From positions 186,001 through 246,442 of the forward strand of contig QPGO01000125.1 of the NCBI GenBank assembly GCA_008632985.1: a stretch of DNA of 60,442 nt, read 5' to 3'. Numbering within the stretch: the stretch's first letter is position 1; each line of letters begins with the position of its first letter. The position numbers were made by a program, and so were the translations under genes. This DNA is from Psammoneis japonica. Lineage: Eukaryota. The notes beneath the pieces were generated by a model that saw only the letters and a list, made by a program, of their open reading frames with translations, did no database searches and was not told where the DNA came from. This document shows positions 1 to 60,442 of the stretch, piece after piece.

Positions 1-280
1 TAGCAACCTTGGCCATTTCTTCTGTTTCAACAACAACATGGCGAACATATGCACCCGTCACAACTTGTGAGTAATCGACAGCATCTTGAATTCGTGTTGG
101 AAACCAGACTGATTCCTCTCGAGTCGTCGCGTCAACTGATGCGGTGTCGGCAAATAATGAGGAGCTTGATGAATGAGTCACTGATCTTTTTGGGTTGAAC
201 TGAGTCAATGGCATTGGTCCCCACGCCAAACAACCACAAGTTAAAACAATCACCAACAATAATGTGCCCGTTGATAACAT
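1..280 (-). CDS. 5' part of a plastid-targeted parvulin-type (PpiC/rotamase) protein, runs off the window
   Basis: Manual translation MLSTGTLLLVIVLTCGCLA-WGPMP...YVRHVVVETEEMAKVA: signal peptide, diatom-type A-F/W cleavage motif, Ser-rich transit peptide, then a parvulin RH(I/V)(L/V)V start. Confidence 0.6.
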   Translation of the reverse strand, partial: MLSTGTLLLVIVLTCGCLAWGPMPLTQFNPKRSVTHSSSSSLFADTASVDATTREESVWFPTRIQDAVDYSQVVTGAYVRHVVVETEEMAKVA

Positions 281-1016
281 GTCATGGATCCTGTGGATTC
301 CCTGCCATCGCCTCGGCTGTCCGATCTTCGATGACATGGCAGAGTGACGCTTCTGCATCATGAATGCTTCGATACGTGTACTGTAAGAGCTGTAGCAGAA
401 ACAAAGGCGCCGATTGATGGCGGCCGTTGATGTTGATTGATGGGCCATTTTCGCTCGTTTCTGGGAACGAGTACGGGTCTGTAGGGCGTAGGGCAGGGAA
501 TACTGTCTGATGTCTAATTTTAAATAAATAATAATATTCAATCACGAATATAGTAATGCGGAATCCGTTTTGGATTGGAGGGAGAAGAAGCAATTGTACA
601 TGTTCTACGTACTTCTACGCAATTTTGAAAATTTGGTTTAGATGGATACACTGATCACTTTAGAGTACCGTAGAAACCCGCACAGGGATAGCATTGCTTT
701 TGTGGACATTTTCCATCATTGCGGCTGGAGAAGGCTTGGCGTGTTATTTATGGCGATGTCCGGAGACTGCCGGATGCATGCCAGTCGCTGATGCGTTGTT
801 GAGGTTCAAAAAATCGAAAAGATATCGTTGATGTCGTAGCCCTACATTTCTACGTAACACACAAGTAGGAACAAAACGAATCGAATTACGCCACGTCATG
901 CCTTTGAAGGGAAGAATTTCGACAAACCAGGCGCGCAAGCTATGGAAGCGCCGTTTTTGTCGCTCTCACAACATGTTGGATGTCACACACACACAATCCT
1001 ATAGCATCGCTAGTCT

Positions 1017-2450
1017 ATGTACCTTTCCCGCCTTAATCTTTTAGACTATCAACACTCTACTAGTAGAGGTACTGACACTCCAAGGCGCTCGACTTTTGGT
1101 ATGTTGTCTTCAACGGTACAATCTCTGGACCCGTCGCGAAAGGAAGCAGGGACAGAAGTCAAGAATGCGTCTCAGGATGGATTCTCAAGGGGCAAAGTTT
1201 TTCGCGCAAAGGAGATCACGAGTGACAATGAGGTTCATTCCCCTGGAACATGCATTGGATGTGGTGTCCGCACCCACAAGATTAAAAGGTTCAGCGCAAA
1301 CAAGCCAATCACCGGTGCCAATGTGTACAAAGGAATTTGCATCGCATGCAACCCGGAACTTGCCCCTCAGAAAGCTCTCGAAAGGGATGAATCTGTGGAT
1401 GAAACACCGGTCAGTGTCATAACGATTACTAATTCCTCTACTGACTCGCAAGCTTCCTTTGAAGACTCGGTCGCTACCTACGACGATGATGCTGGTCCTG
1501 TTGACGAGCCTACGAAGGGCCCGGGTCGTTCGACCTCCGAACGCATTGTCCAATACGTCTCCTCGGATATCGTTGAGGAAAAAGTCGCGTTCAACGACAT
1601 CTCCGCGCTCAACGCCGCCAGCCAAGCGATGACTGAAGCGCTGTCGACTATGGATGCCCTCTCGATCCATGATGCAGTCGGGTTGCTTACAAAAACAGCA
1701 GAGACTGCGACGTTTGTAAAGAAGTTTTTTCCTGGGGCCATTGGAAGTTCTCAAGTCCTGAAACAAGTTGCACCGGTTATCGAACGCAAGGGGTTTACAC
1801 CAGAAAACACGCTTTTCGCTCAAAGCATCTGCCCCGACGAGATCAATCACGAGCCCGAGGACTTGCCGAATCTATTTGCCGAATATCTCGGTGAGGTGTT
1901 TCATTTGGGTGGGTTGGCTGGAGTCCCCTTTACTGGAAAGACGGGTTTCGGTGCCTTCAGTCATCACGTTCCAGAGTCGGGGCATTTGTTTATTCTCATG
2001 GCACCGCACATTGGTGTGTCGGATGACTTGAAACTCGGTCAGTACAGTCGTCTTGGACAGACTCACAATGGAGCTGCTTGTGGAGCCGCGTGTGGAGCAT
2101 TGGCTCACTGCTGTGCCAACAAGCCTCTTCCGGACTTGGCTAGCGCCCATAACGACTATCAAATGTCGTACCTAATGCATCAGATCAACAAGCGAAAGGA
2201 TATCATTTTGTCCAATGAAGGAGAGAACGGGATTCAGGCTGCTCTCGCGTATGAGACATATGATATCGCCAAGGAGATGCTAGACGCGATTGTTTCTCTT
2301 GAGTTCGGGGACGAACACAGCTCCTTGGTTCTGCTCACTGGCATTCAAATCAACATGCCCGACCCGTTTGAGGACTACTTCCAGCCATTATCGTTTGAAA
2401 TGCTTACCAAGGACGGGCAAAAACATGATTTGTTCGACAAAGCCTTTTAA
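1017..2450 (+). CDS. LCIB/LCIC-family (theta-type) carbonic anhydrase with N-terminal CxxC..CxxC extension (start may be ATG 1101)
   Basis: LCIB motifs SICPDEIN, FHLGGLAGVPFTGKTGFGAFSHHVP, APHIG, AACGA (Cys-His-Cys Zn ligands). Confidence 0.92.
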   Translation: MYLSRLNLLDYQHSTSRGTDTPRRSTFGMLSSTVQSLDPSRKEAGTEVKNASQDGFSRGKVFRAKEITSDNEVHSPGTCIGCGVRTHKIKRFSANKPITGANVYKGICIACNPELAPQKALERDESVDETPVSVITITNSSTDSQASFEDSVATYDDDAGPVDEPTKGPGRSTSERIVQYVSSDIVEEKVAFNDISALNAASQAMTEALSTMDALSIHDAVGLLTKTAETATFVKKFFPGAIGSSQVLKQVAPVIERKGFTPENTLFAQSICPDEINHEPEDLPNLFAEYLGEVFHLGGLAGVPFTGKTGFGAFSHHVPESGHLFILMAPHIGVSDDLKLGQYSRLGQTHNGAACGAACGALAHCCANKPLPDLASAHNDYQMSYLMHQINKRKDIILSNEGENGIQAALAYETYDIAKEMLDAIVSLEFGDEHSSLVLLTGIQINMPDPFEDYFQPLSFEMLTKDGQKHDLFDKAF

Positions 2451-3175
2451 GTACGAGCAATGCATTCCAGACTGCATCAATTACCGTGTATATAACGATT
2501 GATGTGCACAAGAGAGCAATATGGGGACTAACGAATTGAATTTCATAACATAACTTTTTCGTCAACTACCTTGCTCTGCTCACACATAGCTGGCAACAAC
2601 AGACTTTCATCAGCTGAATAGAATAGCAGAATAATATGAAATTTCCTTTACAAAATGTTGGCCCGAGGCTAGTAGTAGAGAATAATTACGACTGACCAAT
2701 CCGTCAGAGCCATGTCCCAGAGAGGGAGAGAAAGCGTGCCAAAAGGTAAACTACGTCGAATCCTCACTAACCTCTACGACCATGACAGACATCCACCGCT
2801 CGCAACCCGTGTGTTGCGACCGACATGTTCATTTTTTGTCGCAACAACAACTAGTCAGTCTTCCGTCGACGACGTCGACGAGCTTCCGACGACTCCTTGA
2901 ATCCGTCTTGCTTCCAATTCCTCCCCTCCACCATGAGCCCTCCAAGTGCAAGTATGACCAGCAATTGCATCATGAGGGCGTGATTGCAATGTACTTGCGC
3001 TAGATTCATTTATTCGTAGCAACTATAATTTTCCTTACCCTGCCACTGTAGATGCCAATTGACGCAAAAGGCATTTCGAATCATGGGTTATTCGCACAGA
3101 AAATCATCAACTACAGTGATAACCTCCCTAGCTAGAGAGATCTTCACCTTCTTCCACAAGATTTGCTTAATGAGC

Positions 3176-5122
3176 TTAAAAGTGCGAGATACTTGCTTTC
3201 CTCCTTACAGCTGAAACACCTAGATATTTGAGTCGACTGATGGAGCTGAGATCCGATGCAATGTAAATATCCCAAATTGATCGCCAAAGCCACTCGTCAA
3301 TGCGCTTGTGGTGATTTGATTTGCGACTTCGTCCGCCACCTTTGATCTTCCATCTTTCCAAGCAAAATGCGGCGTCAGATAGTAGTTGAAGTGTAGCGTA
3401 AGCTACAAGTAGTTTCCGCACAGCATGTGAGTCTTCTTTCAAGAAAAACTCGTCCACAAGCCGACGCACAGTGACATTAAAAGCCGAATAGACCTGAGGA
3501 AGGAGTTTCTTGGTCTTCTTGGTAATCTTAATCCTATCTCTCTGTCCATCCTCTTCAACAAGTTCAAATCGGTTCTCCCATCCACGTCTCTTCTCCCAGT
3601 CATCAACCATGCCCAGGGTATGAAAGAATGAAAATAGGAATTTGGTCAGGAATGCAGGAAGCGGCATGAGCTTGGGCTCTCCCATGTCAAAAAGATAAAG
3701 CAGCTTGTCCGTGTCGAGGAAGAGATTGTGGAGCCCCCCGTCTGCTAGGCCGCCATTCCAGAGTCGCTCTTTCGCGGCAGGACTTTTCAGACTCGTGGCC
3801 TCCTCCAGCAGCGTTCGCCATGAGTCACACGTGTATCCATGAGCCTCCATCGCAGCAGGAGTCTTTCGCTCACCTACAAACACTTGATTCATGAGCGTTC
3901 CTTCTTTGAGCAAAAGTCCCAGCATCGTCGCGGGAACAATCTCATCAGATGTCAAATGCAAGTCCCCACTACGAAATGCCTTGCCCATCCGTCGCAAGAG
4001 AAAGAAGCGACCCTTCTCGGGATGCCAGTTCTTCTTGAAAGAGAAGCCCACAAAGGCGTCGGTCTCTGTCGACACCTCACAAGGCAGCATGCATCGATCC
4101 TTTTGGGCCTTCCTGCACTCGTTACGTACAGTTTCAACTGCGTCTTTTTCACAGGGTTTGGCGAGACTCTGCAAGTTGCAAATGACAACAATGCACTCCT
4201 CTGTGAGTCTCTCTAAGAGCTTCCCTTCCAAATTGCCGTTCGCGAGATGAAACGCCGCAGTTTTCGGGCAAGGCCCACCTGTTGCCTTTTGAGCGAGAGC
4301 AAACTTCCATCGTCGTTTCCTCTGCAATGTCGCCAGCTCATCCACAAATGATTTCAAACAGACATGTCCTTCAGAAGGGGCACCATGGTGCAGAGCGCAC
4401 TTGCTCGTGTCGACATTCGTTTCGGATCCAAGGAGGATGTTCACGGAACTTGACTGGCGATTTGTGCACACTCGACTGCCCTTGACTGTCTTGCAAAGCC
4501 GAACAACGGAGCTTTGTGTAGATGACTTGTCGCTGATGTGGCTTGAACATGAGCGGAAGCTCCTTTCACTGCGGTCATCATTCGAGGCCGGTGGCATGGA
4601 CATGAGACTTCGAGTGGAACAGTCAAGCTCCCTCGTCAAAACTGACTGGTTTTCGAATCGCGTTGAGAAGCTGGCCCAACAGTCTTTTGGTTTCGCCTCT
4701 AAATGATGTGGTGCAATGTGCATCATTCTGAAATCTGGAGTGCGTCGTAGCATGTCTTGTGCTGCAGCTTTCGAAGACTCGTTCATAGCCTGACGTTCTT
4801 CCAGTTCTCTTGAAATGGTCGCCAACGCAAAAAGTTCTTTTGTGTCTCTCTCGGATCCATGCTTCATGACAAGGCTTCCCAGTGTAGGATCCTCTCCACC
4901 AAAGACGCGAACTCCACTGCCTCCACCGCTCAACGTCTTGAAATTTTGCATCGCTGCCGGTCCATGACCATGCGGATGAATTTCAGGCAGGTGCTGGTCA
5001 GGAACAAATTCCATGCGCGCACCCTGGTCATCCAGCGTCACCAGCAATCCGTGATCTTTGGGGACGTCATCCAAGAGGCGCTGATCCTTGGAGCTCTTTC
5101 TTGCGGAAAGCAACCGCAACAT
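3176..5122 (-). CDS. Hypothetical 648-aa protein with weak kinase-like motifs; 5' two-thirds hypermutated
   Basis: Long open ORF with GGGSG..V, vMKHG and DGGLHN..LFDMGEP; no Tyr in the first 429 aa versus 6 in the last 219. Confidence 0.7.
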   Translation of the reverse strand: MLRLLSARKSSKDQRLLDDVPKDHGLLVTLDDQGARMEFVPDQHLPEIHPHGHGPAAMQNFKTLSGGGSGVRVFGGEDPTLGSLVMKHGSERDTKELFALATISRELEERQAMNESSKAAAQDMLRRTPDFRMMHIAPHHLEAKPKDCWASFSTRFENQSVLTRELDCSTRSLMSMPPASNDDRSERSFRSCSSHISDKSSTQSSVVRLCKTVKGSRVCTNRQSSSVNILLGSETNVDTSKCALHHGAPSEGHVCLKSFVDELATLQRKRRWKFALAQKATGGPCPKTAAFHLANGNLEGKLLERLTEECIVVICNLQSLAKPCEKDAVETVRNECRKAQKDRCMLPCEVSTETDAFVGFSFKKNWHPEKGRFFLLRRMGKAFRSGDLHLTSDEIVPATMLGLLLKEGTLMNQVFVGERKTPAAMEAHGYTCDSWRTLLEEATSLKSPAAKERLWNGGLADGGLHNLFLDTDKLLYLFDMGEPKLMPLPAFLTKFLFSFFHTLGMVDDWEKRRGWENRFELVEEDGQRDRIKITKKTKKLLPQVYSAFNVTVRRLVDEFFLKEDSHAVRKLLVAYATLQLLSDAAFCLERWKIKGGGRSRKSNHHKRIDEWLWRSIWDIYIASDLSSISRLKYLGVSAVRRKASISHF

Positions 5123-5599
5123 GGCCCTGGTGCTGACACAGCGTCTCCAACGTTTGCTTTGTCATGGCGTCAAAGAGTCGGACCCACAGCAAATGGAACT
5201 TTCACTGATCCTTTTCTTGTCCCTTTTCATTCCTGCGATGTGTCCTTTTCTCAACTCACTGGGACACCATTTGCAACAAGTTTTTCAACAACAGCAGTGC
5301 AAAAGGCCTTTTGGTTTGTTTCTCTTTTTGTTGCATTGCATCCCCTTCTTCTTCGTCATCATCGAAGATGCATCAACTTCTTGTGAGTGAGATCCTTCTC
5401 ATTTGCGTGCAGGCGCCCCGGAGTTGTGTTGAATGAGCAATGCCATCAGCCATTAAAAAAAATCCTAGAAGCAACACACAAACAATCCATGCGACAACTA
5501 AGAAAATTCACCAGGAGGGAAAACGCGATCAACATCGCTCCCACGATCGAGGCTCGCATCGTCCACCTTCTGTGCTCTGTGTCCAGTGTTGTCACAACT

Positions 5600-6400
5600 C
5601 ACAACCCCTGGGCAATGCTGCGCCAGCATGTGCGGGCAAGATCTCGCTTGGACGATGCATTGAGAATGGTGAGCAGAGTGAAGAAACCAAGAAGTGAATG
5701 GAAAGAAGAAAAGTTCTTTCAAGTGGGTGTTGCGGCGTGTGCTCTTGTCGCTCCACTCATGAAGAAGCACAAAGCTCACAGGTGGGTGCTGGCACCAACT
5801 GTGTTCAACAGTGGATCAGTGGTGTGTGACCACTGCAAGTCCACTGTGTGGACACTTGCAATTCATTGACATCCACTTGGCACCCTCCCACAATGTGCTC
5901 CAAACATGGCCGTTTCCAATGTGACGTCTCATGGGATCAGAGAGCAGTGCTGGGCAATCGCATGCCAGACCAGGTGCCTTGTCAGGAGTGAACCAAAATG
6001 CAGTGGTTGCAATGCAGAATTGATCCAACAATTTCATGGTCACAATTTCCTCAATCCATTGTGGAAACAATGACTGCTGTGACATGTCACTGGCTGGCAA
6101 CGTTGGTTGATTTGGTGACAACATCAACATGTCAGAAGTGTTGTTGTTGTGCAGACATTCACACTGTTTGGCAGTGGGACTCAGTTCAACCAAGACTTGC
6201 AAAATGCAGTGTGATTTGCCAACTGCATTGCTGCAGTCCTTGTCACAGTGTGCTGAGTTGGCTTGTTCCTCGATGGCGCGCGCACAATGTGTCTGGCCAC
6301 ACAAGGGGGTGCCGAGTCAAGCAAAGGAACACACCCAAACCAAGCCCCTTGCAAAGGCATGACAAAGCATGGTGAGGCAATTTTGCACTGCCCTCCTCAA
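5600..6400 (-). pseudogene. Decayed partial duplicate of the COG0523 locus
   Basis: 5600-5790 aligns with 9165-9355 and 5850-6400 with 11080-11610; translation IEEQANSAHCDKDCSNAVGKSHCI versus parent IEDESNSAPYDENYSNAIGQSLYV. Confidence 0.9.
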
Positions 6401-6893
6401 AGCATTCCATGGTGACCAGCAATGGAATGTGCCGCAGGAGTGACAATTGTTCGTTTGGCCAATGGCAGAAGAACGGCAGAGGGAACTTTGTGATTCACCA
6501 GATGTGCTCTCACCTGCACAATTGCGGAACTTCAGAATGAGGGAACCAAGATGGTGGCACACAATGGGACGAGTGGTTTGTCGACCCACGCAAATGGCGA
6601 ACCGAAGCAGCGGCTCAATTTTGCACGGTGTGAGTGGAACGACTTGTTAAAAAATTGTCTGTTCACCTTGCTCAGCCCACCTTTCTAGCATCGTCTTCAC
6701 TTTGTGAATGTCAGCATGCAAGTCAGTGTCACTTGCATGGTGCCTGGGACCTCCATGAAACACCACAGCCGCCAAAAATGCTGCGGACTCCAACAGAACG
6801 GATCTGTGATGTGTTGTGTGTTTGCCAGCGCTTTCAGTGTGCTCCACACGAATCCAGCCAGCAAAGTAGAGTGTCGTTGGTTGGCAAGCTGCT

Positions 6894-8000
6894 TTAGCAG
6901 CCACCGCCGAAATTGCAGAAGACAGGGAAATGTCGAAATTTTGAATGCCAGCTCGTGTTGCCGGGTGCAATGATTCCAGGCTTAAGAGCTGCAATGGGGC
7001 ACTGGTTGTTTCTGATGGATCCGCTCACCCTTGGGATGTCAATGGCATCGGAATCGAGTTCAATGCATCCATTCTCAATCTTGTTGTTCTTGATGAACCA
7101 GTCTTCTTCGACTGCCTTGTTGTTTGGAACGTTTGTGAAGTGACTGACACCTCGAGCCTTGCACCTGGAGTTCATCCCAGAAATTTTCATGCAGTTGTCC
7201 TTGATCACCACGTTCTTCAAGTGCCATGGAAATGTGTTCTCGCAGACGTGCATGAGGGTGCTGGAATCACGGAAATCATTGTCGACAACCTGGATTTCTT
7301 CACCGTTTCTCAATTTCAAGGACCCTCCATCACCAGCGGGCGTCCAACCAGACACGCAGTTGTTTTGGATCACAAGCTTTGTGAAGCCAATTGCGCAAAT
7401 GCCGTGGCCCATTTCCTTTCCACCTGTTCGAATGACTTGATTGTTCTGAATGATGGTGTCATGCGTTCTCTTGTCTAGAATGTTGCCATCGGACGCCTTG
7501 TCAAGCCCACCGTTGATGTTGATGCCTGCATCCAAGAAGCCCTTGATGGTGTTTCCATCGATGCACAATCCAACACTGTGCCACGACCAAAGAATTCACA
7601 TTTGGTGCGCTCAAAAGTGGAGTCAACTACGCTGCCATTCTTGCAACACTTGAACATGACAAACTTGTCCTTTTTGGGGTTCTTGAAAGTGCAGTCAACC
7701 ACTTGTCAGTTTCGGCCCTTCGCATGATCTTGATTGCCTTCAAACAGAATGCTGATGCCAACAAAGTCAATCTTTTTAAAGATCACGTTGCTCAAGTTTG
7801 CAAGAGCAAACTGGACGTCGTTTCCAGAACTGCGGGCAGAGAGCTTGGCAGCGCCACTGCCCCGGAATGTGATTCCGCTCTTGAGTGCAATTGGTTTGGT
7901 GATGGTGTGGGAACCATCCACAGATGGATTGCATCTCCCTCACCAGCTTCATCAATTGCACAATTGCTTTCTGTGTCTTTCCTTGCAACGCGCCCTTTTC
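6894..8000 (-). pseudogene. Right-handed beta-helix (pectin-lyase-like) protein remnant
   Basis: Consecutive ORF fragments 7706-7921, 7475-7702 and 6894-7568 with beta-helix periodicity (IALKSGITFRG, IDGNTI, IIQNNQV, VIKDN, IKNNKI); stop and frameshift; no Tyr in the 224-aa fragment. Confidence 0.7.
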
Positions 8001-8261
8001 AATGCAGTGGTCTTGGCCGCCACACTTGGTGTTCCACAGTGGACGAGAAGGCATGCAAACAGGGAGCTTTGTGCTTGTTTCATCTTCGCAGATCTCGAGC
8101 AGAAAGCTTGCAGACTGTCCGCAGTTGAGAGGAGAAGCAGAAAGCTCAAAACTGGGCAAAAGTGAATGACTGGGGTGTGTCTGGACAGCAGCTGTCCGGA
8201 GAATGGGGATCATGCATGCAGCATGCCAAGCGTTTTCGTTTCATTGTCAAGCTCTCTGCTG

Positions 8262-8933
8262 ACCCCACTCGGGCAAAAAATCGAACCACTCAGTGGTTCG
8301 CAACTTGCACAGCGTGAAACTCGCCACTGACCAGACAAAGCAGCACCTCCCAGCAAATGACTTGTCAATGGAGGCAAAAAGCCATCGTTTTTAATTCAGC
8401 ATGTTGTCAGCTGCCACTCGTGTATGGAGCACGGTCGCCGTCAAATTACCGTCATGGTCACACTCGGTGATTTTCTCACCCCGCAGAAACAACCGCAGCG
8501 AGCAGCGCAAAAAAAAACATCGAACCATTGGATGGTTCGCTGCGTAGATAAGTGCCAGGAGCCCCGTAGAATTGGTGAACCATGAGGTGGTTCGGGAGGA
8601 CGAGCGTAGAAATATACGTGCATTTTGCACCAGAGGGTCGAATGAAAAATCGAACCAGAAAAATGACGCTCACGATGAACAAGACGGTGGCAGTGCGGAG
8701 ACTTTTAAGAACGCAGTAAACCACAAATAAAGCACAGATGTTGTCAAACAGACTTTGCTGCATTGACTGATGCAAAGTTATTACAAATATCTCATTATCT
8801 TTTACGCTTTTACCCATCATCTATCGGTTCGTTTTTGGCTTGCCGCGAACCACTTGATGGTTCGGGGCAGGAATCGCGCGCATTCGTGATTTCGCGCGGC
8901 GAACCACTGCATGGTTCGCGCTGGGAGTGGGGC
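8262..8933. mobile_element. Putative non-autonomous DNA transposon (MITE) with five CGAACCA-N5-TGGTTCG palindromes
   Basis: Short TIR CCCCACTC (8263-8270) / GAGTGGGG (8925-8932); palindromes at 8282, 8521, 8576, 8846, 8900. Confidence 0.6.
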
Positions 8934-9322
8934 TAAAGAGTGAAGAGTAGTACCGTAGGAACTTCTAGCTAGAGAATTTTGATTTTTTGGCAGAGCGACA
9001 AAAAAAAAACCCGCATCCCACGCGAGTCCCGAGTAGTACCGGTAGACAGAAACGCACGAGAATGGCTCACATTTTCTACAGTATCTACTTCTATCGGTAT
9101 TTCAACTTGTATTAGAAAATGGGCACAAGACTAGGACCATGATCGTCTTGATATCTTATGTGTCATCACAACCATGGGCATTGCTGCACCAGCATCTACT
9201 GACAAGATCTCGCTTGTAAGATACAATGAGAATGGCGAGCAGAGTGAAGCAACCAAGAAGTGAATGAAAAGAAGAAAGGTTCTTTCAAGCGGGTGTTACG
9301 TGCGTGTCATTCGTCGTTCCAA

Positions 9323-12189
9323 TCACGAAGAAGCACAAAGCTCGGGTGGATGCTGGCTTTGATGGCCATGACTGTGATCGTGGTGTTCGTGTGAATGCTG
9401 CTGCTCCTGATTTAACTTTATTTCCAAAGCCGCATTCCATAGGTCAAACAACGCGTCGCCCTCGCAACTTCCCGTCCCAGGATTCCAGTGGAGCCTCGAC
9501 TTCTTCATTGGTACACAAGCAGGCGTCAAGCACCATTGTCACACGCTTCTGATCCAACGACTGTCCAATAATCACCAGCTCTTGTTGCCGATCGCCGTAT
9601 GGTTCGTGCCACAGCGGGAAAATGGCCTCGGCTAGACCTACGGGCCAGTCACATTTGTCAATCTCAGCCCACCACGGATTTCCGGGAAGAATCGAGTAAT
9701 GCTTGCCCGCAAACGAGAATTCCCCTTGCAGCTGGGGGCAGTTGACCAGCCACAAAAAGCCCTTGGCACGCAAGACGCCACCAAAGGGAGTTTTTTGAGC
9801 CTGCAAATCATCGAGTACTCGGCCAAGGCGTTTAGGATGAAATGGTTTGAGAGCGCGGTACGTAAAGGATGAAATGCCATACTCTTCGGTTTCGGGTGTG
9901 TGCTCTCCGATACGAGCCTCTTGCAACCATCCTTCATGACGTTCCGCTTCCGACATGGAAAAGAGACGAGTTCCCAAGACAGCTTCCAACGGCACGTTGC
10001 TAAAAGTGGATTCCACCAGCCGGGCTGTCGGATTCATTTGAGCCACCAACCGTCGTACCTCGCCCAATTCATGCGGTTGAATCAAGTCACACTTGTTCAA
10101 TACAATAACATTCGCAAATTCAATTTGATCGCACAGCAAGTGCGAAATGGTACGTTCGTCCTCGGGGTCGGACTGCCAGCCTCGTGCCCGCAACGACTCC
10201 AAGGCGTTTAATTCAGCCAAGAATTGTGAGCCATCCACGACCGTGACCATGGTATCAATCAAGGCAATGTCGCTCAGAGTCAATCCAGTCTCGTCATTGG
10301 CAAAGGTAAAGGTCTCGGCCACAGGCATGGGTTCCGATATCCCACTACTTTCAATCAACAAGTAATCAAAGGTACCCTGGTTTGCAATCTTGGTTACTTC
10401 AATCAGCAGGTCTTCTCGCAAAGTACAGCATATGCATCCGTTGGACAACTCCACGAGATGCTCTTGGCGTTGATGAATCGTCACTGCCTTTTGCTGAACC
10501 AGAGCGGCATCAATGTTGATCTCACCCATGTCATTGACCAGTATGGCTACACGGAGCCCCTGATAATTGGCTAGTATGTGGGAGAGCAAGGTGGTCTTGC
10601 CCGATCCCAAAAAACCGGAAAGGACCGTGACGGGGAGTTTTGTGAATGAGTCTTGGTCCATACTCGTGGGTTTGGTAGCGAGGGGAGGTTGTTGTTGTAG
10701 GAGGTCCTTTGGTTCTTCGTCTTCTTTCTGGTTCGCAATAACATGCTGTGATTGTGTTCCCAATGTTGACCCATAATTATCATTAGCCATCATAATTTCC
10801 TGACCAAATATACCTCCCCATTTCTGCGGCACCAACCCTACAGTGGCTGCTTGATGCAGTCCCAGAGACAGAGTGCGTAAAGCAGCCACGGATGCTGCAT
10901 CCAAGCGTCGGCACATATTGGGATAGGTATACCAATCATAGGGAGACTCGTCATCTTCCATGTCGGCATCTTCCAGAGGACCTTCGGGTGGTGGGTCCAT
11001 GGCATACAAGGGCCAGAGCGTCACCAAGACGGGCCGTCCATTGGGCGCATACACGTGGACGGGCGGGACATGAGGCATGGCTTGCACTTGGTCGGCGTCC
11101 ACTTGACAGCATTCCACAATGCTCCGAATGGCCGTTTCCAAAGACGTCTCATTGGACCGGGGAGCCACGCTGGGCAATCTCATGCCAGACCAGGCGCCTT
11201 GCAAGGAGCGGACCAACACGCAGCGGTTGCCGCGGAGAACCAATCCACCAATTTCGCGATCACAATTTTCCCAATCCATTGTGGAAATATCAATATGCGT
11301 TAAAGTATCATTGGCAATGTTTGTTGACTTGGTGACAATGGCAATTTCGGAAGTGATATCCTCACAAAGGCGTTCGCACTGTTTGGTAATGCGACTCATT
11401 TCAACCGAAACTTGCGAAACGTAGAGTGACTGACCAATCGCGTTGCTGTAGTTCTCGTCGTAGGGTGCTGAATTGGACTCGTCCTCGATGGGTTCTTGCC
11501 CAAACATTGTGTTTGGCCACAAGAGGGTACCGAGACGAGCAAAGCAAGACACCCGCGCCGATCCCTGTGGAAAGGCATGACGAAGCATGGCGAGGCGCTT
11601 TTGCATGGCCGATTCGTCTGTAAAGACCACGTGCAAGGGCAAGTTACATACTGTGACGGCAGGACCCACAAGGGACCACATTTTGAAATTTGGGTTGCCT
11701 CTGCATGTGAAGTACCAATTTGAGCAAGAGCGGAGCAAGGTCATCCGAGGCCACAAGGCTCGCGTGACGCAGAACGAGGCGTTCCAACAAACGTAAAATA
11801 GACTTGGCCAACCCCTTGTCGAGTTCGGGCTTTTGAAGTTCTTTTTGCAAGGCATCTGTTTGTTCTTCTTCGGAATGGAACATGGGCGAAAGATCCAGGA
11901 CAAACAGCGTCTTGAAAGAATGATCGGTACCGATTTCGTGACGCCGCATCAAGTCTTGCGCTTGCGCTGCAAATTCATACATGACATGACGCCGCTCTTC
12001 ATCGTCTCCATCATACTGACTCTTCCAGCTCCGGCTCTCTTTCCCACGGCTGCAGTGGAGCACGACACTGGCATTCTGGATTGCTCCATCGCCTTGACGA
12101 GGCACCTTGTACGGTCCATAGCCTCCATGGAACGCAAACACGGACGCTGTCTTCCATTCCGTTTTGTCAGCTCGTGCTTTGCGTGACAT
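9323..12189 (-). CDS. COG0523/CobW-family G3E metallochaperone GTPase fused to an N-terminal unknown domain and a NUDIX-like domain, with His-rich tail
   Basis: GFLGSGKTT, LVNDMGEINID, LSNGCICC, IESSG, NKCD, CobW_C (LRAKGFLW, YGDRQQELVIIG). ORFs 11644-12189, 9444-11903 and 9323-9529 join if one extra base is removed at 11672-74 and at 9471-73, giving tail HSHEHHDHSHGH. Confidence 0.9.
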
Positions 12190-12629
12190 TGCTGTTTGGC
12201 AGGAGGTAGCAAGGGAGAGGGTTGCTACAATATCCTTCTTGATAAGGCTTAGCGGCTGTTTGATGATCGATGTGAGAAGATTCGAAGATGTGGGAAGTGT
12301 GAGCGGTGAGCGGATGGAGTGGGGATGTTGGCGACATTTTTAGCGCCTTTTGAGCCTTTCAAAGGCTGTTTTCTGCGTGGTGCAAAGGCCTGATCATCGA
12401 ATAAATACGTAATTTGTACTTTGACCAAGCAATATGCCATGAACAAATAACAAAATACTCAGGCAGATAAAACGCGACCAAAATCAAGTCACGAATGAAA
12501 AAACCGGATCAGCCATCAGCCAGGCAGGATCGAAATTCAGCTCAAGCATCATCTCTCTTGCTGTTACATTGACATTACGTTCTACATTATTTCAAAACAA
12601 CGAATCTCATAAAAATAAGAAAACGTGTC

Positions 12630-13181
12630 ATGGGTTTGTTTGGAAAAAAGAACAAGAAGAAATCGTCGTCTCCTGACGACTCTGTTGCAACGTCTTCCAG
12701 CAGCAGCAGCCATTCCTCGATCATTCCCAAAAATCAACCGGTCGAATTGGGCACCATCAACTATGTCAACTTGACAAGCGATGGTCGTCATGGTGACATG
12801 GATATTGCTTTGCAAGTGGCACGTGAAACTGGCAAGCCCATTTTTGCCAATTTTGTTGAGTGGTCGGGATGAGCCGGATGCAAGGACGCGGGTTTGATTT
12901 TTGCCGATCCAAACGTCAAGCGAGCGGCTGAGGAGTTGTTTGTTCCGTGTGCCTTCAACACGTGGGATCGTAATCACGCATTGCGAAAAAAGCCCATGGA
13001 ACGGTGGGGTGGTGGACTGGCCAACTCGTGATGGGGGTACCTTCGAATCATTGATTCGGAGGGCAAACAAATCGTGACGGGTACAAGGCAATTGACAAGC
13101 CGAGCGGGTCTAAAGCAAGTCAAGGCAGTCATGAGAGAGGGACTGGAAGATTTGGGCATTGATGTGCCTGACTACTTGTAA
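12630..13181 (+). CDS. Thioredoxin-like selenoprotein (VPGUxxT-family-like), 183 aa, in-frame UGA at 12870 and 13029
   Basis: Read-through gives QPVELG...GKPIFANFVEWSG-U-AGC-KD...EELFVPCAFN...NS-U-WGYLRIIDSEGK...GIDVPDYL-TAA; UxxC at the redox site; SECIS in the 3' UTR. Confidence 0.88.
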
Positions 13182-13215
13182 AATTCAGCGTATGTAGTAT
13201 TCTCTCCAAAGTCAT

Positions 13216-13318
13216 GCATGTGAATTGACGCAGAATGACGTGGTTCGAGTAGCAGTGGAAACTACTTCTGTTGTCATAACCGCTGCTTCGAATCATTGAC
13301 CTAGCGGCAATTTTGTGC
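13216..13318 (+). promoter_or_regulatory. SECIS element
   Basis: Helix I GAATTGACGC/GCGGCAATTT; core ATGAC (13235-39)/TGAC (13297-300); helix II GTGGTTCGA-gt-AGCAGTGG / CCGCTGCT-TCGAATCAT; apical AAA 13259-61. Confidence 0.8.
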
Positions 13319-13475
13319 AAGAGTAAAGAGGGAGCAATTCATAGGCTAGGGAGTTCGAGAAAGCAAGGAATGACCTGGTTCAGGACACAGAGATTTCTCG
13401 TTTCTCTGCAAATGAGTCGGCGACGCGTTCTTCTCGGAAAGTAAACTACTCTAGCAACAATGACAAATAACATCT

Positions 13476-15699
13476 CTACAATAACATCACAGATGATATT
13501 TTCATAAAAGAATTCGGTGGATGAATTTGCATCGTCAGAGTATATTGTCCATTGGCATTTGCCTTCCACGAGTACCCATCCTTTCCTTTTAGCAAAACAC
13601 AATTGTTCACGTTTGTTGCTTCTGTCACGGGCTCGCCATTCACCGACATTGTTACATTTCCATCATTCACATGATCCCATGTCATTGTGCCCTGCGCGCA
13701 TCTGCCCCAGGGACACGTCACCAGAGCCATTACAATGTATCCGTCAAACTCATGATTCTCCCCTAGATACACCTCTTTTTCAGCTTGGTTTGGTATTGTC
13801 AACGACGCCACGCCACTGTCGGTTTGAACAAAGAACCAATCCTTAAAGTCAATACGGTCTGTTCTCGGACAACTCTTGATCCGGTCGTGCTCGCCTCCGT
13901 CAATGGCTAGGCGCCACGTTCCATTGACTGCGGGTTGCTTAAAATCGGTTCCCTCCTCGAAATGGTCATACGACGACGTGTCACGAGTATCCGTCATGAT
14001 TCCCAAATACCGTGTAGTGGATGGCAGAATTGCTGTATGACACATGGCGCGGCTGCGATACAAGATATTGGTATCGATTTGCTCCACCTTGTCTGCAGCA
14101 ATCATATCGGGGTCCACTGTTGTAATGCTGGCGTTGAAGAAGAGCGCGTAGTCCTCGTCTTCCTGCGCTTGCAGAGTATCGAACATGGATTGCGGAGATT
14201 GTGTATCGTCCTTTTCAAATAAAGTTGCAAGCGTTTCCAACGCTTCCAGTAGTGAATCAATCAAGAACACTGCCATTAGATTTCCAGTCAAGGCGTGTGA
14301 TTTCCTATGTCAGCAAAGAGGACACAATGACAAATAAGAGTTGTGCGGTTTACATATACCTGGTAGGGAGAAGACACTAGTCAATAGCGAACTCACCACC
14401 CAGGATGCCACCCTACGCGGCCTTTAATCACGCATTTGGTTGGCGTAAACTTGTTGGCGTTGCAAGTCGGATCGCCCTTTTCGAGTTCGTTTCCACACCG
14501 AAAGTGCCGCACATATTCTGGAAGGGCTTCCATTTCCTCCGCACTCGCAATGGTCTGCATATCGGGGAGTGCTTCTTTGAGGTTTCTGTCTTGAAACAAA
14601 TCAACCCGTTGCGCCAGCCCTGCAAGTCCCAAGTCTTGCAACTTTGTCAATTCCTGCAGTCGCCCTCCGGACTGTCGTCCACCAAAGACACCAAGGTCAA
14701 AAATTGCAGGACGGTTCCGATGCATCCCAATGCGATGTCCATAAAGGTTCTTTCTCCAGAACCCTCGTCCATCCGTCATTCCTGAACAATGAGTGACAGT
14801 AAAAGAAAATCATGATAATGTGAGTAACGAATCAGAATCTCCAGCCACATACATCACAGATGCATGTTGTAATTTGAAATAGCAAGAAGAAAAGCAATAA
14901 GCAAAATCGCAACAAACAATAGAAGCTTACCAAAGTCCCATGAAATGACATCGGCATCCAAACCATAGACTGCTTCATTACACAAGGCCAGTTCGGGTGC
15001 CGAAACCATGCCGCCCATTGCATGATTTCTTCCCTCCAGGTCAATACCGATTTGGGCAAAGACCTGTTTGGCTGTTTGTTCCATAACGGCTGTATACGAT
15101 TCATCATGATAATTGCCATGTCCAGCCGATGCCGAATGACCACCCGTAGCCCATACAAAGCGAATCGGTAATGCCTGTTTTTGGAGATTGCGTTGATTTT
15201 GCCCTGAGGACTGGCAATTGCAGTGCTGGTATTGCAGCTGAACGTTGAGAATCTTGAGCATGAGTTTACGGAGAAAACGCGTTCTCGAAATGTCTTCTTT
15301 GCCCGGAGTGTAGTTGGGAGCCGTGAATACTTTCTTTCCAATCGACTCTCCATGTTCATCTAGAAATAGCTTTTTAAAATACTCCGTTCCATATTTCTGT
15401 TCGAGGTCCTCTCTCACTTTTTCTTTTGCTTTCGTTGCACGCTCCATCAAGCGATTCAAATCGTCATTGCTTTCAAACACAGGATCGAGCGATGGACATA
15501 TCGTTGCCATACAGGTATCTTTGTCATGAATAATAATGTTTGCTTTTGTCGAAACCTCTTGCGCATCAAACTTTGTTTCCTCCGACCCCAACAAGAGGAG
15601 TCCCATGAAAGAGGCTCCGGCAAGACCAAACACCCATGCGAACCATTGAATAAAACCTCGTGACCGATTAGTATTCTCTTTCATAACAGATGATGACAT
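13476..15699 (-). CDS. SGNH-hydrolase-like type II membrane protein, paralog A (introns 14782-14930, 14305-14396)
   Basis: N-terminal TM helix; GGHSASAGHGN, RNHAMGG, SWDFGMTD, WHPGWK; GT-AG introns restore the frame. Confidence 0.8.
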
Positions 15700-16154
15700 G
15701 CAAAGTGCAATATCAAGCGATAATAATGTGAACGGCGGCGCAAAAGAAGAAAGAAGGAATGCGGTAAATATTTGCAGTGCGAGGCGAGACTTCATGTAAA
15801 TTCCAATTTTTCTAACCGATGGGTGTCCGGTCTGTATCGCAAATAGAGAAGAACTACTTATTGCCTTAACGGTTAGATCCTACCATAGAAATTTTAAAAA
15901 TGATGTTCATGAATATAACTAATGACTTTATATAATAATTAATGTATATATTAAGTGTAAATAACTTTACTCCAACATGTATAAAGTTAATCTTTTTGGT
16001 GCAAAACAGCGCATTTTTTGGCATTTTTAATTTTTTTGAAAACACCGCAAGCGAGCGCAGAGATGCGACTTTGGCACTTGCTTGCTCTGCTGTTCAAAAA
16101 AGTGACTGCGTTGTAAACGAAAAAAGACAAGAACTGTACAACTGTATTTCCACC

Positions 16155-18402
16155 ATGGCGACGAAACGTGGCGGTACTGTTGATGATGAAGACTTGCGAC
16201 CTTTAGTGGAAGAGTCAGATGACGAAGACAACAGCAGCAGCAACGACGACGATGTTGTCGATCTCAAAATTCACGCATCGTCAATGACTCAATTCAGTGT
16301 TTCGTATTATGCTGTAGTTCCCATTCTGTTTATTGTCTTTGTGTTTGGAAGACGCTTAATGAATGTATCAGGTGTTCCATTCCTCGAGCAGAAATGTCCA
16401 TCCATGTGTGAGTCGGTCGACTTGAGTGACACGGACGTGATGCTCAAGCGTGCAACCGAGCAACGCGATGCATTGGTACAGGACTTGAAAATCAAGTATG
16501 GTGAAGAGTACTTTCCACTCTTTTTCAAAGACGAACAGGGAATATCGATTGGAAAAACAGGTTTCAAGGGAACGGGTGATGGAGATGTTTCTCGTAAACG
16601 CTATGTCCGCAAACTCATGTTGAAGCTCCTGCAAGTGCAATTGGCAAACAAAAAGGGTTTCTGCGATTGCAGTGACGAGCCATTTCCGTCCTTTGGAAAA
16701 TTTGTATGGGTCAATGGTGGTCACTCCTCTGCAGCGGGTCATGGTAATCGATTAAATGAAACTTATACGCAAATTATGGAACAATCGGCCAAGCCTATTT
16801 ACGAGGCTGTCGGATTGGACTTGATTGGACGCAATCATGCAATGGTAAGGCGTGTTTTGGCGCATATCGAAGTGAGTGCATGAACCTCTCATTCAGTTGT
16901 TTCACCAATCTACTGTACCATTTTCTATTCTCAATATACAGGGCGGCATGTCATCTTCTCCCGAATTGGCTCTCTGCCAAGAAGCAGTGTACGGGGTGGA
17001 TGCCGATTTGATCACGTGGAATTTCGGCATGACTGACGGATACGAGTTTTGGAGGCACTCCTTGTATGGGAATCGCCGTGGAGCTCATAAAAATCGTCCT
17101 CTCTTGTTGGATATCGACTTAGGGACTGGACACCCCCTAAAGCAGCGGCTCAAGGTGATGAAAGAATTGGAGGAATCCGGATTGGCCACCATGTATATGA
17201 ATGTGAGTTACTTTTATGCTCCGACAGATTCTATGCCTGACATGCAAAACAAAACGACAGAGGAGGAAATCAATAGTGTTCCCGAGTATTTGAGGCACTT
17301 TAGATGTGGCGAAGGTCTCGAGAAGGGTGAACCCCTTTGCGACAAGATGAAATATACAGATGAATGCGCTCCAAAAAAGGCTCCGTGGCATCCCGGGTGG
17401 TGAGTGCACAGTACAGTGATGGGTATAGCTAGCTGAGCTACTATCGTTGTTGCCTTGTCCAACCCGTTTGGTTTTTATGATTTCTATTGTGTCTGCAGGA
17501 AGGCGAATGCTTTGAATGGCAACATTCTGGCGATATTCATGGTCGACTTGCTTCTCGAGGCATTGGAGGAACTTGGCCGCCACGGGGAAAAGGACAAACA
17601 GGCGCACTTTGACCTGCTAAAGGAGGCCGAAGACAAGGACTATGAGAACTTCTTTGGCTCAGATTATCCCTCCCAACAATTCATTGACAACTTTTGGAAC
17701 GCTACAGTTATCGACCAGGATCCCAACCCTGTCTTTCGAGACCCCCTTCTTTGCCACACTGCTCTCCTTCCAGCCGAAACGAGATACAGAGGCATCCTTA
17801 CGGAATCCACCGAGTGGTCAAGCTTTGAACATCATGATTTTGGTATCGAGAGAAAACAAGCGAACGAGCTCGATCCTTCGGACAAGAGTGAAATGGAACT
17901 CGTTTTTGACGACAAGGTGGAGTGTCCGATTCCCGTTGCCAAAATCGATTACAAGGACTACTTCTTCACAACCTCTAAAAGCGGAAAGACGTCTCTGACA
18001 TTTCCCAACAAGGCCGAAAAGGAGGCATATGTCCCCGAAGGGCACGAATTTCGTGGAATGCTTGTGGTTTGCTTTGTAAAGGTCTGTCATCCTTATTTAT
18101 TGCCAACCAGGTACATTGTTCAATAGGCTTCTCACAACTCGAACACGTTTCTTGGTTTACAGTGTGATTGGGGCCGCTGTCCACAAGGAAACATGAATCA
18201 TGAGCACGTGAACGGCGGTAATGCAACTTTGCTTGTCAACGGGAAGCGAGTCGAGTCCATGGTTCCAATCGACGATTGCTCCTTGTTGAAAGGCAAGCAG
18301 GGTTTCATTTGGAAGGCGGATGAAAGTGGGGAATTTAAATTGACTGCCGAAATCCATTCACCAGATAGTTACATGCGTATCACATCCGTGATTTTGGTGT
18401 AG
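16155..18402 (+). CDS. SGNH-hydrolase-like type II membrane protein, paralog B (introns 16845-16941, 17400-17498, 18082-18162)
   Basis: Same motifs as paralog A (GGHSSAAGHGN, TWNFGMTD, WHPGW, DYKDYF); splice sites join four ORFs in frame. Confidence 0.82.
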
Positions 18403-18900
18403 TTTTACATTATTTTAGTCCAAGAAATGTCCCGACGTTCGCGTGAGCATTCTCTGTGATCTTGTTTCAACCTACTGTACCTCATCTTCATACCCGACAC
18501 ACTGACTCGAGCACGACCTCCAAGAAATGAAAAGTGACATCATGGAATGCATCCGCTGTCGACAACAGCATGATAAAAAATAACAACGCTCCAACGTTGT
18601 GGATGTTGGAACGTCGCTCGATTTTGTGAGCTCCCAGACGACAGGAGATCATTATAAACCTTCAGCACCGTATACTTCGTAATTCTTTATCGTTTTAATA
18701 TATATTTTTAGCTCTGCATAGTACGTAGAAATCCAACGCTCAACGCCCGCCATTTTTTCTGCTGGAAGAGGCAAATGCGATTAGAACATGCGATGCGAGA
18801 TATTACTGTAGACTCTCTATCTCTACAGAGGGCCTATGACGGGAGAACCACCGTATAACAGACTCAGCCGAATCACTCGACAACCGATCAAGTACTAAAG

Positions 18901-21030
18901 ATGGGCGCTATCAACATCAAGACAAAATCCATAGCTTTGCTCATTGCAGTGTCGGTGTTGTTTCATAGCCTGATGTTCAATACGTTCATCGCGCCAGTGC
19001 TTCGATACCGTCCAATTTCTTATTCACAGAATCACAAAGAAGCTAGTTCGCAAAGAGATAAGAACAATACTCTTTCAGACACACAAATCATGCTGCAATC
19101 GGTCGAACGAGAGCGTGACAAACTCGTTGCTCGATTGAAAGTAGATTACGGAGAGGAGTACTACAATGGCCTTTTCTTTGATGAAAACGGAACGTCGATT
19201 GGACGTGCAGCGTTTCACAGTCCTAATAGATCATCGGATATTTCCAGACAGCGTTACATACGCAAGATGATGATGAAGGTTTTGAGAGTGCAGCTGACGG
19301 CTCAACAGGACGCAACAGGTAAAATGTCAGATTGTCCATCTTGCGACGGAGATGCAGGTTCAACTTTACCTGATGGCGACAAGGTCCTGTCGGGACCAAT
19401 TGAGACATTTGTATGGGTCAATGGAGGTCACTCAACAGCTGCAGCGCACGGGAATTTGTTTAGTGAGTCGTACACAGCTGTCCTCGTGAACGCCGTCCAA
19501 AACGCATATGCCACTGTGGGCATCAACTTCGTAGGCCGAAATTATGCAATGGGAGGAATGCAATCTGCACCAGAGATAGCTCTTTGTAATGAAGCGATCT
19601 TTGGCATGGACGCTGATCTCATTACTTGGAACTTTGGACTTACGGATGGAACCAAATGGAGCAAAACCTTACTGTATGGCCATCGAAGGGGTGTGCACCG
19701 AAATAGACCTCTCCTCCTAGACCTTGACTTGGGCACATCCTATGGAGATGTTCAGATATCCTCACCTTCCTCGGATGCTGTGACTGGGAGCAATGTGAGA
19801 CTTAAGATGTTGCAAGATTTGGAAGAGGACGGCCTTGCCACAATGTATATGTCTCTCAATCCTCTGAACGACCCACGCGTAAAGCAAGTTATACCTGACA
19901 TGCAAACTATTACGAATGAAACGGAGATGAATGAGGTCCCAGAGTATCTTCGATACTTCAGGTGTGGTGATCGTCTTGAGAATGGAGATCCATTCTGCGG
20001 CGACAACAAGTATTCGAATAAGTGCACACGAATGAAGGCAGGGTGGCATCCTGGTTGGTGAGCATGCGTTCACTTTTCGCTTTCGTCCGTTCGTTCCATT
20101 TTTGACAAGCCCAAATTTGATTTTTCATAATGATCGTTACGCTCACACCGCAAGGTATGTTTATTCGTCTTCTTAAACGCATTCCAGGAAGGTCCATGCA
20201 CTGCAGGGAAATATGATTGCCATTTTTATGGTGGAATTACTCGTGGACGCACTGAGAACTCTGGCCGACCGCGAAACTTCTTCACTTGATAAGGCAGAGC
20301 TATTGAAGAATCTCCAACAGGAAGAAAACGATGACTACGATCGATTCCTCAGCTCAGCCACACCGTCTGAAGTCGATTTTGTCAAGGATTTGCCTGACCA
20401 GGCGGCTTTGTTTCGTAAACCTTCTTTGTGTCGCACAGCTCTGCTTCCATCGGAGAGTCGATACAAAGGTTACTCTAGGCCATCAACGCAGCAACGGAAT
20501 GAGTCATCACAATTGAGATGGGGGTCACTCGCAATCAATTCTATGAGTTGGGAGGGAGAAGGGCTACGGATCGAGATTCAATGTTGCTGGTTGCCAGCGA
20601 TAAGAAGTTTCAGTCTTGCCCTTCCAATGAGAATCCAATCGATTCAAAAGACTACTACTATGCTACTCATAACTCTGGCAATGTCACTTTGACACTGCCC
20701 AACGAGTCTGAAGAAATAGTATACATTGAGAACGGACAAGAAGAATTTCAAGGATTGGTTGTGGTCTGCTTTTTTGATTGTCGTACATTTGACAGATGTC
20801 CAAATGGCAATATTAGCCGTGATGACCTGAGCTCTCAAGGTCAAGAAGCGGCCACCATGTGGGTAAATGGCAACCTTGTCACCGAATTGACGCCCATGTC
20901 TTCCGACTGCGCGATCCTACGTGGAACACATGGCCACAACTGGAAACCAAAGGATGGCAAATACGAATTGACCGTTCAAGTCAACAAACAGATTGGCTCA
21001 ATTCGTATCACATCTATGATTCTGATTTAA
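18901..21030 (+). CDS. SGNH-hydrolase-like type II membrane protein, paralog C (intron 20058-20187; probable missing T at ~20513)
   Basis: GGHSTAAAHGN, RNYAMGG, TWNFGLTD, WHPGW, DSKDYY; C-terminus RITSMILI matches the paralogs. Confidence 0.8.
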
Positions 21031-21794
21031 GTCTATTGAGCTTATTTGGTGTCTTTTAAGAGTATTCTGCGCCGCGACTGATTGAACAATACGGGCGCCT
21101 CCCTAAACTTTTAGGCTGTTCAGCCAGCGTGGCCGACTCTCGCAGTCTCCGTCTCAACGGGAATTCACCTCTGACATTACTGTGATGTCTGTTTCATCAT
21201 GGAGATGACAACTTTTCAGGGACTGACTATCAGGAACTGAGTCTAGATATCTCTGTACTATATGACAGCAAGACTTTGTCCCTCGAGTCTCCATTTGAGA
21301 GCAAGTTCTTGCCCTTTTTCCAAGATTGATGGCTTTTGCGCATCATGGGCTCTAGGGATCAACAGGCTACCTGGGTATGGTAGCTACTCTCTAGCTAGAA
21401 AGGGCTAGCTAGAGTTAGTTAGCTCGAGTGTTCTACCGGTACCTCTATCTACATTTTTCTCTGTCTAATCTCTAGAGAGAGTGGTCGGTAGCTCTACTCT
21501 AGTAGCGAAATGCTTGCTTGCTAGAATTTGCTCAGAACAGCACACACGCCGGATCTGATCGAACACGACGCACGTGCTTGAGCTCGCTAATATCGCGCGC
21601 GGAAATCACATGGCTGACGTCAGCTCGGCGGCAAGTTTCTCACGCAGGGCATTCGAATTCTGAGTTTATTCTGAGCGCGTTTGCGGGGCCATCGCTCGAT
21701 GACACAGAAAGAAGAGGAAAGAAATACAGCGTCGCTTGTCACTCGTAATTCATACGCTGTGAAACTATAGAGAGACTGAATTGGTTTAAGGACA

Positions 21795-23048
21795 ATGGTG
21801 GAAGACGACAAACACTCGGTTACCGAGCGCACAATCAGCACGGGCGTTACAGCCCATGACGAGGAAGCTTCTGCCGAAGATTTCATCGTCTCATTCATCG
21901 ACTACGTGCCGCCACCTCCAACCCCTTTGCCGCCTCCGGCGAAATACAAACTGTGGATTCTTGTTTTGATACTAGTTTTTTTCGCGTCGTGGTTTTCAGA
22001 GCAAGGAAAGGCGCTGAACGGATTGAGGTTCTCGGGGTATCTCAACTCCCACGCGGCTCTGTTTCTGCTATTGCTCATTATCGTGTTTTGCCTCACATAC
22101 AGTACGCTGGATTTACTGGTCGTCGGCCTTACACTCAAGATTGGTAAGAAATCTTATGGAGTCGAGCCATGGTTAAAACTAGAAAGAATACAGTGGGTAC
22201 ACAAATACGATAATTTCTTCGTCGAGTTTTTGGCGGTGATTGTCAAGGCTTTTGAGGAAGGCTTCGACATCTTTGATGCCGGACCTACAAGTAGCCAGGA
22301 CGAGGCTCAAAAAGAGGCAAGCGATAAGTCGGAGCTTTTCGAATGCGACAATGGAGAGTGCCACGTCATGCTAAAGATTGATCATCGTATACAACCCGAT
22401 AAAATGCAAGAGTACAAAGCGTGGCAAGAAAAGACAAAGAGACGCGTCGTGACTCAACCGGGATATGTGAGCGCCGTGTCAAACTGTGACGGAAACGGTT
22501 TGATTTCGATATACCTTACATTTGAGTCGATTGACACTTTGAATGACTGGATGACGAGTCCTATTCGCGAAAAGTTGATTGATGAGCTCAAGCCACTTTT
22601 GTTGGCTGATGATGTCGTCCAACTAGTGCAGACTCGTTTGTTACCCGATGCCTTTACCGATTTGTTGACAAAGCAAGGCCAGTCCGTCCCCAAGCTTCTG
22701 CCCAAAAAATGGAAAGTGTGGTGGTTGACTACTTGCGGCTTGTTCTTTACCTTGCTAGTATCAGAGAAGGTGCTGCCGTACTACTTTGAAATATGGGGGC
22801 TGAATGAAGGACATCCTCGACTCCAGAGCTTTGTTGCCTCCATATTTACAACTTGGTTCAATTCTTATGTAATGACACCCTTTCTCATGATGATATTCTT
22901 TCGTTGGGTACGACGAAAAGAGTCAGAAAGTACCGACAAGGAACCGTGGAGAACCTTGGATGACGGCATCGAGTCGATTTGGTTAAAGCTTCTCGTGACC
23001 GTTGCCTTTTTCGGTGGCTGCGCCATTTCATGGGCTATCCAAGGATAG
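21795..23048 (+). CDS. Membrane protein with antibiotic-biosynthesis-monooxygenase-like domain (COG3224-like)
   Basis: ABM-like segment (HRIQPDKMQEYKAW..QPGYVS..TFESIDTLNDWMTSPIR) flanked by PPPAKYK/PKKWK TM modules. Confidence 0.7.
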   Translation: MVEDDKHSVTERTISTGVTAHDEEASAEDFIVSFIDYVPPPPTPLPPPAKYKLWILVLILVFFASWFSEQGKALNGLRFSGYLNSHAALFLLLLIIVFCLTYSTLDLLVVGLTLKIGKKSYGVEPWLKLERIQWVHKYDNFFVEFLAVIVKAFEEGFDIFDAGPTSSQDEAQKEASDKSELFECDNGECHVMLKIDHRIQPDKMQEYKAWQEKTKRRVVTQPGYVSAVSNCDGNGLISIYLTFESIDTLNDWMTSPIREKLIDELKPLLLADDVVQLVQTRLLPDAFTDLLTKQGQSVPKLLPKKWKVWWLTTCGLFFTLLVSEKVLPYYFEIWGLNEGHPRLQSFVASIFTTWFNSYVMTPFLMMIFFRWVRRKESESTDKEPWRTLDDGIESIWLKLLVTVAFFGGCAISWAIQG

Positions 23049-23269
23049 CGATGGCGTCGTCGGCCAGCCATTCATCCCGAAGAATGAAATTCATAGTAGG
23101 TAGCACGAACATTATTGCAGTGCGGTGTTTCTTGGGAGGTTCAAACATTCAGATAACCCGTAACTTGCTTTTTTTACTTCAGGTTGTATCCTATTGCTTC
23201 ATACTCTATGAATCAACAAAAGCTTAATGTTTCGAGTCTTTGAAGGAAAGCTCGTCTCATTTACTTGTA

Positions 23270-23894
23270 CTACTGTATTTTCCCACATGTGGCACATTCA
23301 GGGCTTCTCGAGCAGCTTGATTTTTCGTCCTTGCACTCTCTTGCACACGCTCGACAAAGGCGGCAATGAGCAGCTGCTTTCTTGATGACCATGCTATCTT
23401 CTTTGTAGAAACCAGTTGATAACGAGTAGTTATCAATGCTGCAGGGCTCGTATGGTTTTATCGGGGTGTACCGCAGATGTGACGTACTAGTCCTGCCACT
23501 GTTTTCTCCTACCGGTACTCCATTGTCATCGATACGTTGCTTGGTTGTCTTGTCACAAATAGAGCAGTCAACATCCTCGTGACAATCTTTTTCGTTGCAC
23601 TTTTTGTGGCAGAGAGCACACAGTCTGCATTCTTGCAGGCGTTCCTCGGCTGCCATCATGCTTACTCTGCTGTTGCTTTCCTTTCCCACCAAAAAGCTCT
23701 CAATCTTGCATTTGGCAAGCTCTCTCTTTCGGAGTCTCGGTGGTAAATTTTCTAAGAACAAAGGAATGGTAATGAAGAGGTAAGAAATCTACCGACAAAT
23801 GCGAAAACAGCGCGCACTACCTACCATTGCCATTTTGACCACGTGATAGCACCAAAATTCCCATGAGCAAGACGATGGTGCGTTGCATCATCAT
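23270..23894 (-). CDS. Small secreted Cys-rich protein (intron 23752-23824)
   Basis: Exon 1 MMMQRTIVLLMGILVLSRGQNGN signal peptide splices in frame to ENLPPR; two CRLCxxCxxxC...CxxC repeats. Confidence 0.7.
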
Positions 23895-24704
23895 AGAGAT
23901 CCTAGAGTAGGCGACTTATCAAAATACCGCAACTGTCAAAGGCTGTCAGCTCTGAGGAGCTGTCAACATTTCAATCTGCCTCCCCATCCACCGCCCAACT
24001 TCGTGAGTTCGTGAGCTTCCGCGCTTCCTTTGCATTTCCAGGTACAGTACAGTAGGTATTTATGATTTATGACCCACGGACAAATCTTGAAAAATTGCCT
24101 CCGATGTGTCTCGGATGACCTTCTCCTGACCTATGAATACCTACCTTCTCCGCATCATCCGCCGCCGCGCACCACAGTGTCACAAAATAAAGTAGTCACT
24201 CGTGCTTTACGCTGGATTTGATTTGAAATGAAATGAAGGATGTTCCCACTCCAAAAGTATGATACAGTACTTTGAACTTATTCCGCTGTCGTGGTGTATC
24301 AACCAACCGATGCAGCCCCAAGAAGAGCAAGAACCTACTCAAGGTGCTGTCATACCACGCAAACTGTTTTTCCCTCCGAGCCTCCGCAACCTTGTTTTGA
24401 ATCTGAAGAAGCAAACGAAGCTATAAAGAAGGAGGAGTATTTAACAAGAACGACCCGACAAAGTCAAACTTTCATCTTCCCAACGTAACCAGGAGCACCC
24501 TGGCGCATTATCATCGCCTAAAGGACTGGACTCCATGATTTTGCAACCATCAACACTTCATGGGTAAAGGAGTGGCTGGCAAAACCAAGTGGCATCGTAC
24601 TAATGCTACGGCTATAATTTGGCAGGGCAGAACGTGACAAATACTTGTACGGAGAAGCAAAAGTTAAACAGCAGTATATGTTCTTACTACAGATGATAGT
24701 AAAT

Positions 24705-25907
24705 CTATGAAAGCAAATCCGCAAACGGGTCAGAAGGTGTTGACGATGGTGGTGAAGCAAACATGTTGGTGGGAGCTGCTGCTGCTCCATTATTTGTTGC
24801 GGAATTGTTGCTCGATACGGCAGGAAATCCAAAAATGTTGTTGAAATCATTGTTATTGCTCGACACGGGCGTGGCCTGCATTGTGGCGGGGGTGTTGTTG
24901 TTTGGGGCGTTGCTACCGTTGGAACCGGGATACGCAAAAATGCCGGTTGCATTCACGTGGTTGTTGTTGTTTGTCGCTTGCATGGTTGAAGCCGATGCCT
25001 GCGTTTGCGGAGTTGCTGTTGGTGGAGGAAAGCCAAACATTCCGCTTGCATTGTTCGTGGCACCACCGCCGGAGCTAGTGGTACTAGCAGCTGGAGCTGG
25101 CGCTGGCGTCGCGTAAACAATAGGTGTCTCGGACGCTACAGCAGGTGGACCCTTGGAGAACATATCTGTGGAATGGTTTGTCGCAGACTGCGTTGACAAA
25201 GAAGCGGGTCCTCCTGCACTCGAGGACGCCGTATTGTTCGCTTCCGGAGTAGGAGCATCATAGCTGGCTTCAGGGACTGCGCTGCCACCCAAGTCAATAA
25301 GTTCCTGTTCCTTAGCTTTCCGCTTTTCCTTTATTTTCTCAATATCCTGTCGACATTGATCATAGATAGAACGAATTTTTCGATCCGTCGGTAACCACTC
25401 ACTCTCGTCTTCCAACTTTACGTAAATCGCAAACATGTTGATACCGAACTGCTGCTTATGCCCCTTTATCTGCGTATCCACCACGGCCATTTCGGTTTTG
25501 ATTTTCGTTTCATTTCCTGCCAAACTAGCGGACTTGCCGGCATTTACCATTTTGCCTCCCCACGTGGTGGCAGGAGTCGTAAAGGACCCGGCTCGCTTCA
25601 CTTCTGCTTGAGCCTGTTCTTCTTTGAGTTTCCGCATACGCAGTCGCAGCGACATGATTTCACGCTGCGCTTCCAACAGAGAGGGACGAAGCGTATTTGT
25701 CAAACGATCATCGGAAGAAAAGAATTCAGGCTTTTGTACCATGGGTTCTACAAAGTCATAGAGAGCCACGCCAAAGCTCTGCTGACGACAACGCACGTCG
25801 CGGTCCAAGAGCAGAATTTCGGTGCGCAGCTTGGTGCGATTCGCTCCAATCATGGCAACATTGCCAGCTTTCTGAGACAGGTTCTTTACACTATCCCACA
25901 GACTCAT
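24705..25907 (-). CDS. Hypothetical protein with two coiled-coil repeats and low-complexity tail
   Basis: 400-aa ORF; repeat TKLRTEILLLDRDV..QQSFG / TKIKTEMAVVDTQI..KQQFG; ends DPFADLLS. Confidence 0.8.
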   Translation of the reverse strand: MSLWDSVKNLSQKAGNVAMIGANRTKLRTEILLLDRDVRCRQQSFGVALYDFVEPMVQKPEFFSSDDRLTNTLRPSLLEAQREIMSLRLRMRKLKEEQAQAEVKRAGSFTTPATTWGGKMVNAGKSASLAGNETKIKTEMAVVDTQIKGHKQQFGINMFAIYVKLEDESEWLPTDRKIRSIYDQCRQDIEKIKEKRKAKEQELIDLGGSAVPEASYDAPTPEANNTASSSAGGPASLSTQSATNHSTDMFSKGPPAVASETPIVYATPAPAPAASTTSSGGGATNNASGMFGFPPPTATPQTQASASTMQATNNNNHVNATGIFAYPGSNGSNAPNNNTPATMQATPVSSNNNDFNNIFGFPAVSSNNSATNNGAAAAPTNMFASPPSSTPSDPFADLLS

Positions 25908-26766
25908 GGTGAGGCTATGGTATGTAGGGTTCGAAGATTAGAACGTATGATGCTCTCTATCGCGACGTCTCGTCTTGGTCATTCAGGTCGTGTTGTTGTG
26001 CAGTGTTGCGAATGGTATTATTTTGCGTTCGCCGTTCGCGCTTACCTCAGCCACGCATGAAATATTTTTATACATATTAATATACATATATATTAGGTAT
26101 ATATCTTCCGTTGTAACCTTCCTTTTAAATTTTAAATACTGAATAAATACTGAAATATGTATTTTCATGACGATCTATATAGAATCATTAATATGATATA
26201 TACATGGATACATCAAATTACTTAGAGGCCCTGGACGGCCTGCACGACCACTCGCTTCTCACAAAATGAGCGATCAATCTCAAAAAAGGGGCACAAAAAG
26301 AGCGGCAGAGCGCAGGCAAAGTAGTACCTGGTATTCATTCTCTTGGCTACGTATGAAGGTGTGGAGAGGTGTTTACCCCATGTGAAGGCTAACGATGGGC
26401 AAATCATGAAACGTCCAGAAGCGAAACGTGGCAATTAGCGCGAGAACAATCATTTAGCGCATTTTAAGACGAAAGACGAGAGACAACCAAGGAGCAACTC
26501 TGGGTCACTAAAGGTGCGAGGAAACGAAATATGTCAGAGGAGCTCAAGTCGCACATTTAGAGTACGCATCTGATGGCTACGGACACTGACGCTCATTCGC
26601 CGTCTTCATTTTTCAGCAGCATGTAAACACAGATCGTTTGTGATTTATGAATTCAGCTGAGCAAGCCTTTGAAAGTCCACGAGGCTGCACTCTTGCGCAT
26701 GAGATATACATTGAATGAATGAAAAATCCTGAATAAATTGGCAATACAGCAACATGGAAACATGGA

Positions 26767-28371
26767 TCAAGAGAGATGGGAGGAACGACTTGGACGACGA
26801 AGCCGTGCAATTCTCCTGCTTTTTCTCCCGTAAATTTGGTCGAGCTTTTTGACATTCACCCACGGTTGAACTTTCTTTGTGATTGGATTCCACTGCCACT
26901 CCTCATTGTCTACAATGTTCTTTACCCCTTCCAGAAAACCTTTCCAATCCGAGTGAGCGGAAGGGAGATCCTTTACTTGCTGCTGACCAAAGAGTAACGT
27001 GAACAACTCCAGCAGCTCGTCCTTACAAAGCGGTCGTTCATCGATGAAATCGAACAAGCGGTGGTGATAGCCCATCTCGCGGCATCGATGCAATGGTAGG
27101 GCGTAGTTGAGGAATTTGTTATGCGCATATATCTCACGAGCTTCCATCATGAAGTCATCCAGGACTTCCACGTTGTACTCCAGTTGTGAGTCCAAGCTGT
27201 TGTAAAACCGTACCACCTTTTCATCGTTTGTGCAGAGGCGAATGACAACCCAAACCCGCAGCCCTTCCAGTGATCGAAGTGTTTCCACAAATTCTTCCTC
27301 CAGCGAGAAGCCGTTATTGCATCTCGAGCTTTTTGTAGGGATTGCATCCGTTGCAATGACAATCGCCACACTTGTCCCATTCTGATTTAGCGTTTGCTGC
27401 TGTTCAATGATTTTTTCTCGAATATCGCGAATGTGATTACTCAGCGGTGTCATGCCACCGGGCGAGCATTCCAGACATTTCAGAGCGATCTGCGTGTCTT
27501 GTTCAATCATGTTGTCACCTCGTTCGGCAATACTAAACTGTTGTAGACCGTGGACCCTGCCGGGATCATTGAGTAGACGAAAGACAGTTGGGGCTTTTAG
27601 TAGCGCTGCCATTTCTGCATGATACTTGGCTGTTTCTCGAAGCTCATTCCACCGAGTGCATTGTACGTACTGCAAATTCTTTCTGGTGCTCGTTTCCGCC
27701 AATCTGCTTCCGTCCAAGGTTGCCATACTGCCTGAGTTATCAATCACCCAGATTCTCAAGGGAAATGCTGATATATTCTGAGCCATGGCTTCTGCAAGAC
27801 CACGAGGATATCCTTCTTCTGTAAGAGAATGAATGGCATGGCTACTAATACCATCCAATGCCGGCGTGGGCACTTTTAGATCTCTGCTTTGCCCGTCCGC
27901 AAAGCAAAAACGTGAATCAGAGCAACTTGTTCCATAATTGTCATCACGATACATGACCTCGGCAACAGGAACATTGGCTCGTTCAAGGAGAACACCCTGG
28001 AGCTGTGATTCGTGTTGCCGCAGTTGCTCCTCTTGCTTCTGCAACTGCTCTTTCAAGATTTCAACGTCTGCCTCGCGGTTTGAAACGAGCCTAGCAGTAA
28101 TCGGAGACTCGTCTTCCTCGTTGTCGTGGACAGTTTCGGCGGACGAAAAGGAGAATTCATCATAATCGCCACAAGATGTAGCATCCACTCCCCTTACCGC
28201 TACTGCTCCTGGGCGTACTCCTTCTGGCAGATCGTCGACAAGCTCTTTCGCCAGCGTTGAAGAATTGATTAACGGACTCGATGCAGTTACAGAGTCTGAA
28301 ACCTCAGACGGGGCAGTAGTAGTCTTCTCGTATCTTGACAGACAATGCAAGTCACTTTCTCCAGACTGCAT
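26767..28371 (-). CDS. von Willebrand factor A (VWA) domain protein
   Basis: MIDAS motif IWVIDNSGSM, GGMTPL, IVIATD; likely start MQSG at 28371. Confidence 0.85.
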   Translation of the reverse strand: MQSGESDLHCLSRYEKTTTAPSEVSDSVTASSPLINSSTLAKELVDDLPEGVRPGAVAVRGVDATSCGDYDEFSFSSAETVHDNEEDESPITARLVSNREADVEILKEQLQKQEEQLRQHESQLQGVLLERANVPVAEVMYRDDNYGTSCSDSRFCFADGQSRDLKVPTPALDGISSHAIHSLTEEGYPRGLAEAMAQNISAFPLRIWVIDNSGSMATLDGSRLAETSTRKNLQYVQCTRWNELRETAKYHAEMAALLKAPTVFRLLNDPGRVHGLQQFSIAERGDNMIEQDTQIALKCLECSPGGMTPLSNHIRDIREKIIEQQQTLNQNGTSVAIVIATDAIPTKSSRCNNGFSLEEEFVETLRSLEGLRVWVVIRLCTNDEKVVRFYNSLDSQLEYNVEVLDDFMMEAREIYAHNKFLNYALPLHRCREMGYHHRLFDFIDERPLCKDELLELFTLLFGQQQVKDLPSAHSDWKGFLEGVKNIVDNEEWQWNPITKKVQPWVNVKKLDQIYGRKSRRIARLRRPSRSSHLS

Positions 28372-28742
28372 CACTAGAGCCAAAATACCTAAAGACGGAG
28401 TGGAGTGGATTTCGACCCGATATTCAGCGTCGCTTGGGCGATGGCTGCATCGTTTGTAATCGACGAGGCCTGTACGTAGTTCTCTGGAAGAAGCTGTTAC
28501 CAAAGCACAACAAAAATGAAATGAGATTTCGATTTGAGCGACAATCGTTAAAGGGAGTACAGAAGAATGGCACCGTACCCTTCCTGCATTCGTTAGCTTC
28601 ATTATTTACTCTCTCCCTGAGCCCGGCTATCATATATGGTACTCTCTTGGTTGCTAATTCCTATTCGGTAGATACTGTAAACGTCGATGTTCTCGATCAC
28701 GATGGAAGAAGACTTCATCCTTTTTTTATGTGCTTTGAACCC

Positions 28743-29459
28743 AGTCGTTGGACGACTACACTACGACCAAGTTACGACTACCTAACTTCCCGGATCCGCG
28801 GGTGTCAGTCGTGCGTCGTGGTCCCGCATACCGGACCAATACATACGGTAGCTTTTGAACTACTGACAAGCTCAATACAGTACCGGATAGGTCGCTCAAT
28901 CGGAACGTTTGCTATCTTTTCGAAGCTAGAACAGAAATTACAAACCCTTATTGACTGGTTCCTTCCCCTTCCTCTAAGGAACAAAAGTACTACTGTACCT
29001 ACACGAAACTACCAAGAGCAAACTTTATTCTTTTTGCGCTATTCCGCTGGTTTCAGTTTAACGGTTAGACTTACATCTCATCCTTCAGTCGTTGGACGAC
29101 TACACTACGACCAGAGAGAGAGGCTTCGCAGTAAAAGGATGGACGACTACGACTACACTACGACTAACTTCGCGGATCCGCGGGGGTCAGTCGTGCGTCG
29201 TGGTCCAGCACACCGCACCAATAATATTTTCAATTGACAAGTTCAACACAGTACCGGATATGTCGGTCAATAGGAGCTTTTACCTTCTTTTCGAAGCTAG
29301 AAATGAAATTACACGCACGGTACTGATTGGTCCCTTCACCTTCCTCTAAGGCAACAAAGTACTACTGCACCTACACGAAACCACCAAGTAAACTTTGTTC
29401 TTTTGCACTATTCCGCTGTTTAACGGTTAGACTTACTGACACGCTCAATCTCATCCTTC
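28743..29459. repeat. Tandem duplication (~345-370 bp) of the RPS5 3' end and downstream region
   Basis: Copies 28743-29086 and 29087-29459 both start AGTCGTTGGACGACTACACTACGACCA and end ACGGTTAGACTTAC..ATCTCATCCTTC. Confidence 0.9.
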
Positions 29460-30185
29460 TTCTTAATGGCATAAGAGTTGGAAGAACCACGAGCAGCATT
29501 GATGAGCTCCTCTGCAAGACACTCAGCCATGGTCTTGAGGTTCCTGAAGGAAGCTTCGCGGGCACCCGTTGCCAAGAGGTAAAGGGCGTAGTTCACACGA
29601 CGGAACGGTGACATATCGACGGCCTGCCTACGCACAACGCCGGCTCCACCCACCCTGGTGGAATCTTCGCGGGGTCCGGAGTTGATAATGGCATCGACAA
29701 CAACCTGAATGGGGTTTTGGTCCGTGAGCAGGTGGATGATCTCAAGCGTGTGCTGCACGATGCGAACAGCCATGAGCTTCTTGCCAGCGTTGCGGCCCTT
29801 CCTCATGAGGCAGCAGGCGAGACGCTCGACAATGGGGCAGGAGGCCTTGCGGAAACGTTTCTTCTGATAGCGACCGGCAGTGTGGGGCAAGTAAGTAGCA
29901 TGGTCTCCCTTGCACGCAATGTAGTCCTGAAGAAACAAGAAATAAAAATTCAAAATTAGAAATACATAAATTAGGGAATTACCTTATTCAAAATCCTCCA
30001 ATAATCAAACTCACCACAAGAGAAATATCGCGGACTTCGATGTCATCGAAACTCCACTTGCCGTAAAGCTTCACTTCGGACGCTCCACCAACGGCGTCGA
30101 ATTCATCCTCCTCTTGAATTTCCTCCTCAACGTCGTCGTAGACGGGTTCCTCTTCGGCAGCAATTGGTTCTTCAACGTCGGCCAT
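29420..30185 (-). CDS. RPS5: 40S ribosomal protein S5 (uS7), intron 29927-30014
   Basis: [59 protein letters not shown]. Confidence 0.98.
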
Positions 30186-30469
30186 GGTGCGTCTTTTTTC
30201 CTCACAGAACGTGCGGATGTGCAGGTCTTAGAGGGAATTCGTGGGGTTGGTATGTTTGTACCGGTACGCACATGCACGTAGACGAATGAGAGACGAACCA
30301 CTCACCGTAGGAACCCGTAGGATATGTACCGGCAGTTACAAGTAAGCGGTAGCACAGTAAGAGATGTGCTGAGACGGACAGACGAGGGCGATGCGGAGCC
30401 CCGCCCGCCCGCCGCCCGCGCCTCGCCCATGGCTGGCTGGTGGCTCGGCTACGGCTGGGCGCCCATCCA

Positions 30470-33260
30470 CACCCAGCCCGCCCAGCCAGCCATGCCAAGG
30501 TTGTCCATGTCATCCAGAACCCAATCATCATTCTGAAGACACCATCAGCTTCAGCTTCTGCACAAAAGTTGCAGCAGCACCCAGCCAGAGCACAATCATG
30601 TTTGCCAGCAGTGTGGCGGAAGGGAGGAGGGGGCGGGGGCAACTTCTCTTTTTTTTTTCTTGACGTTCGCACAAAACACTCTGCTGAGCTCTGTGCTGTG
30701 CTTTCTCTTTTGCACACGCTCTCATCTTCCATCCTCTTGTTTTTCTCCATGCTCTGTCACTTTTTTGCTGTGCTGCAGTGCAAACATTCTCTGGCACACC
30801 CCCCACAGGCTCTTTGGCTTGTTGCAAAACACAGCGCCAGTGCAAGCTTCTTTGGATGACAGCCGCCACTTGAGAAAATCTTTGGAGACCAGTGCCAGAG
30901 AAAGCAAAAGCCAGATTGGCTTGCTTTCTGAGTGAGCAGCAAACCTGCACCACATGTGCACTTTCAACTGGGTTTCTTTCAGAGAGTGCACAGGTGGAAA
31001 AACAGGCTCGTCTCTCATCATTGGCAGAGAGTGATCATGGTGGGAGGTCACTTTGGCTCCTTGTGTGTTGGGAAGGCAGAGTTGAGCAGTCAACACAGCA
31101 GTGCAGCAGAGATCATCACACAACAACCTGCAGCTCTGCCACAGATTGTTGTCAAAATTGTCAAAAGGCTTTTTGACATTTTCTTGAGACCTTGTTCTGT
31201 CAAAAAAGTTTGACTTCTTTGGCAAAGCTCCTGCAGCAAAAATTTTTATGGCATTTTGTTGCACGCAAAGCTGTCAGCAGGTGACACAGCCAAGTGGCTG
31301 AAATGCCAAGCAACAATGTGCAGAAACTCATCACATGCTGAAATCAAGACAAAATTGCCACTTGCTTGTTTTTCTGAGAAAGTCATCTCTGCTGGTGTGA
31401 GCCCTTTTGCAAGAACTTTGTGCGAGGTCATGAAACCAGCACTTGGCCAACACAAAGTGTGCCCTTGATGTGCAATGCATCCCAACACACCAGCTCTCTG
31501 TCTGTCAGAGGGAAGTGATCTTGCCATCTCAACTGCTGAGCACAGCACTCCACCATCACCTCTGAGCAACTCAACACCTGATGGACCCATGTTTGGCATT
31601 CTCAAAAGGCAGGCTGCCCCTCATGCAAGCCAATGAAGAAGACATGACTCCCCAAGAATCATCAGGTGAGAGAGCTCAGCTTTCAGCACAAAACCCATGG
31701 AAAAGAGCGCACTGCACTTTCTTTCTAAGTTTTGGCAAAGTCTCTTCTCTCAAGATCTTCAGCAGCCACACCTGTGCCAATTTTTCCATTCTTGGCTGCC
31801 AACAAGAATTTTTAGAGAGCCAAAGATGATGAATGGCAATTCGTGGCGATTCCCCGGGAGTTCACCCTTCCCGTGGAAAAACATGGCAGAAGGTGGCAAT
31901 CCCAGGGAATTTTGAGAAAATGCACGGTGGGGCCAAACTGAGGCACACAGAAGGGCACAGCCAAGTTGTTGATGACTTCTGTTCAGCAACACACTGCTGC
32001 TGACAAAGCTGTCATCTTTGGGTGGATCTGCAACAGAACACGGGCTCTGCTGAGAAAAAACTTGGAGAGCTCTTGCTTGTTTTTTCTGTGGCTGTGGAGG
32101 CAGAAGGTCAGAACTTGAGATGGCAGTGCGTGCAAGTCATCACAAAGTCAATGGTCAGGCAGAGGTGCTGCTGCAGCAGAGAGGCAGTCTTGGAGCATGG
32201 ACACACTGACAGCATCAGCAAAACTGAAGGCAGCTGTGCTTGTGCTGCATCATGCACCCCCATGTGCGAGCATCGGGCAGAGACTGGACTTTCAGTTGGG
32301 CGGGTGCAATGCTGCCAGCTCTCAAGCTCTCACAGTTGAGCACCACTGTGGTCCCAGCTGGCTCTCTCCAGCCTGACAAGATTTGCCAGCAGGCAAAGCA
32401 GCAAAAAGAGACAATGAGCGGGCAAACACCAAACCACTGTTTGGTCAAGAGCACTTTGCCTGGCTGTGCCAACTGGAGCCACGTGCTGCTCCAAGGAAAA
32501 TCTGGCTCTAAATGTTTCCCCCAGCAACAACAGGATTTCCTGACAGCTGGCAGAGGGGAGCTCTGCCTCCATGAATTTGGAGTGGATTGCGTGCTCTTGT
32601 CCTTCCTCATCGGGTGGGAAGAAGGTGTGTGAGTTCAAAGAGGTTGTTGAGCTGGCAAGCGTGCATGGAAATGACTGGGTGCCATTGCTGCACACTTTCT
32701 TGAGGGGCTGTGCAACCAATCCTTGGAATTTTCTGCAACTTTGCAGGCCATCTTGGTCATGAAAAACTTTTTGAGTGCTGCATCAAAAGTGCCCTCTTTG
32801 CCACAGAGCAGCGCTTGCGTCATGCTGGCTCACAGCGCATCACTCCAGCCCCTCTTCAGCACGCGCCAAACAGAAGGCATGGTGACAAGGCATGGTGACA
32901 AGACAGAGACAGGGAAGACATTTGTGACATCCAGAGGAGCAGCAACACTCTTTTGTTGAACTGCCACCTTGGAAGAAAGCAATGTCGTTTTCTGTGTCAT
33001 CTTCAGAGCCCAGCTTCAGAATCAATTTTTTCTGGAGTCTGTCAGGGTTGCCAGTGTTTCAGTCAATGTGAGACAGAAAGCAGCCACTCAACATTTGGCA
33101 AAAGCTTGTGTTGATTTTCTGCTGCTTTCCTCTCGCACAATGTGCCAAGCACGCATGCCATCTTGTTTTGTTGTGCTGCACACACGAACGGACGAGTGAT
33201 CAAAAGTGCAAGCCAGCCAGCGAGCTGCCACAGCACCTCACTTCCCGTCGTCTGACTGGC
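30470..33260. other. TpA- and CpG-depleted hypermutated block 2 (unclassified repeat-derived DNA)
   Basis: About 4 TA in 2.8 kb by eye (31247, 31726, 31813, 32509); no recognisable protein. Confidence 0.85.
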
Positions 33261-34016
33261 GTTCTATGGTGTCGCACTAGCTCTGAAGAGTCGTCATTGT
33301 CATCCTTTCCGTCGGTTCCTTCCCGCCCACTCCCAGCTTGCTTGGTCGGTTCCATGACCTCCTGCCTTCCACCGCTGTAGGTCTAAGTGATGAATTCTGT
33401 ATCGACATTTGAAAAGAAGAGTTGTTAAATAGGCTGACAGGACAATGTCGTGCATCTGTAAACCAGGGCAGTTGGTCATCAGAATTCCACGTAATGATGT
33501 TTTCGTTTATGAACATTTTTATACGCTGGCTGAAGGGTAAAGGTGGTGGTAGCAGTCTACAGCACCGTATGGATGGTGTCCGGGTACTGTACACTGTAAC
33601 TTGTATGCCCGCATCATTCTTCAATTGTGTCTTTTTTCCGGTAGAGTAATTCCTTGCATTTGTTCGCTGCTAAAGTCATCAGTGCGTGCCGTCATTCTTT
33701 CGTTTTTTGTTCTTGGTACAAGAAGTATTCCCCACCTGCCGCACCAGCAGTTCCAACAGCAGGGGTCAGCGGGTACGACAAAAGTTAGAGAAGACTCGAG
33801 GACGATATCGATAGGCGAGCGCTTCAAAACTGCAAGTTAGCAGTAGACGAGCGTTTGCGTTGTTCCACCCATCTACTTGTGGGTGCACAGAATCAGTGTG
33901 GTAGGTGGTAGCACAAATAGATCGAGCGCATTCCTCCGGTTGTGCAGTTGTGTGCTGTCCTCATATACTATACTAGAGCAGATCGCGCCCCACGCACCCA
34001 TATAGCATACCATATA

Positions 34017-36061
34017 ATGGAGCCCTCCTTGCCTGAAAAGGGCGGTGGTGCCCTGCCTGAGGAAGACGATAGTACCCCATCATTGTCGGCGCCTCAGCAG
34101 CTTGGGGACGACAGCAGCAGCAACGTCGTGGGAGGAACTGATGATGGGGGCGAGACCACCAACCACCAAAGCGCATCTTCTCGAGGTACACTGATAAGTG
34201 ACGTCAACGCTTCTTGCTCATCGAGACTGTCGCCAGGTCCGTTGGATAGACTGATAAGTGACAACGCCACTTCTTCATCGCGAGAGTCTCGTGGTCTAGT
34301 AGCAATGGAACAACAAGAAGACGATCCTGTTGTTCAGAGTTCTGACCCTGAGCCTGTTGCCAGTATGGACGACCACGACGACGATGATAAGAAACCAGTG
34401 GCCGAAGTAACCGAGGAAAGCACGTCTGAAGAAAAGAAGAAAAAGAAACGCAAAGTGGTTCAGTATCCATTAAATGAAGTCATGCCAAATGGTGAAGTGA
34501 AAGATCGGTGGGACATTATGTTTGATAGACTGGTCGAGTATAAGAAGAAACACGGGAACACGCTTGTTCCAAACCGTTACAAGGAAGACAGATCTCTCGG
34601 CTCTTGGGTTTCGACCCAAAGGCGGCAGTACAAGATTCTTGTTGAAGCAAGCGTACGTGTCATGTATCTTCAGAATCAGTTCTTTTGCGTTATTGATAGA
34701 TGTATGCCATTCTGAACCGTAGTCTTTCTCACCATAATGAACTTCTGCCTTCGTTTGGTCACTTATTAACAGGCGCAATCCACCCCAATGACTCCTGAGC
34801 GTGCCGCTCGATTAAATGAAATTGGTTTCGTCTGGGCAACAAAGGATCCGAGGCAAATTCCTTGGGGAACTCGGATCAAACAACTGATTGAGTTCAAGAG
34901 GCTTCATGGCCATTGTTTAGTCCCAGTGGGATATCCTGTAAGGATGCGTGAGAAGAGATTGTTACATAACCACATTTCTCCCAACATCGCTGAATATTTT
35001 CCTATCGCTAACTTTTGATCTTTTCTTTTCTCTGGTTTCCGCAACTCTCATTCACTCCATAGCCAAATCCCAAGCTCGCCACCTGGGTATCGACTCAGCG
35101 GCAAGAAAAGAAAGCGTTGGATGAGGGACGTCCATCGAGACTGGACGCGCAAAAAGTAAAACTCCTAGAAGATCTGGGCTTTGCCTGGGAGGCTCGGCGA
35201 GAAGGTTACAGAAAGCGAAAGGCCTCTCCTCTGGACAGGACGACGGCTGCTGGCAGTCGACAAACAGAAAAATCTGATGTGCCTATGAAGCAGCAATTTC
35301 GAACTGATTTTGTGCCGCCAACAGCAAGTGCTGCTTCAGGAGATGCCATCGAACGAGCCTCGCTCCCGTCTCCTTCTGAGTCTTCAAGCGGTGTATATGG
35401 AGTTGCTCGGCTTCCTTCTCATCTTCAGGAATTGTCTAGTGCTGCTAGAGGTAGCACTAATCCCGCAGCGCAAGAACGAGAACGGATGATGATGGCGCTC
35501 CAGATTGGGTCCGAGCAGGAATCTCGGTTGCTTCGGGTAATGGAGAGGGAGCAGATCTTGCAACGGCAGCAGCAGGAACTATTGCTTGCCAGTCAAATGC
35601 AGTCTTTGAATCAACACGCATTTCCTCCGTATACGGGTTATGCGGGGTTGTTCTCGTTAGACCAAAGCCAGTCGAGACCCCTTAGAATGCGGTCACCCGC
35701 AGTAGGACTTCCATTGTCGAGCCCAGCATCACTTGCTACTCTCCAGTCGCTAAATATGTTGATGCAACCGATAATACCTACGCCGGTGCAACCGCAGTTA
35801 CGGGGTATGGAAAGAATCCCAGGAAGGCAACATACAGAGCATTCCTTTACAAGAAAAATGGATTGCGCAGAGCTAGATTTGTTTGGCCGTATGCAGGAAA
35901 GCCCTTTGAGAAGGCAACTGCGAGGCGACTCCTTGATGGATCGTGCCCGAGTATTGGAATTGATTCTGCAGCAGAATGGGCATCCTTCAGAACGCGACGA
36001 GGGATATGAAATCGCGGGAGAAGAATACGAACGCAGCACGAAAAGGTCGCGTCAAGGTTAA
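34017..36061 (+). CDS. Helicase-associated (HA, PF03457-like) domain protein (introns 34653-34772, 34938-35062)
   Basis: Two HA repeats: WDIMFDRLVEYKKKHGNTLVP..LGSWVSTQR..LNEIGFVW and WGTRIKQLIEFKRLHGHCLVP..LATWVSTQR..LEDLGFAW. Confidence 0.9.
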
Positions 36062-36481
36062 TTTGCGTTCCGGGTGGGCTTTTGGATAGCCGACCATCTA
36101 CCGCCACTTTTGGGGGAATTCTGCCACGAAGATATTGTTCTCTCTAAACACCTCGGCGATAGCTCGGCGATAATACTGCCATAGGCCAACTTTTTCTACC
36201 ACTTCATCTCACTGTTACCTCATATCATATCATGATAAAAAGCAAACGTGAACCGGTGAACTTGCGAGAATGTTATGAAACAATAGAGTTTGGCCACATT
36301 GGCCACGGGAGACAATCAGACGTCCAATGCCGACCGAAAACTAAACGCGCAAGAGATAAGCGATGGCGGTAACAAGCACACAGTGACCTATGACTGACTC
36401 TACAGATTGTCAATTGTTGTGCTACTGTTTGTAACTATTAGCTTGACACCAGACATTTCAGCAGCCTACACCGTACTCTAC

Positions 36482-37783
36482 CTATTCTTTCAGACCCATG
36501 TAGCACAGCCTCAATCCAGCAAATGCAACTGCCTCTGCCGTGGCTCCAACTTTACAAAAGTCGTTTCCTTCATTTCCATCAGGATTGGTCATGCAAAAAA
36601 AAGACGCCCACAATGCTAACCAATCGTTGTTGCTATTCTTTTGGTCACGCCCAAGTTCCACCAAGAGACAAACCAACAATGCATTGACTTGCAATAATGC
36701 CACGTTTGCAGAATTACCCTCGTGAATGGGATTGTAGAGTTCCAACAAGAGCGTTTGCAAACGTCCCGACAACTTTTCCAAGGATGCGATTTGTTTCCAC
36801 AGAATACGAACCGACTCTAGTGCGAGTAACAGGTGTGATGGAGAAGAAGTGTTCGATTGTCGTTGTAACTCAATCAACACGTCACAGAGTCGTTCCAGGA
36901 TCGACACGCAGTCGGTTGCAAACGGCAAGTCTCGATTTTACGTTTCCACAGGTTGTTGCTGCAACATGTTGCAAAAGTCACTCATGCTCTGAATTGGTGT
37001 CTCTTTTGTAGAAACTGCACGCGAAGGAGATGCGAATACACCGTTGGACGAAGCGGTGCGAAGTTCGGTTGGAAATGACTCTCTCAACTCGGCAGAAGCT
37101 TTTTGTTTTGGAAACGATGCTCTTAGAAATGCCACAAGCGCCTCCAACACAATCGACAACCGATCTTCCGACACATTCTTTTTCTTTTTGGATTCACCAC
37201 ATCCATCGCTCTTGTTGTAATCGCTCTTGACCACACTCGAGGCATCCCGCAGCAGTCTCGGAAAGAGCGGTAGAAAGACTCGCTCTTGTTCTCGCAAAAC
37301 ATTGCTGGTACACAAGAGCGTCAATAGTTTGCATCCGTGAAACCGAACATCCACATTGAGATGAACCATGGCGGATGCCACATAGGCAAGAATACCGGAT
37401 AAATGGTGTGGCAACATCTCGAAACACTCTTGTTGCAAAATTTGAAATCCCACCCGTCTCACACTCTCATCCTCATCGACACTGGCACACTTGGTCACGA
37501 CGGGTATCCACAGCGATGAAACGGAATTTTCTTGCAACAGATTCTGTTGAAATATGGTCTGGAGACATGATTTGCGTACCACAGCAGAGGGATGACTTGC
37601 TTTGGGTAGCAATTCTTGCAAAGATTGTTTTATCGATATTCGTTGATGTGAAACCTGTACCGAAACAGCCTTGAAATCCGTGTCGGTTTCATTTTTGGTG
37701 GTGGCTCGTTTTCCAACTTTTGCTTTGAGACGTTTCTTGGAGGCTGATGATCCTATGCTACTAGCGTTGCGTTTGGAAGACAT
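36482..37783 (-). CDS. Ipi1/TEX10-like pre-rRNA processing protein (in-frame TAA at 36938-40; 3' end uncertain)
   Basis: LKAKVGKR..NETDTDFKAVSV..Q, HPSAVVRKSCL, DEDESVR, SAMVHLNVDVR. Confidence 0.7.
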
Positions 37784-37879
37784 GGTGCAAACACAAGTTG
37801 TTTGTTGTGGTGTGTGGTGTGTGTTGTGTGTTGTTGTTGATGTTGATGCGCCGCGCCCGCCCGCACCTCTTTTTGATGA

Positions 37880-38570
37880 GTGTACAAGAAGTAGTACTGT
37901 ACAGTACAAGTATGTCCCAGTGCGCGTTCGCTTTATCGTACGTACGATATGTCCCCGTTCGTATGATAAGAGCTTATTATGTCCCAAAGCGTAAGGAGGC
38001 CTATATTAACAATACATAAATTAATATGTTATTATGTCCCAAAGCGTAAAGAGCGTGTCCCAAAACATAACGAGTCCTATATTAACATATAAATAAATGT
38101 TAACATTAATATGTCCCAATGCGTGACGAGCGTGTCCCATTATGTCCCAGTTCGAACCGAGCGTGTCCCCGTCCGATACGTACGAGGCCAATATTGACAA
38201 CTAGACATAATATCCCCGTTCCTCACGCTATAATGTCCCCGTTCCTGACGAGCGCGTCCCCGTTGTGTCCCCTATGGTGTCGTGGTGGTTATTAATTATG
38301 TCCCAAAGCGTAAGGAGGCATATATTAACAATCGTATAAATTAATAAATTATTATGTCCCAAAGCGTAAAGAGCGTGTCCCAAAACATAACGAGGTCTGT
38401 ATTAACAATTTAAAGAATGAATACATTAATATGTCCCAAAGCGTGACGAGCGTGTCCCATTATGTCCCCGTTCGAACCGAGCGTGTCCCCGTCCGATACT
38501 GTACGTACGAGGCCAATATCGAGAACTACACTATCTATAAACACAGGCTCAATATAAATGAATACATCAT
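37880..38570. repeat. TGTCCC-motif repeat with ~320-bp tandem duplication
   Basis: TATGTCCCAAAGCGTAAGGAGGC at 37978 and 38298; many internal TGTCCC units. Confidence 0.85.
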
Positions 38571-38571
38571 A

Positions 38572-39080
38572 ATAAGCCATGTGCACTGGTACAAAAATCA
38601 CGTAGAAATTTTACGTAGAAAAAATTATAAAAATTAGGGTTTGGGCCGATTTTTTTCTCGTGCTTCTACCGTGCTTCTCTGCTCCACCGACGCCTCAAGG
38701 AATCGTTTTCCCCTGAAACCATTGACACTTTACATGATGACTTTTACATAAGTAACACGATTCTGTGCGTGAACACTTCAAAATTCCATTTTCAGAAATT
38801 CGATCAACACTTCACTACGGTCCTACCACGGTAAACATTTTCCAATGATGGAATTTTGCCGAACGGTGGACATCGTCGTGTTTGTCATCAAAAAGTAAGT
38901 ACGCAAAGTGTCAACCGTTATGACTGAAATCGATTCCTTGAGGTCGTGGCCTATTTTTCGCAAAGCACGGGAAAAGCACGACGAACAAAATATTCTACGC
39001 GAATTTTCTACGTGAGTTTTGTACCAGAAATCGGCCCAAACCCTGTTTTTCGGGACTCATAACCCCTGCACATGGCTTAT
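38572..39080. mobile_element. MITE with long imperfect terminal inverted repeats, nested in the TGTCCC repeat
   Basis: ATAAGCCATGTGCA / TGCACATGGCTTAT termini; inverted pairs CTGGTACAAAAATCACGTAGAAA, AGGGTTTGGGCCGATTT, TCAAGGAATCG, TTGACACTTT; empty-site paralog at ~38206. Confidence 0.88.
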
Positions 39081-39429
39081 ATCCCCGTTCCTCACGCTAT
39101 CTACAGGTATCATTGGCCATCCCAGTGTACCTCCGACAAATCTCATAGGAGGTATAGGCTCAATGTCGGGCCCATTCTGTTAGTCAACCTTGTAGCTGCT
39201 CCGTCAACGAGACCGACTACGCATGCCCAACCAAAGGAAGATGCACTATCACCTGATGCAGCAGCACTCGGCTTTCGCAAGGGCTTCGCAGCATTGCTTT
39301 TCGATAGCTGACCTTCCTCATGCTTGGGCCTATCGAGTTGATAGTTTATTCATTATATCTACATCTTTTGCCTGCAACTTCTCGAGATAATCCTAGACAA
39401 AATATTAAATGCAAGCAACAAATCTACTT

Positions 39430-42400
39430 TTAGAAGCTTCGAGCTTTCTCCATCACACCTTCAATGGCAGCATTACCGGGAACATTGAACGAAGCCATGT
39501 CCTTCTTTCCTCCGCCCTTCCCATCAGTTCCTTCAACAGCCGCAGATGCCCAGGCCTTGCAATCTACATCCTTCATGCCCTTGGGTGCAAATGCCACCAC
39601 CATGAACCGATCTGTGGCCACATCAGCCGAAATCAACATGAGGGCCTTGTCCTTGATCTTTTTGCCATATGCCGTTGTCACAGATTTTGCAACCTTGCCT
39701 TGGCATCCAAAATCATGGCGTACTACAACCTTGTTCCCATCCGTCTCGGCAGCAGCAGCAATGACAAGTTCAACAATACCGGCTGTCTTGTCGGCATCTT
39801 TCTTCTTCTTGTAGGCAACCACCTTTTTCGAGTAATCAGCCAACACGTCTCGCAGCGCAACCTTTTTCACGGCCGAAATGTTCAAGTTATTCAACTCGAC
39901 CTTCAACGTCTTTAATTTGGCTTCCAATTCGTCACCGTCAAGAGCGCCAGCGGCAGTCACCTGGGCCTCAAAGGTTGCAGCCGCTTCAATCGCGTCCTTG
40001 GCGTCCTTCATCGTAACGGCGGTGATACGTCGGACACCCTTGGCGATACCTTCTTCGTTCAACAGGACAAAGCCTTCGGCCTGACTAGTGTTGGTCAGGT
40101 GAGTTCCACCGCAGAACTCGATACTGTATTCATTCCATGCATCGTCCTGGGGATTAGCCAATATGGTTGGAATGGGGTGAGGACCGACAGACACAACCCG
40201 AACTGGATCCGGGTACGTTTCTCCGAAAACGGCACGAAGGGAGGAAATCTTTTGGGCGGCATCCAGAGGGGCGACATAATCCTCAACAGGCACGGCCTGT
40301 TCAATGTGATTTTTGCAGATCTCTTCAATTTCGCTGAGCTGAGTTGTACTGATTGGTCCATTCCAAGAGAAATCAAACCGAAGCTTGCTCTCGTCGACAA
40401 GAGAGCCTTTTTGATCGACAGTCATGGTGGAATCCGAGTCTGCCTTGCGTACAAGAACTTCACGCAAGGCATAGTTCAGAACATGCGTCATTGTGTGATT
40501 GGCCGCAATGGGCGAGCGCCTGGCATAGTCTACTTTGCATGTAACGGCATCACCCTGGGTGACGGTACCCTCTGTCACTTTACCCACATGAAGGACGAAA
40601 CTTCCGTAGTTCTGAACATTGTCCACGGCAACTATAGCTCCAGATGCCGTCGTAAGGGTTCCCGTATCGTAGATTTGTCCTCCGGCTTCGGCATAGTAGC
40701 TTGTCTTGTCCAAAACTACGCCAATGGCACCGTCAGAAGCCGAAATGGAATTGACAAAACCAATCTTGTCTTCGGTTTCATTCCGTCCGACAAAAAGAGC
40801 CATGGCTTTGCAACCTTCGTAGTCTTGGTTCCAGACATACTTTTGGTCGTCTTGCGTTGCGGGAATACCCTTTCCAACCAAATGAGCCGTCTGCTCGGCT
40901 TGCAGCCGCATGTCCTTACCAGAGCCACCACTTGTCTTGGCACGGTGCGCCGCCGCGCTCAAGTCGTGCTCTTCCTGCATCTTGGCTTCAAAGCCATCCT
41001 TGTCCAGAGTCATGCCACGCTCTTCCGCCATGAGTTCGGTAAGATCCACCGGAAATCCCATGGAGGTGTACAAAAAGTGAGCGTCCGTTCCACTAAAGAC
41101 CTTGTCGGGTCCAACCTTGTCACACAAGTCATTGAACTTCAACAATCCCTTGTCGAGAGTCCTCGAAAAGGATTGTTCCTCGTCTTGAATGACCGCAGTC
41201 ACGTGTGCTTGCTTGGCCACAAGCTCGGGATAGGTTTCTCCCATGAGATCAACAATAGTCGGGACGAGCTTGGAGAAGAACCCCAACTCGGCTCCGAGAT
41301 TCTGTCGTCCATACCTTACAGCCCTTCGTAGGACACGTCGAAGGACATAACCACGTCCATCGTTGCTGGGCATGGCCCCATCGGCAATGGCAAAACACAG
41401 CGTACGAACATGATCGGCCACGACCCGATAAGCCATGTCGACAAAGCCAACATCTTGTGCTCCCAGTTTGCCGGCATAGGGCCGTGCGCCCGTGACTTGT
41501 TGAATCGCATCAAAAATGGGAAGAAAGATATCGGTATCGTAATTGGAATCGACATTTTGCAAAATGCTCGTGAGTCGTTCAAATCCCATGCCGGTATCAA
41601 TGTGCTTGGCGGGTAGCGGACGGAGACTTCCGTCGGCTTCGCGATTGTATTGAATAAAGACATTGTTCCAAATCTCAATCACGTCGGGCAAATCGGCATT
41701 GACGAGTTTGGAAGCATCCCGTCCTCCAATCCGGTCGTAATGAATTTCCTGTTGAACAAACAAAACAAAAAGCACAGATTATGTTAGACATGGTGAGGAG
41801 AAGAGCATCATTACAACAGCTTATCAACAGCATGTCCCAACAACGATACGCACCGTGCAAGGCCCACAGGGTCCGGTGGCACCCATCTCCCAAAAATTGT
41901 CCTTGGCATCAAAGGGCAAGACACGTTCGGGTGGTAGGTACTTGAGCCATAGCTCCCTCGCTTCATCGTCACAGGGCGTCATTTCATCACCACCAAAATA
42001 CGTGGCGTACAAGCGCGACGTATCCAATCCATACTCCTCCGTTAGACACTTCCATGCCATGTCAATCGCACCCTCCTTGAAGTAGTCTCCAAAGGACCTG
42101 GTGTGGATAGATGGGAGGTATGTTTGTTGTGAGTTGGATTCATACATAGATGAGGTTATAGATTTCAATCCTTACAACAATCATAAAGCATAGGGCTAGA
42201 CACATACATGACATACGCAACACATACAGTACTACTACTACTACATATCGCACTTACCAATTTCCCAACATTTCAAAAAAGGTATGATGATAGACATCCT
42301 TCCCAACATCATCCAAATCATTGTGTTTACCACCGGCCCGGATACACTTTTGCGAATTGCACGCACGCTTGAGCTTGGACAGTTCCAGATGCGGATCGGC

Positions 42401-42604
42401 CGTTCCCAAAAAGAGAGGCTTATACTGGTTCATACCCGCATTGGCAAACAGCAGCGTCGGATCGTCGTGTGGGACACAGGGCGACGAAGGCCAATACACA
42501 TGACTGTGCTTTTTGACGAAAAAATCAATAAAGGTCGAACGGACCTTGTCCATGGGCCATTCCAACGACTCTTTCTTTTTCGTGTTGCTTTCTTCAGAAG
42601 ACAT
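39430..42604 (-). CDS. AARS: Alanyl-tRNA synthetase (introns 42098-42257, 41749-41853)
   Basis: [69 protein letters not shown]. Confidence 0.98.
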
Positions 42605-43073
42605 GGTTTGCAGAGTAAATGATTTGTAACAATACTGTATGCTTTTTGTTCTTTTAAACACTCCTTCAGACGCGTTGTCGTCCGTCTCAACTCTCAACTC
42701 TTCAACAACAGCACCCAAAAAAGTTGAGACCGACCGAAGTTGAAAGTTCTGGGAACTGATGCGGACCAACAACACGCAACGCGCAAGCGAGCAACACGTG
42801 GAAGTGAGCGCGTCTGTCCGTGCATGCAACGTACCCAAACCTCTACAAACGGACACCTCTTTCAAATGAAAACTTGCCAAACATACTTACAGACACGCTA
42901 TCCACCACACAGATCTTTACGTAGGATTTGTACGAGGAATGATACCTTGCGACATAACATCAACAACATCACTCTCCTTCCAACAAAAAAAAGCAACGAG
43001 CAAACAGCTTTGTCTGTTATAGAGCGCTTGCCACTGCTGTTGCAAACAACAACGTGCTAGGCGATACTAAATC

Positions 43074-44902
43074 ATGAGTAGTAGTGACGAAGAAGAAAGT
43101 ATTGTTGGAGAGGAGGAACAAGAAGAAGTGACGGATCTTTCCAACAGGTGAGTGAGATCATGAGTACTTTTTCTGATCCCTCGATTTTGCTAGTCAAACA
43201 ATTCCTCACGTTTTTTTTGCATACTCTAACTAACTATTTCGTACTATAATTCTAAAGTGATGTTTGTACCAAGTATCAAGAAGCCGCCAAGATTGTCAAT
43301 CTGACGCTCTCGGGACTCATCACGCAATGTGTTGTTGGAGCCAAGGTTATTGACCTCTGTCAGGTAATTCTGGAACTGCAAACAAATCACGTGGATTTGA
43401 TTGTTTGTGGTCAAGTTTGATTAGAGCTTATCTAACGCTTCTCTGTCGTCTTATTGTTGTTTCACAGTTTGGTACCACGGTAATGGAAACACAAGCATCC
43501 AAGCTATACACCAAAAAGGTCAACGGTGTTGCTGTAGAACGGGGTGTTGCCTTTCCTGTTTGTGTTTCAGTCAATGATATTGTTTGTAACAACTCGCCAT
43601 TGGCGAGTGAAGAAGCGGTAAGTTTTTTGAAAAGACTGTATTCCGTGCTTATGTATTAGTCATGTTTGTCCTTGTTACTGCTCTCCTGTGGTGGTCGTTT
43701 CCAAGTGGACCACGATTGCGTGCTTCCTTTTCGTTCACGGCTTCTTTTACCGCCAATACGCAAGAGCGCGCTCGGACTGGTACACAGACCCAATTATGCA
43801 ATGCCATTAGGAAGATTAAAATCACCAACGTTGTGTTTGGAGGCGAGATTGTGGTTGATCTCTCATTGCGGGACGATCCCACGCTTCTTGTCTTGGAAAT
43901 AATAGTCTTGTCTTGGAATGCGCTTTTTCTGTCATTAGAATCAGACCCTCTGTATTCATGGTCGTATGAGTGTGTTTCACAAGATTCTAACCATACACTT
44001 GCTTTTCTGCAATAATAGGAACCACTGAAAGCGGGCGACATTGTCAAGCTCGATTTGGGATGTCACATTGATGGTTACATTGCCGTGGCGGCTCACACTC
44101 TCATTGTGTCGGAAACACCCGATGCTCCTCCCTCGGACGTGAGTGACGAAATGGGCAATGTCGCGGTGGCTGCCTACAATGCCATGTTGGTGGCTGCCGC
44201 CAGCATTACGGCGGGAGCGAAAAACAATCAAGTTACCGCCGCGGTCGAGCGAGTTGCCAATTCCTATGGCGTCAAACCCATTTCGACTGTACGCATGCAT
44301 CAAATGAAACGATACGTCATGGACGGGGTCAAGGAAGTCAATCTCAGGGAACCCAAACCGGAAGATTTGGAAGAGGGAGAAGAAAAGGTGCCCGAATGCA
44401 CCTTTGAACAGGCAGAAGTCTACGCGGTCGATGTGGCCATGTCGACCGGTGACGGAAAGGCCAAGCCTTCGCCACTCCGAACGACCGTGTTAAGCGCAAT
44501 GTCGAAGTCAACTACAAACTCAAGATGAAGGCGAGTCGCGCAGTATTGACGGAAGTGGATAAAAAGTTCCCCACCTTGCCCTTTACGCTTCGTCATTTTG
44601 AAGACGAACGAGTTGCCAAGATGGGTATCAACGAGTGTCTTTCTCATGGACTCGTGACGCCTTATCCCAGTCTCTTGGACACGTCGGGCAAGGTGGCACA
44701 TTTCAAGTGTACCGTCCTGCTCCTGCCGTCGGGGACGGTTCGTGTGACGGGACTCGACTTGCCCGACTATTTCAAGACGGACAAGCAACCCGACGAGGAG
44801 ACAGCCAAGGTTTTGCAAGAAATTGCAGAAGCTGCTGCCAAAAAGGCCAAGAAAAAGGCAGCCAAGAAGAAGAAAAAGAAGAAGGCTAATACTTCTGCAT
44901 AG
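43074..44902 (+). CDS. PA2G4: Proliferation-associated protein 2G4/EBP1 (M24 fold), multi-exon; probable missing T at ~44490
   Basis: TKYQEAAKIVN, GVAFPVCVSVN, DLGCHIDGYIAVAAHT, EVYAVDVAMSTG, FPTLPFTLR, VAHFKCTVLL, Lys-rich tail. Confidence 0.95.
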
Positions 44903-47900
44903 ATATAATGGTAGTAAAGAAGTAGTAGGTGAGGCACTTATGAATACATTCCGGGTTTCGTCTGTTGCTAGCACTTTGGCGTTGTCTGGAAATGTCTGCC
45001 AAACCAAATCGAAAGATTGAGCGATGCTGATGCAGGGGAGGGGCATCAAGTGGGGATGCCGACTTCTTGACAAAAATCGCCCCGCGATGTCCGAATTCCA
45101 GTCCGTGTGTGTCTACTAAGCTAGTCTGCAGGCAAATTGTCGATTCTGGATTCGCAATTCAAAAAACTCGTGACTCACGCATCACGCAAGTCATCATCAA
45201 CACGGCCCCAGACCAGGCAAAAACAAAAAGCTTGTTCCAAAAGCTTGTTCCAGCTCTGTTCCTTTGCATTGTGGGTCTTGTGCTGCCATCACTTGAGCTG
45301 GAACACATGCAGTCAAACTTTGACAGCAGCTTGATTGGGGTCAGGCCGGCAAATGTGGCACGCAACAACAAAAAGCTGCTGGGTGCACTCTTTCTTTCAT
45401 TGGAGCTTCTGGCCCACTTCTGTCCATTGTTGTGTGTTGCACACTTTCTTTCCTGCCAACACAGTGGAATTTTTTAGAGGACAAGCATTGCCAACAGCCA
45501 ACTTTTTTGGTGCTGTGTCAATGCCCCGCCCAGCACTGCGGCCATCAGCTTCTTGTGCTGCTCCTCAGCCCTTTGTGCAGTTGAAGCATCACGGAAGAGG
45601 AAGCAAAACAACTGATGGTGCAAGCCATTGAGACATTTGTGCTGTCTTTCACAGGGGAGGTTTCTTGTGGATGTTTGTCAACACATGACAATGCACAGCC
45701 TGCTGCATCCACGGCATTTGGCCACCCCCTGTTGCCATTGGCTTCTTGAACCGCCACCCCCCGCATGTGCTGCCCATTGGTCTGACTGCCACATTACATT
45801 GTGCATTGTTGGGGCTGGCTGCATCCTCCACAACAAGCTGCAAAGTTGCCGACAGAAAATGCTGCAAGAACATCAGTTGCTGTGCCAACTGGCAGCAAGG
45901 CAAACAATGATGAAAAGCAGAAGATGCAGAGAGGGTTGGCACAGGCCCGTCATTCCCAAAAAAGAAGAGTGTGCTTGAAAGCTGTCAAACAGTGCCAGGG
46001 GGCAGTGGACTCTCCCCATGCTGTGGCAAAAATTTGCATTGCAAGGAAGGCGCACCCTTTTCTTTGAAGACATTGATGGCTGCACGCTGTTGTGGATTTC
46101 TTTTGTTGCTGCTGATGCTGCTGTTGCTCAAAGGGGAGAAGAGAAGAGGCAGACTCAAGTCTGTTTGCTCCATGGGACCTGAGATTGTGAAAGTTCAGCT
46201 GAGGACTGCTCCAGGAAAAGCCCCCAATTGGAAAGACTGGTGGGCCAAGCAAGTTGTTTGAGCAGTTGAGTGGAGTCAAAAACTCTGTCAGCTTTAAGGT
46301 CAATCAGGATGAGCTGACTGCAGCTGCATTTGAAAAGTGCCAAAAAAGTGCAGTTCAGGCTGGGCAGATGAAGCTCAAGGGAAATTTCTTGAAGCCAGGT
46401 GATGCGCGCAACAGCGCAGTTGCAAAGGACTGTGCGCAGTGCCTCAGGGACAAAAAAGAAGAAGAGGAGGAGGACATAAAAGAAGTCAGTTTGGCTGGGG
46501 CCAATGAAATTGAATGCCATGATTTGCAGCTCAGGATTCTGTCTGAGGAATTTGCAAAATGCATCAAACTGCTTGAGCAGCTTCTCATGCATGAAAAACT
46601 TGCTGCCAAATCTGAAATGCTGCACACTTGTGGTGTGAGACACCAATGCTTTCTTGCACTGCTGCAGCCACTGGTCTGTCAAGCATGACAGCAGCCACTG
46701 TTTCAAGTTGTTTTAGAGGCATTGCCGTGTTCTCCACTCAAACCTTGAATGCAGGAGACCATTTTCTCTAATGTGTCAATGCCAGATCCCCTTGGCCTCT
46801 CTGCAAGCTCAATGATGCAAAAGCCAAGTCATCAAATGACCTTCAGAATCTCAGCAGGCCTGTTCCAGCCCCAGGTGATGAGCAATCCATCATGTGAGAG
46901 GCTGATTTTCTGTGCAGTTTGGCACATTGAACTCCTTCAAATTTGATCATTTTGAAAATCAAAAGGTGAGTGCACACAAAAAACATGAGTTTGTTTGTGC
47001 ACTCACCCTTTGATTTGGGAAAAACTGATTTTGAAGGAGTTCATTGCGCCAAATGCAAAAATGAGCCAGTGATGGGAATCGAGCCTGTGCACGTCACCTG
47101 GAGCTGGAGCAGGCCAATGGCAAGCAACATCAGGCTTTGTTGTCTGCATCACATGCACTGTTCCATTGCCTTCTTGGCATTCTTGGAATCAGCCCAGCAA
47201 TCAGCTGCCTTGTGGCTGACTTTGCCACGCATGCTGCACCTTTTCAAACAAGCTTTCAACTGCTCTCTTCACTGCAGTCACATTGTCCAGGTTTGATGTG
47301 GTGGCTGGCGCATGATTTAATCAAATTTCTCACATTCCTGAGTTGCAGGGTCTTTTGCTGGCAAAACCTTGGCAGGAGCAGACTTGGCTGCATCAGAGTC
47401 TCTTGGCTTGGTTTGCAGATGACAGCTGAGTGGATCAACAGATTTGACAAAATCATTGTCCATCACACCACAAGGCGTGCCACACATCTCTGAAGGTGTT
47501 CTTTTTGTTTGGTTTTGTTGGCTCACACTTGATCCTCATTGACAGGCTTGGGGCAAACTGCCAAAGAATGAGATGAGTGCCACAGCAGCCAGAGCATGAA
47601 ACCACACATTTTGGTGGTCATGGTGAGCCATTTTCACTCAATGGGAGTGACAAATGCTGAGTCTTGGCTGAAGCACAGAGCAAAGAGATGGCGACACCAG
47701 AGGCGGAGCTGCCAGAGGTGGTGGTCATGCCACCAAACTTTTTGAGCTTGGAAGAAGTCTTGATGAGATGATCCAAAAGACAGCCAAGCTCTGGCCCACA
47801 AGAAGCCAGTGGGAATTGCAGACTGACCTTTCCAGTCTTGAAGATTTTCAAGTCTTGAATGGCCACCAGCACAGATGAAAGAGACAACTTTGCTGATGCC

Positions 47901-50900
47901 TTCTCTGTCAAAGCTGGCAATCTTGAGGCTGATCCTGTCATCAGAAACCAAACAGAAAGTGCCTTCTTCCAAGTCACTTTGCTGCATCTTCATCACAACA
48001 ATGAAGAACAGGGAGCTGAGAAGCATTCTTGGCAAAGTGGAGTTGTGGGTGAGATGCAGATTCTGGCTTGCCCAGGTTTCATCCAGATCCTCAAGTGCCA
48101 CGCTGTGCTTTTTGCAGCAACTTCTCCACTTCCATGATCATGAAAGCAATGTTCCATGCAAAGGTCATGGCCTTTGAAAGCGGCGGGGTTGATGATTTGA
48201 AAAACAGCAGCCACCCATGTTGTGCTTGATGTGACTCAAGCGCATGGTCAAAATGGACTCAGCCAGATCACAGTTGCTTGTCTTGAAGCTTGTTGTTGGT
48301 GTTGTTGATGTTGATGATGAGAAGGTCAAATTTCATCTGCTGCTGCTTGGCTGTGGCTTTCTGGAACAAATCTTTGAGCTTGCCTGGGTCTAAACTGGGC
48401 CTTGGCATGCAGGGCTTTCACCAGAGTTTCTTGGGGTTTCTTGGGGCAGCATGCACTTGCACTTTCCTGCCATTGACAACTGCTTCCATTGTCATGGCCA
48501 ACTTGGCTGTCAGACAGGCTGGCTTCTTCAGACAAGGCAGCTCAGGAGCAGCATGCTGGAAGGCAGCAGGCTGGTGTTCTTTGACGAACTGCTGGTGTCA
48601 AAGGATTGCACACCAAATGAAGTTGAGTCTTGGCCACTGGCAGACTTGTTGTCATTGTCCAACATGCGTGGTTTGTCAGGTGGGGCGAGTTGCCAGAATT
48701 GCAAAAATGCTTTGTTGCTCCTGAAGAAGCAAGTGCCATTGCATTTCTGCTGCAGAGGTGGCTGGAGCATGATGCTTGGGCTCCCAACCTGTGACGACTC
48801 TTGGCTGAGAGCAAACTGTTGGCCAAGCATGGGGATGACATCACTGGCAGTGCAGCCAGCAACAACAGACAGTGTTGACATGCTCTTGTTGTTGTCGCCA
48901 ATGTCTCATCACACCAATGATGAGATCATGAGAAAAAGTTGAGAAGACAGCTTCAACACAAAGAAAGTGGGAAACCACACATGCAAGTGTGGAGCATGCA
49001 CAAACTGTGCATGAGTTTGCACTGTGTTGACAGGGTCTGCCAGTTTCAGAGGTTGTCCTCACAATGTCTGTCCTCCAGGGAGTTGCTTTGGCAGGAGCCC
49101 TTTGATTCCCATTGTGAGTGATGGTCCCTGCCTGTGTGATGGTGTGCCACATTGTGCACGAGAAGAGCCAGGTGAATGTCATCACTGTGGTGGCAGAAAC
49201 TCTGCCAACTGCTGGAGGGCTCAGGGTGGCAAACAGACATTTTTGCCAACCGTTGCTGGTTGTCAACTTTCTGTTGTGAAAGAGAATTGCTTGGCTGACT
49301 CAAATCAGTGCAGTTTGAGCAGAGTGAGCAGCAACCTGCAAATTTTTGTGGGAAAGTTGCCAACAGCATCATGAGTTGGTTGTTGCTGGGACAACTCAAA
49401 CAGAAGCTCAACAAAGCTGTGGCTGGCTTGAACAACTCTGCTGTTGCAGCCAGAAATGAGGCTGGCAATGGTTTGGGAGAGGAAAAGCCCCCCTCCTGTT
49501 CCAAGCACGCTGTGCTTTGTGCCAATGACTGTTGAAAGATGAATGTGCCAAATCCATTTTTGGCAATTGCTTCTTGACAACAACATGGAACCCCGTGTGT
49601 TGCTCATGCAACATGGCTTTTGTGCTGCTGGAGCACGCCAGATGGGAAGGCAATGAGGTGACAGCTCAGTTCAGTCATTCAAAGATGGGCATGTTGGGAG
49701 AGCAAGCTGCCAGAAAACAGCACACACGTGCTGGCTCTTTAAATCCTGCAATTTGTCCTGTTCTTTTCACTGCCAATTTTTGTGGCACTTTTGTCCATGG
49801 ACAAAAGTCGGCCCCCTTGGGCAACAGTCAGTGTGACAGATTTCAAAGCTGCTCAAATGAGGGGCAAAGCAATGCAATGCAGAGAGGTCACCCAGCTCCT
49901 TGGAGTTGATCCAAAAAGGGTTGGTGTTTGCTCCATTTGGAAAGGTGCATCTGCACATTGCTGCAATGGGGGCACATGTCTGGTCACATGCTGGGTGTCT
50001 CCAAGGTCATGAAAAAAAGAGGAAAAAGAGAAGAAGAGGAGAGAATGCCACATGTTCAATTTGCACATGCAACGGCAAGATGTTTTGTGCTTCTCATGCT
50101 GCTGCAATGACACAGATGGAAACAACAGACCATCCATGATGTGGCAACAATTGATGATCAATTTTGTCACCACACCTTTTCCTTCCAAAAATGTTGATTT
50201 GTGACATCCACATTTTTTCTGTGACAAGTGTGTCAATGGCAAGAGAGGTGAGAAAACATCCAAAAATGGACAGAAGCTCCTTCTTGTGGCTGCGCTGCTG
50301 CTTGGACTCTAGATTTTCACAACTTGCACAGCAACAGCCTGTGTTTTCTGTTTGCTGCCAAACCTTTCCCACCAAAACTGTCCTGCTGACAAGCAGCATG
50401 CTGTGTTTCTGTCTGACAATGGCGCCAATGAAAAGAGAAGCAGCAGCTGACAAAACCCAAACAAGCAGGGCAAACGAAAGCCCTTTGTGTGGCTTTGCCA
50501 CAAGACTCAGGCTCTCAGCTCTCACAGCTTGCTGTGCACTTCAATTTGAGTCATTTGCACTTGACAGATTAAAGGTTGACTCTCAGGGATTAAGTGCCAG
50601 GTTCTGTTGTCACATTGTGCCTGTGAGTGGCAGCAGCAGCAAGGCTGCTTGGTGGCCCAGCAGCTGGCTCTGTGTGAAATGGCTGCAAAAGGAAAGGATC
50701 CACCTGCAACACAAGAGGCAAGTGATCAAGAGTGCATTTTGCTGTGGTTTGGTGTCAAAGGAAATGTGTTTGTTTGTGGCACTGTGCTGGCAAGACCAGC
50801 TGCAGGGTGCAGCTCTGTCAGTGACCAACCTGGTGGGAAGCTCTCCTCTCATGACATTGGCATTGGGTCAGATCATGCAGCTGCGCTGCTCTGCCAGCTC

Positions 50901-51772
50901 TGCATGAAAATGATTGCAAAAGGAAAGGAGCCACCTGCAGTGCAAGAGACAAGCAGCCAAGTTTCCTGTGGCAGGCCACTTCTTGAAGAAGAAGCGCTGC
51001 AGGCAGCAGCTGCACTCTAGACTGGCCAGCCACAAAAGATGAAAGGACCATGATGTTGCCTGCAAGACAAAAGGACCACATTGACTGCAACTGGCACCAA
51101 ACAACTGCAGGAAATTTTCTTTTCTTCTGAGGGAAAATCCAGGGGAGCAAGAGCAGCTCAGCATGACCCAAAACCCAGCTCTTGTGCTCACACATGATGT
51201 GCACATTGATTTCCCCCTCATTGGCTTGTTGAACAAAGGAAACAAAGTGGGTTTCCTTTTTTGTTTTGTTGCACAATGTGAGCCAGATTTGTCACACCAA
51301 CTTGAGCTTTTGTGGGCTTGCTTGGAAAAGAGAGCACACTTGAAGAAACCACAGAAGCACATCTTTTTGCCCTTGAGAAAGTTCCCCCCCCCCCCCCCCC
51401 CATGGCATCTGCCTCACTCATTGTTGAGCGCAGTGCACAAAGAATCAGCGTGTCTTGGCAGCCACAGGCTCTGGACAAATCAACAGCCAGATGAAAGGAT
51501 CATGATGGTTGCAACTGCGCACTGAATTGCCAATGAATTTTTCCTTGCCTTTCCTTGTCCAAGGAAGTTTGGGGCCAAACAAGCAATTCCCCATGATCAA
51601 AAACCCCAAATGATGCAGCGGCTGGCATGTTCACAGATGATTCCATCTGCGGCATTGCCATCAAATTTGCACGCTGGAAAAATGTGCAGATTTCTGCTTG
51701 TTGTCATCAAAATGGAGTTTGCATCATTGTCAAATTCTGCACAAACCCTGGTGCATTTCCTGTGCAGTTCAT

Positions 51773-51928
51773 GAAGAGCCACCTGTGCAGCTGGACCATT
51801 GCCCACTTCACGGTCGCCACACAAAATGCAAAAAACTGTTGCCAATGATGGAAGAGCCACCTGTGCAGCTGGGCCATTGCCCACTTCACAGCCGCCACAC
51901 AAAATGCAAAAAACTGTTGCCAATGATG
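51773..51928. repeat. 78-bp tandem repeat, 2 copies
   Basis: GAAGAGCCACCTGTGCAGCTG...GCCAATGATG at 51773 and 51851. Confidence 0.95.
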
Positions 51929-52199
51929 CCTGCATTGCCAAGGTCTGAGCTCCAGATTAGAAGCACCACAGCAGCTGACAAAGACTCTGCTGCCATCTGC
52001 CATGCTGTCCAGTTTGTGGCATGATGACAATCACAGGAGTCAACAGGTTGCATTGATGCATTGGCTGTGTCACTTGTTGATTGACCCCCCTGATGAAAAA
52101 TTGCAAAAGGAACTTTTTCCATGGTGTGCTGAGTGTTGTTGAGCATGCTTTCCAGAAAAATCATTTGATTGCAGCGAAGCATTCCATGCTCTGATGCAC

Positions 52200-55120
52200 A
52201 CTTTTGGCTCCATGTTCACCTGTTTTTGTGCTGGTTTGTGATGTGGTTTGTGCCAAGAGTGTGATGTTGAGCTTCATGTGCTTGCACTGCACTCCTTCTG
52301 ATCACACTTCCCCAAGCAATCTGCTTGTGTTGGTTGACTTGTGCCAGGCAGCTGGAACAAAAACACAAGACACACACACGCACACACAGCGACCACCATC
52401 AAGACACCTGCATGAACCATGTTGGGTCTTGAGGTCCTGGTGCTGTTGAGACTTTTTGGGAGACATTTCCCAAGCAGGCACATGTCAAGGCATGCATCAC
52501 CACTTGGAAAGCAGCTGTGTCTGCTGTCACAAAAGAAAATGTTGACTCGCTCCTCTTGAAGAAAGCCACTCAGAAGGCTTGCGACTGTGTGGCAAGTCTC
52601 GCTCCAAAAAATCAAAAAGAACTCACTGCCATTTCAGATTCAAGTCATCTTGTTGATTTGCTTTTGACACTCTGTTGCCAACACAGGTGTGGGGAATGCT
52701 CAATCATGTCATCCTGGACCAGCACCTCAACAATGGTCTGATGGCACTGGACTTGCTGGGCTGTTGGTGAAATTTCAATGACAGCGCTGCTGCTGACTGT
52801 CCAGACTGTGAGTGCTTTTGCCACGGCATCAATGGAGCTGTGCTTCTCCATCTGGGCACAAACACTCACAGCAGACAGCAGCAGCTTGGCAACTTGGGGC
52901 ACTTGCTCATGATGAAAGACCTTTTGGCTGTGTTGGCAAAATCTCTTTCATTTTCCAGCAACGCCAAGCACTTGCAAGCATTGGCACAACTTGGCAGAGT
53001 TTTGAGCTCAAACTTGAAAACTTGGAAAGGATTTCTGCTCATGACTGCAGCACTGGTGACTTGAGCAGCTTTGTGCCAGATTGGAAGCAGGTGCTGAGGA
53101 CAGAAATCATGCACTGACCATGCTCCAGAAACAGCACAAGTTCAAAGATGACCACAAACCCCCATTTGTTGATGCCCCCAACAGCTTCAAGGAGTTGAGT
53201 GGGGCCCCAATGTTGTGCAATGCAAGGCACCATTGGCCATCTGTGGGGCAAGAAGGCTCGCCCTCAACTGCAGCAAACATTGGAGGAGTGTTCCAACCAA
53301 TGGACACTTCAGAGCAGCAGCCTTCCTGTTTGGCAAGGGGTGTTGCTCAAGGCAGCTCACTTGGCATGCCATGTGCACTTGCCCATGAATTGAGAGCTTG
53401 GTTTCCCAGCGCACTTGCCCCTTGATGCACAGATGGCTCATCTGCACACCAGCAGTGGAAAGACTCAACAGCCTTTGGGATTTTTCCTTGACACTTTGAG
53501 CCACGGGTCCCATGAGCATGATTGCTGCTCCACACCAATGACTCCAAAACACCCCCCTGCCACCATCGTCCCAGAGTGCAGCCTGGAAAATGACACCAAG
53601 AGCTGCTTTGGTGATCTTGGGTTGCCTTTCCTGTCACTTCACAGGCAGCCATTGTGATCTTGGAGGTTTCATTGGCAAGAACAAAATGTTTGAATGGCAG
53701 ACAGACAACAGATCTGATGTGCGGACCTCCTCTGTCATCAACAACAGTGTTGCCAAGAGTGCAGCTCATCACCCTCAGATTGCACATGCCAGTTTTCAAA
53801 AATCCCTGAGCCATCATGAAAGTGACAATGTGCTCAACGAGTTTCAAAGGACTGTTGTGGGCCATTTGCCAATGAAGTCAAAGGGGCAGCCAAGAATCAA
53901 TTCCTCCTGTTTCCTGTGCTGCTTGTTGTTTGCAAGACCCCAGCTGATGATGACCCAAGAACAGCCTTGTCAGCCCTCCCAATCAAATTTGCAGGACTGT
54001 CTGTCTCACATTCAATGAAGTCTGCAGCACACAACTGCGGGGCAAGCACTCTCACATGACCCCACATGATTGACTCAATCCATGGCTGTCCCACACCCAG
54101 CACCCTGGCGATCCAGCACAAGGACATGCATGGTTCATGAAGCAAGGTGTGAAACAGCCAAGAGGAAAGTGCAAGTGCACGAGGAAGCACTTGGATTGAT
54201 CTTCTGCACTCTGCTCAATGAAAGGGCCTGAGCTCTTTAGAGCACGGCACCAAAGATGGTGCTTGGTTGTCAGCACATCCTTCTGCACCTGGCGGCACCA
54301 TCACTGAGCTCTCTTTTGCCAAAAGTTTCAGGGGGGCTGTTTGTGCACACCATGGCCAAGATCCTCCCAGCCTGCCCCAGTGTTCGATGGTTTTGAGTGC
54401 AAATTCTCCATCCAACATGCCCTTCAATGCAAGAGGGGTGGACTTGTCATCTCTGGACAAAACGAGAGAGCCATGAGGAGGTCATCAGTGCGACCTGTTG
54501 GCCAAGACAGCCAAACAGCCTTCTTGCTCAGCTTGCAATGAGCCCATCATCAGCCTTGGTTGCACCTCACAAAGCCCAAATGCCACAATCCAACAACTCA
54601 TCAGGTGCAACAGCAAATGCAATCAAATCAAAAGATGGTGATTGTGGAGATGTTCCAGTCCGTGGCTGGCAAGAAAGATCAGAGGCTGACGACGATGCTT
54701 CATTTTTGATGTTGGAGTTTCTGACACAGATGCCAAGAAGTCATGCCTGTCCAAATCACCAGAAAATGGTCCCAGTGGCTCATGAAAAAGAGAAAAAATG
54801 CAGGTGTCTCAAGCCCTGCCTTGCCAGCATCATCGTTTCACACTTTTCACGACATCTTTTGCGGGGGGGCTGGTCTCTTGGCAAAGAAGCCAAAGCAACC
54901 CTGCAAATGGCAACAGCAGCACAGTTCATGGACAACAAGTGACAAAAGCCACACTCTGAAGCACACAGCTTTGTCAATGCAAGAATGAGCACAATGATTG
55001 AGAGGGCATCTCACCACTGCCTGCGTGGTGGCTGGAGAACCCCACATCAGCCACCCCCAGCTGGTGCCAGATGTTCCCAGTTGGAAGATGGTGCTGCTGG
55101 TCTTTCCCCATGCAAGCTCC
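52200..55120 (+). mobile_element. Degenerate CRE-like non-LTR retrotransposon (RT + CCHC finger + restriction-like endonuclease); 5' limit approximate
   Basis: Ordered fragments: RPFG.VG, EAGAE..NHA, FVDAPNSFKEL..MLCNARHHWP, GVAQGSSLGM, LGGFIG, HPQIAHASFQKSL, KFSIQHALQCKRGGLV, GDVPVRGW, HEKEKKCRCLKPC, LGKEA, RASHHCLRG. Confidence 0.8.
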
Positions 55121-55391
55121 AAGTCAAGCCAAGCTGGTCATTTGTGTGCAATGAGACTCCACACGAACACCGCACGCCCCGAAGCTCTTCACAAGGATTC
55201 TGCAAGACTGTCAAAGCACAAAGCAAGAGAGTGGGTGCAGCGCCAGAATCCATTCAAGTGCGCTCGTCGCGGATGCCAACTCATTGCGCGCAAATGACCA
55301 CAGGGAAACGTTTTGAAAAAATTGATGACCACACTTGAATGACCACCGAAGGCAAAAAGAAAAAATCAGCACGACGTTGTACTGCATCACC

Positions 55392-56830
55392 ATGGAGCGA
55401 CGTCGAAGGCATGGCGTTCCTGTAGCGACGGTTTCGAGCGATCAAGACGTCATATCCACTTTGCAAAGTTCTCATTATCTGCAACCGCAACAGCCTCGCA
55501 AAGGTGCTAGGCCATGTTCGAGCAGGAAGAACAACAGGGGTCGTTTCGAGATCTCTTTATTGTTGATCGTTATTTCCATCCTCGGGATGCTGAAGCAACG
55601 AACACGAACAACGTTTGAATTGTTGGACCCATTGTGCACATGGCGAGTACACAGGCGGGTACTTGCCATGCGAGGGGAGGAGTGCGACGACGTCATCGCT
55701 TTGCCTCATGAGTTGACAGCGGACGACTTGATGGGCGACATTAACAATGATCATTTCGAGCAGCCAGCAGCCATTTCCAACACTCGCGATACTGAAGGTG
55801 GCTGCATCCCAATGCATCCATGGCAAACTACCCAATTCCCATCATGCAACATGCTTCATGAAATAATGTCATCACCCAATGAACTACGACGCATAAACAA
55901 AGGCTCGCAAAGTATTGTGTTTGAAGCGCCACCATCTGGAAAACAGGGACTGATCCTTGAAACTCAGAAATATAGCAAGAGCAAATTCAACTCCGATGGT
56001 TTTAAGCAACGTCGGTACGATGCAATAATACAGGAACGTCTCTCGGCGTCACCATATGTTACGCCCATGTACGGATTCTGCGCCATGAGCGTTTTGGCCC
56101 CATTGGCCCCGGCGGAACAACTTTGCAGAACTATATTGATTCTGTTCGCGGCGGCGGTCAGGAGGCCTCCTCCTTAGACAAGCTCCGCATAGGTGTGCAA
56201 GTCGCCCAAGGGCTTGCGGCTTTGCACAGCATTGACCATGACGGCCGACCGAGCTTTGCCCACAATGACCTTGACGTCTCCCAACACGTTTACTTGAATG
56301 GTGTATTTCAGCTGAACGACTTTAATTTTGGTAGGATGTTGCTGCACAATCCGCAGGAGAATAATGCGACCACCTGCAAGGACTCGTCGAGAATGGGTGG
56401 GTGGAAATACAGGGCGCCAGAAGACCTGGCAGACATTTATGGATATCCTGGTGGAGGACCTTTTCTGATGGATAAGGCAGATGTATTTAGCATGGGAACT
56501 GAGTTTTACTCAATCATTACCAACTTATGGTTGTGGGAAAAAGACTCGAGACGAGAATCCGCCAAGCGCATCATTGCCGGTGAACGACCGCCACTCCCCG
56601 ACAGAGTTTTGCAAAGCACTGACGAGGCACTTGATGCTTTGATAAAAGCCATGAACATGTGTTGGAAGCAAGATCCGGAAGAAAGGGCAACTGCGCGTGA
56701 GGTGGCAAAATTTTTGATGGGAGAGTTGCACAGATTGAATAAGGGAAAAAGTGGTAAGAACAACGATGTGGTGACGGTGAAGTTGCCACCCTTGGTACAC
56801 GGACCGGATGATTTCAGTGATTGTATGTGA
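55392..56830 (+). CDS. Membrane-anchored protein-kinase-like protein (PKDCC-like); probable missing C at 56107-10
   Basis: TM helix, CIPMHPWQ..FPSCNMLHE, QERLSASPYVTPMYGFC, AHNDL, LNDFN, YRAPE, KADVFSMG, CWKQDPEER. Confidence 0.85.
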
Positions 56831-57084
56831 GTTTAGCTGCCTTGCACATTAGGGACTGTTGAACCCTTCACAAGAAGAAACACCAGATCTTTTGAGGGAT
56901 TCGCCGCGGGATGGCTCTCATAACAGCTACACTGTTTTAGCTACAATCGTAGATACAATTAAGCAGAGTACACGTGGAGATACTGTATTATCCCACTCAA
57001 ACGGAATATATCATTGAAGCAATTTCTCGCGATCGTCGGTACTAAAGTAGCTTGACAGTAGCAAACCTACCGTACAAGTATCGC

Positions 57085-57438
57085 TCAAAGCTTGGATCGA
57101 GGCAAGAACTGTGTTGTTGCAGTCAGAACTGCTGTCAACTTCATTGCCAAACCCATGTTTCCCTTGATTTTGAGCTTTCCCTTCATAAATGCTTGTTGCG
57201 GGCTCATTTTTTTCGACAGCAACTGCTGCATCACGTCCAGTGAAACATTGACTGTCAGATCGGCAATGTCGGATGCTCCCTTTGATAATTTTCCATTCTT
57301 TGCATCCAAACACCACGTTTCACCGTCTTCAATGTTAAAAACAACACAGGCCTTGAACTTTTGTTTCAGTTTGCTTCCGCTTTCTCCCTCCAATGCCTGC
57401 CCCATGGCCGCGTAGATTTCCTCCGCAGATGGCTGCAT
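57085..57438 (-). CDS. SCP2 sterol-carrier domain protein, peroxisomal (PTS1)
   Basis: ADLTV..PQQAFMKGKLKIKGNMGLAMKL; C-terminal SKL. Confidence 0.93.
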   Translation of the reverse strand: MQPSAEEIYAAMGQALEGESGSKLKQKFKACVVFNIEDGETWCLDAKNGKLSKGASDIADLTVNVSLDVMQQLLSKKMSPQQAFMKGKLKIKGNMGLAMKLTAVLTATTQFLPRSKL

Positions 57439-57629
57439 TTTGAACACAGGAATGTTTCCGATTCTGTTCTCTATTCGTCACTACCCAACGATGTCGTTAA
57501 GAGAGGCTCACAGGCTAAAATGCAAGTAGCACCACACTTACTGGTAGAAACAGGAACCGCTCATGCATGCTGCATACCGGTACCGATACTGTACCGTCGT
57601 CGCAGTCGTCAGTGGCGGAGAAAACGACA

Positions 57630-58055
57630 AAGTCGAATACAAAACTTTTTTAAATTTTGTCCCTGGTACAAACATGACGGGAGCTCTACATACGTGTCCC
57701 TGTACAAAAATGTACGGGGACGGCGGGACAGCCGTTTTTGTCAAAAAAAATTGTAAAAAACCTTTTGAATTTTGTCCCCGGTACAAACACCACGGGAGTT
57801 CTACATACTTGTCCCCGTACCAAAATTTGTGTGGAAATCTCGGGACAAAAAACGTACCCTTTAAGTTACAAAAAGGCCAAAAATCTTGTCCCCGTTCAAT
57901 CTCATACAAATTCTACGTATTTTGCCTGAAACGGATCTTTGTCCCCGTTCAATCTCGTACGAATTCTACGTCTTCTTTAAAATGACTGTTTTTTCTCCGG
58001 TACAACCAGTAGAAATGTACGTATCATCAAAATGACTTTTCTTGTCCCCGAGTCA
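57630..58055. repeat. TGTCCCC-motif repeat with internal direct duplications
   Basis: TTTTGTCCCnGGTACAAACAnnACGGGAG twice (~57655, ~57770); TGTCCCCGTTCAATCTCnTACnAATTCTACGT twice (~57887, ~57940). Confidence 0.8.
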
Positions 58056-58178
58056 TTTCAGCAGAGGCTTATGTAGATATTCATTAGTCAACTACGACGT
58101 ACCTGGTATGACGTTTTTATCAGTTTATCGCCGGTTTCATTCGTGCGTGGACGATCCGCGTTAGCTTTGCAGCTCGCC

Positions 58179-60442
58179 ATGATGAGGTGTGAGGTGCTGT
58201 GGTGGCCGTTGTTGCTACTGATTGCACTTGAGTTTGTAAAGACTGCTTGTGGGTTTGGAACACCTGTTCGTCCTCATCGTGGCGCATCCATAATTTCTCT
58301 TTATGAAACAAGCGACAGCAATTTCGGCACTCCTTCCGACGACGCCAGGATGCGGAGAATGCTGTTGCCGGCAGCGACAACGACGTCGACAGCAAAAAAG
58401 AGGAACTGCTTTCGCTTTCGGAATTTTTAGAAATGGAAAATGTAGCTAAAAAAATCTCCATGGGAAGAAGAATCACCTGGCAATTGAGTGAAAGAGGAAG
58501 AATTGAATAGCCAGGAGCTGCCAGACGGCAGTTGAAAATGAGAATGTTGAGCCTGAGGGAGCATACGGAGTAGCAGCTACAAGTGAATTCACTCAATCCG
58601 AACAAGTCCCTGCAGCCTTTATACAATTTATCGGGGAAGGTAAGGATGAACTGATTGATGCTACAAAAGAAGCGGCTGCCCTGGAAGTTGTCGCAGACGC
58701 TATACTCCAATAATCAATGGCGAGAATAAAGATGATTCAACCGAAGTATCATTGGCTTCAAGTAAGATCTCGCAATCTGGGCTTATCCACAAAAAAGACA
58801 TTGCCTACTGCTCAAACTCCTTCTACATTGAGAACCGCACGCGAGCAATTGTGGCTGCAATTCCTCAGAGCCTGAGGATTCTCCCCATCATCTCATTTCT
58901 CTGGTAATAGTCCGCCACCTTTTGACCTATTTTTGGTCAATGAAGCAGTCGACAATTCCATAGAAAATGTTCAAAGGGACTTTTCGAAAGGCAAAAGCCG
59001 TTGCTGATCCTCCTCGGAATCTTGTGTAGCATTTCTGTGACTCATCATGGGTGGCTTTCTTCTCCTCCTTCTGTCTTGAAACCCTTTGGACCAACGAAGT
59101 TGATGGCATTCACTCAACCCGATGATATCTCTTCTCCTACTTCCCTGACACCGGAACCACATCTTGATCTTCTGGTTGACTCTGAAGCAGATTTTGTGCA
59201 GCACCCATGGCACGCCAAGCTCTTGTAGCCGGAAAATATCCCTCCCGTGCTCCAGGCGACTGCACAAACCAGTTTGCCGTCGGAATTTGAATCTCACCAA
59301 GCGGAATACATTCCGGAACGGTCCAGAAGACATTAAGTATTTCAACTATGACATTGGTCATGCGGGACGTTTTACCGCCTTTGGTACAACGGGTACCAGT
59401 GTCAACCCATCAACCAGAAGACGGAAATGGGTCGGAGGCCTTGTCACGAACTTTCCAGGATCTGTGCTACTCGGGTCGAGAAAACACAGGCATCGAAACG
59501 ATGGGCAGTAATGAGGAACCCGTTTCATTTTAGTCCGGGCTTGAACACTTTGTATCAACCTGCAAAAGATCCTGCTCAAAAAGAGCACCCATGCGCATTG
59601 CTAACTACGTTAATATCTTTCACCAACAAGACGAGCATCCAATTCACATGGGTCAATTTCATTTGGAGACGCTGTGCGATCAAGGACTACTTACCATTTA
59701 TCCGGTCGCGGAGAGTTGGCAGAATGGCCGGTTCGAAACGAATTGGTACCTGCGCCGATTACAGTCTCGTCAACGAGACGCCGTGCAGGCCGCCTTGTCC
59801 AGAAGGAATCTCATTGACACTCCAATCATGGCGTAAAGTAGAGCGATTTGCGAGTTGGTGGCGGCACCGCAACGATAGTATAAGAACGAAATACTATCCG
59901 CAAATCATGGAATTGATGGTATTCAAGATCATAGCAAGGTTTTACGAAGAGCGTTGACGGTTGCGACGACTGGTGCGGTAACCAATTGGTTTCCGGAGGG
60001 ACCAGCTAGACTACATTCATGTAGCTTATGGCAAGACGACCTTACACAGTAATATGGAGTCCATGCCAACGACACCCATTGAGGTGTTGGACCGGATGCC
60101 ATGTACCTGCACACTGATTTGATTTACAATGTAGACGCCAGCGATTGCCACAATGCCGGTGCCTAAGTCCTTCAGATTTTGACGTTGGTAATGAGATCGA
60201 ACGAGTGTTTGACCTTTCGAGAGTTATACAATCGTGGAGAATCATTGACAATCGCTTCCGGCCATGATTCGGGCCACCAAGGAACTTGAGCGGCTGTGGT
60301 TACCCAATGTGACGCTTATTAGTGTTACCTTGCCGACGACCGAGCTCGTCTAATTCTTGATGACGATTATGAAAGAGAAACGTATGATGCTATTGCAGCC
60401 CGCAATGCTGCTGGTATGAGCGGGATCATTGATGAGTTACTA
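58179..60442 (+). pseudogene. Disrupted or mis-assembled gene for a probably plastid-targeted protein
   Basis: MMRCEVLWWPLLLLIALEFVKTACG-F presequence, then coding-like fragments broken by several stops and frameshifts. Confidence 0.4.

Follow-up and report, generated by a model that had tools for sequence, protein, structure and literature searches.

TpA-free domains in a diatom genome and the probable recoding of a conserved neighbouring gene

Introduction

How can a conserved gene lose every tyrosine codon from its first 429 codons while its reading frame stays open and its CpG dinucleotides stay in place? This question is raised by a stretch of the genome of the diatom Psammoneis japonica (GenBank assembly GCA_008632985.1, contig QPGO01000125.1, forward strand, positions 186,001 to 246,442). 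The whole stretch, 60,442 nt long, is referred to here as the window, and all coordinates are given within it. A first-pass annotation of the sequence had proposed that an A-to-G process spills out of a hypermutated block into the gene, and that it reaches further or acts faster than the loss of CpG. The evidence considered here comes from this one window and from one public DNA run of the same organism (X1), together with orthologues of the gene. Taken as a whole, it is probably best explained by a regional hypermutation of A·T to G·C at TpA, acting in place and accompanied by CpG loss, which has leaked from the first of three blocks into the gene.

TpA-free domains and their edges

The window contains three blocks from which TA is almost entirely missing (Table 1). 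Background observed/expected (o/e) ratios are 0.61 for TA, 0.98 for CG, 1.17 for TG, and 1.19 for CA. The corresponding values in block 1 are 0.07, 0.64, 1.57, and 1.59, while in block 3 TG and CA rise to 1.86 and 1.76. Simple arithmetic from the counts balances these changes: block 3 lacks approximately 360 TA and 465 CG, against a surplus of approximately 880 TG and CA combined. The G+C content is not lowered (~0.49 in the blocks versus 0.47 in the background). Within each block, TG and CA outcomes follow one another in random order (z = 0.8, -0.7, and 0.3 in separate runs tests), and the same analysis found no strand bias or tracts. Such a random mixture is in keeping with a self-complementary dinucleotide being hit one site at a time.

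Table 1. Coordinates of the features discussed, within the 60,442-nt window
Feature	Positions	Strand	Details
Conserved diatom gene, intact 648-aa ORF	3176–5122	-	From ORF list and homologue search
Part of this gene read as recoded (aa 1–429)	3835–5122	-	TA nearly absent, CG retained, Tyr to His/Cys
Block 1, TA-free domain (4.6 kb)	3835–8391		21 TA in 4557 nt
Decayed copy of sequence immediately downstream of the CobW-type gene	5599–5793	-	85% identical to 9166–9357
Block 1 core, decayed copy of CobW-type codons 114–298	5855–6392	-	73% identical to 11081–11610
Intact CobW/ZNG1-type GTPase gene	9444–11948	-	PF02492 (E 1e-52), PF07683 (E 5e-21)
Left fringe of block 2	30359–30479		TA ends (single TA, at 30450), CG dense up to 30479
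Block 2	30451–33264		TA o/e 0.02 (4 TA), CG o/e 0.25
Right fringe of block 2	33134–33264		CG returns ~130 bp ahead of TA
Left fringe of block 3	45123–45203		TA-free, CG-normal (6 CG, 0 TA)
Block 3	45123–55379		TA o/e 0.02 (15 TA in 10257 nt), CG o/e 0.17
Right fringe of block 3	55164–55379		TA-free, CG-normal

The edges of the blocks are sharp, being no more than 100 bp wide. When TA and CG are followed across them, the stretch free of TA extends 80–200 bp beyond the CG-poor one at all four edges of blocks 2 and 3. Fringes that are poor in TA but still contain CG had been pointed out at about 45130–45200 and 55250–55370, and the counts bear them out, with 6 CG and no TA in the first and 11 CG and no TA within 55241–55379.

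Little else in these blocks is recognisable. A Pfam scan of all six frames, with stops read as X, detected no protein families in block 2, block 3, or positions 5123–8700, and no reverse transcriptase or integrase domains. No homologue of the longest ORF of block 3 (249 aa) was found in a set of 1.84 billion representatives. When the whole window was compared as purine/pyrimidine 26-mers, the blocks proved unrelated to each other and no terminal repeats were detected. Within the window, blocks 2 and 3 have no repeat, transposon protein domain, or pseudogene relation.

Direction of change and the CobW duplicate

The direction of change can be read from a paralogue. The core of block 1 is a decayed copy of part of a neighbouring CobW-type gene, which is itself intact (TA o/e 0.3–0.7, CG ~1) and can serve as the unmutated reference copy; the decayed copy was the sole match when 64 ORFs of the window were compared with the blocks (tblastn). 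None of the 13 TA sites of the intact gene is kept in the block copy, seven having become TG, five CA, and one GA. CG is kept at 7 of 45 sites, with 16 now TG and another 16 CA. As a control, TG is retained at 47/59 sites and CA at 49/63. The copy also carries transversions and indels, and is therefore old. The lowest CG of block 1 (o/e 0.17–0.32) falls exactly on the duplicate at 5855–6392, and the TA-free plateau reaches about equally far, ~1.8–2.0 kb, on either side of it.

A duplicate at the centre of a hypermutated domain brings to mind a true RIP-type defence, in which long duplicates would be recognised, perhaps premeiotically, and mutated together with their flanks, the affected gene either adjoining the CobW duplicate or being duplicated in part itself. 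Leakage of RIP into flanking DNA is familiar, and a 5446-nt X1 contig that matches the window only at 4448–4717, with 26 differences, may indicate that part of the gene occurs again elsewhere in the genome. Many diatoms are also reported to have RID-related DNMT4 genes, whose function is described as not established (PMC9998398). However, DNMT4 is a cytosine enzyme, and the base change seen here is the opposite of that made by RIP, since TA is destroyed rather than created. The partner of the duplicate (11081–11610) is unmutated, so a simple rule that both repeat copies are hit fails, and no duplicate of block 2 or block 3 was found in the window, even after reduction to purines and pyrimidines. 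A true RIP-type defence is therefore an unlikely account of this locus.

The same alignment bears on a route through RNA, whereby transcripts hyper-edited from A to I by a dsRNA deaminase would be copied back into the genome as retro-copies or by RNA-templated repair. The change is indeed from A to G, and ADAR-type editing enzymes favour U and disfavour G before the edited A. Nevertheless, the change is limited to TA, which is lost at 13/13 sites, whereas AA, GA, and CA are 59–78% kept. Strand-coherent tracts are absent, loss of CG goes along with that of TA, and the domain, graded at its edge, passes seamlessly from a gene part still in place over intergenic DNA into a pseudogene. We regard copying from edited RNA as extremely improbable.

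A conserved gene at the edge of block 1

The gene into which block 1 extends has 133 homologues (top identity 56%), and all those with an organism name are from diatoms. Its product matches no Pfam family and no PDB sequence. A predicted model of the 648-aa protein (pLDDT 84.6) gave weak Foldseek matches (E 7e-3 to 9e-2, TM 0.26–0.45), the top ones all being APH/ChoK-like kinases. The modelled fold bears a weak resemblance to APH/choline-kinase/MTR-kinase-type small-molecule kinases, a group whose bilobal, protein-kinase-like fold contains a catalytic loop and a nucleotide-binding Lys.

A recount agrees with the initial description of this gene as an open frame that is free of Tyr in its first part: there are 0 Tyr in aa 1–429 and 6 in the following 219 residues, at positions 430, 476, 545, 575, 620, and 633. 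The first 1287 nt of the coding sequence contain 10 TA (o/e 0.13), versus 23 (o/e 0.51) in the last 660 nt, while CG o/e is 0.87 and 0.82, respectively. CG is thus as plentiful as had been claimed where TA is lost. TA becomes progressively scarcer towards block 1, with 16, 10, 4, 3, 1, 4, and 0 TA in successive 300-bp intervals from 3101 on.

Orthologues show the same direction of change as the CobW paralogue. Tyrosines were compared in 39 aligned orthologues, and nucleotides in 14 orthologous genes from metagenomes. The portion aligned to aa 1–429 contains 3–13 Tyr in all 39 orthologues and none in the window, and so the lack of Tyr is not shared. Similarly, the 5' part of the 14 orthologous genes has 25–81 TA (o/e 0.37–0.64) at a CG o/e of 0.73–1.25. 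There are nine alignment columns within aa 1–429 in which Tyr is found in 30% or more of the orthologues. At seven of these the window has the expected His (five, CAC or CAT) or Cys (two, TGC), the remaining two being Glu and Ala; past aa 429, it keeps Tyr at all three such columns. Tyr is the commonest orthologue residue at 6 of the 31 His/Cys sites in aa 1–429, and at least five orthologues have Tyr at 9 of them, while neither applies to any of the eight His/Cys sites in aa 430–648. The individual peptides that had been singled out as suspicious fared unevenly. Two of their His residues correspond to Tyr, namely H135 in MMHIAPHH (38/39 orthologues) and H253 in GHVCLK (28/39), but C255 in GHVCLK, C336 in RNECRK, and C348 in LPCEV lie where orthologues have no Tyr.

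Other residues point the same way. Relative to a consensus built from the 14 closest orthologues, aa 1–429 has 17 forward and 4 reverse changes of the kind that TA loss would cause, among 72 differences; in aa 430–648, which has 40 differences, the numbers are 2 forward and 3 reverse. The 14 control orthologues have 0–8 such forward changes each. Codon context fits exactly for 12 of the 17 forward changes and does not fit for five. The predicted Ile-to-Thr recoding is seen as I281T and I307T (ATA to ACA), and A has become G after a T-ending codon in I207V, K262E, T275A, and T423A. By the standard genetic code, conversion of TA to TG or CA makes no stop codon, as the first-pass annotation had stated. 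Consequently, ORF-based annotation would miss recoding of this kind.

TA-free domains are not a general diatom trait: none of 568 1-kb windows, covering 317 kb around the orthologues in 43 metagenome loci, has a TA o/e below 0.15. The LCIB-like and CobW-type proteins of the window, and that of ORF 13476–14309, gave no match in the same 43 loci (tblastn).

Differences between two closely related genomes

Contigs of X1 contain 0.71 of the sampled words of the stretch, at a depth of ~55 across it, while two other runs (X2 and X3) contain next to nothing of it. No RNA run was found to contain it, which is uninformative about expression. X1 may be the assembly's own sample or its other haplotype, and so may not be independent of the window. 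Across 287 differences there are 71 A>G, 59 T>C, 56 C>T, 46 G>A, and 42 transversions, a tally that includes the multi-copy stretch 8226–9000; 40 of these differences were read individually.

The two genomes are otherwise ~99% alike, and X1 shows additional TA conversion deeper within the gene. At 3269–3589, 6/11 TA and 0/16 CG are changed, with all six differences at TA sites, and at 3664–3963, 4/4 TA and 3/17 CG are changed, along with one transversion. Over 3269–3963 as a whole, this amounts to 10/15 TA versus 3/33 CG. Conversion has gone further in X1 than in the window at 3380–3876, and no wider sequence context was found that separates converted from unconverted TA (10 versus 5 sites). 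The resulting protein changes in X1 are Y430H, Y476C, Y545H, L459P, V416A, and V573A; it is only here, in the second genome, that the predicted Val-to-Ala recoding (the last two) is seen. At codons 24 (CAC in the window, TGC in X1) and 358 (GTG and GCA), the two genomes carry independent hits on one shared ancestral TA. X1 also retains TACG at 5272–5275, where the window has TGCA. A few of the X1 differences (5259, 5267, 3916, and 4070) lie outside TA and CG steps.

Block edges, gene, and X1 at 3269–3963 all agree with the earlier proposal that the A-to-G process goes further or faster than CG loss. The two terms cannot be separated, as a constant rate ratio of ~0.1 fits core and fringe alike. 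Because CpG loss is slower or narrower in span, TpA hypermutation is nonetheless separable from CpG decay. The CG loss itself may reflect 5mC decay, but could instead be a slower arm of the TpA process. By sequence, A to G cannot be told from T to C on the opposite strand.

The young fringe also weighs against passive decay, in which DNA that is old, silent, replicated late, or poorly repaired would come to a mutation-bias equilibrium with no dedicated machinery, and the gene part would be pseudogenised. Several observations are in keeping with this: the blocks lack recognisable genes or domains, CpG decay is commonplace where DNA is methylated, TA is under-represented across the genome to begin with, and the CobW copy is old by its transversions and indels. 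However, TA conversion is 96–100% complete in the same alignment in which ~80% of TG and CA are retained, block edges are sharp, and TA sites outpace CG sites in a fringe that distinguishes near-identical genomes. Moreover, the reading frame is unbroken, and its 3' third is untouched. Passive decay is accordingly distinctly unlikely.

A technical origin would require modified bases or polishing errors to have been written as TG or CA in place of TA or CG. X1 may be the same sample, and window and X1 do disagree at some sites as CA versus TG doublets. Against this, the TA-free sequence is present in k-mer contigs of X1 at an even and full depth (40–63), with no half-depth pair of strand versions, and a 1279-nt X1 contig spanning 5501–6778 differs at just 10 positions. 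TG and CA are mixed randomly, the paralogue alignment has the indels and transversions of real divergence, and X1 is beyond the window in conversion at 3380–3876. An artefact is very improbable.

A proposed process and its implications

Under regional hypermutation in place, the reading favoured here, a process acting on the chromosome itself would turn TpA of duplex DNA into TpG or CpA. Conversion would be nearly complete within bounded domains of the diatom genome, and the same domains would lose CpG to TpG or CpA more slowly or across a narrower span. The block 1 domain would be centred on the dead copy of part of the neighbouring CobW-type gene. From here, a leftward leak would cross the promoter and first 429 codons of the conserved single-ORF gene, recoding Tyr to His or Cys, Ile to Thr or Val, and Thr to Ala without introducing stops.

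We infer that such a process is enzymatic and targeted, and conjecture that its chemistry might be deamination of the TpA adenine or a mispairing base modification at TpA. 6mA, which sits at ApT, was considered as a cause. It is reported to be linked to transcription (10.1101/2024.10.28.620566), and a literature search on 6mA motifs in diatom DNA yielded nothing of use. The process may be associated with silenced, CG-methylated chromatin or with repeats, and is probably still active, while the recoded gene may be silenced or under relaxed selection. More specifically, an undescribed and active mutator linked to genome defence or heterochromatin, acting on the TpA adenine (or thymine) and spreading from a nucleation site into genes, for example a DNA adenine deaminase, is a serious though tentative possibility.

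To our knowledge, cytosine is the only base at which cells are known to hypermutate their own DNA in a targeted way (RIP, AID/APOBEC, and 5mC decay), and full-text literature searches brought up no report of TA to TG/CA hypermutation from diatoms or algae. If the reading is correct, natural removal of TpA by A·T to G·C change would add a new mutational chemistry to those of genome defence. It would stand to fungal RIP as its A·T to G·C counterpart and work alongside CpG methylation decay. It would imply a DNA-modifying enzyme awaiting discovery, possibly useful in base editing, and a defence that could silently recode or kill neighbouring genes. It would also provide a simple genomic signature with which to screen other algae: TA and CG gone, TG and CA doubled, and G+C unchanged.

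Comparison with known hypermutation systems

5mC-driven CpG decay changes CG to TG or CA only, in methylated repeats such as those of vertebrates and plants and in diatom transposons. The same change is seen here, at 32/45 sites in the block 1 core, and blocks 2 and 3 have a CG o/e of 0.17–0.25. In contrast, CpG decay cannot remove TA, and the main signal here is loss of TA with CG intact. This loss is fuller, reaches 80–200 bp (in the gene, 1.3 kb) beyond that of CG, and comes first in the fringe.

ADAR and APOBEC footprints are strand-coherent clusters of one transition type in retro-copied units. They share with the blocks the hypermutation of non-functional DNA and, in net terms, a change from A to G. 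Unlike these footprints, the change here is limited to one self-complementary dinucleotide, is random with respect to strand, and has altered a resident gene in place.

RIP, in Neurospora and other ascomycetes, changes C·G to T·A, mainly CpA to TpA, and so raises TpA and lowers G+C. It is triggered by duplicated sequence, all copies of which are mutated, and depends on a RID/DNMT-type enzyme and a premeiotic stage. It also leaks into adjacent single-copy DNA, fading with distance. The resemblance lies in regional, near-saturating, dinucleotide-specific transition hypermutation of dead or duplicated DNA in sharp domains, with cytosine-methylation-type decay alongside and, in block 1, a duplicate at the core. 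It extends to the adjoining gene, where the TA gradient runs over codons 1–429 and reaches further in X1. The differences are that RIP creates TpA and lowers G+C, whereas the diatom blocks destroy TpA by A·T to G·C change (TA o/e 0.02–0.07) at a G+C of ~0.49 against a background of 0.47, that RIP mutates all copies, whereas the partner copy of block 1 is untouched, and that RIP is fungal, whereas the host here is a diatom. By analogy, then, the recoding of the diatom gene would work like RIP leakage with a different chemistry.

Three TA-free domains

The recoded part of the 648-aa gene (aa 1–429) lies at the margin of a larger domain, block 1, one of three in the window in which TA is nearly absent. 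G+C content is unchanged in these blocks because the losses of TA and CG cancel. By arithmetic from the counts, block 3 lacks approximately 360 TA and 465 CG and has a surplus of approximately 880 TG+CA. In all three blocks, TG and CA outcomes follow one another in random order (runs z 0.8, -0.7 and 0.3), and each TA was therefore probably resolved separately, on either strand. In 317 kb around orthologues from other diatoms, none of 568 1-kb windows had a TA observed/expected ratio (o/e) below 0.15.

Coordinates and dinucleotide composition of features in the window
Feature	Position	TA	TA o/e	CG o/e	TG o/e	CA o/e	Remark
648-aa gene (-)	3176-5122
Block 1	3835-8391	21	0.07	0.64	1.57	1.59
Block 2	30451-33264	4	0.02	0.25	1.63	1.79
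Block 3	45123-55379	15	0.02	0.17	1.86	1.76
Background (rest of window)		~1800	0.61	0.98	1.17	1.19
Intact CobW/ZNG1-type gene (-)	9444-11948
Block 1 segment	5599-5793						vs 9166-9357, 85% identity
Block 1 segment	5855-6392						vs 11081-11610, 73% identity
Palindrome cluster	8283-8917						five copies in 635 bp
Local gene family	14459-20062						includes the two pairs below (61-71% identity)
Paralogous pair	14930-15159						vs 19408-19637
Paralogous pair	17149-17404						vs 19801-20062
Repeat	28742-29421						380-bp spacing
Short tandem or local repeats	37976-38531						units ~80 and ~320 bp
Block 3 tandem duplication	51773-51928						78 bp, 96% identity
Block 3 repeat	50667-50953						231-bp spacing, 82-85% identity

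The CG-present, TA-free fringes that the first-pass annotation had placed at block 3 are real, and all four edges of blocks 2 and 3 are alike. Edges are sharp to approximately 100 bp, except for the left edge of block 1. This lies within the gene and forms a gradient, with TA counts per 300 bp, from 3101, of 16, 10, 4, 3, 1, 4 and 0.

That the blocks are recognisable transposons was rejected: no Pfam family was found in any frame of the three, neither terminal nor internal repeats emerged even when bases were reduced to purines and pyrimidines, and no homologue was found for the longest block 3 ORF.

Several other features were observed in the window. The local gene family comprises several Pfam-less ORFs, which are diverged mutual paralogues in both orientations, with normal TA and CG. 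The repeats at 28742 and 37976 have normal or high CG and TA and are thus not hypermutated. In block 3, the 78-bp units differ from each other at two positions, both of them A/G changes.

Recoding of a conserved gene

Homologues of the 648-aa ORF number 133 at E <= 1e-3 (best, 56% identity), and all those with an organism name are diatom. The protein has no sequence match in Pfam or PDB. Its predicted structure is a confident model (pLDDT 84.6). The best structural matches, weak throughout (E 7e-3 and above), are all to small-molecule kinases (APH, choline-kinase or methylthioribose-kinase type). The ORFs around it are typical nuclear genes: an LCIB-type carbonic anhydrase, the CobW/ZNG1-type GTPase, an alanyl-tRNA synthetase and a protein kinase.

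As the first-pass annotation had described, the ORF remains open, with no tyrosine in aa 1–429 and six further on, and CG is kept where TA has gone. The six are at 430, 476, 545, 575, 620 and 633. There are 10 TA (o/e 0.13) and 73 CG (o/e 0.87) in the first 1287 nt of the CDS, and 23 TA (o/e 0.51) and 31 CG (o/e 0.82) in its last 660 nt. The same 5' part in 14 near full-length orthologous genes from metagenome contigs has 25–81 TA (o/e 0.37–0.64) and a CG o/e of 0.73–1.25.

Alignment with orthologues, the comparison that the annotation had proposed, bears out the loss of tyrosine. All 39 orthologues carry 3–13 Tyr in the part aligned to aa 1–429. Nine columns there have Tyr in at least 30% of orthologues, and seven of these are His (five, encoded by CAC or CAT) or Cys (two, TGC) in the window; the others are Glu and Ala. 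Position 135, now His, is Tyr in 38 of 39. After residue 429, Tyr is kept in all three such columns. Within the four His/Cys peptides singled out earlier, H135 and H253 are confirmed, but orthologues have residues other than Tyr at C255, C336 and C348.

Scored against the consensus of the 14 closest orthologues, TA-loss-type residue changes in aa 1–429 number 17 forward versus 4 reverse among 72 differences, and in aa 430–648, 2 versus 3 among 40. The same count in each of the 14 orthologues gave 0–8 forward. At the codon level, 12 of the 17 fit and five do not. Those that fit are six TAY to CAY/TGC changes, I281T and I307T (ATA to ACA), as the annotation had anticipated, and I207V, K262E, T275A and T423A, each immediately after a T-ending codon. 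Several recoded positions are conserved in 37–38 of 39 orthologues, which argues that the changes were not filtered by selection. R315C (TGC; Arg in 26 of 39) shows that slight CG decay has already begun here.

The closest orthologue, a metagenome sequence with 56% identity, has 8 forward versus 3 reverse changes, the highest forward count of the 14 controls; this could be accidental, or it could be a faint sign that a relative undergoes the same process.

A decayed duplicate within block 1

Block 1 includes an incomplete, decayed copy of the adjacent CobW-type gene and of that gene's downstream DNA (segments 5599–5793 and 5855–6392 in the table). With the intact copy as reference, none of 13 TA sites is kept in the block copy (seven TG, five CA, one GA), and seven of 45 CG sites are kept (16 TG, 16 CA). 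TG is kept at 47 of 59 sites and CA at 49 of 63. The CG minimum of the block (o/e 0.17–0.32 in 300-bp steps) lies at 5801–6400, exactly on the copy, and CG recovers outward to 0.5–0.7 on the right and 0.8–0.9 in the gene. TA is near zero throughout the block, which extends 1764 bp beyond the duplicate on the left and 1999 bp on the right. These data support the earlier proposal that TA loss spreads further or faster than CG loss. The retention figures fit equally well a TA process that runs faster, at a single rate ratio of approximately 0.1, or a wider TA footprint.

RNA editing of retro-copies was rejected as a source of this pattern, as the change is limited to TA and strand-random, and the domain runs unbroken across part of a resident gene, spacer and pseudogene.

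The GTPase has a 438-aa N-terminal extension without a Pfam family, from which the dead copy stems (aa 114–298). Between block 1 and this gene, the palindrome GAACCA-N5-TGGTTC occurs five times (0.2 expected) and nowhere else in the window. In X1, a publicly available DNA run from the same organism, sequencing depth is ~750–925 at 8226–9000 versus ~55 nearby. The genome therefore holds many copies of the element or motif, which could be a common cis-element or a repeat of MITE-like type.

Differences between two genomes

X1, assembled as k-mer contigs, holds 0.71 of the sampled words of the stretch, with contigs spanning 3000–9000 at a depth of ~40–65; the run may come from the very sample that was assembled, or represent the other haplotype. 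The TA-free sequence is present in the X1 contigs at full depth, with 10 differences over one length of 1279 nt, and the CobW paralogue alignment also has normal indels and transversions; a sequence artefact is thus an unlikely cause.

Overall, the tally of differences, which includes multi-copy 8226–9000, is A>G 71, T>C 59, C>T 56, G>A 46 and transversions 42. Forty of 287 differences were listed individually. In the contig at 3269–3589, all six fall on window TA sites (6 of 11 TA changed, 0 of 16 CG), and over 3664–3963, 4 of 4 TA and 3 of 17 CG are changed, with one transversion. In X1, the TA-free zone therefore extends into the gene by at least 450 bp more than in the window. Protein changes among the differences listed are Y430H, Y476C, Y545H, V416A, L459P and V573A, which include the Val to Ala recoding foreseen by the annotation. 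Codons 24 (CAC in the window, TGC in X1) and 358 (GTG, GCA) each carry two alternative products of one ancestral TA, and were therefore hit independently in the two genomes. X1 retains TACG at 5272–5275, where the window has TGCA. On this sequence comparison, the process appears to be recent.

Part of the gene may have a second genomic copy: a 5446-nt X1 contig matches only 4448–4717 (270 nt), with 26 differences, and summed depth there is ~2x.

Proposed mechanism and comparison with known systems

In the window, TpA has been converted to TpG/CpA at the DNA level and within bounded domains. This conversion is more complete and further-reaching than CpG loss, is not identical in the two genomes of the organism, and has recoded a gene without creating stops. 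The earlier observation is confirmed and its interpretation supported, on one window and one DNA run. The conversion would be the work of an enzyme targeted to the self-complementary TpA of duplex DNA, which could deaminate adenine to hypoxanthine or introduce a mispairing modification of T or A. Such an activity would be recruited to silenced chromatin nucleating on dead or duplicated DNA and spreading 0.1–2 kb, with CpG decay following in a putatively methylated core. As its promoter and first two thirds lie inside the domain, the gene is predicted to be silent, and this would account for the tolerance of hits at invariant residues.

Full-text literature searches turned up no account of TA to TG/CA hypermutation in diatoms or algae, though papers beyond the literature covered may describe it. 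From one window and one DNA run, the phenomenon is provisionally classed as repeat- or heterochromatin-directed hypermutation with a chemistry not found described. CpG decay accounts for the CG half of the pattern only. Diatoms carry RID-related DNMT4 genes of unassigned function (PMC9998398), but these encode cytosine enzymes. The regional hypermutation resembles RIP with leakage into flanks. However, TA is destroyed rather than created, the change is from A·T to G·C, contrary to the defining chemistry of RIP, and the partner copy of the duplicate is untouched.

Follow-up and report, generated by a model that had tools for sequence, protein, structure and literature searches.

TA-free domains in a diatom contig point to a regionally targeted A:T to G:C hypermutation that resembles TpA hypermutation in Bigelowiella and reaches host genes

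The first account of targeted A:T to G:C hypermutation of DNA, from 2026, concerned viral inserts in a single rhizarian alga. In mutation-accumulation lines of the chlorarachniophyte Bigelowiella natans, TpA is converted to TpG or CpA within restricted regions of the genome (Mettrop et al., bioRxiv 10.64898/2026.01.13.699255); integrated viral regions are targeted and the process is not active everywhere or always. The main text of the preprint contains none of the terms ‘trinucleotide’, ‘downstream’, ‘CpG’ or ‘diatom’. Our literature search on TpA hypermutation returned this preprint alone and nothing from diatoms, and the available part of a diatom mutation-accumulation paper reports a GC to AT bias with no occurrence of ‘TpA’ (PMC6604790). 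Another described hypermutation, the repeat-induced point mutation (RIP) of fungi, converts C:G to T:A, mostly at CpA, creating TpA; it needs duplication and hits both copies (PMC2621366).

The window analysed here is a stretch of 60,442 nucleotides from Psammoneis japonica (contig QPGO01000125.1, positions 186,001 to 246,442). It is nuclear DNA of a diatom, a stramenopile, whereas Bigelowiella is a rhizarian. A first-pass annotation, made from the letters of the sequence, had noticed the loss of TA in one decayed gene duplicate; the effect is much larger than that copy and extends over three domains. Domain A (4215..8392, 4.2 kb) has a TA O/E of 0.06, with CG at 0.63, TG at 1.60 and CA at 1.62, and is CpG-poor in part. 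Domain B (30451..33265) holds four TA (O/E 0.02; CG 0.25, CA 1.79, TG 1.63) and domain C (45123..55380, 10.3 kb) holds 15 (O/E 0.02; CG 0.17, CA 1.76, TG 1.86). Outside the domains the TA O/E is 0.60, and TG and CA lie at 1.17-1.19, compared with 1.6-1.86 inside. TA-free intervals of more than 200 bases number 23 in the window, and 22 of them belong to the three domains (counting 30450-31247, which starts at the last TA preceding domain B), while the single one outside spans 238 bases. This signature resembles that of Bigelowiella, now in a diatom and reaching host genes. Both cases consist of nearly only A>G or T>C changes on TpA in restricted regions, with TpA depletion and CpA/TpG gain in clustered windows. 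The depletion is near-complete here (TA O/E 0.02), against 0.45 for the Bigelowiella giant-virus region, and our domains also show a 3' pyrimidine preference and co-occurring CpG decay. The rate in Bigelowiella was measured in mutation-accumulation lines, whereas the process described here is known from its sequence signature.

Domain A includes a decayed partial duplicate of the neighbouring NUDIX-CobW gene (5599-6387), which makes up 0.73 kb of the domain. The parent gene (9444..12189, minus strand) encodes a NUDIX-like N-terminal part, a CobW/G3E GTPase and CobW_C (Pfam cobW 1.3e-52, CobW_C 4.5e-21), has diatom homologues with 48-53% identity, and is not hypermutated. Its base 11672 is missing in the contigs of two runs, X1 (a public DNA run that probably derives from the sample of the assembly) and X2, and its two ORFs then join into one. 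The first piece of the copy (5599..5793, minus strand) matches the parental 3' untranslated region at 9166-9357 (blastn 84.7%, E 5e-54; 93.2% identity in purine/pyrimidine space) and the second (5855..6387, minus strand) matches parent codons 85-258 at 11081-11605 (blastn 73.4%, E 6e-85; 88.7%). The parental middle, 9358-11080, is absent, and the second piece is a pseudogene with four in-frame TGA codons and indels. A self-comparison in purine/pyrimidine space revealed no further parent in the window and placed the ends of the duplicate at 5599 and 6388.

The copy has no TA at all, and the parent, which the first-pass annotation had described as keeping its TA at a distance of 3-5 kb, retains 72 (O/E 0.45; CG 0.92). 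The alignment confirms the individual changes that the annotation had read: TA became CA from 11387 to 6172, 11422 to 6207, 11449 to 6234 and 11461 to 6246, and TG from 11528 to 6310, 9222 to 5656 and 9297 to 5731. Altogether, of the 14 TA that the aligned segments of the parent contain, seven became TG, four CA and one GA, the other two fell in indels and none was kept; 11 of the 12 aligned TA are thus TG or CA. Bases in TA changed at 13 of 26 positions, compared with 53 of 320 other A/T (Fisher p 2e-4), and bases in CG at 41 of 92, compared with 38 of 270 other G/C (p 8e-9), in a copy that also has indels and 15% other substitutions. Three tyrosines (Y132, Y136 and Y145) became cysteine by TAC to TGT or TGC, again as had been noticed. 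The parent represents the ancestral state, as the annotation had presumed: at the 74 codons with a differing residue, 10 diatom orthologues favour the parent in 48 and the copy in 10, with 16 tied, and tyrosine is found at Y132 in 10/10 orthologues and at Y136 in 8/10. Since an X1 contig over 5501-6778 nearly matches the window (10 differences in 1279 bases), the TA-free copy also exists in read-derived contigs.

The changes follow a motif, TAY>TGY or, on the other strand, RTA>RCA, which is a strong preference and not a rule. TA is palindromic, so an A>G change in one strand looks the same as T>C in the other. Among 36 polarised events, the edited A is followed by a pyrimidine in 31 (C 18, T 13) and by a purine in five (A 3, G 2), and at 24 TA with TAY on one strand only it is the TAY strand that was edited in 21 (p 2.8e-4). 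The TA that survive inside the domains are YTAR in 26 of 35 cases, compared with 270 of 1812 outside (odds ratio 16.5, p 1.4e-14). In-domain abundance falls to 0.01-fold for ATA/TAT and GTA/TAC and to 0.10-0.11-fold for CTA/TAG and TAA/TTA, TAR being depleted 10-fold too. The proposal that TAY sites change above background is therefore borne out by the Fisher comparison of TA bases, by strand choice, by the surviving TA and by the trinucleotide counts. Strand-coordinated editing was considered for the copy, where the 11 TA fates form three runs (P 0.034), and was set aside, as the TAY context accounts for it; across entire domains, TG and CA occur in equal numbers and in random order (z 0.56, -0.72, 0.34).

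The targets in Bigelowiella are viral inserts, whereas domain A is made of host genes and a host-gene fragment, and Pfam detected no viral or transposon domain in it. Its left edge is graded, from about 3300 to 4214: between 3000 and 4200 the TA O/E declines through 0.77, 0.50, 0.36, 0.17 and 0.06, with CG steady at 0.72-0.97. An LCIB/C-type carbonic anhydrase gene (gene 1; 1014..2450, plus strand; Pfam LCIB_C_CA 3e-55) is normal in the window. Gene 2 (3176..5161, minus strand) encodes a conserved diatom protein of unknown function in an intact 661-aa frame (56% identity to P0234 over 95% of the query, E 4e-221), and its 5' 945 bases lie within domain A and are nearly TA-free (TA O/E 0.09 inside the domain vs 0.40 outside; CG 0.88 vs 0.81). 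At its tyrosine-majority columns, tyrosine is kept in 0/9 inside the domain and 4/5 outside (p 0.005), having been replaced by histidine six times and by cysteine once. Editing of TAY on the coding strand predicts cysteine, so the excess of histidine needs selection or editing of the opposite strand. Further inside, a TA-free remnant (gene 3; 6897..7595, minus strand) corresponds to the C-terminal part of a right-handed beta-helix protein (50% identity to P0258, E 2.8e-54; the family member P0260 matches Pfam Beta_helix), with its upstream part in another frame, to about 7900. Its four invariant tyrosine columns read C, H, C, H, tyrosine is absent from all 233 aa, and the area 6600-7650 has a period-3 signal in purine/pyrimidine space. 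In 14 metagenomic loci around gene-2 relatives (63 kb), TA O/E values are 0.44-0.81 and every TA-free stretch is 256 bases or shorter; they serve as a control for gene 2, but 63 kb is too small a sample to judge the spread of the process among diatoms.

For domains B and C, which have no recognisable ancestor, we infer mutation from composition. The 137 stop-to-stop ORFs of at least 70 aa in the domains gave no Pfam family above cut-off (one weak match, to CCER1, reached 17 bits with a cut-off of 27). The longest domain ORFs are not longer than those of order-2 Markov simulations (P 0.06, 0.78, 0.39), and ORF length is consequently no evidence of coding in the domains. A purine/pyrimidine period-3 signal is absent in B and C (maximum chi-square 9), by a weak test that 12% of background windows pass. 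No common motif, target-site duplication or poly(A) tail was seen at the domain borders. A purine/pyrimidine match between 6387-6485 and 45818-45916 was discarded, as the ungapped letters agree at 31/99 positions.

The first-pass annotation had also noted that CG changes to TG or CA accompany the loss of TA, and this holds for 33 of the 46 parental CG aligned with the copy (CA 17, TG 16), the others being kept (8) or otherwise changed (5). This CpG decay is a separate second process in the same domains, since it is slower and has no flanking motif: TA loss leads CG loss, with the 5' half of gene 2 at a TA O/E of 0.09 and still at 0.88 for CG, and among 24 informative sites the TCG strand was edited at 14 (p 0.54). 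Decay of CpG to TpG or CpA is the usual signature of cytosine methylation. The decay of methylated DNA is like the CG changes observed here (CG O/E 0.17-0.63 in the domains), but it accounts for the CG part only and not for the loss of TA.

In the X1 DNA contigs, the left flank exists in a second version covering genes 1 and 2, with 323 differences in all. Among the 40 listed differences, whose contexts are known, A>G/T>C changes fall on TA in 25 of 26 cases and C>T/G>A changes on CG in 7 of 8; in the X1 contig over 1118-1684, for which all nine differences are listed, 7/12 TA and 1/42 CG have changed. When the residue changes in gene 1 are compared with 12 orthologues, the conserved columns Y455, L459, G468 and I256 favour the window. 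The variant contigs have depths of 40-56, compared with 59, which would fit a second, unphased allele. Because the two versions of the locus differ by TA changes, the process looks recent or still running, and different between alleles or cell lineages.

We consider it likely that these observations reflect a place-targeted A:T to G:C hypermutation of DNA that changed TAY to TGY in three domains, to near saturation, and was not triggered by duplication. Such a process would convert 5'-TAY-3' to TGY on either strand until few sites were left within the domains. The CobW fragment would have been mutated owing to its position inside a domain and not to its status as a duplicate, with the parent lying outside and spared; the graded edge runs into ordinary host genes, and in the second version of the locus it lies about 2-3 kb further out. 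A repeat-induced defence like RIP, in which the copy is mutated for being a duplicate, agrees with the duplicate nature of the CobW fragment and with the co-occurring CpG transitions, and it resembles the present case in that selected regions irreversibly lose their coding capacity through transition hypermutation. However, the parent is untouched, domain A is 5.7 times as long as the duplicate, unique genes have lost TA, and X1 contig depth over most of the domain is roughly single-copy (56-66 vs 59 in the flanks). The direction is also opposite, as RIP makes TA from CA (PMC2621366) and here TA is destroyed, so that we regard a RIP-like origin as very improbable. The suggestion in the annotation that targeting depends on place, unlike RIP, agrees with these data. 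Its alternative, that selection shielded the parent, is disfavoured: the parent ORF retains 67 TA, 45 of them removable by synonymous transition, and the 3' untranslated piece at 9166-9357 still has four.

Miscalled modified bases, an error of long-read assembly, or selected avoidance of TA might also leave TA-free sequence in place of mutation. The window differs from both runs by at least one 1-base indel, at 11672, as would be typical of long-read assembly, yet the TA-free copy is reproduced by read-derived contigs, conserved tyrosine codons are altered in ways that change proteins, and the copy carries indels and other substitutions besides. Avoidance would have to explain a 98% loss of TA over 10 kb that has no coding signal, and we know of no selection that strips this much TA from non-coding-like DNA of such length; we judge artefact and avoidance together to be very unlikely. 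Hyperediting of double-stranded RNA by an ADAR-like enzyme, with the edited copy then reverse-transcribed and inserted, would suit a copy without the gene middle. ADARs are, to our knowledge, restricted to animals. The preference of ADAR for a 5' U, as given in two sources (PMC10661471; bioRxiv 10.64898/2026.01.13.699255), agrees with the TA context, but its motif in the table of the former is 5'UAG, and a 3' G is found in only 2/36 events here. Moreover, genes 2 and 3 carry their changes at their native loci, as does the second version of genes 1 and 2, which leaves this route hardly any probability.

If this regional hypermutation acts on adenine, its chemistry could be that of a TadA/ADAT2-like deaminase, which would convert adenine in DNA to hypoxanthine and might be recruited to silenced chromatin. 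Enzymes of this type are tRNA enzymes, or engineered tools, and we know of no natural chromatin-targeted DNA activity established for them. The same regional process could instead modify thymine, through an enzyme of the TET/JBP kind that would oxidise T in RTA to 5-hydroxymethyl- or 5-formyl-uracil, bases that mispair with G and would yield T>C. The two chemistries are inseparable by sequence, since TAY>TGY on one strand reads RTA>RCA on the other. Oxidation of thymine has no specific support, however, and in the only published account of such a pattern the process proposed is that adenine is deaminated (bioRxiv 10.64898/2026.01.13.699255). The table of a review lists 5'ACG for TadA/ADAT2, with the substrate entry ‘RNA, DNA?’ (PMC10661471), and another paper states that a TadA-derived DNA editor prefers YAC (PMC13109818). 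From these sources, TadA-type deaminases and the adenine base editors derived from them convert A to I (read as G) with C 3' of the edited A in the natural substrate, and in one engineered variant also with a 5' pyrimidine, which matches the TAC/TAT preference observed here. We give the thymine route a small but appreciable probability.

The reading based on adenine editing could be carried further, although here we would regard it as a possibility open to considerable doubt: diatoms may possess a natural chromatin-guided adenine DNA editor with the motif TAY, which would start from silenced domains, extend outward one allele at a time and erase TA for good, including in conserved host genes. 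If this is true, it would constitute a mutational ratchet that makes silencing permanent, and it could generate strongly diverged alleles and long sequence free of TAA and TAG, able to seed new reading frames. With Bigelowiella as the other case, TpA editing would be a principle of eukaryotic genome defence, either ancient or evolved more than once. What the diatom locus adds is a TAY motif that narrows the search for the enzyme, a process distinct from CpG decay and faster, a dependence on position and not on repetition, its extension into conserved host genes, and a locus whose two versions differ by it. Finding the enzyme would reveal a natural editor of adenine in chromosomal DNA, and for genome biology the process is a new way in which genes can die, diatom alleles diverge and stop-poor sequence arise. 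Since TA-free, TG/CA-rich blocks are easily recognised, they provide a simple composition test usable on any genome.

Two further observations concern the read-derived contigs. Those of X1 contain weak joints, from 4341 to 12644 and from 5825 to 8263 (21 letters on the shorter side). Those of X2, whose record reads ‘DNA?’, lie on the parent gene and not on 668-8671, where missing cover is no evidence of silence, and they skip GT..AG segments.

A 1-kb scan of the window shows three blocks where TA O/E, elsewhere about 0.6, is just 0.0-0.13; in these same blocks TG+CA climbs to 1.6-1.96 and G+C holds steady near 0.49. With limits set from the positions of the TA dinucleotides, the blocks are domain A at 4215-8392 (TA O/E 0.06, CG O/E 0.63), domain B at 30451-33265 (0.02 and 0.25) and domain C at 45123-55380 (0.02 and 0.17), which sum to 17.3 of the 60.4 kb; TA O/E outside them is 0.60 and CG O/E 0.98. 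TA-free intervals of more than 200 bases number 23, and 22 of these lie within the three domains (counting 30450-31247, which starts at the last TA before its domain), and the single one elsewhere measures 238 bases. From 3000 to 4200 TA O/E declines gradually, through 0.77, 0.50, 0.36 and 0.17 to 0.06. The window has a G+C content of about 48% and is densely packed with genes. A Pfam search of its 28 long ORFs found ordinary nuclear genes (ribosomal protein S5e/S7p, alanyl-tRNA synthetase, a protein kinase, an LCIB/C-type carbonic anhydrase, a CobW GTPase) and a transposon or viral domain in none of the 28. Because the top homologues of three window proteins are diatom proteins (48-62% identity), the window is, judging from its sequence, nuclear DNA of the diatom.

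Domain A contains a decayed duplicate that, according to the first-pass annotation, had exchanged TA for TG or CA while its parent stayed intact. A blastn search of 4000-8500 against the window found it in two pieces: 5599-5793 matches 9166-9357 (84.7% identity), corresponding to the 3' untranslated region of the parent, and 5855-6387 matches 11081-11605 (73.4%), corresponding to parent codons 85-258. The pieces are collinear with the parent, a single minus-strand gene running from 12189 to 9444 with CobW and CobW_C domains after a NUDIX-like N-terminal part, and the 1.7 kb separating them there is absent from the copy. Purine/pyrimidine recoding, which masks transitions, raises the identities to 93.2% and 88.7%, with no similarity past the piece ends. 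The alignment confirms all seven of the parent-to-copy examples first noticed, at the coordinates given for them, as well as the three replacements of Tyr by Cys (Tyr132 and Tyr136, TAC to TGT/TGC; Tyr145, TAC to TGC). None of the 14 parental TA is kept in the copy, where 7 are TG, 4 CA and 1 GA and 2 lie in indels. The reported accompanying CG changes are also there, 33 of 46 parental CG having become TG or CA, with 8 kept. Change affected 13 of 26 bases inside TA compared with 53 of 320 other A/T sites (p = 2e-4), and 41 of 92 bases inside CG compared with 38 of 270 other G/C sites (p = 8e-9). The copy is a pseudogene, as its indels and four in-frame TGA codons show. The direction of change, for which an alignment polarised by orthologues had been proposed as a check, was read by aligning 10 diatom orthologues to the parent and comparing each codon of the copy: where the encoded residue differs, at 74 codons, they favour the parent in 48, the copy in 10 and neither in 16, and Tyr is present in 10/10 of them at Tyr132 and 8/10 at Tyr136. 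The 10 codons favouring the copy show that the parent, too, has had time to change since the duplication.

The copy spans just 0.73 of domain A's 4.2 kb, and the genes around it have been changed in the same way. Gene 2 (3176-5161, minus strand) is a 661-aa open frame for a conserved diatom protein with no assigned function (best homologue 56% identical over 95% of its length, E = 4e-221), and its 5' 945 bases lie within the domain. Among columns with Tyr in half or more of 12 orthologues, gene 2 keeps Tyr in 0 of 9 inside the domain, where the residue is now His in six and Cys, Glu and Phe in one each, and in 4 of 5 in the 3' part outside it (Fisher p = 0.005); the 315 residues inside include no Tyr at all. 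Since the match to conserved columns is equal inside and outside (0.737 versus 0.741), the frame has stayed open and there is no CG depletion (CG O/E 0.88, TA O/E 0.09), this 5' part has lost its TA and little else. The TA-free half is not a family trait: relatives of gene 2 from metagenomes (14 loci, 63 kb) have TA O/E of 0.44-0.81 and no TA-free stretch longer than 256 bases. To the right of the copy, a period-3 signal in purine/pyrimidine space at 6600-7650 pointed to the frame 6897-7595 (minus strand), a gene remnant with 58 relatives (HMMER), one of which matches Pfam Beta_helix. Its best relative (50% identity, E = 2.8e-54) is a 375-aa protein of which it spans the C-terminal 206 residues. 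Four columns that are Tyr in 8/8 aligned relatives are now Cys, His, Cys and His (TGC, CAC, TGC, CAC), there is no Tyr in 233 residues, and the upstream part is in a different frame. Domain A is a piece of ordinary chromosome, without a recognisable transposon or virus, all contents of which have lost TA.

Two public sequencing runs from one study, X1 and X2, cover the stretch, and X1 contigs were compared with the window over 1-20000. X1 behaves as genomic DNA (one unspliced contig over 12017-20000, at depth 59) and X2 as RNA (segments of 81-149 bases bounded by GT..AG are skipped in its contigs, one of which spans the parent gene, 9559-12256). The assembly was probably made from the X1 sample, which hence gives no independent support. 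A seeming frame break in the parent near 11672 is due to one base absent from the contigs of both runs, probably either an assembly error of 1 base or an allele with a frameshift; its removal fuses ORFs 11644-12189 and 9444-11855 into one intronless NUDIX-CobW gene. The X1 contig over the copy (5501-6778) reproduces it with 10 differences in 1279 bases, and X1 and the window are nearly the same over 9559-11917 (5 differences) and 12017-20000 (2 in 8 kb). Left of the copy, differences are numerous. Sorted by kind, the places of difference in X1 comprise 97 A>G, 65 T>C, 55 C>T, 49 G>A and 54 transversions. Among the 40 of 323 X1 differences listed, 25 of 26 A>G/T>C changes affect a TA of the window (p = 2e-15, relative to the 15% of A in the X1 variant region that belong to TA) and 7 of 8 C>T/G>A changes a CG. 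The contig over 1118-1684, all 9 differences of which are listed, has changed 7 of 12 TA, including 0 of 2 YTAR sites, and 1 of 42 CG. There are 31 differences over 2419-2778, where the window has 26 TA and 13 CG, and 3 over 1-822, where it has 36 TA, which indicates that this second version also has a graded edge, 2-3 kb beyond the window's own gradient. In gene 1, the LCIB-type carbonic anhydrase, the second version carries Y105C, Y156C, Y181C, Y413C, Y455C, L459S and G468R. As 12 orthologues agree with the window at conserved columns (column 455 is Tyr in 7, Phe in 5 and Cys in 0; L459 is Leu in 10/12, G468 Gly in 9/12, and I256 Ile in 7 versus Val in 2), the window is the older state there; at E430D, a transversion, they agree with the second version. 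An extra copy elsewhere in the genome would be expected to raise depth above 59, but the variant contigs have 40-56, compared with 59 for the invariant part. Shared words together with half-depth words fit a second allele, as read from depth in unphased contigs. Two X1 joints, 4341>12644 and 5825>8263, would skip 8302 and 2437 bases, with 21 letters on the shorter side, and may be structural differences between the versions of the locus, or noise.

Being its own reverse complement, each TA offers one A per strand, and 11 parent-to-copy events pooled with 25 from X1 define the preferred context. The base 3' of the changed A is C in 18, T in 13, A in 3 and G in 2 of the 36, a pyrimidine in 31/36, and at 24 TA with TAY on one strand only, the TAY strand was edited in 21 (binomial p = 2.8e-4). 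The 35 TA surviving in the domains comprise 26 YTAR (TAY on neither strand), 9 with TAY on one strand and 0 RTAY, compared with 270 YTAR among 1812 TA outside (odds ratio 16.5, p = 1.4e-14). Inside the domains ATA/TAT and GTA/TAC are at 0.01-fold (3 and 6 left), CTA/TAG at 0.10-fold and TAA/TTA at 0.11-fold. Together, these results give the rule TAY>TGY, or RTA>RCA on the opposite strand, with TAR attacked more slowly. The order of fates in the copy is run-like (TG x6, CA x4, TG x1; P = 0.034) because of the TAY contexts; across whole domains TG and CA are equally many and randomly interleaved. In gene 2 replacement of Tyr by His is far commoner than by Cys, whereas editing of coding-strand TAY predicts Cys, as in the dead copy; one possible reason is selection for His over Cys in a gene still used.

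CpG decay is a second process, later than TA loss and without a flanking motif. We found no flanking preference of CG changes: of 24 informative sites, the strand reading TCG was the one edited at 14 (p = 0.54). In the 5' half of gene 2, CG loss trails TA loss, and in domains A, B and C in turn CG O/E is 0.63, 0.25 and 0.17 with TA already at 0.06, 0.02 and 0.02. At edges of domains B and C (30400-30700, 33100-33400, 55100-55400), zones of at most 300 bases have TA O/E of 0.06-0.26 and CG O/E of 0.56-0.85; ORFs 55329-56174 (+) and 30205-30756 (-) cross the borders of domains C and B.

Mutation triggered by duplication, as in the repeat-induced point mutation (RIP) of fungi, would be suggested by the presence of a duplicate, but RIP creates TA and mutates both copies (PMC2621366), and here TA is destroyed, unique genes are changed and the parent is spared. 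The first-pass annotation had set the case apart from RIP, and its proposal that targeting depends on place gains support from the same observations. Its other suggestion, that selection protected the parent, is disfavoured: the parent ORF keeps 67 TA, 45 of which, on inspection of synonymous sites, could be removed by a synonymous transition and are all retained, and the untranslated piece retains 4 more, so that selection on the protein cannot account for its sparing. RNA editing of the ADAR type would also turn A into G, but the ADAR motif is UAG (PMC10661471), the edited A has a 3' G in just 2 of 36 events, and the genes were changed in place, at their own loci. A base-calling artefact is contradicted by the read-derived contigs that reproduce the TA-free copy, and by the 15% of other substitutions and the indels that accompany the changes. 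Oxidation of thymine at RTA would be expected to produce the same sequence pattern as attack on adenine at TAY.

The only relevant paper that full-text searches for TpA hypermutation turned up was a Bigelowiella natans preprint from 2026 (bioRxiv 10.64898/2026.01.13.699255). As its main text describes, 231 of 302 nuclear mutations in mutation-accumulation lines lay in an integrated giant-virus region and a virophage region, where the rate was about 1000-fold that of the genome; almost all of them were A>G/T>C, and every one of these was on TpA; the genome has 124 clusters of TpA-poor, CpA+TpG-rich windows; and its authors' proposal is that an ADAT2-like deaminase acts on DNA. The TpA signature and the restriction to regions are common to both cases, but the lineage differs, the targets here are host genes and a host-gene fragment, and depletion goes further (TA O/E 0.02 versus 0.45 there). 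The 3' pyrimidine preference, the concurrent CpG decay and the two differing versions of one locus go beyond that description; 'trinucleotide', 'downstream', 'CpG' and 'diatom' have 0 occurrences in the preprint's main text, although its supplements may hold a neighbour analysis. The accessible text of a diatom mutation-accumulation study reports a GC>AT bias with no mention of TpA (PMC6604790). The case is a variant of a very recently described kind of system, the Bigelowiella type.

What the observations establish is the direction and motif of the change, its confinement to regions whose edges are graded, its independence from duplication, the precedence of TA loss over CpG loss and the existence of two versions of the locus; the underlying chemistry is probably adenine deamination in DNA. 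In tRNA, the edited A34 comes after the invariant U33, which makes TAC the natural context of the TadA/ADAT2 enzyme family. A review table gives TadA/ADAT2 the motif 5'ACG and the substrate 'RNA, DNA?' (PMC10661471), and a TadA-derived DNA editor favours YAC (PMC13109818). The targeting signal might be silenced, cytosine-methylated chromatin that spreads, a proposal prompted by the CpG decay in the same places and by edges that are graded and can move.

Lacking TA, the three domains have neither TAA nor TAG, TGA being the sole possible stop, and chance open frames of 180-315 codons are present in all six frames. Gene finders would probably make false gene calls there, and new reading frames might in principle arise from such DNA. 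The right border of domain A, at 8283-8917, has five clustered copies, on one strand, of a 17-base hairpin motif, GAACCA-N5-TGGTTC (none expected by chance; 0 of 100 shuffles reach five); X1 depth there of 347-421, compared with about 59 elsewhere, and several loose ends show that this region is repeated in the genome, and past 8392 it has no TA depletion. At 51773-51928 in domain C there is a 78-base tandem duplication (2 copies, 96% match), all 3 differences being transitions. Two more internal similarity pairs in purine/pyrimidine space, at 28760-29418 (87% over 291 bases) and 17231-17410 / 19889-20068 (84% over 180 bases), lie outside the TA-free domains. Tandem or dispersed repeats at 37962-38528 (37962-38203 resembling 38281-38528, plus an 86-base unit) lie in the window's only kilobase with a TA O/E near 1 (0.99), where CG O/E is 1.55 and G+C 0.41.

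Follow-up and report, generated by a model that had tools for sequence, protein, structure and literature searches.

The 60,442-nucleotide stretch of Psammoneis japonica DNA that was analysed (contig QPGO01000125.1, positions 186,001 to 246,442; hereafter the window) contains three islands in which TpA has been almost completely replaced by TpG or CpA. These islands are a real further case of the very recently described TpA hypermutation, for which the enzyme is putative.

TpA depletion in three islands

Observed dinucleotide counts were compared with those expected from base composition (o/e), and the profile was also obtained in 500-bp bins. Between 45130 and 55370, 15 TA were present against 667 expected (o/e 0.02; GC 0.489), in agreement with the sequence-only reading, which had noticed about 15 TA in some 10 kb. 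In the same interval the observed and expected counts were 105 and 613 for CG (0.17), 1170 and 629 for TG (1.86), and 1146 and 650 for CA (1.76). That reading had also pointed to the same pattern in two further blocks, and both (about 4.2-8.4 kb and 30.45-33.27 kb) match the main one: 17 TA were found for 266 expected (0.06) and 164 CG for 263 (0.62) at 4150-8390, and 4 TA for 174 (0.02) and 41 CG for 175 (0.23) at 30470-33260. TA o/e was 0.45 over the whole window. Background bins gave mostly about 0.3-1.0 and all bins in 45001-55000 gave 0.12 or less. The longest stretch free of TA measured 2280 bp, whereas successive TA in the window are separated by a median of 14 bp. The islands are delimited as follows:

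5162..8391, unstranded: core of block 1, hypermutated island; 11 TA in 3.2 kb, CG partly lost (bin o/e 0.30-0.74)
30451..33264, unstranded: block 2, hypermutated island; 4 TA in 2.8 kb, CG o/e about 0.23
45123..55379, unstranded: block 3, main hypermutated island; 15 TA in 10.26 kb, CG o/e about 0.17, TG+CA o/e about 1.8

The borders of block 3 (45122/55380) and block 2 (30450/33265) are sharp; block 1 ends at 8392 on the right and has a graded left edge, from about 3600 to 4200. Pfam searches identified an M24-peptidase gene to the left of block 3 and a protein-kinase gene to its right, and block 2 adjoins a ribosomal protein S7/S5e gene (29423-29983, minus strand).

TpA and CpG are the only dinucleotides affected, and the gain of TG+CA equals the loss of TA+CG. 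As fractions of all dinucleotides, TA+CG was 0.079 lower in the blocks than in the background and TG+CA 0.075 higher, the total of pyrimidine-purine steps being unaltered (0.239 vs 0.244). AA, TT and AT are still common in the blocks, and GC was 0.49 in the main block vs 0.48 in the window. TG and CA were equally frequent in block 3 (1172 vs 1148) and interleaved (runs test, z 0.34, unclustered), indicating that both strands were hit. A flank preference was also evident, since RTAY sites are gone and YTAR sites persist best: among the TA surviving in the block cores, 25 of 30 were YTAR vs 14.6% of 1759 background TA (binomial p 8e-17), and none of the 30 was RTAY vs 32.9% of the background. 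Loss of CG was greatest at YCGR and least at GCGC.

Change in place: a duplicated segment and a conserved gene

Two internal comparisons, a paralogue pair and a host gene, show that the mutation occurred in place. The first involves a segment of block 1 and its normal-composition counterpart 3-5 kb away:

5599..6387, plus strand: mutated paralogue in block 1; segments 5599-5793 and 5855-6387 match the counterparts
9166..11605, plus strand: unmutated counterparts (9166-9357 and 11081-11605), used as internal reference for the substitution spectrum

The counterpart at 11081-11605 lies in the N-terminal part of a CobW-domain ORF (9444-11948, minus strand), and TA and CG are normal in the partner copy. 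About 720 aligned columns were compared, taking the normal-composition copy as reference. All 12 of its TA were altered in the block copy (7 to TG, 4 to CA and 1 to GA), no TG or CA of the normal copy had become TA, and 33 of its 46 CG read TG or CA. Per strand, A to G was found at 11 of 24 positions after T vs 6/105, 10/114 and 11/88 after A, C and G, respectively, and C to T at 35 of 91 positions before G vs 5/118, 9/76 and 5/68 before the other bases. Indels and transversions were present too, as expected of old DNA. The block 1 copy unites two segments between which the normal copy has 1.7 kb of intervening sequence.

The second comparison was provided by a conserved diatom gene extending into block 1:

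4195..5161, minus strand: TA-poor 5' half of the gene; CG normal and Tyr absent; of 8 Tyr-majority columns, 7 read His or Cys
3176..4194, minus strand: 3' half of the gene; ordinary TA density, all 3 conserved Tyr kept as TAT or TAC

The ORF (3176-5161, minus strand) has 24 relatives, the best of them with 56% identity over 95% of the length. A column was taken as Tyr-majority when at least half of 13 aligned relatives had Tyr. At the eight such columns up to residue 323 the window protein has His (six), Cys (one) or Phe (one), with the Tyr codons reading CAY or TGY in the TA-poor half, whereas at the three columns from residue 558 onwards Tyr is present in every case. Under a stricter rule (70% Tyr) the split was 5 of 5 changed vs 0 of 3 (Fisher p 0.018). 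The first 315 residues of the window protein contain no Tyr, compared with 4-11 in the relatives. At Tyr column 305, His is also found in the two closest relatives, so that this column may be ancestral.

Orthologues were further obtained from 14 environmental loci, 10 of which cover the N-terminal half. The TA content of this half was 8.4-18.5 per 100 codons in those 10 loci vs 1.9 in the window gene, whose C-terminal half has 7.7, and along the gene TA density falls gradually towards the block over the graded stretch given above. Hypermutation thus spread into a neighbouring conserved gene, where it changed Tyr codons of the 5' half to His or Cys. As CG o/e is about 0.85 in this gene half, and as block 1 combines a CG o/e of 0.62 with a TA o/e of 0.06, the loss of TA is separable from that of CG. 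The earlier claim of a regional, context-specific A:T to G:C change at TpA, which neither RIP nor deamination of 5-methylcytosine explains, was borne out by the paralogue pair and the Tyr changes in the host gene.

Nature of the mutated DNA

The target had been read as a fossil retrotransposon. This is unsupported, since no reverse transcriptase, transposase or viral protein was detectable in the blocks by Pfam and protein searches. A six-frame Pfam scan of all three blocks gave no family, 124 ORF pieces gave no match below E 0.005 (the weak matches being to unrelated families), and a HMMER search with 1179 residues against 1.84 billion proteins gave no match. No relatives of the blocks were found in IMG/VR, and no flanking direct or inverted repeats were found at the blocks. 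The strings HPQIAHA and KKCRCLKPC, cited earlier as remnants of Tyr-containing motifs, do occur in frame (53770-53790 and 54793-54819); a word-index search with the stretch containing them returned no homologue, no known protein was matched, and the Tyr reading is unverified. No remnant of reverse transcriptase, integrase or gag came out of these scans, so that an LTR or other retrotransposon is not supported as the target. The best explanation is that the blocks are degraded intergenic DNA on a diatom nuclear chromosome, in part repetitive, whose origin cannot be recognised. Block 1 contains a copy of host sequence and part of a host gene, which suits a defence against invaders poorly.

The sequence of block 3 was checked over 43000-57500 against contigs derived from one public DNA run (X1), whose library type is not on record and which possibly comes from the source sample. 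These contigs span the interval in pieces, with 3-8 differences per piece, and the flanks and most of block 3 share a word depth of about 57-66. The sequence is therefore reproduced at flank-like depth, although haplotype or strain differences keep it from being letter-identical. A single TA/TG difference was found within block 3 (46478) and another just outside (44994), together with about a dozen CpG/TpG/CpA differences. By read depth, block 3 is mostly single-copy and partly repetitive, its repeated parts being about 6- to 50-fold:

46857..47115, unstranded: palindromic element of about 259 bp with a very high genomic copy number; its two ends coincide exactly with breaks in many contigs
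50260..51711, unstranded: moderately repeated part, summed word depth about 360-710
51773..51928, plus strand: tandem duplication of 78 bp, copies 96% identical and TA-free

The depth bin with the palindromic element (46872-47355) reached a summed word depth of about 3000 vs about 60 in the flanks. The tandem duplication, being already TA-free, arose after the mutation.

Proposed process, its precedents and the alternatives

The signature is the one measured experimentally in the chlorarachniophyte Bigelowiella natans, as described in a preprint (bioRxiv 10.64898/2026.01.13.699255) whose accessible text is the basis of what follows. Two integrated viral regions were followed there in mutation-accumulation lines: of the 231 mutations that newly arose in them, all but one (230) were A to G or T to C. 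The authors place all of these GC-biased changes on TpA, and in some lines the mutation rate was about 1000-fold above that of the genome. Across the genome they counted 124 clusters poor in TpA and rich in CpA+TpG, and the agent they propose is an ADAT2-like deaminase. With the preprint's thresholds, 15 of the 60 1-kb windows qualify here, in runs of 10 (block 3), 3 (block 1) and 2 (block 2, which the window phase cuts). Both organisms show exclusive TpA to TpG/CpA change on both strands, in kilobase domains that are depleted of TpA and enriched in CpA+TpG, and in both many affected regions lack annotation. The differences lie in the lineage (a rhizarian there, a stramenopile here), in the degree of depletion (Rho TpA 0.45 in the NCLDV region, as against saturated diatom islands with TA o/e 0.02) and in the target, which is integrated viral DNA in B. 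natans whereas the diatom targets have no detectable viral or transposon relatives. The diatom mutation moreover reaches a conserved host gene, is accompanied by strong CpG loss ('CpG' being absent from the preprint's main text) and prefers RTAY over YTAR flanks ('context', 'trinucleotide' and 'flanking' being absent from the preprint as accessed). No report of this hypermutation in a diatom was found in the literature. The earlier remark that no description was known nevertheless calls for revision, the same signature having been published in 2026 for B. natans.

We consider it probable that the islands were mutated where they lie, by a regionally confined TpA hypermutation like that of B. 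natans. Such a process would turn TpA into TpG or CpA (A:T to G:C on either strand), and a second, slower loss of CpG to TpG/CpA would act in the same regions, the two jointly driving all pyrimidine-purine steps to TG/CA. Diatom repeats are methylated, and for this reason deamination of 5-methylcytosine in silenced DNA would be the simplest source of the CpG loss. It resembles the observed CG component (33 of 46 CG in the paralogue pair; CG o/e 0.17-0.23 in blocks 2 and 3), but it cannot remove TA, and the flank order of the diatom CG loss is unusual. The agent may be an enzyme that deaminates adenine in DNA, inosine pairing with C; this step taken alone is tentative and falls a little short of an even chance. 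Recruitment would depend on chromatin or silencing state rather than on sequence homology, and the role may be the inactivation of foreign or selfish DNA. The sequence-only reading had seen no candidate enzyme in the window, and indeed no deaminase domain was found in 18 long ORFs (at least 150 aa) and in another 94 ORFs (at least 95 aa) outside the blocks. Among deaminase systems, APOBEC3, ADAR and TadA/ADAT2 share the principle of deamination hypermutation against invading nucleic acid; APOBEC, however, changes C to T at TC or CC, and ADAR acts on RNA. According to the accessible part of one report, enzymes of the ADAT2 type are able to deaminate A as well as C in DNA, although the preferred motifs of amphioxus ADAT2 in E. 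coli were GAA (adenine) and TCG (cytosine), unlike the TpA of the diatom islands (PMC10354150).

Because TA reads the same on both strands, an A to G change on one is indistinguishable from T to C on the other. All observations would hence suit equally well a regional process in which a TET/JBP-like dioxygenase acts on the thymine of TpA within silent chromatin, oxidising or hypermodifying it to a base (5-hydroxymethyl- or 5-formyl-uracil type) that mispairs with G, so that T becomes C. In some protists TpA is the preferred site of modified thymine, and 5-formyluracil causes T to C mutations. No sign of such a base in diatoms was encountered in the analysis; the sole experimental precedent, that of B. 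natans, favours a deaminase, though without proof, and we regard the thymine route as improbable. Somewhat less probable again is a homology-triggered system resembling RIP, which would recognise duplicated sequence and mutate TpA instead of CpA. Block 1 carries a copy of a neighbouring sequence, and by depth some portions of block 3 recur about 6- to 50-fold, as such a system would have it; fungal RIP, however, acts on duplicated sequence as such, whereas here the partner copy (9166-9357 and 11081-11605) is unmutated at a distance of only 3-5 kb, most of block 3 is single-copy by depth and equally TA-free, and the mutation enters a gene but leaves its 3' half intact. In favour of such a system, DNMT4 enzymes occur in many diatoms, possibly grouping with fungal RID in a family of moderate support, according to the part of one report available (PMC9998398); in B. 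natans, on the other hand, the main target is single-copy (10.64898/2026.01.13.699255). Ascomycete RIP itself was rejected. Like the process in the islands, it leaves densely packed transitions in a specific context, affects silent or duplicated DNA on both strands and ruins coding capacity, but its CpA to TpA change makes TA and lowers GC, while the islands lose TA at unchanged GC (0.49 vs 0.48) and the normal partner of the diatom duplicate survives next door.

The remaining explanations appear very unlikely. One is an artefact of a long-read assembly in which modified bases were systematically miscalled, since nanopore consensus sequences can give G for modified A and T for 5mC; yet the X1 contigs give block 3 with few differences per piece and at the depth of its flanks, and indels and transversions also distinguish the block 1 copy from its paralogue, as in old DNA. 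Still more remote is A-to-I editing of an RNA intermediate by an ADAR- or ADAT-like enzyme, with the edited RNA then being reverse transcribed and integrated, as happens with hyperedited retroelements. The union of the two distant segments in the block 1 copy would fit it, and TpA is a context favoured by RNA adenosine deaminases in the preprint as accessed (10.64898/2026.01.13.699255). It was nevertheless rejected, as it already fails on strand symmetry: TA to TG on one strand would be expected, while TG and CA are equal and interleaved. Moreover, the block scans gave no reverse transcriptase, and the change runs unbroken into a gene at its native position with an untouched 3' half. Equally remote is a native composition, in which foreign DNA would have arrived poor in TA and CG, or TA would have been removed by selection. 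TA and CG are under-represented in many viruses and genomes, but this proposal is already contradicted by the in-place change seen in the paralogue pair and the host gene, and selection would have had nothing to work on, as no coding sequence is recognisable in the blocks. The TA o/e of 0.02, sustained over 10 kb, also lies far below the lowest phycodnavirus Rho TpA of 0.45 given in the preprint (10.64898/2026.01.13.699255).

In-place hypermutation at TpA thus being the preferred reading, the diatom islands present a targeted DNA mutator signature that has so far been reported in one unrelated alga only, and here it rewrites the tyrosine codons of a neighbouring gene. A broader proposal, which is speculative and which we consider rather unlikely, is that diatoms and chlorarachniophytes share an enzymatic genome defence that deaminates adenine of chromosomal DNA at TpA (best at RTAY) in silenced domains. 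One deaminase might also explain the YCG-biased loss of cytosine, and the process would spread with the silent domain into adjoining genes, turning Tyr into His or Cys and never into a stop codon. If this were true, the shared defence system would be both a means of killing invaders and an unrecognised source of protein change.

Dinucleotide composition of the TA-poor blocks

Judged by its sequence, the window is a gene-dense nuclear region of a diatom and not of Bigelowiella. Its genes include the following:

39430-41778, minus strand: alanyl-tRNA synthetase ORF, with diatoms as its closest named relatives
1014-2447, plus strand: ORF with an LCIB/LCIC-type beta-carbonic-anhydrase domain (Pfam E 3e-55)

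The alanyl-tRNA synthetase ORF shows 73% identity to its relative in Seminavis robusta, 71% to that in Cyclotella cryptica and 70% to that in Odontella aurita, and 75% to another relative. The LCIB/LCIC-type beta-carbonic anhydrases are a carbon-concentrating-mechanism gene family. The remaining genes identified with Pfam encode a CobW-domain protein, HA-domain proteins, ribosomal protein S7/S5e, an M24 peptidase, a protein kinase and an SCP2 protein. A 77-bp tandem repeat forms two arrays at 37980-38459, with about 2 copies in each and 82% matches; the arrays are 89% identical to one another and occupy TA-rich intergenic DNA adjoining an Ipi1_N-like ORF.

The sequence-only reading had described a loss of TA in 45130-55370 and the same pattern in two other blocks, and this was borne out by dinucleotide counts. 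Only 15 TA were present in 45130-55370 (block 3), compared with 667 predicted from base composition (observed/expected, o/e, 0.02), and 105 CG compared with 613 (o/e 0.17), whereas TG and CA exceeded expectation 1.86-fold and 1.76-fold, respectively. The GC content of this segment (0.489) was close to that of the whole window (0.479). The segment 4150-8390 (block 1) contained 17 of 266 expected TA and 164 of 263 expected CG, and 30470-33260 (block 2) contained 4 of 174 and 41 of 175, respectively. In 500-bp bins, TA o/e was mostly about 0.3-1.0 in the background and at most 0.12 in every bin of 45001-55000; the longest TA-free run measured 2280 bp, compared with a median TA spacing of 14 bp across the window. 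Block edges were sharp, with the last and first ordinary TA at 45122 and 55380 for block 3, at 30450 and 33265 for block 2, and at 8392 for the right edge of block 1; the left edge of block 1 (about 3600-4200) was the only graded one. Just upstream of block 2, about 300 bp of ordinary composition is directly repeated (28749-29074 and 29140-29436, 79% identity).

Compared with the background, the share of TA plus CG among all dinucleotides of the blocks was lower by 0.079 and that of TG plus CA higher by 0.075, while the total of pyrimidine-purine steps was unchanged (0.239 versus 0.244). This near equality of gain and loss at a constant pyrimidine-purine sum is the pattern expected from transitions at TA and CG alone.

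Paralogue pair and host gene at block 1

Two segments of block 1 have counterparts of normal composition 3-5 kb away: 5599-5793 aligns with 9166-9357 (85% identity), and 5855-6387 aligns with 11081-11605 (73% identity), the latter falling within the CobW-domain ORF, in its N-terminal part. In the block copy, each of the 12 TA present in the normal one was altered (7 to TG, 4 to CA and 1 to GA), and the reverse change was not observed. Among the 46 CG of the normal copy, 33 had become TG or CA and 8 were kept. Counted per strand, A to G changes affected 11 of 24 adenines after T, compared with 6 of 105 after A, 10 of 114 after C and 11 of 88 after G; C to T changes affected 35 of 91 cytosines before G, compared with 5 of 118, 9 of 76 and 5 of 68 before the other bases. 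The normal partner was unaltered. The alignment is direct evidence that the block 1 copy was mutated in place. The homologous segments are separated by 62 bp in the block copy (5793-5855) and by 1724 bp in the normal copy (9357-11081); since the latter interval encodes the CobW domains, these were either lost from the block copy or gained by the gene.

The ORF at 3176-5161 (minus strand, 661 amino acids) has 24 relatives, the best with 56% identity over 95% of the length, and the one named organism among them is a diatom. The TA-poor zone takes in the 5' half of the ORF, with CG at a normal level there (o/e about 0.85). Conserved tyrosine columns were defined as those with Tyr in at least half of 13 aligned relatives. 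In the eight such columns up to residue 323, the window protein has His six times, Cys once (TGC) and Phe once, the His codons being CAC or CAT where inspected, whereas all three columns from residue 558 on keep Tyr (TAT or TAC). Under a stricter 70% rule, Tyr was replaced in 5 of 5 columns on the N-terminal side and in 0 of 3 on the C-terminal side (Fisher p 0.018). At column 305, His is also found in the two closest relatives. Residues 1-315 contain no Tyr in the window protein and 4-11 in its relatives. The two halves did not differ in general divergence at conserved columns (27 of 114 versus 52 of 197), which indicates that the loss of TA outran ordinary change. TA density in the N-terminal half was 1.9 per 100 codons in the window gene, compared with 7.7 in its own C-terminal half and 8.4-18.5 in the orthologues (the 10 of 14 environmental loci that cover this half). 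No TA-free run longer than 256 bp was found in the 14 metagenome loci (63 kb) around the orthologues, a sample too small to infer absence elsewhere.

Compared with its relatives, this ORF is a second case of mutation in place, a conserved host gene that suffered collateral damage from the domain. The open frame is no proof that the gene still works, because changes from TA to TG or CA cannot create a stop codon. From the paralogue pair and the host gene, the central proposal of the sequence-only reading, a regional A:T to G:C mutator acting at TpA, was right.

Read support, repeats and origin of block 3

Block 3 and its flanks (43000-57500) were compared with the contigs of a public DNA run (X1), whose library type is not on record and which possibly derives from the same sample as the assembly. 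X1 carried 80% of the sampled words from 46000-54000, and its contigs tiled 43000-57500, each piece showing 3-8 differences. The flanks and most of block 3 had a word depth of about 57-66. The reads therefore reproduce the sequence of block 3, which, as far as testable, is not an assembly quirk.

In the bin 46872-47355 the summed word depth was about 3000, compared with about 60 in the flanks. This bin overlaps the following element:

46857-47115: palindromic element of about 259 bp in block 3, its halves 72% complementary

The palindrome contains an inner 27-nt hairpin (46956-47016), many contigs break exactly at both of its ends, and it looks like a MITE-like high-copy repeat. Summed depth was about 360-710 in 50260-51711; the remainder of block 3 is single-copy by depth and equally TA-free. 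A second public run (X2) hardly covered block 3 and had GT..AG joints to the left of it, which is not evidence of silence. None of the listed runs that contain the sequence is recorded as RNA. One contig in each run joins about 45 letters (45312-45356) to about 58 letters of the kinase gene (56730-56787) with several mismatches. This joint probably stems from a paralogous, highly covered transcript or gene, and it hints at a kinase-gene fragment in the left end of block 3.

The window and X1 differed inside block 3 at about a dozen CpG/TpG/CpA positions. Three TG/CA doublets (47906-7, 49089-90 and 50816-7) suggest that two haplotypes or strains each resolved the same ancestral TA or CG independently, the change falling on different strands. 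At 46478, one of the 15 remaining TA of block 3 reads TG in X1, and a TA/TG difference was also present at 44994, 128 bp beyond the left edge. Further adjacent double changes (TG versus CA, or CpG pairs resolved differently) were seen at 45359-45361, 47227-47228 and 49595-49596.

Six-frame Pfam scans of blocks 1-3, with stops read as X, returned no families, and none of 124 stop-to-stop ORF pieces of at least 75 amino acids matched Pfam under E 0.005, the weak matches being to unrelated families. Frame +0 of 48235-51771 (1179 residues, a single frame spanning a third of block 3) had no HMMER match among 1.84 billion proteins, IMG/VR contained no relatives of the ORFs 50158-50904 (plus) and 6897-7595 (minus), and no LTR or TIR pair flanking block 3 was found. 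The sequence-only reading had also taken HPQIAHA (53770-53790) and KKCRCLKPC (54793-54819) for motifs of a fossil retrotransposon with Tyr replaced by Cys or His. This did not hold, as the stretch containing both (53542-55335) matched no protein in a word-index search limited to candidates of 328-1047 amino acids. With neither Pfam families, homologues nor terminal repeats, a retrotransposon origin of the blocks is unsupported; the data show partly repetitive, degraded DNA. Long ORFs mean little in the blocks, since TAA and TAG are gone and TGA is the sole stop left. The loss of Tyr, the gain of Cys and His and the long spurious ORFs explain why such regions escape annotation. The translation of 6897-7595 (233 amino acids, block 1) gives the impression of a repeating, parallel beta-helix-like pattern; it matched nothing in Pfam, and PDB sequences gave chance matches only.

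Properties of the process and comparison with known systems

TG (1172) and CA (1148) are balanced in block 3 and do not cluster (runs z 0.34; no 500-bp window past z 2.4), and neither the runs test nor 500-bp skews revealed strand-coordinated patches there. Both strands are thus affected, and this balance without clustering rules out that an RNA or cDNA intermediate was edited in single-stranded form.

The 30 TA surviving in the block cores comprised 25 YTAR, 3 YTAY, 2 RTAR and no RTAY, compared with 14.6%, 26.2%, 26.4% and 32.9%, respectively, of 1759 background TA (binomial p 8e-17). Relative to the background, survivor density was 0.20-0.31 for TTAA, CTAA/TTAG and CTAG and at most 0.02 for all other classes, which indicates that a purine before T, a pyrimidine after A, or both, favour the reaction. 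A heptamer, TTTAGAG/CTCTAAA, accounts for six of the 35 TA remaining in the TA-poor zones:

31813, 45475, 46714 and 54238: TTTAGAG/CTCTAAA
4700 and 32509: the same, reverse complement

The heptamer may mark a protected site, or may just be the context most resistant to change.

TA and CG o/e were about 0.1 and 0.85 in the host-gene half, 0.06 and 0.62 in block 1, and 0.02 and 0.17-0.23 in blocks 2 and 3. As TA is already low where CG is still high, the loss of CG is separable from that of TA, and slower. Relative to the background, CG survival in blocks 2 and 3 was lowest for YCGR (TCGA, CCGG and CCGA/TCGG, 0.05-0.07) and highest for GCGC (0.77), a flank order opposite to that of the TA survivors (YTAR).

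Neither of the two familiar processes accounts for the loss of TA, as the sequence-only reading had argued: fungal RIP makes TA and does not destroy it, while TA is erased from these blocks, and deamination of 5mC explains the CG part alone. To our knowledge, before 2026 no cellular system was known to erase TpA from chromosomal DNA. A full-text search of openly accessible literature returned one account of such a signature, a preprint on the rhizarian alga Bigelowiella natans (bioRxiv 10.64898/2026.01.13.699255), and a search aimed at diatoms found nothing. The preprint describes mutation-accumulation lines in which the mutation rate of two integrated viral regions exceeds that of the remaining genome about 1000-fold. 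Of the 231 changes in these regions, 230 are A to G or T to C, and according to the authors these all fall on TpA. It also reports 124 TpA-poor, CpA- and TpG-rich clusters genome-wide, enriched in reverse-transcriptase and DDE domains and in unannotated genes, and proposes an ADAT2-like deaminase. Applying its thresholds, 15 of 60 1-kb windows passed here. The words CpG, diatom, stramenopile, context, trinucleotide and flanking are absent from its main text; its supplements may contain flank-context data. DNMT4 enzymes, which may be relatives of fungal RID, are reported from many diatoms (PMC9998398), and in the DNA of E. coli amphioxus ADAT2 is reported to deaminate cytosine at TCG as well as adenine at GAA (PMC10354150).

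The finding is real, and this kind of system is already described, from one preprint on one distant alga. To this the window contributes a second lineage, saturation, a preference for certain flanks, accompanying CpG decay and an extension into a host gene; the diatom signature is saturated and backed by internal controls. The agent may be an adenine deaminase or a thymine modification, its targeting may follow chromatin state or homology, and the process may still be active at present. Three constraints are placed on the putative enzyme: it affects both strands, it prefers RTAY over YTAR, and the process outpaces CpG decay and can be separated from it. Should the agent be a natural DNA adenine deaminase that works on chromatin, it would be of interest to base-editing research. 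Finding the signature in a diatom suggests a mechanism widespread among SAR protists, a group to which some of the main primary producers of the ocean belong.

Follow-up and report, generated by a model that had tools for sequence, protein, structure and literature searches.

Islands of diatom DNA depleted of TpA suggest block-limited TpA to TpG/CpA mutation with a preference for TAY

Three blocks in a 60,442-base window of Psammoneis japonica DNA (the window being the whole stretch analyzed here) have lost almost all of their TA dinucleotides. Our analysis showed that the change is restricted to these blocks, that it runs from TA to TG or CA with specificity for the dinucleotide, and that it prefers particular flanking bases. 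We consider it fairly probable (about 0.6) that the blocks are islands of the diatom nuclear genome in which a DNA adenine deaminase has caused block-limited TpA to TpG/CpA mutation, of the same kind as in Bigelowiella natans. The blocks, none of which is assigned to a strand, are as follows.

4124-8391: block A, TA at 10% of background and CpG at 71% of background
30451-33264: block B, TA-less and CpG-poor, rho_TA 0.02-0.04 and rho_CG 0.16-0.24
45123-55379 (approximate ends): block C, TA-less and CpG-poor, including the interval 45470-54240

As background we used the sequence outside the blocks (43,103 bases), which contains 1810 TA (42 per kb) and shows a mild TA under-representation (rho_TA about 0.55-0.65), and the ancestral composition of the blocks was assumed to be that of the flanking genic DNA. 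Block C has 0-5 TA and 6-14 CG per kb, with a rho_TA of 0.00-0.08 and a rho(CA+TG) of 1.69-1.97; in its final 1.1 kb or so (54240-55380), TA is still absent and CG climbs back. An earlier note had described the interval 45470-54240 as nearly devoid of TA, with YTAR spared. Both observations are confirmed as genuine (15 TA seen vs about 368 predicted from background), and the interval is part of the larger block C. The borders of the blocks are abrupt, about 200-400 bases wide. AA/TT is not depleted within the blocks, at 1.03 times its background level. The gain of TG and CA, about 80 per kb, equals the losses of TA and CG combined; TG and CA show no consistent asymmetry along the blocks, and both strands were struck about equally. 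The surviving TAs of the interval, 15 on recounting and located to within 1 base of the positions first listed, are given below.

TTAG: 45475, 46714, 51958, 54238
TTAA: 46295, 47318, 49740, 50570, 50591
CTAA: 46769, 48391
CTAG: 50310, 51018
Contexts other than YTAR: TTAC at 45795, ATAA at about 46477

YTAR accounts for 13 of these 15 survivors vs 269 of the 1810 TAs outside the blocks (binomial P=1.3e-9), and for 27 of 37 survivors over the three blocks (P=3e-15, Fisher odds ratio 15.5). When NTAN contexts are counted inside against outside the blocks, the depletion is non-uniform, because the YTAR contexts retain 18-32% of background density and the other 12 contexts 0-8%. The context extends to position +/-2, where YYTARR is the best protected form (17 of 27 YTAR survivors vs 63 of 269 outside the blocks, P=4e-5), and RYTARY is found in none of the 27 vs 73 of 269 outside.

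Gains of TG and CA by context support as the probable target the A of TAY, read on either of the two strands, which is equivalent to the T of RTA. In block C, YTGY+RCAR gained 30.8 per kb (33.4 expected under the TAY rule and about 22.5 without a strand rule), YCAY+RTGR gained 9.3 per kb (11.5 and about 22.5, respectively), and the remaining two 4-mer classes gained 17.5 and 21.5 per kb (predicted 22.2 and 17.7). In block A, the corresponding gains (+17.7 and +11.2) are intermediate between what a strict rule and the absence of a rule predict. The TAY rule is a preference with exceptions rather than absolute, because YTAR also falls to about a quarter of background, one aligned TTAA has become TG in the CobW paralogue described below, and three YTAY-type Tyr codons in a constrained coding region have become CAY and not TGY. 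The reading offered in the earlier note was thus partly supported: the TAY target on either strand agrees with the 4-mer gains and the paralogue changes, whereas the absolute form of the rule, and DNA polymerase eta as a candidate cause, did not hold.

The direction of change was examined in a fragment of the CobW region within block A, for which a source copy of normal composition lies in the same window.

5599-6387 (5599-5793 and 5855-6387), plus strand: diverged, internally deleted copy of the CobW region that has lost TA and CG
9166-11605 (9166-9357 and 11081-11605), plus strand: source copy of normal composition, used as the unmutated reference

The source copy lies partly within and partly next to the CobW gene (ORF 9444-11903, minus strand), and the fragment is 85% identical to it over 9166-9357 and 73% over 11081-11605, with 61 transversions per approximately 720 aligned bases. 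None of the 13 TAs of the source was kept: seven became TG, five CA, and one GA. Among its 45 CGs, 16 became TG, 16 became CA, and 7 were kept, while most aligned TG (47 of 58) and CA (49 of 63) are retained. A to G changes were found at 13 of 27 positions preceded by T, 6 of 103 preceded by A, 11 of 118 preceded by C, and 11 of 91 preceded by G. Moreover, RTAR became RCAR in four of five aligned cases and YTAY became YTGY in both of two. Because its gap takes out coding sequence, the fragment is not a spliced retrocopy.

Two further coding regions of block A carry the same signature, one in a conserved diatom gene that reaches into the block (P0001) and one in a pseudogene.

4124-5122, minus strand: 5' third (residues 1-333) of P0001 (ORF 3176-5122), TA-poor DNA with an open frame
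6954-7918, minus strand: right-handed beta-helix pseudogene, 68% identical to P0242

The TA-poor part of P0001 encodes no Tyr vs 3-11 (median 7) among 35 homologues, and the codons opposite the Tyr residues of its relatives encode His (CAY) or Cys (TGY). The codon of the invariant Y135 is CAC, and the eight Tyr residues of the closest relative, P0002, face H, E, H, C, C, H, H, and C (His or Cys in seven of eight). In the part of P0001 that lies in normal DNA, six of seven Tyr residues are kept. The 200-base bins at 4001-5200 contain 10-14 CG and 0-3 TA each. Read against the homologues, these Tyr losses are outgroup proof of the direction, which is also shown by the CobW fragment and by the balance between the TG and CA gained and the TA and CG lost. 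The pseudogene has P0242 as its sole relative, which matches Pfam Beta_helix (E=4.7e-10); of the 15 Tyr residues of P0242, five are matched by H and three by C, and the remaining seven align with W, F, P, A, R, a stop codon, and a gap. Its lesions comprise one in-frame stop and one frame break or 8-residue gap.

Block C contains repeats, neither of which is assigned to a strand.

46857-47115: foldback (MITE-like) repeat of 259 bases, with many genomic copies
50006-52006: moderately repeated segment, word depth about 490-560

The foldback pairs over its full length with its own reverse complement. In contigs of the public run X1, which may share its sample with the assembly, word depth reaches 2407 in the bin 46671-47337, compared with about 60 in other bins, and the contigs show loose ends at positions 46857 and 47115. 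Within the moderately repeated segment, 78 bases are tandemly duplicated (51773-51928) and 46 bases recur at 50677 and 50908 (families D4 and D9). A search of 1.84 billion representative proteins yielded no relative of the ORF at 50164-50907, six-frame Pfam searches of blocks B and C gave no match, and no viral or transposon protein domains were found in the blocks.

CpG decay is present in blocks B and C and in the CobW fragment and is absent from most of block A, where 71% of CG is retained vs 10% of TA. In block A, the TA process is visible largely without CpG decay, and TA loss was shown to be independent of CpG loss. By context, 6% of YCGR and 31% of RCGY are kept, and among CG triplets TCG is depleted most strongly (0.13 of background). 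In blocks B and C together, 0.6% of non-YTAR TA is left vs 6% for the best CpG context. Methyl-CpG decay accounts for only half of the TG/CA gain.

We propose that the blocks are islands of diatom nuclear DNA under region-limited TpA to TpG/CpA mutation acting on double-stranded DNA. The best-fitting target would be the adenine of 5'-TA-3' with a pyrimidine in the next one or two bases, such that TAY is preferred, TARY less so, and YYTARR protected. The islands would contain repeats that have decayed, a defunct beta-helix gene, and a stray host-gene fragment, and the process would spill about 1 kb into the adjoining, still-conserved host gene. What may be the older cores, namely blocks B and C together with the CobW fragment, would in addition have undergone the usual decay of methylated CpG into TG/CA. 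The enzyme may be one that deaminates adenine to inosine in DNA, either ADAT2/TadA-like or another lineage-specific deaminase, and its recruitment to chromatin that is silenced or foreign may serve to defend the genome; our candidate is a DNA adenine deaminase resembling ADAT/TadA. Eukaryotic ADAT2/3 normally edits tRNA A34 preceding C, G, or A, and not TAY. Judged by sequence, deamination of a modified adenine and chemistry on the paired thymine would be indistinguishable and cannot be told apart. A change directed at A and a change on the paired T give an identical sequence outcome.

There is an outside chance that thymine is attacked instead, by a TET/JBP-type dioxygenase that oxidizes the T of R-T-A and the 5mC of CpG in silenced chromatin, with mispairing of 5-hydroxymethyl- or 5-formyluracil and of 5-formylcytosine leading to T to C and C to T changes. 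The T of RTA exactly equals the A of TAY in sequence, 5-formyluracil mispairs with G, and one chemistry on 5-methylpyrimidines would cover the loss of both TA and CG, which are pyrimidine-purine steps ending in TG/CA. However, most of block A loses TA without losing CG, and therefore the two processes would be at least kinetically separate; their 5' preferences also differ, Y before C (YCGR 6%, RCGY 31%) and R before T. Slightly less probable is slow, context-dependent decay of TA and CG in unrepaired silent heterochromatin with no dedicated enzyme. The transversions in the CobW copy indicate that the blocks are old, and CpG decay is clearly present, but loss of non-YTAR TA in blocks B and C goes beyond that of the best CpG context, other A to G changes reach just 6-12%, block A combines 90% TA loss with 71% of CG intact, and the borders are sharp. 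In addition, the Bigelowiella signature is described as arising within 378 days, at a rate roughly 1000-fold the base rate (10.64898/2026.01.13.699255).

The other explanations are much harder to sustain. ADAR-like A-to-I hyper-editing of double-stranded transcripts that were then reverse transcribed and re-inserted is very improbable: ADAR is said to prefer a 5' U (Discussion of 10.64898/2026.01.13.699255) and block C consists partly of repeats, including a foldback, but the favored 3' base here is a pyrimidine, TA specificity is near-absolute with AA untouched, the strands are evenly affected, the signature grades into an in-place host gene, the CobW copy is no spliced retrocopy, and ADAR is described as metazoan-specific (PMC3239186). 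Less credible still is a technical artefact in which a long-read assembly systematically miscalls modified bases. Modified bases can give motif-specific miscalls on nanopore, and there is no record of the platform on which the assembly and run X1 were sequenced; such an artefact is nevertheless unlikely because the X1 Logan contigs (657,387; even word depth of 57-65x), compared for block C only, hold the same TA-less sequence with 0.46% differences (27 per 5913 bases, at a single-copy depth of 57-65x). The ATAA exception at about 46477 reads TG in these contigs. Indels, a stop, a frame break, allelic TG/CA differences, and a transversion divergence of 8% are present in the blocks as well. Equally far-fetched is selection against TA, for example against TA/TTAA transposon targets, TATA-like promoters, or nuclease sites; it could draw on the mild genome-wide TA under-representation, but the invariant Tyr and other conserved Tyr residues were replaced, pseudogene and gene fragment were purged alike, and the TTAA and CTAG palindromes are survivors and not victims. 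Least probable is error-prone repair synthesis by DNA polymerase eta, which yields A to G at WA. This candidate of the earlier note was rejected because AA is untouched, as the AA/TT ratio above shows, and A to G is far rarer after A than after T in the CobW fragment; the equal AA to AG change that the note had set against TAY specificity is absent, as is the uniform NTAN depletion that it had named as refuting, and both checks favor the observation.

The closest known system to the adenine-directed process preferred here is the TpA hypermutation of integrated viral DNA in B. natans reported by Mettrop et al. (10.64898/2026.01.13.699255), in which, of 231 de novo changes located in two viral inserts, 230 are given as A-to-G or T-to-C transitions, each at a TpA, and ADAT2 is proposed. 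As described in that preprint, the two systems share exclusive TpA to TpG/CpA transitions restricted to genomic blocks, clusters of 1-kb windows depleted in TA and enriched in CA+TG (15 windows here meet its cluster cut-offs), degraded content mostly beyond annotation, and the adenine-deaminase hypothesis. We infer that the processes are of the same kind. The host differs, a diatom (stramenopile) here vs a chlorarachniophyte (rhizarian), as does saturation (rho_TA 0.00-0.08 here vs 0.45 given for the B. natans NCLDV insert). CpG decay is superimposed here and a TAY/YYTARR context is seen, whereas the main text of the preprint mentions neither CpG nor flanking bases beyond TpA; conversely, viral inserts and a measured de novo rate belong to the B. 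natans system.

Fungal RIP is alike in its dinucleotide-specific transitions to near saturation on both strands, limited to repeats or foreign DNA and spilling into adjoining single-copy genes. It often comes with cytosine methylation. Its direction is opposite, CpA to TpA vs TpA to CpA/TpG here, where the attacked base is probably a purine. Many diatoms are described as carrying RID-related DNMT4 genes, and their transposons as CpG-methylated via DNMT5 (PMC9998398). Methyl-CpG decay in transposons resembles the CG to TG/CA change in B, C, and the CobW fragment, but TA loss is faster and also occurs where CpG is intact. Bacterial TadA reads U-A-C-G, which resembles TAY. The tRNA adenosine deaminases (TadA-derived base editors, TbADAT2, and BjADAT2) likewise convert A to I and can deaminate C in DNA; to our knowledge, none acts on chromatin domains. 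The DNA preferences given for BjADAT2 (PMC10354150) are GAA for adenine, which differs from TAY, and TCG for cytosine, which parallels the most depleted CG triplet here. TpA-targeted hypermutation has otherwise been reported so far only in the 2026 preprint, from an unrelated alga; because the flanking genes here are diatom genes, this would be a new lineage for it, and the refined motif is an addition to the known TpA to TpG/CpA hypermutation.

Background composition is uniform across the window, at about 47% G+C, with about 42 TA and about 52 CG dinucleotides per kb. Three blocks depart from it:

4124-8391: block A, TA nearly absent
30451-33264: block B, TA nearly absent
45123-55379: block C, TA nearly absent; takes in 45470-54240, the interval of the earlier note

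In 1-kb windows, rho_TA was 0.00-0.13 in the blocks compared with 0.45-0.83 in most windows outside, and rho(CA+TG) was 1.6-1.97 compared with about 1.0-1.35. The flanking ORFs encode LCIB-type carbonic anhydrase, CobW, HA, alanyl-tRNA synthetase, and protein kinase domains. For the alanyl-tRNA synthetase, the named relatives that match best are diatom proteins (Seminavis 73%, Cyclotella 71%, and Odontella 70%), and the named relatives of the ORF at 3176-5122 also come from diatoms (Bacillariaceae, Cylindrotheca, Nitzschia, Pseudo-nitzschia, Seminavis, and Thalassiosira). Since the relatives are diatoms and every match of the flanking proteins is at most 75% identical, the host is a diatom, of which the searched collection contains no close sequenced relative, and not Bigelowiella.

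The few TA dinucleotides that survive are distributed in a highly non-random way. We counted 15 of them in 45470-54240, at the positions listed in the earlier note to within 1 base, and its claim that YTAR is spared was confirmed: 13 of the 15 are YTAR, compared with 269 of 1810 TA in the background (P = 1.3e-9), and YTAR makes up 27 of the 37 survivors of blocks A, B, and C together. When all NTAN 4-mers were counted inside and outside the blocks, the YTAR contexts were found to retain 18-32% of their background density and the other twelve only 0-8%. Moreover, 17 of the 27 YTAR survivors are YYTARR, compared with 63 of 269 outside the blocks (P = 4e-5), and none of the 27 is RYTARY, compared with 73 of 269 outside. 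The context therefore extends to the second flanking base, and YYTARR is supported as the protected form of the motif.

Two conversions, TA->TG/CA and CG->TG/CA, account for all composition shifts of the blocks. Per kb, CA/TG is up by about 77, TA is down by 40, and CG is down by 43, which leaves CA/TG at 1.52x and TA at 0.03x of background; the same conversions, through their collateral dinucleotides, also explain the secondary decreases (AT, AC/GT, and TC/GA) and increases (GC and AG/CT). No consistent asymmetry between TG and CA was observed along the blocks, which points to duplex DNA as the substrate, acted on in place, rather than a single-stranded or RNA intermediate. The earlier note had placed the target at the A of TAY on either strand. 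Attack on A or on its paired T would have the same outcome, so that A as the attacked base is a reading of the sequence. Under the TAY rule, YTAY can become only YTGY and RTAR only RCAR, while RTAY can become either; without a strand rule, YTGY+RCAR and YCAY+RTGR would gain about 22.5/kb each. These predicted gains assume that the ancestral composition of the blocks equals that of the flanks.

Gains of 4-mer classes in block C, observed and as predicted by the TAY rule
YTGY+RCAR: +30.8/kb observed, +33.4/kb predicted
YCAY+RTGR: +9.3/kb observed, +11.5/kb predicted
RTGY+RCAY: +17.5/kb observed, +22.2/kb predicted
YTGR+YCAR: +21.5/kb observed, +17.7/kb predicted

In block A, the gains for YTGY+RCAR and YCAY+RTGR (+17.7 and +11.2) are intermediate between what a strict rule and the absence of a rule predict.

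A duplicated CobW gene region allowed the conversions to be followed site by site:

5599-5793 and 5855-6387: diverged copy of the CobW gene region, in block A
9166-9357 and 11081-11605: its normal-composition counterpart, neighboring block A

None of the 13 aligned TA of the normal copy is retained in the block copy, where they face seven TG, five CA, and one GA, and the 45 aligned CG face 16 TG and 16 CA, with seven retained; TG and CA themselves are mostly kept (47 of 58 and 49 of 63, respectively). With both strands counted, A->G has occurred at 13 of 27 A preceded by T, which is near the maximum since only one A per TA can change, compared with 6/103 after A, 11/118 after C, and 11/91 after G. 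Likewise, C->T is concentrated before G (34/89; before A 6/120, before C 9/75, and before T 6/70). With regard to the flanking bases, RTAR became RCAR in four of five cases and YTAY became YTGY in two of two, and one TTAA was converted to TG. We also considered a RIP-like, homology-dependent hit on the source copy. The normal CobW parts that have a mutated copy show a rho_TA of 0.32-0.33, compared with 0.53 elsewhere in the ORF; the unduplicated neighbor at 11606-13000 is equally low (0.33-0.37), so such a hit is inseparable from locally low TA, and we do not adopt it.

Block A also reaches into a conserved host gene. The ORF at 3176-5122 (minus strand) encodes P0001, a conserved diatom protein of 648 aa with 133 matches; across 93-98% of the protein, the best of them reach 56-58% identity. 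Codons 1-333 fall within the TA-poor DNA and include no Tyr, compared with 3-11 (median 7) in 35 aligned homologs. Three columns with Tyr in at least half of the homologs, one of them Tyr in 35 of 35, are His in P0001 (CAT, CAC, and CAT), and the eight Tyr of its closest relative (P0002) in this part face H, E, H, C, C, H, H, and C; in the part lying in normal DNA, six of the relative's seven Tyr are kept. Conserved columns are retained equally in the two parts (79/98 and 81/101). P0001 thus still looks constrained, which means that the process has spilled over into a host gene that still works or did so until recently. Three of its Tyr codons, which now have a 5' pyrimidine, became CAY, contrary to a strict TAY rule; selection for His/Cys or a later change of the wobble base may lie behind them. 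As for the TAY claim as a whole, a strong preference for TAY with sparing of YTAR holds on the evidence of the block C 4-mer gains, the survivors, and the CobW paralog, but its strict form does not, given the block A gains, the CAY codons, and the single TTAA->TG.

Whether the blocks represent foreign DNA was approached through their coding remains, the clearest of which lies in block A:

6954-7918 (minus strand): beta-helix pseudogene, with a stop and a frame break

The only relative of the pseudogene among 5.8 billion clustered proteins of similar length is P0242, encoded on a 2.2-kb Logan contig, which is 68% identical and matches Pfam Beta_helix; five of the 15 Tyr of P0242 face His and three face Cys in the pseudogene. 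Seven pattern matches in IMG/VR yielded no confirmed relative. The pseudogene may be a rare or foreign gene. Six-frame read-throughs of blocks A, B, and C (stops as X) matched no Pfam family, and the ORF at 50164-50907 had no match among 1.84 billion representative proteins. Host DNA is affected as well, in the form of the CobW gene fragment and part of the P0001 gene. By the genetic code, TA->TG/CA cannot create a new stop, and mutated ORFs therefore stay open unless broken by CpG decay (CGA->TGA) or indels.

Loss of CG accompanies loss of TA in much of this DNA. In blocks B and C, CG has fallen to 0.21 of background, with 6% retained in YCGR, 20% in mixed contexts, and 31% in RCGY; by triplet, TCG is the most depleted (0.13 of background) and GCG the least (0.38). 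C->T changes fall mainly before G and other C contexts are spared, which would be the signature of methyl-CpG decay; in diatoms, transposon CpG is reported to be methylated through DNMT5 (PMC9998398). The two losses do not coincide everywhere. Block A keeps CG at 0.71 of background and has lost it only in the CobW fragment (5801-6400); at 4001-5200, CG is normal (10-14 per 200 bases) while TA is at 0-3 per 200 bases, and in 54240-55380, at the right edge of block C, TA is absent while CG recovers. TA loss with CG intact, over most of block A and at this edge, indicates that it is faster than, or independent of, CpG decay. Only 0.6% of non-YTAR TA is left, compared with 6% of CG in the best CpG context.

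The window was also compared with Logan contigs of two public sequencing runs. Contigs of the first run (X1), which covers block C among the three blocks, span it completely at an even word depth of 57-65. The sequence of block C is thus present in reads and not only in the assembly, although X1 may be the assembly's own sample. Judging by its even depth and its 657,387 short contigs, X1 probably consists of accurate short reads. The window and X1 differ at 27 sites in 5913 bases of block C and at 28 sites in 11259 bases of contig records 1 and 8 (mostly flank, with about 3.1 kb of block C included), i.e., differences are about twice as dense in block C, the only hint on the de novo rate. Adjacent TG/CA double differences at 47906-7, 49089-90, and 50816-7 were considered as independent TA hits in two haplotypes, a reading that we set aside as an ancestral CG explains them equally well. 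At 41792, 41857, 42242, and 44994, all non-YTAR sites in normal flank, TA in one sequence faces TG/CA in the other; these are 4 of the 11 flank differences among those listed (40 of 189), numbers too small to show low-level action outside the blocks.

The second run (X2) shows GT..AG skips in the flanking genes, by which it looks like RNA, and its depth is next to nil over most of block C. One X1 contig (depth 61) and one X2 contig (depth 803) join 45356 to 56730, skipping 11,373 bases with all of block C included; as the shorter side has only 45 letters, this join could represent a haplotype without the block or merely a shared short repeat. Contigs of both runs also connect 40373 with 44864 through 28 letters of other sequence; the 4490 bases passed over take in a large part of the alanyl-tRNA synthetase ORF, and this join may represent an alternative arrangement or a paralogous locus.

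Block C contains one highly repeated element:

46857-47115: foldback element of MITE-like look, 259 bases, pairing over its full length with its own reverse complement

In X1 it reaches a word depth of 2407, about 40x single copy, and loose ends of other copies start exactly at both of its ends. Eight metagenomic loci matching its end motif were rejected as chance hits, all being contigs of 64-72% GC that match only a 22-38-base motif. The part at 50006-52006 is moderately repeated (word depth about 500) and contains a run of about 16 C at 51387-51402. Elsewhere, in normal-composition DNA, repeat families D5, D7, and D8 at 28782-29388 have two copies each, about 371-382 bases apart and 85-92% identical, which together indicate that a unit of about 375 bases was duplicated in tandem. 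The TA-richest kilobase of the window, 38001-39000 (86 TA, rho_TA 0.99, and rho_CG 1.55), holds two repeats, a direct one of 164 bases (38016 and 38336, 91%) and an inverted one of 68 bases (38693-38760 and 38876-38943).

With regard to the agent, ADAR-type hyper-editing shares the change from A to G but prefers 5' neighbors in the graded order U>A>C>G, favors a 3' G, and clusters its changes on one strand; here AA is untouched, a 3' pyrimidine is favored, and strand asymmetry is absent, and ADAR was accordingly rejected. Pol eta, one of the candidates of the earlier note, would produce A->G changes at AA as well as at TA. AA/TT is not depleted in the blocks (1.03 of background), and in the CobW paralog A->G affected 6/103 A after A compared with 13/27 after T, and Pol eta was therefore rejected. 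The earlier note had also named a TadA/ADAT-like deaminase and deamination of a modified adenine. A scan of 17 large ORFs of the window found no deaminase. In Bigelowiella natans, it has been proposed that an ADAT2 homolog deaminates DNA adenine as a defense against foreign DNA (Mettrop et al., bioRxiv 10.64898/2026.01.13.699255). Amphioxus ADAT2 is reported to deaminate DNA, at C in TCG and at A in GAA (PMC10354150), stramenopile-specific deaminase families are on record (PMC3239186), and many diatoms are described as having RID-related DNMT4 genes of unknown function (PMC9998398). A single chromatin-targeted, dual-activity deaminase, with the A of TA(Y) and the C of YCG as its targets, might write both signatures as an ancient SAR-wide defense module, present in diatoms and chlorarachniophytes at least; we regard this as rather unlikely, at a probability of roughly one in five. 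If true, it would be the purine-directed mirror image of fungal RIP, inactivating foreign or repeated DNA without creating a stop codon, and the attack on TAY with immunity of YYTARR would be the footprint of the enzyme and a direct handle for identifying it.

Several handles for an enzyme hunt emerge from this locus, namely the 3' pyrimidine preference, the protected YYTARR, equal strands, CpG independence, and the Tyr->His/Cys leak into P0001. For base-editing work, a naturally occurring DNA adenine deaminase with a tight motif would be of interest. In addition, TA-free, Tyr-free sequence will escape gene finders and repeat annotators.

TpA hypermutation has been described only very recently, in one chlorarachniophyte, in the 2026 preprint cited above; a full-text literature search found no other account of TpA-specific hypermutation of genomic islands, and none for diatoms. 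In mutation-accumulation lines of B. natans, two integrated viral regions are reported to have a mutation rate of about 6e-7 per site and generation, about 1000x the base rate, and 230 of 231 changes in them are A->G or T->C, all on TpA (bioRxiv 10.64898/2026.01.13.699255). As far as the main text of the preprint goes, the words CpG, flanking, trinucleotide, and diatom do not occur in it (bioRxiv 10.64898/2026.01.13.699255). By the preprint's cut-offs for TA-depleted windows, set for Bigelowiella, 15 one-kb windows qualify here, three in block A, only two in block B, and ten in block C. Fungal RIP runs in the opposite direction: it changes C->T at CpA, with loss of CpA/TpG and gain of TpA, whereas here CA/TG is up and TA is down. 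In RIP, duplication is the trigger and both copies are mutated; here the CobW duplicate is mutated, and block C is partly repeated but mostly at single-copy depth. Changes on TpA that give TpG/CpA are shared with Bigelowiella, as seen at 12 of 13 TA of the CobW paralog and in Tyr codons turned into CAY/TGY, and the phenomenon is of the same kind. What is new here is the diatom, and a saturated TpA signature in this second major lineage argues for a widespread, possibly old mechanism rather than the curiosity of one alga. Compared with Bigelowiella, the present case differs in its diatom host, in its saturation, in the CpG decay on top of the TA loss, and in a demonstrable leak into a conserved host gene.
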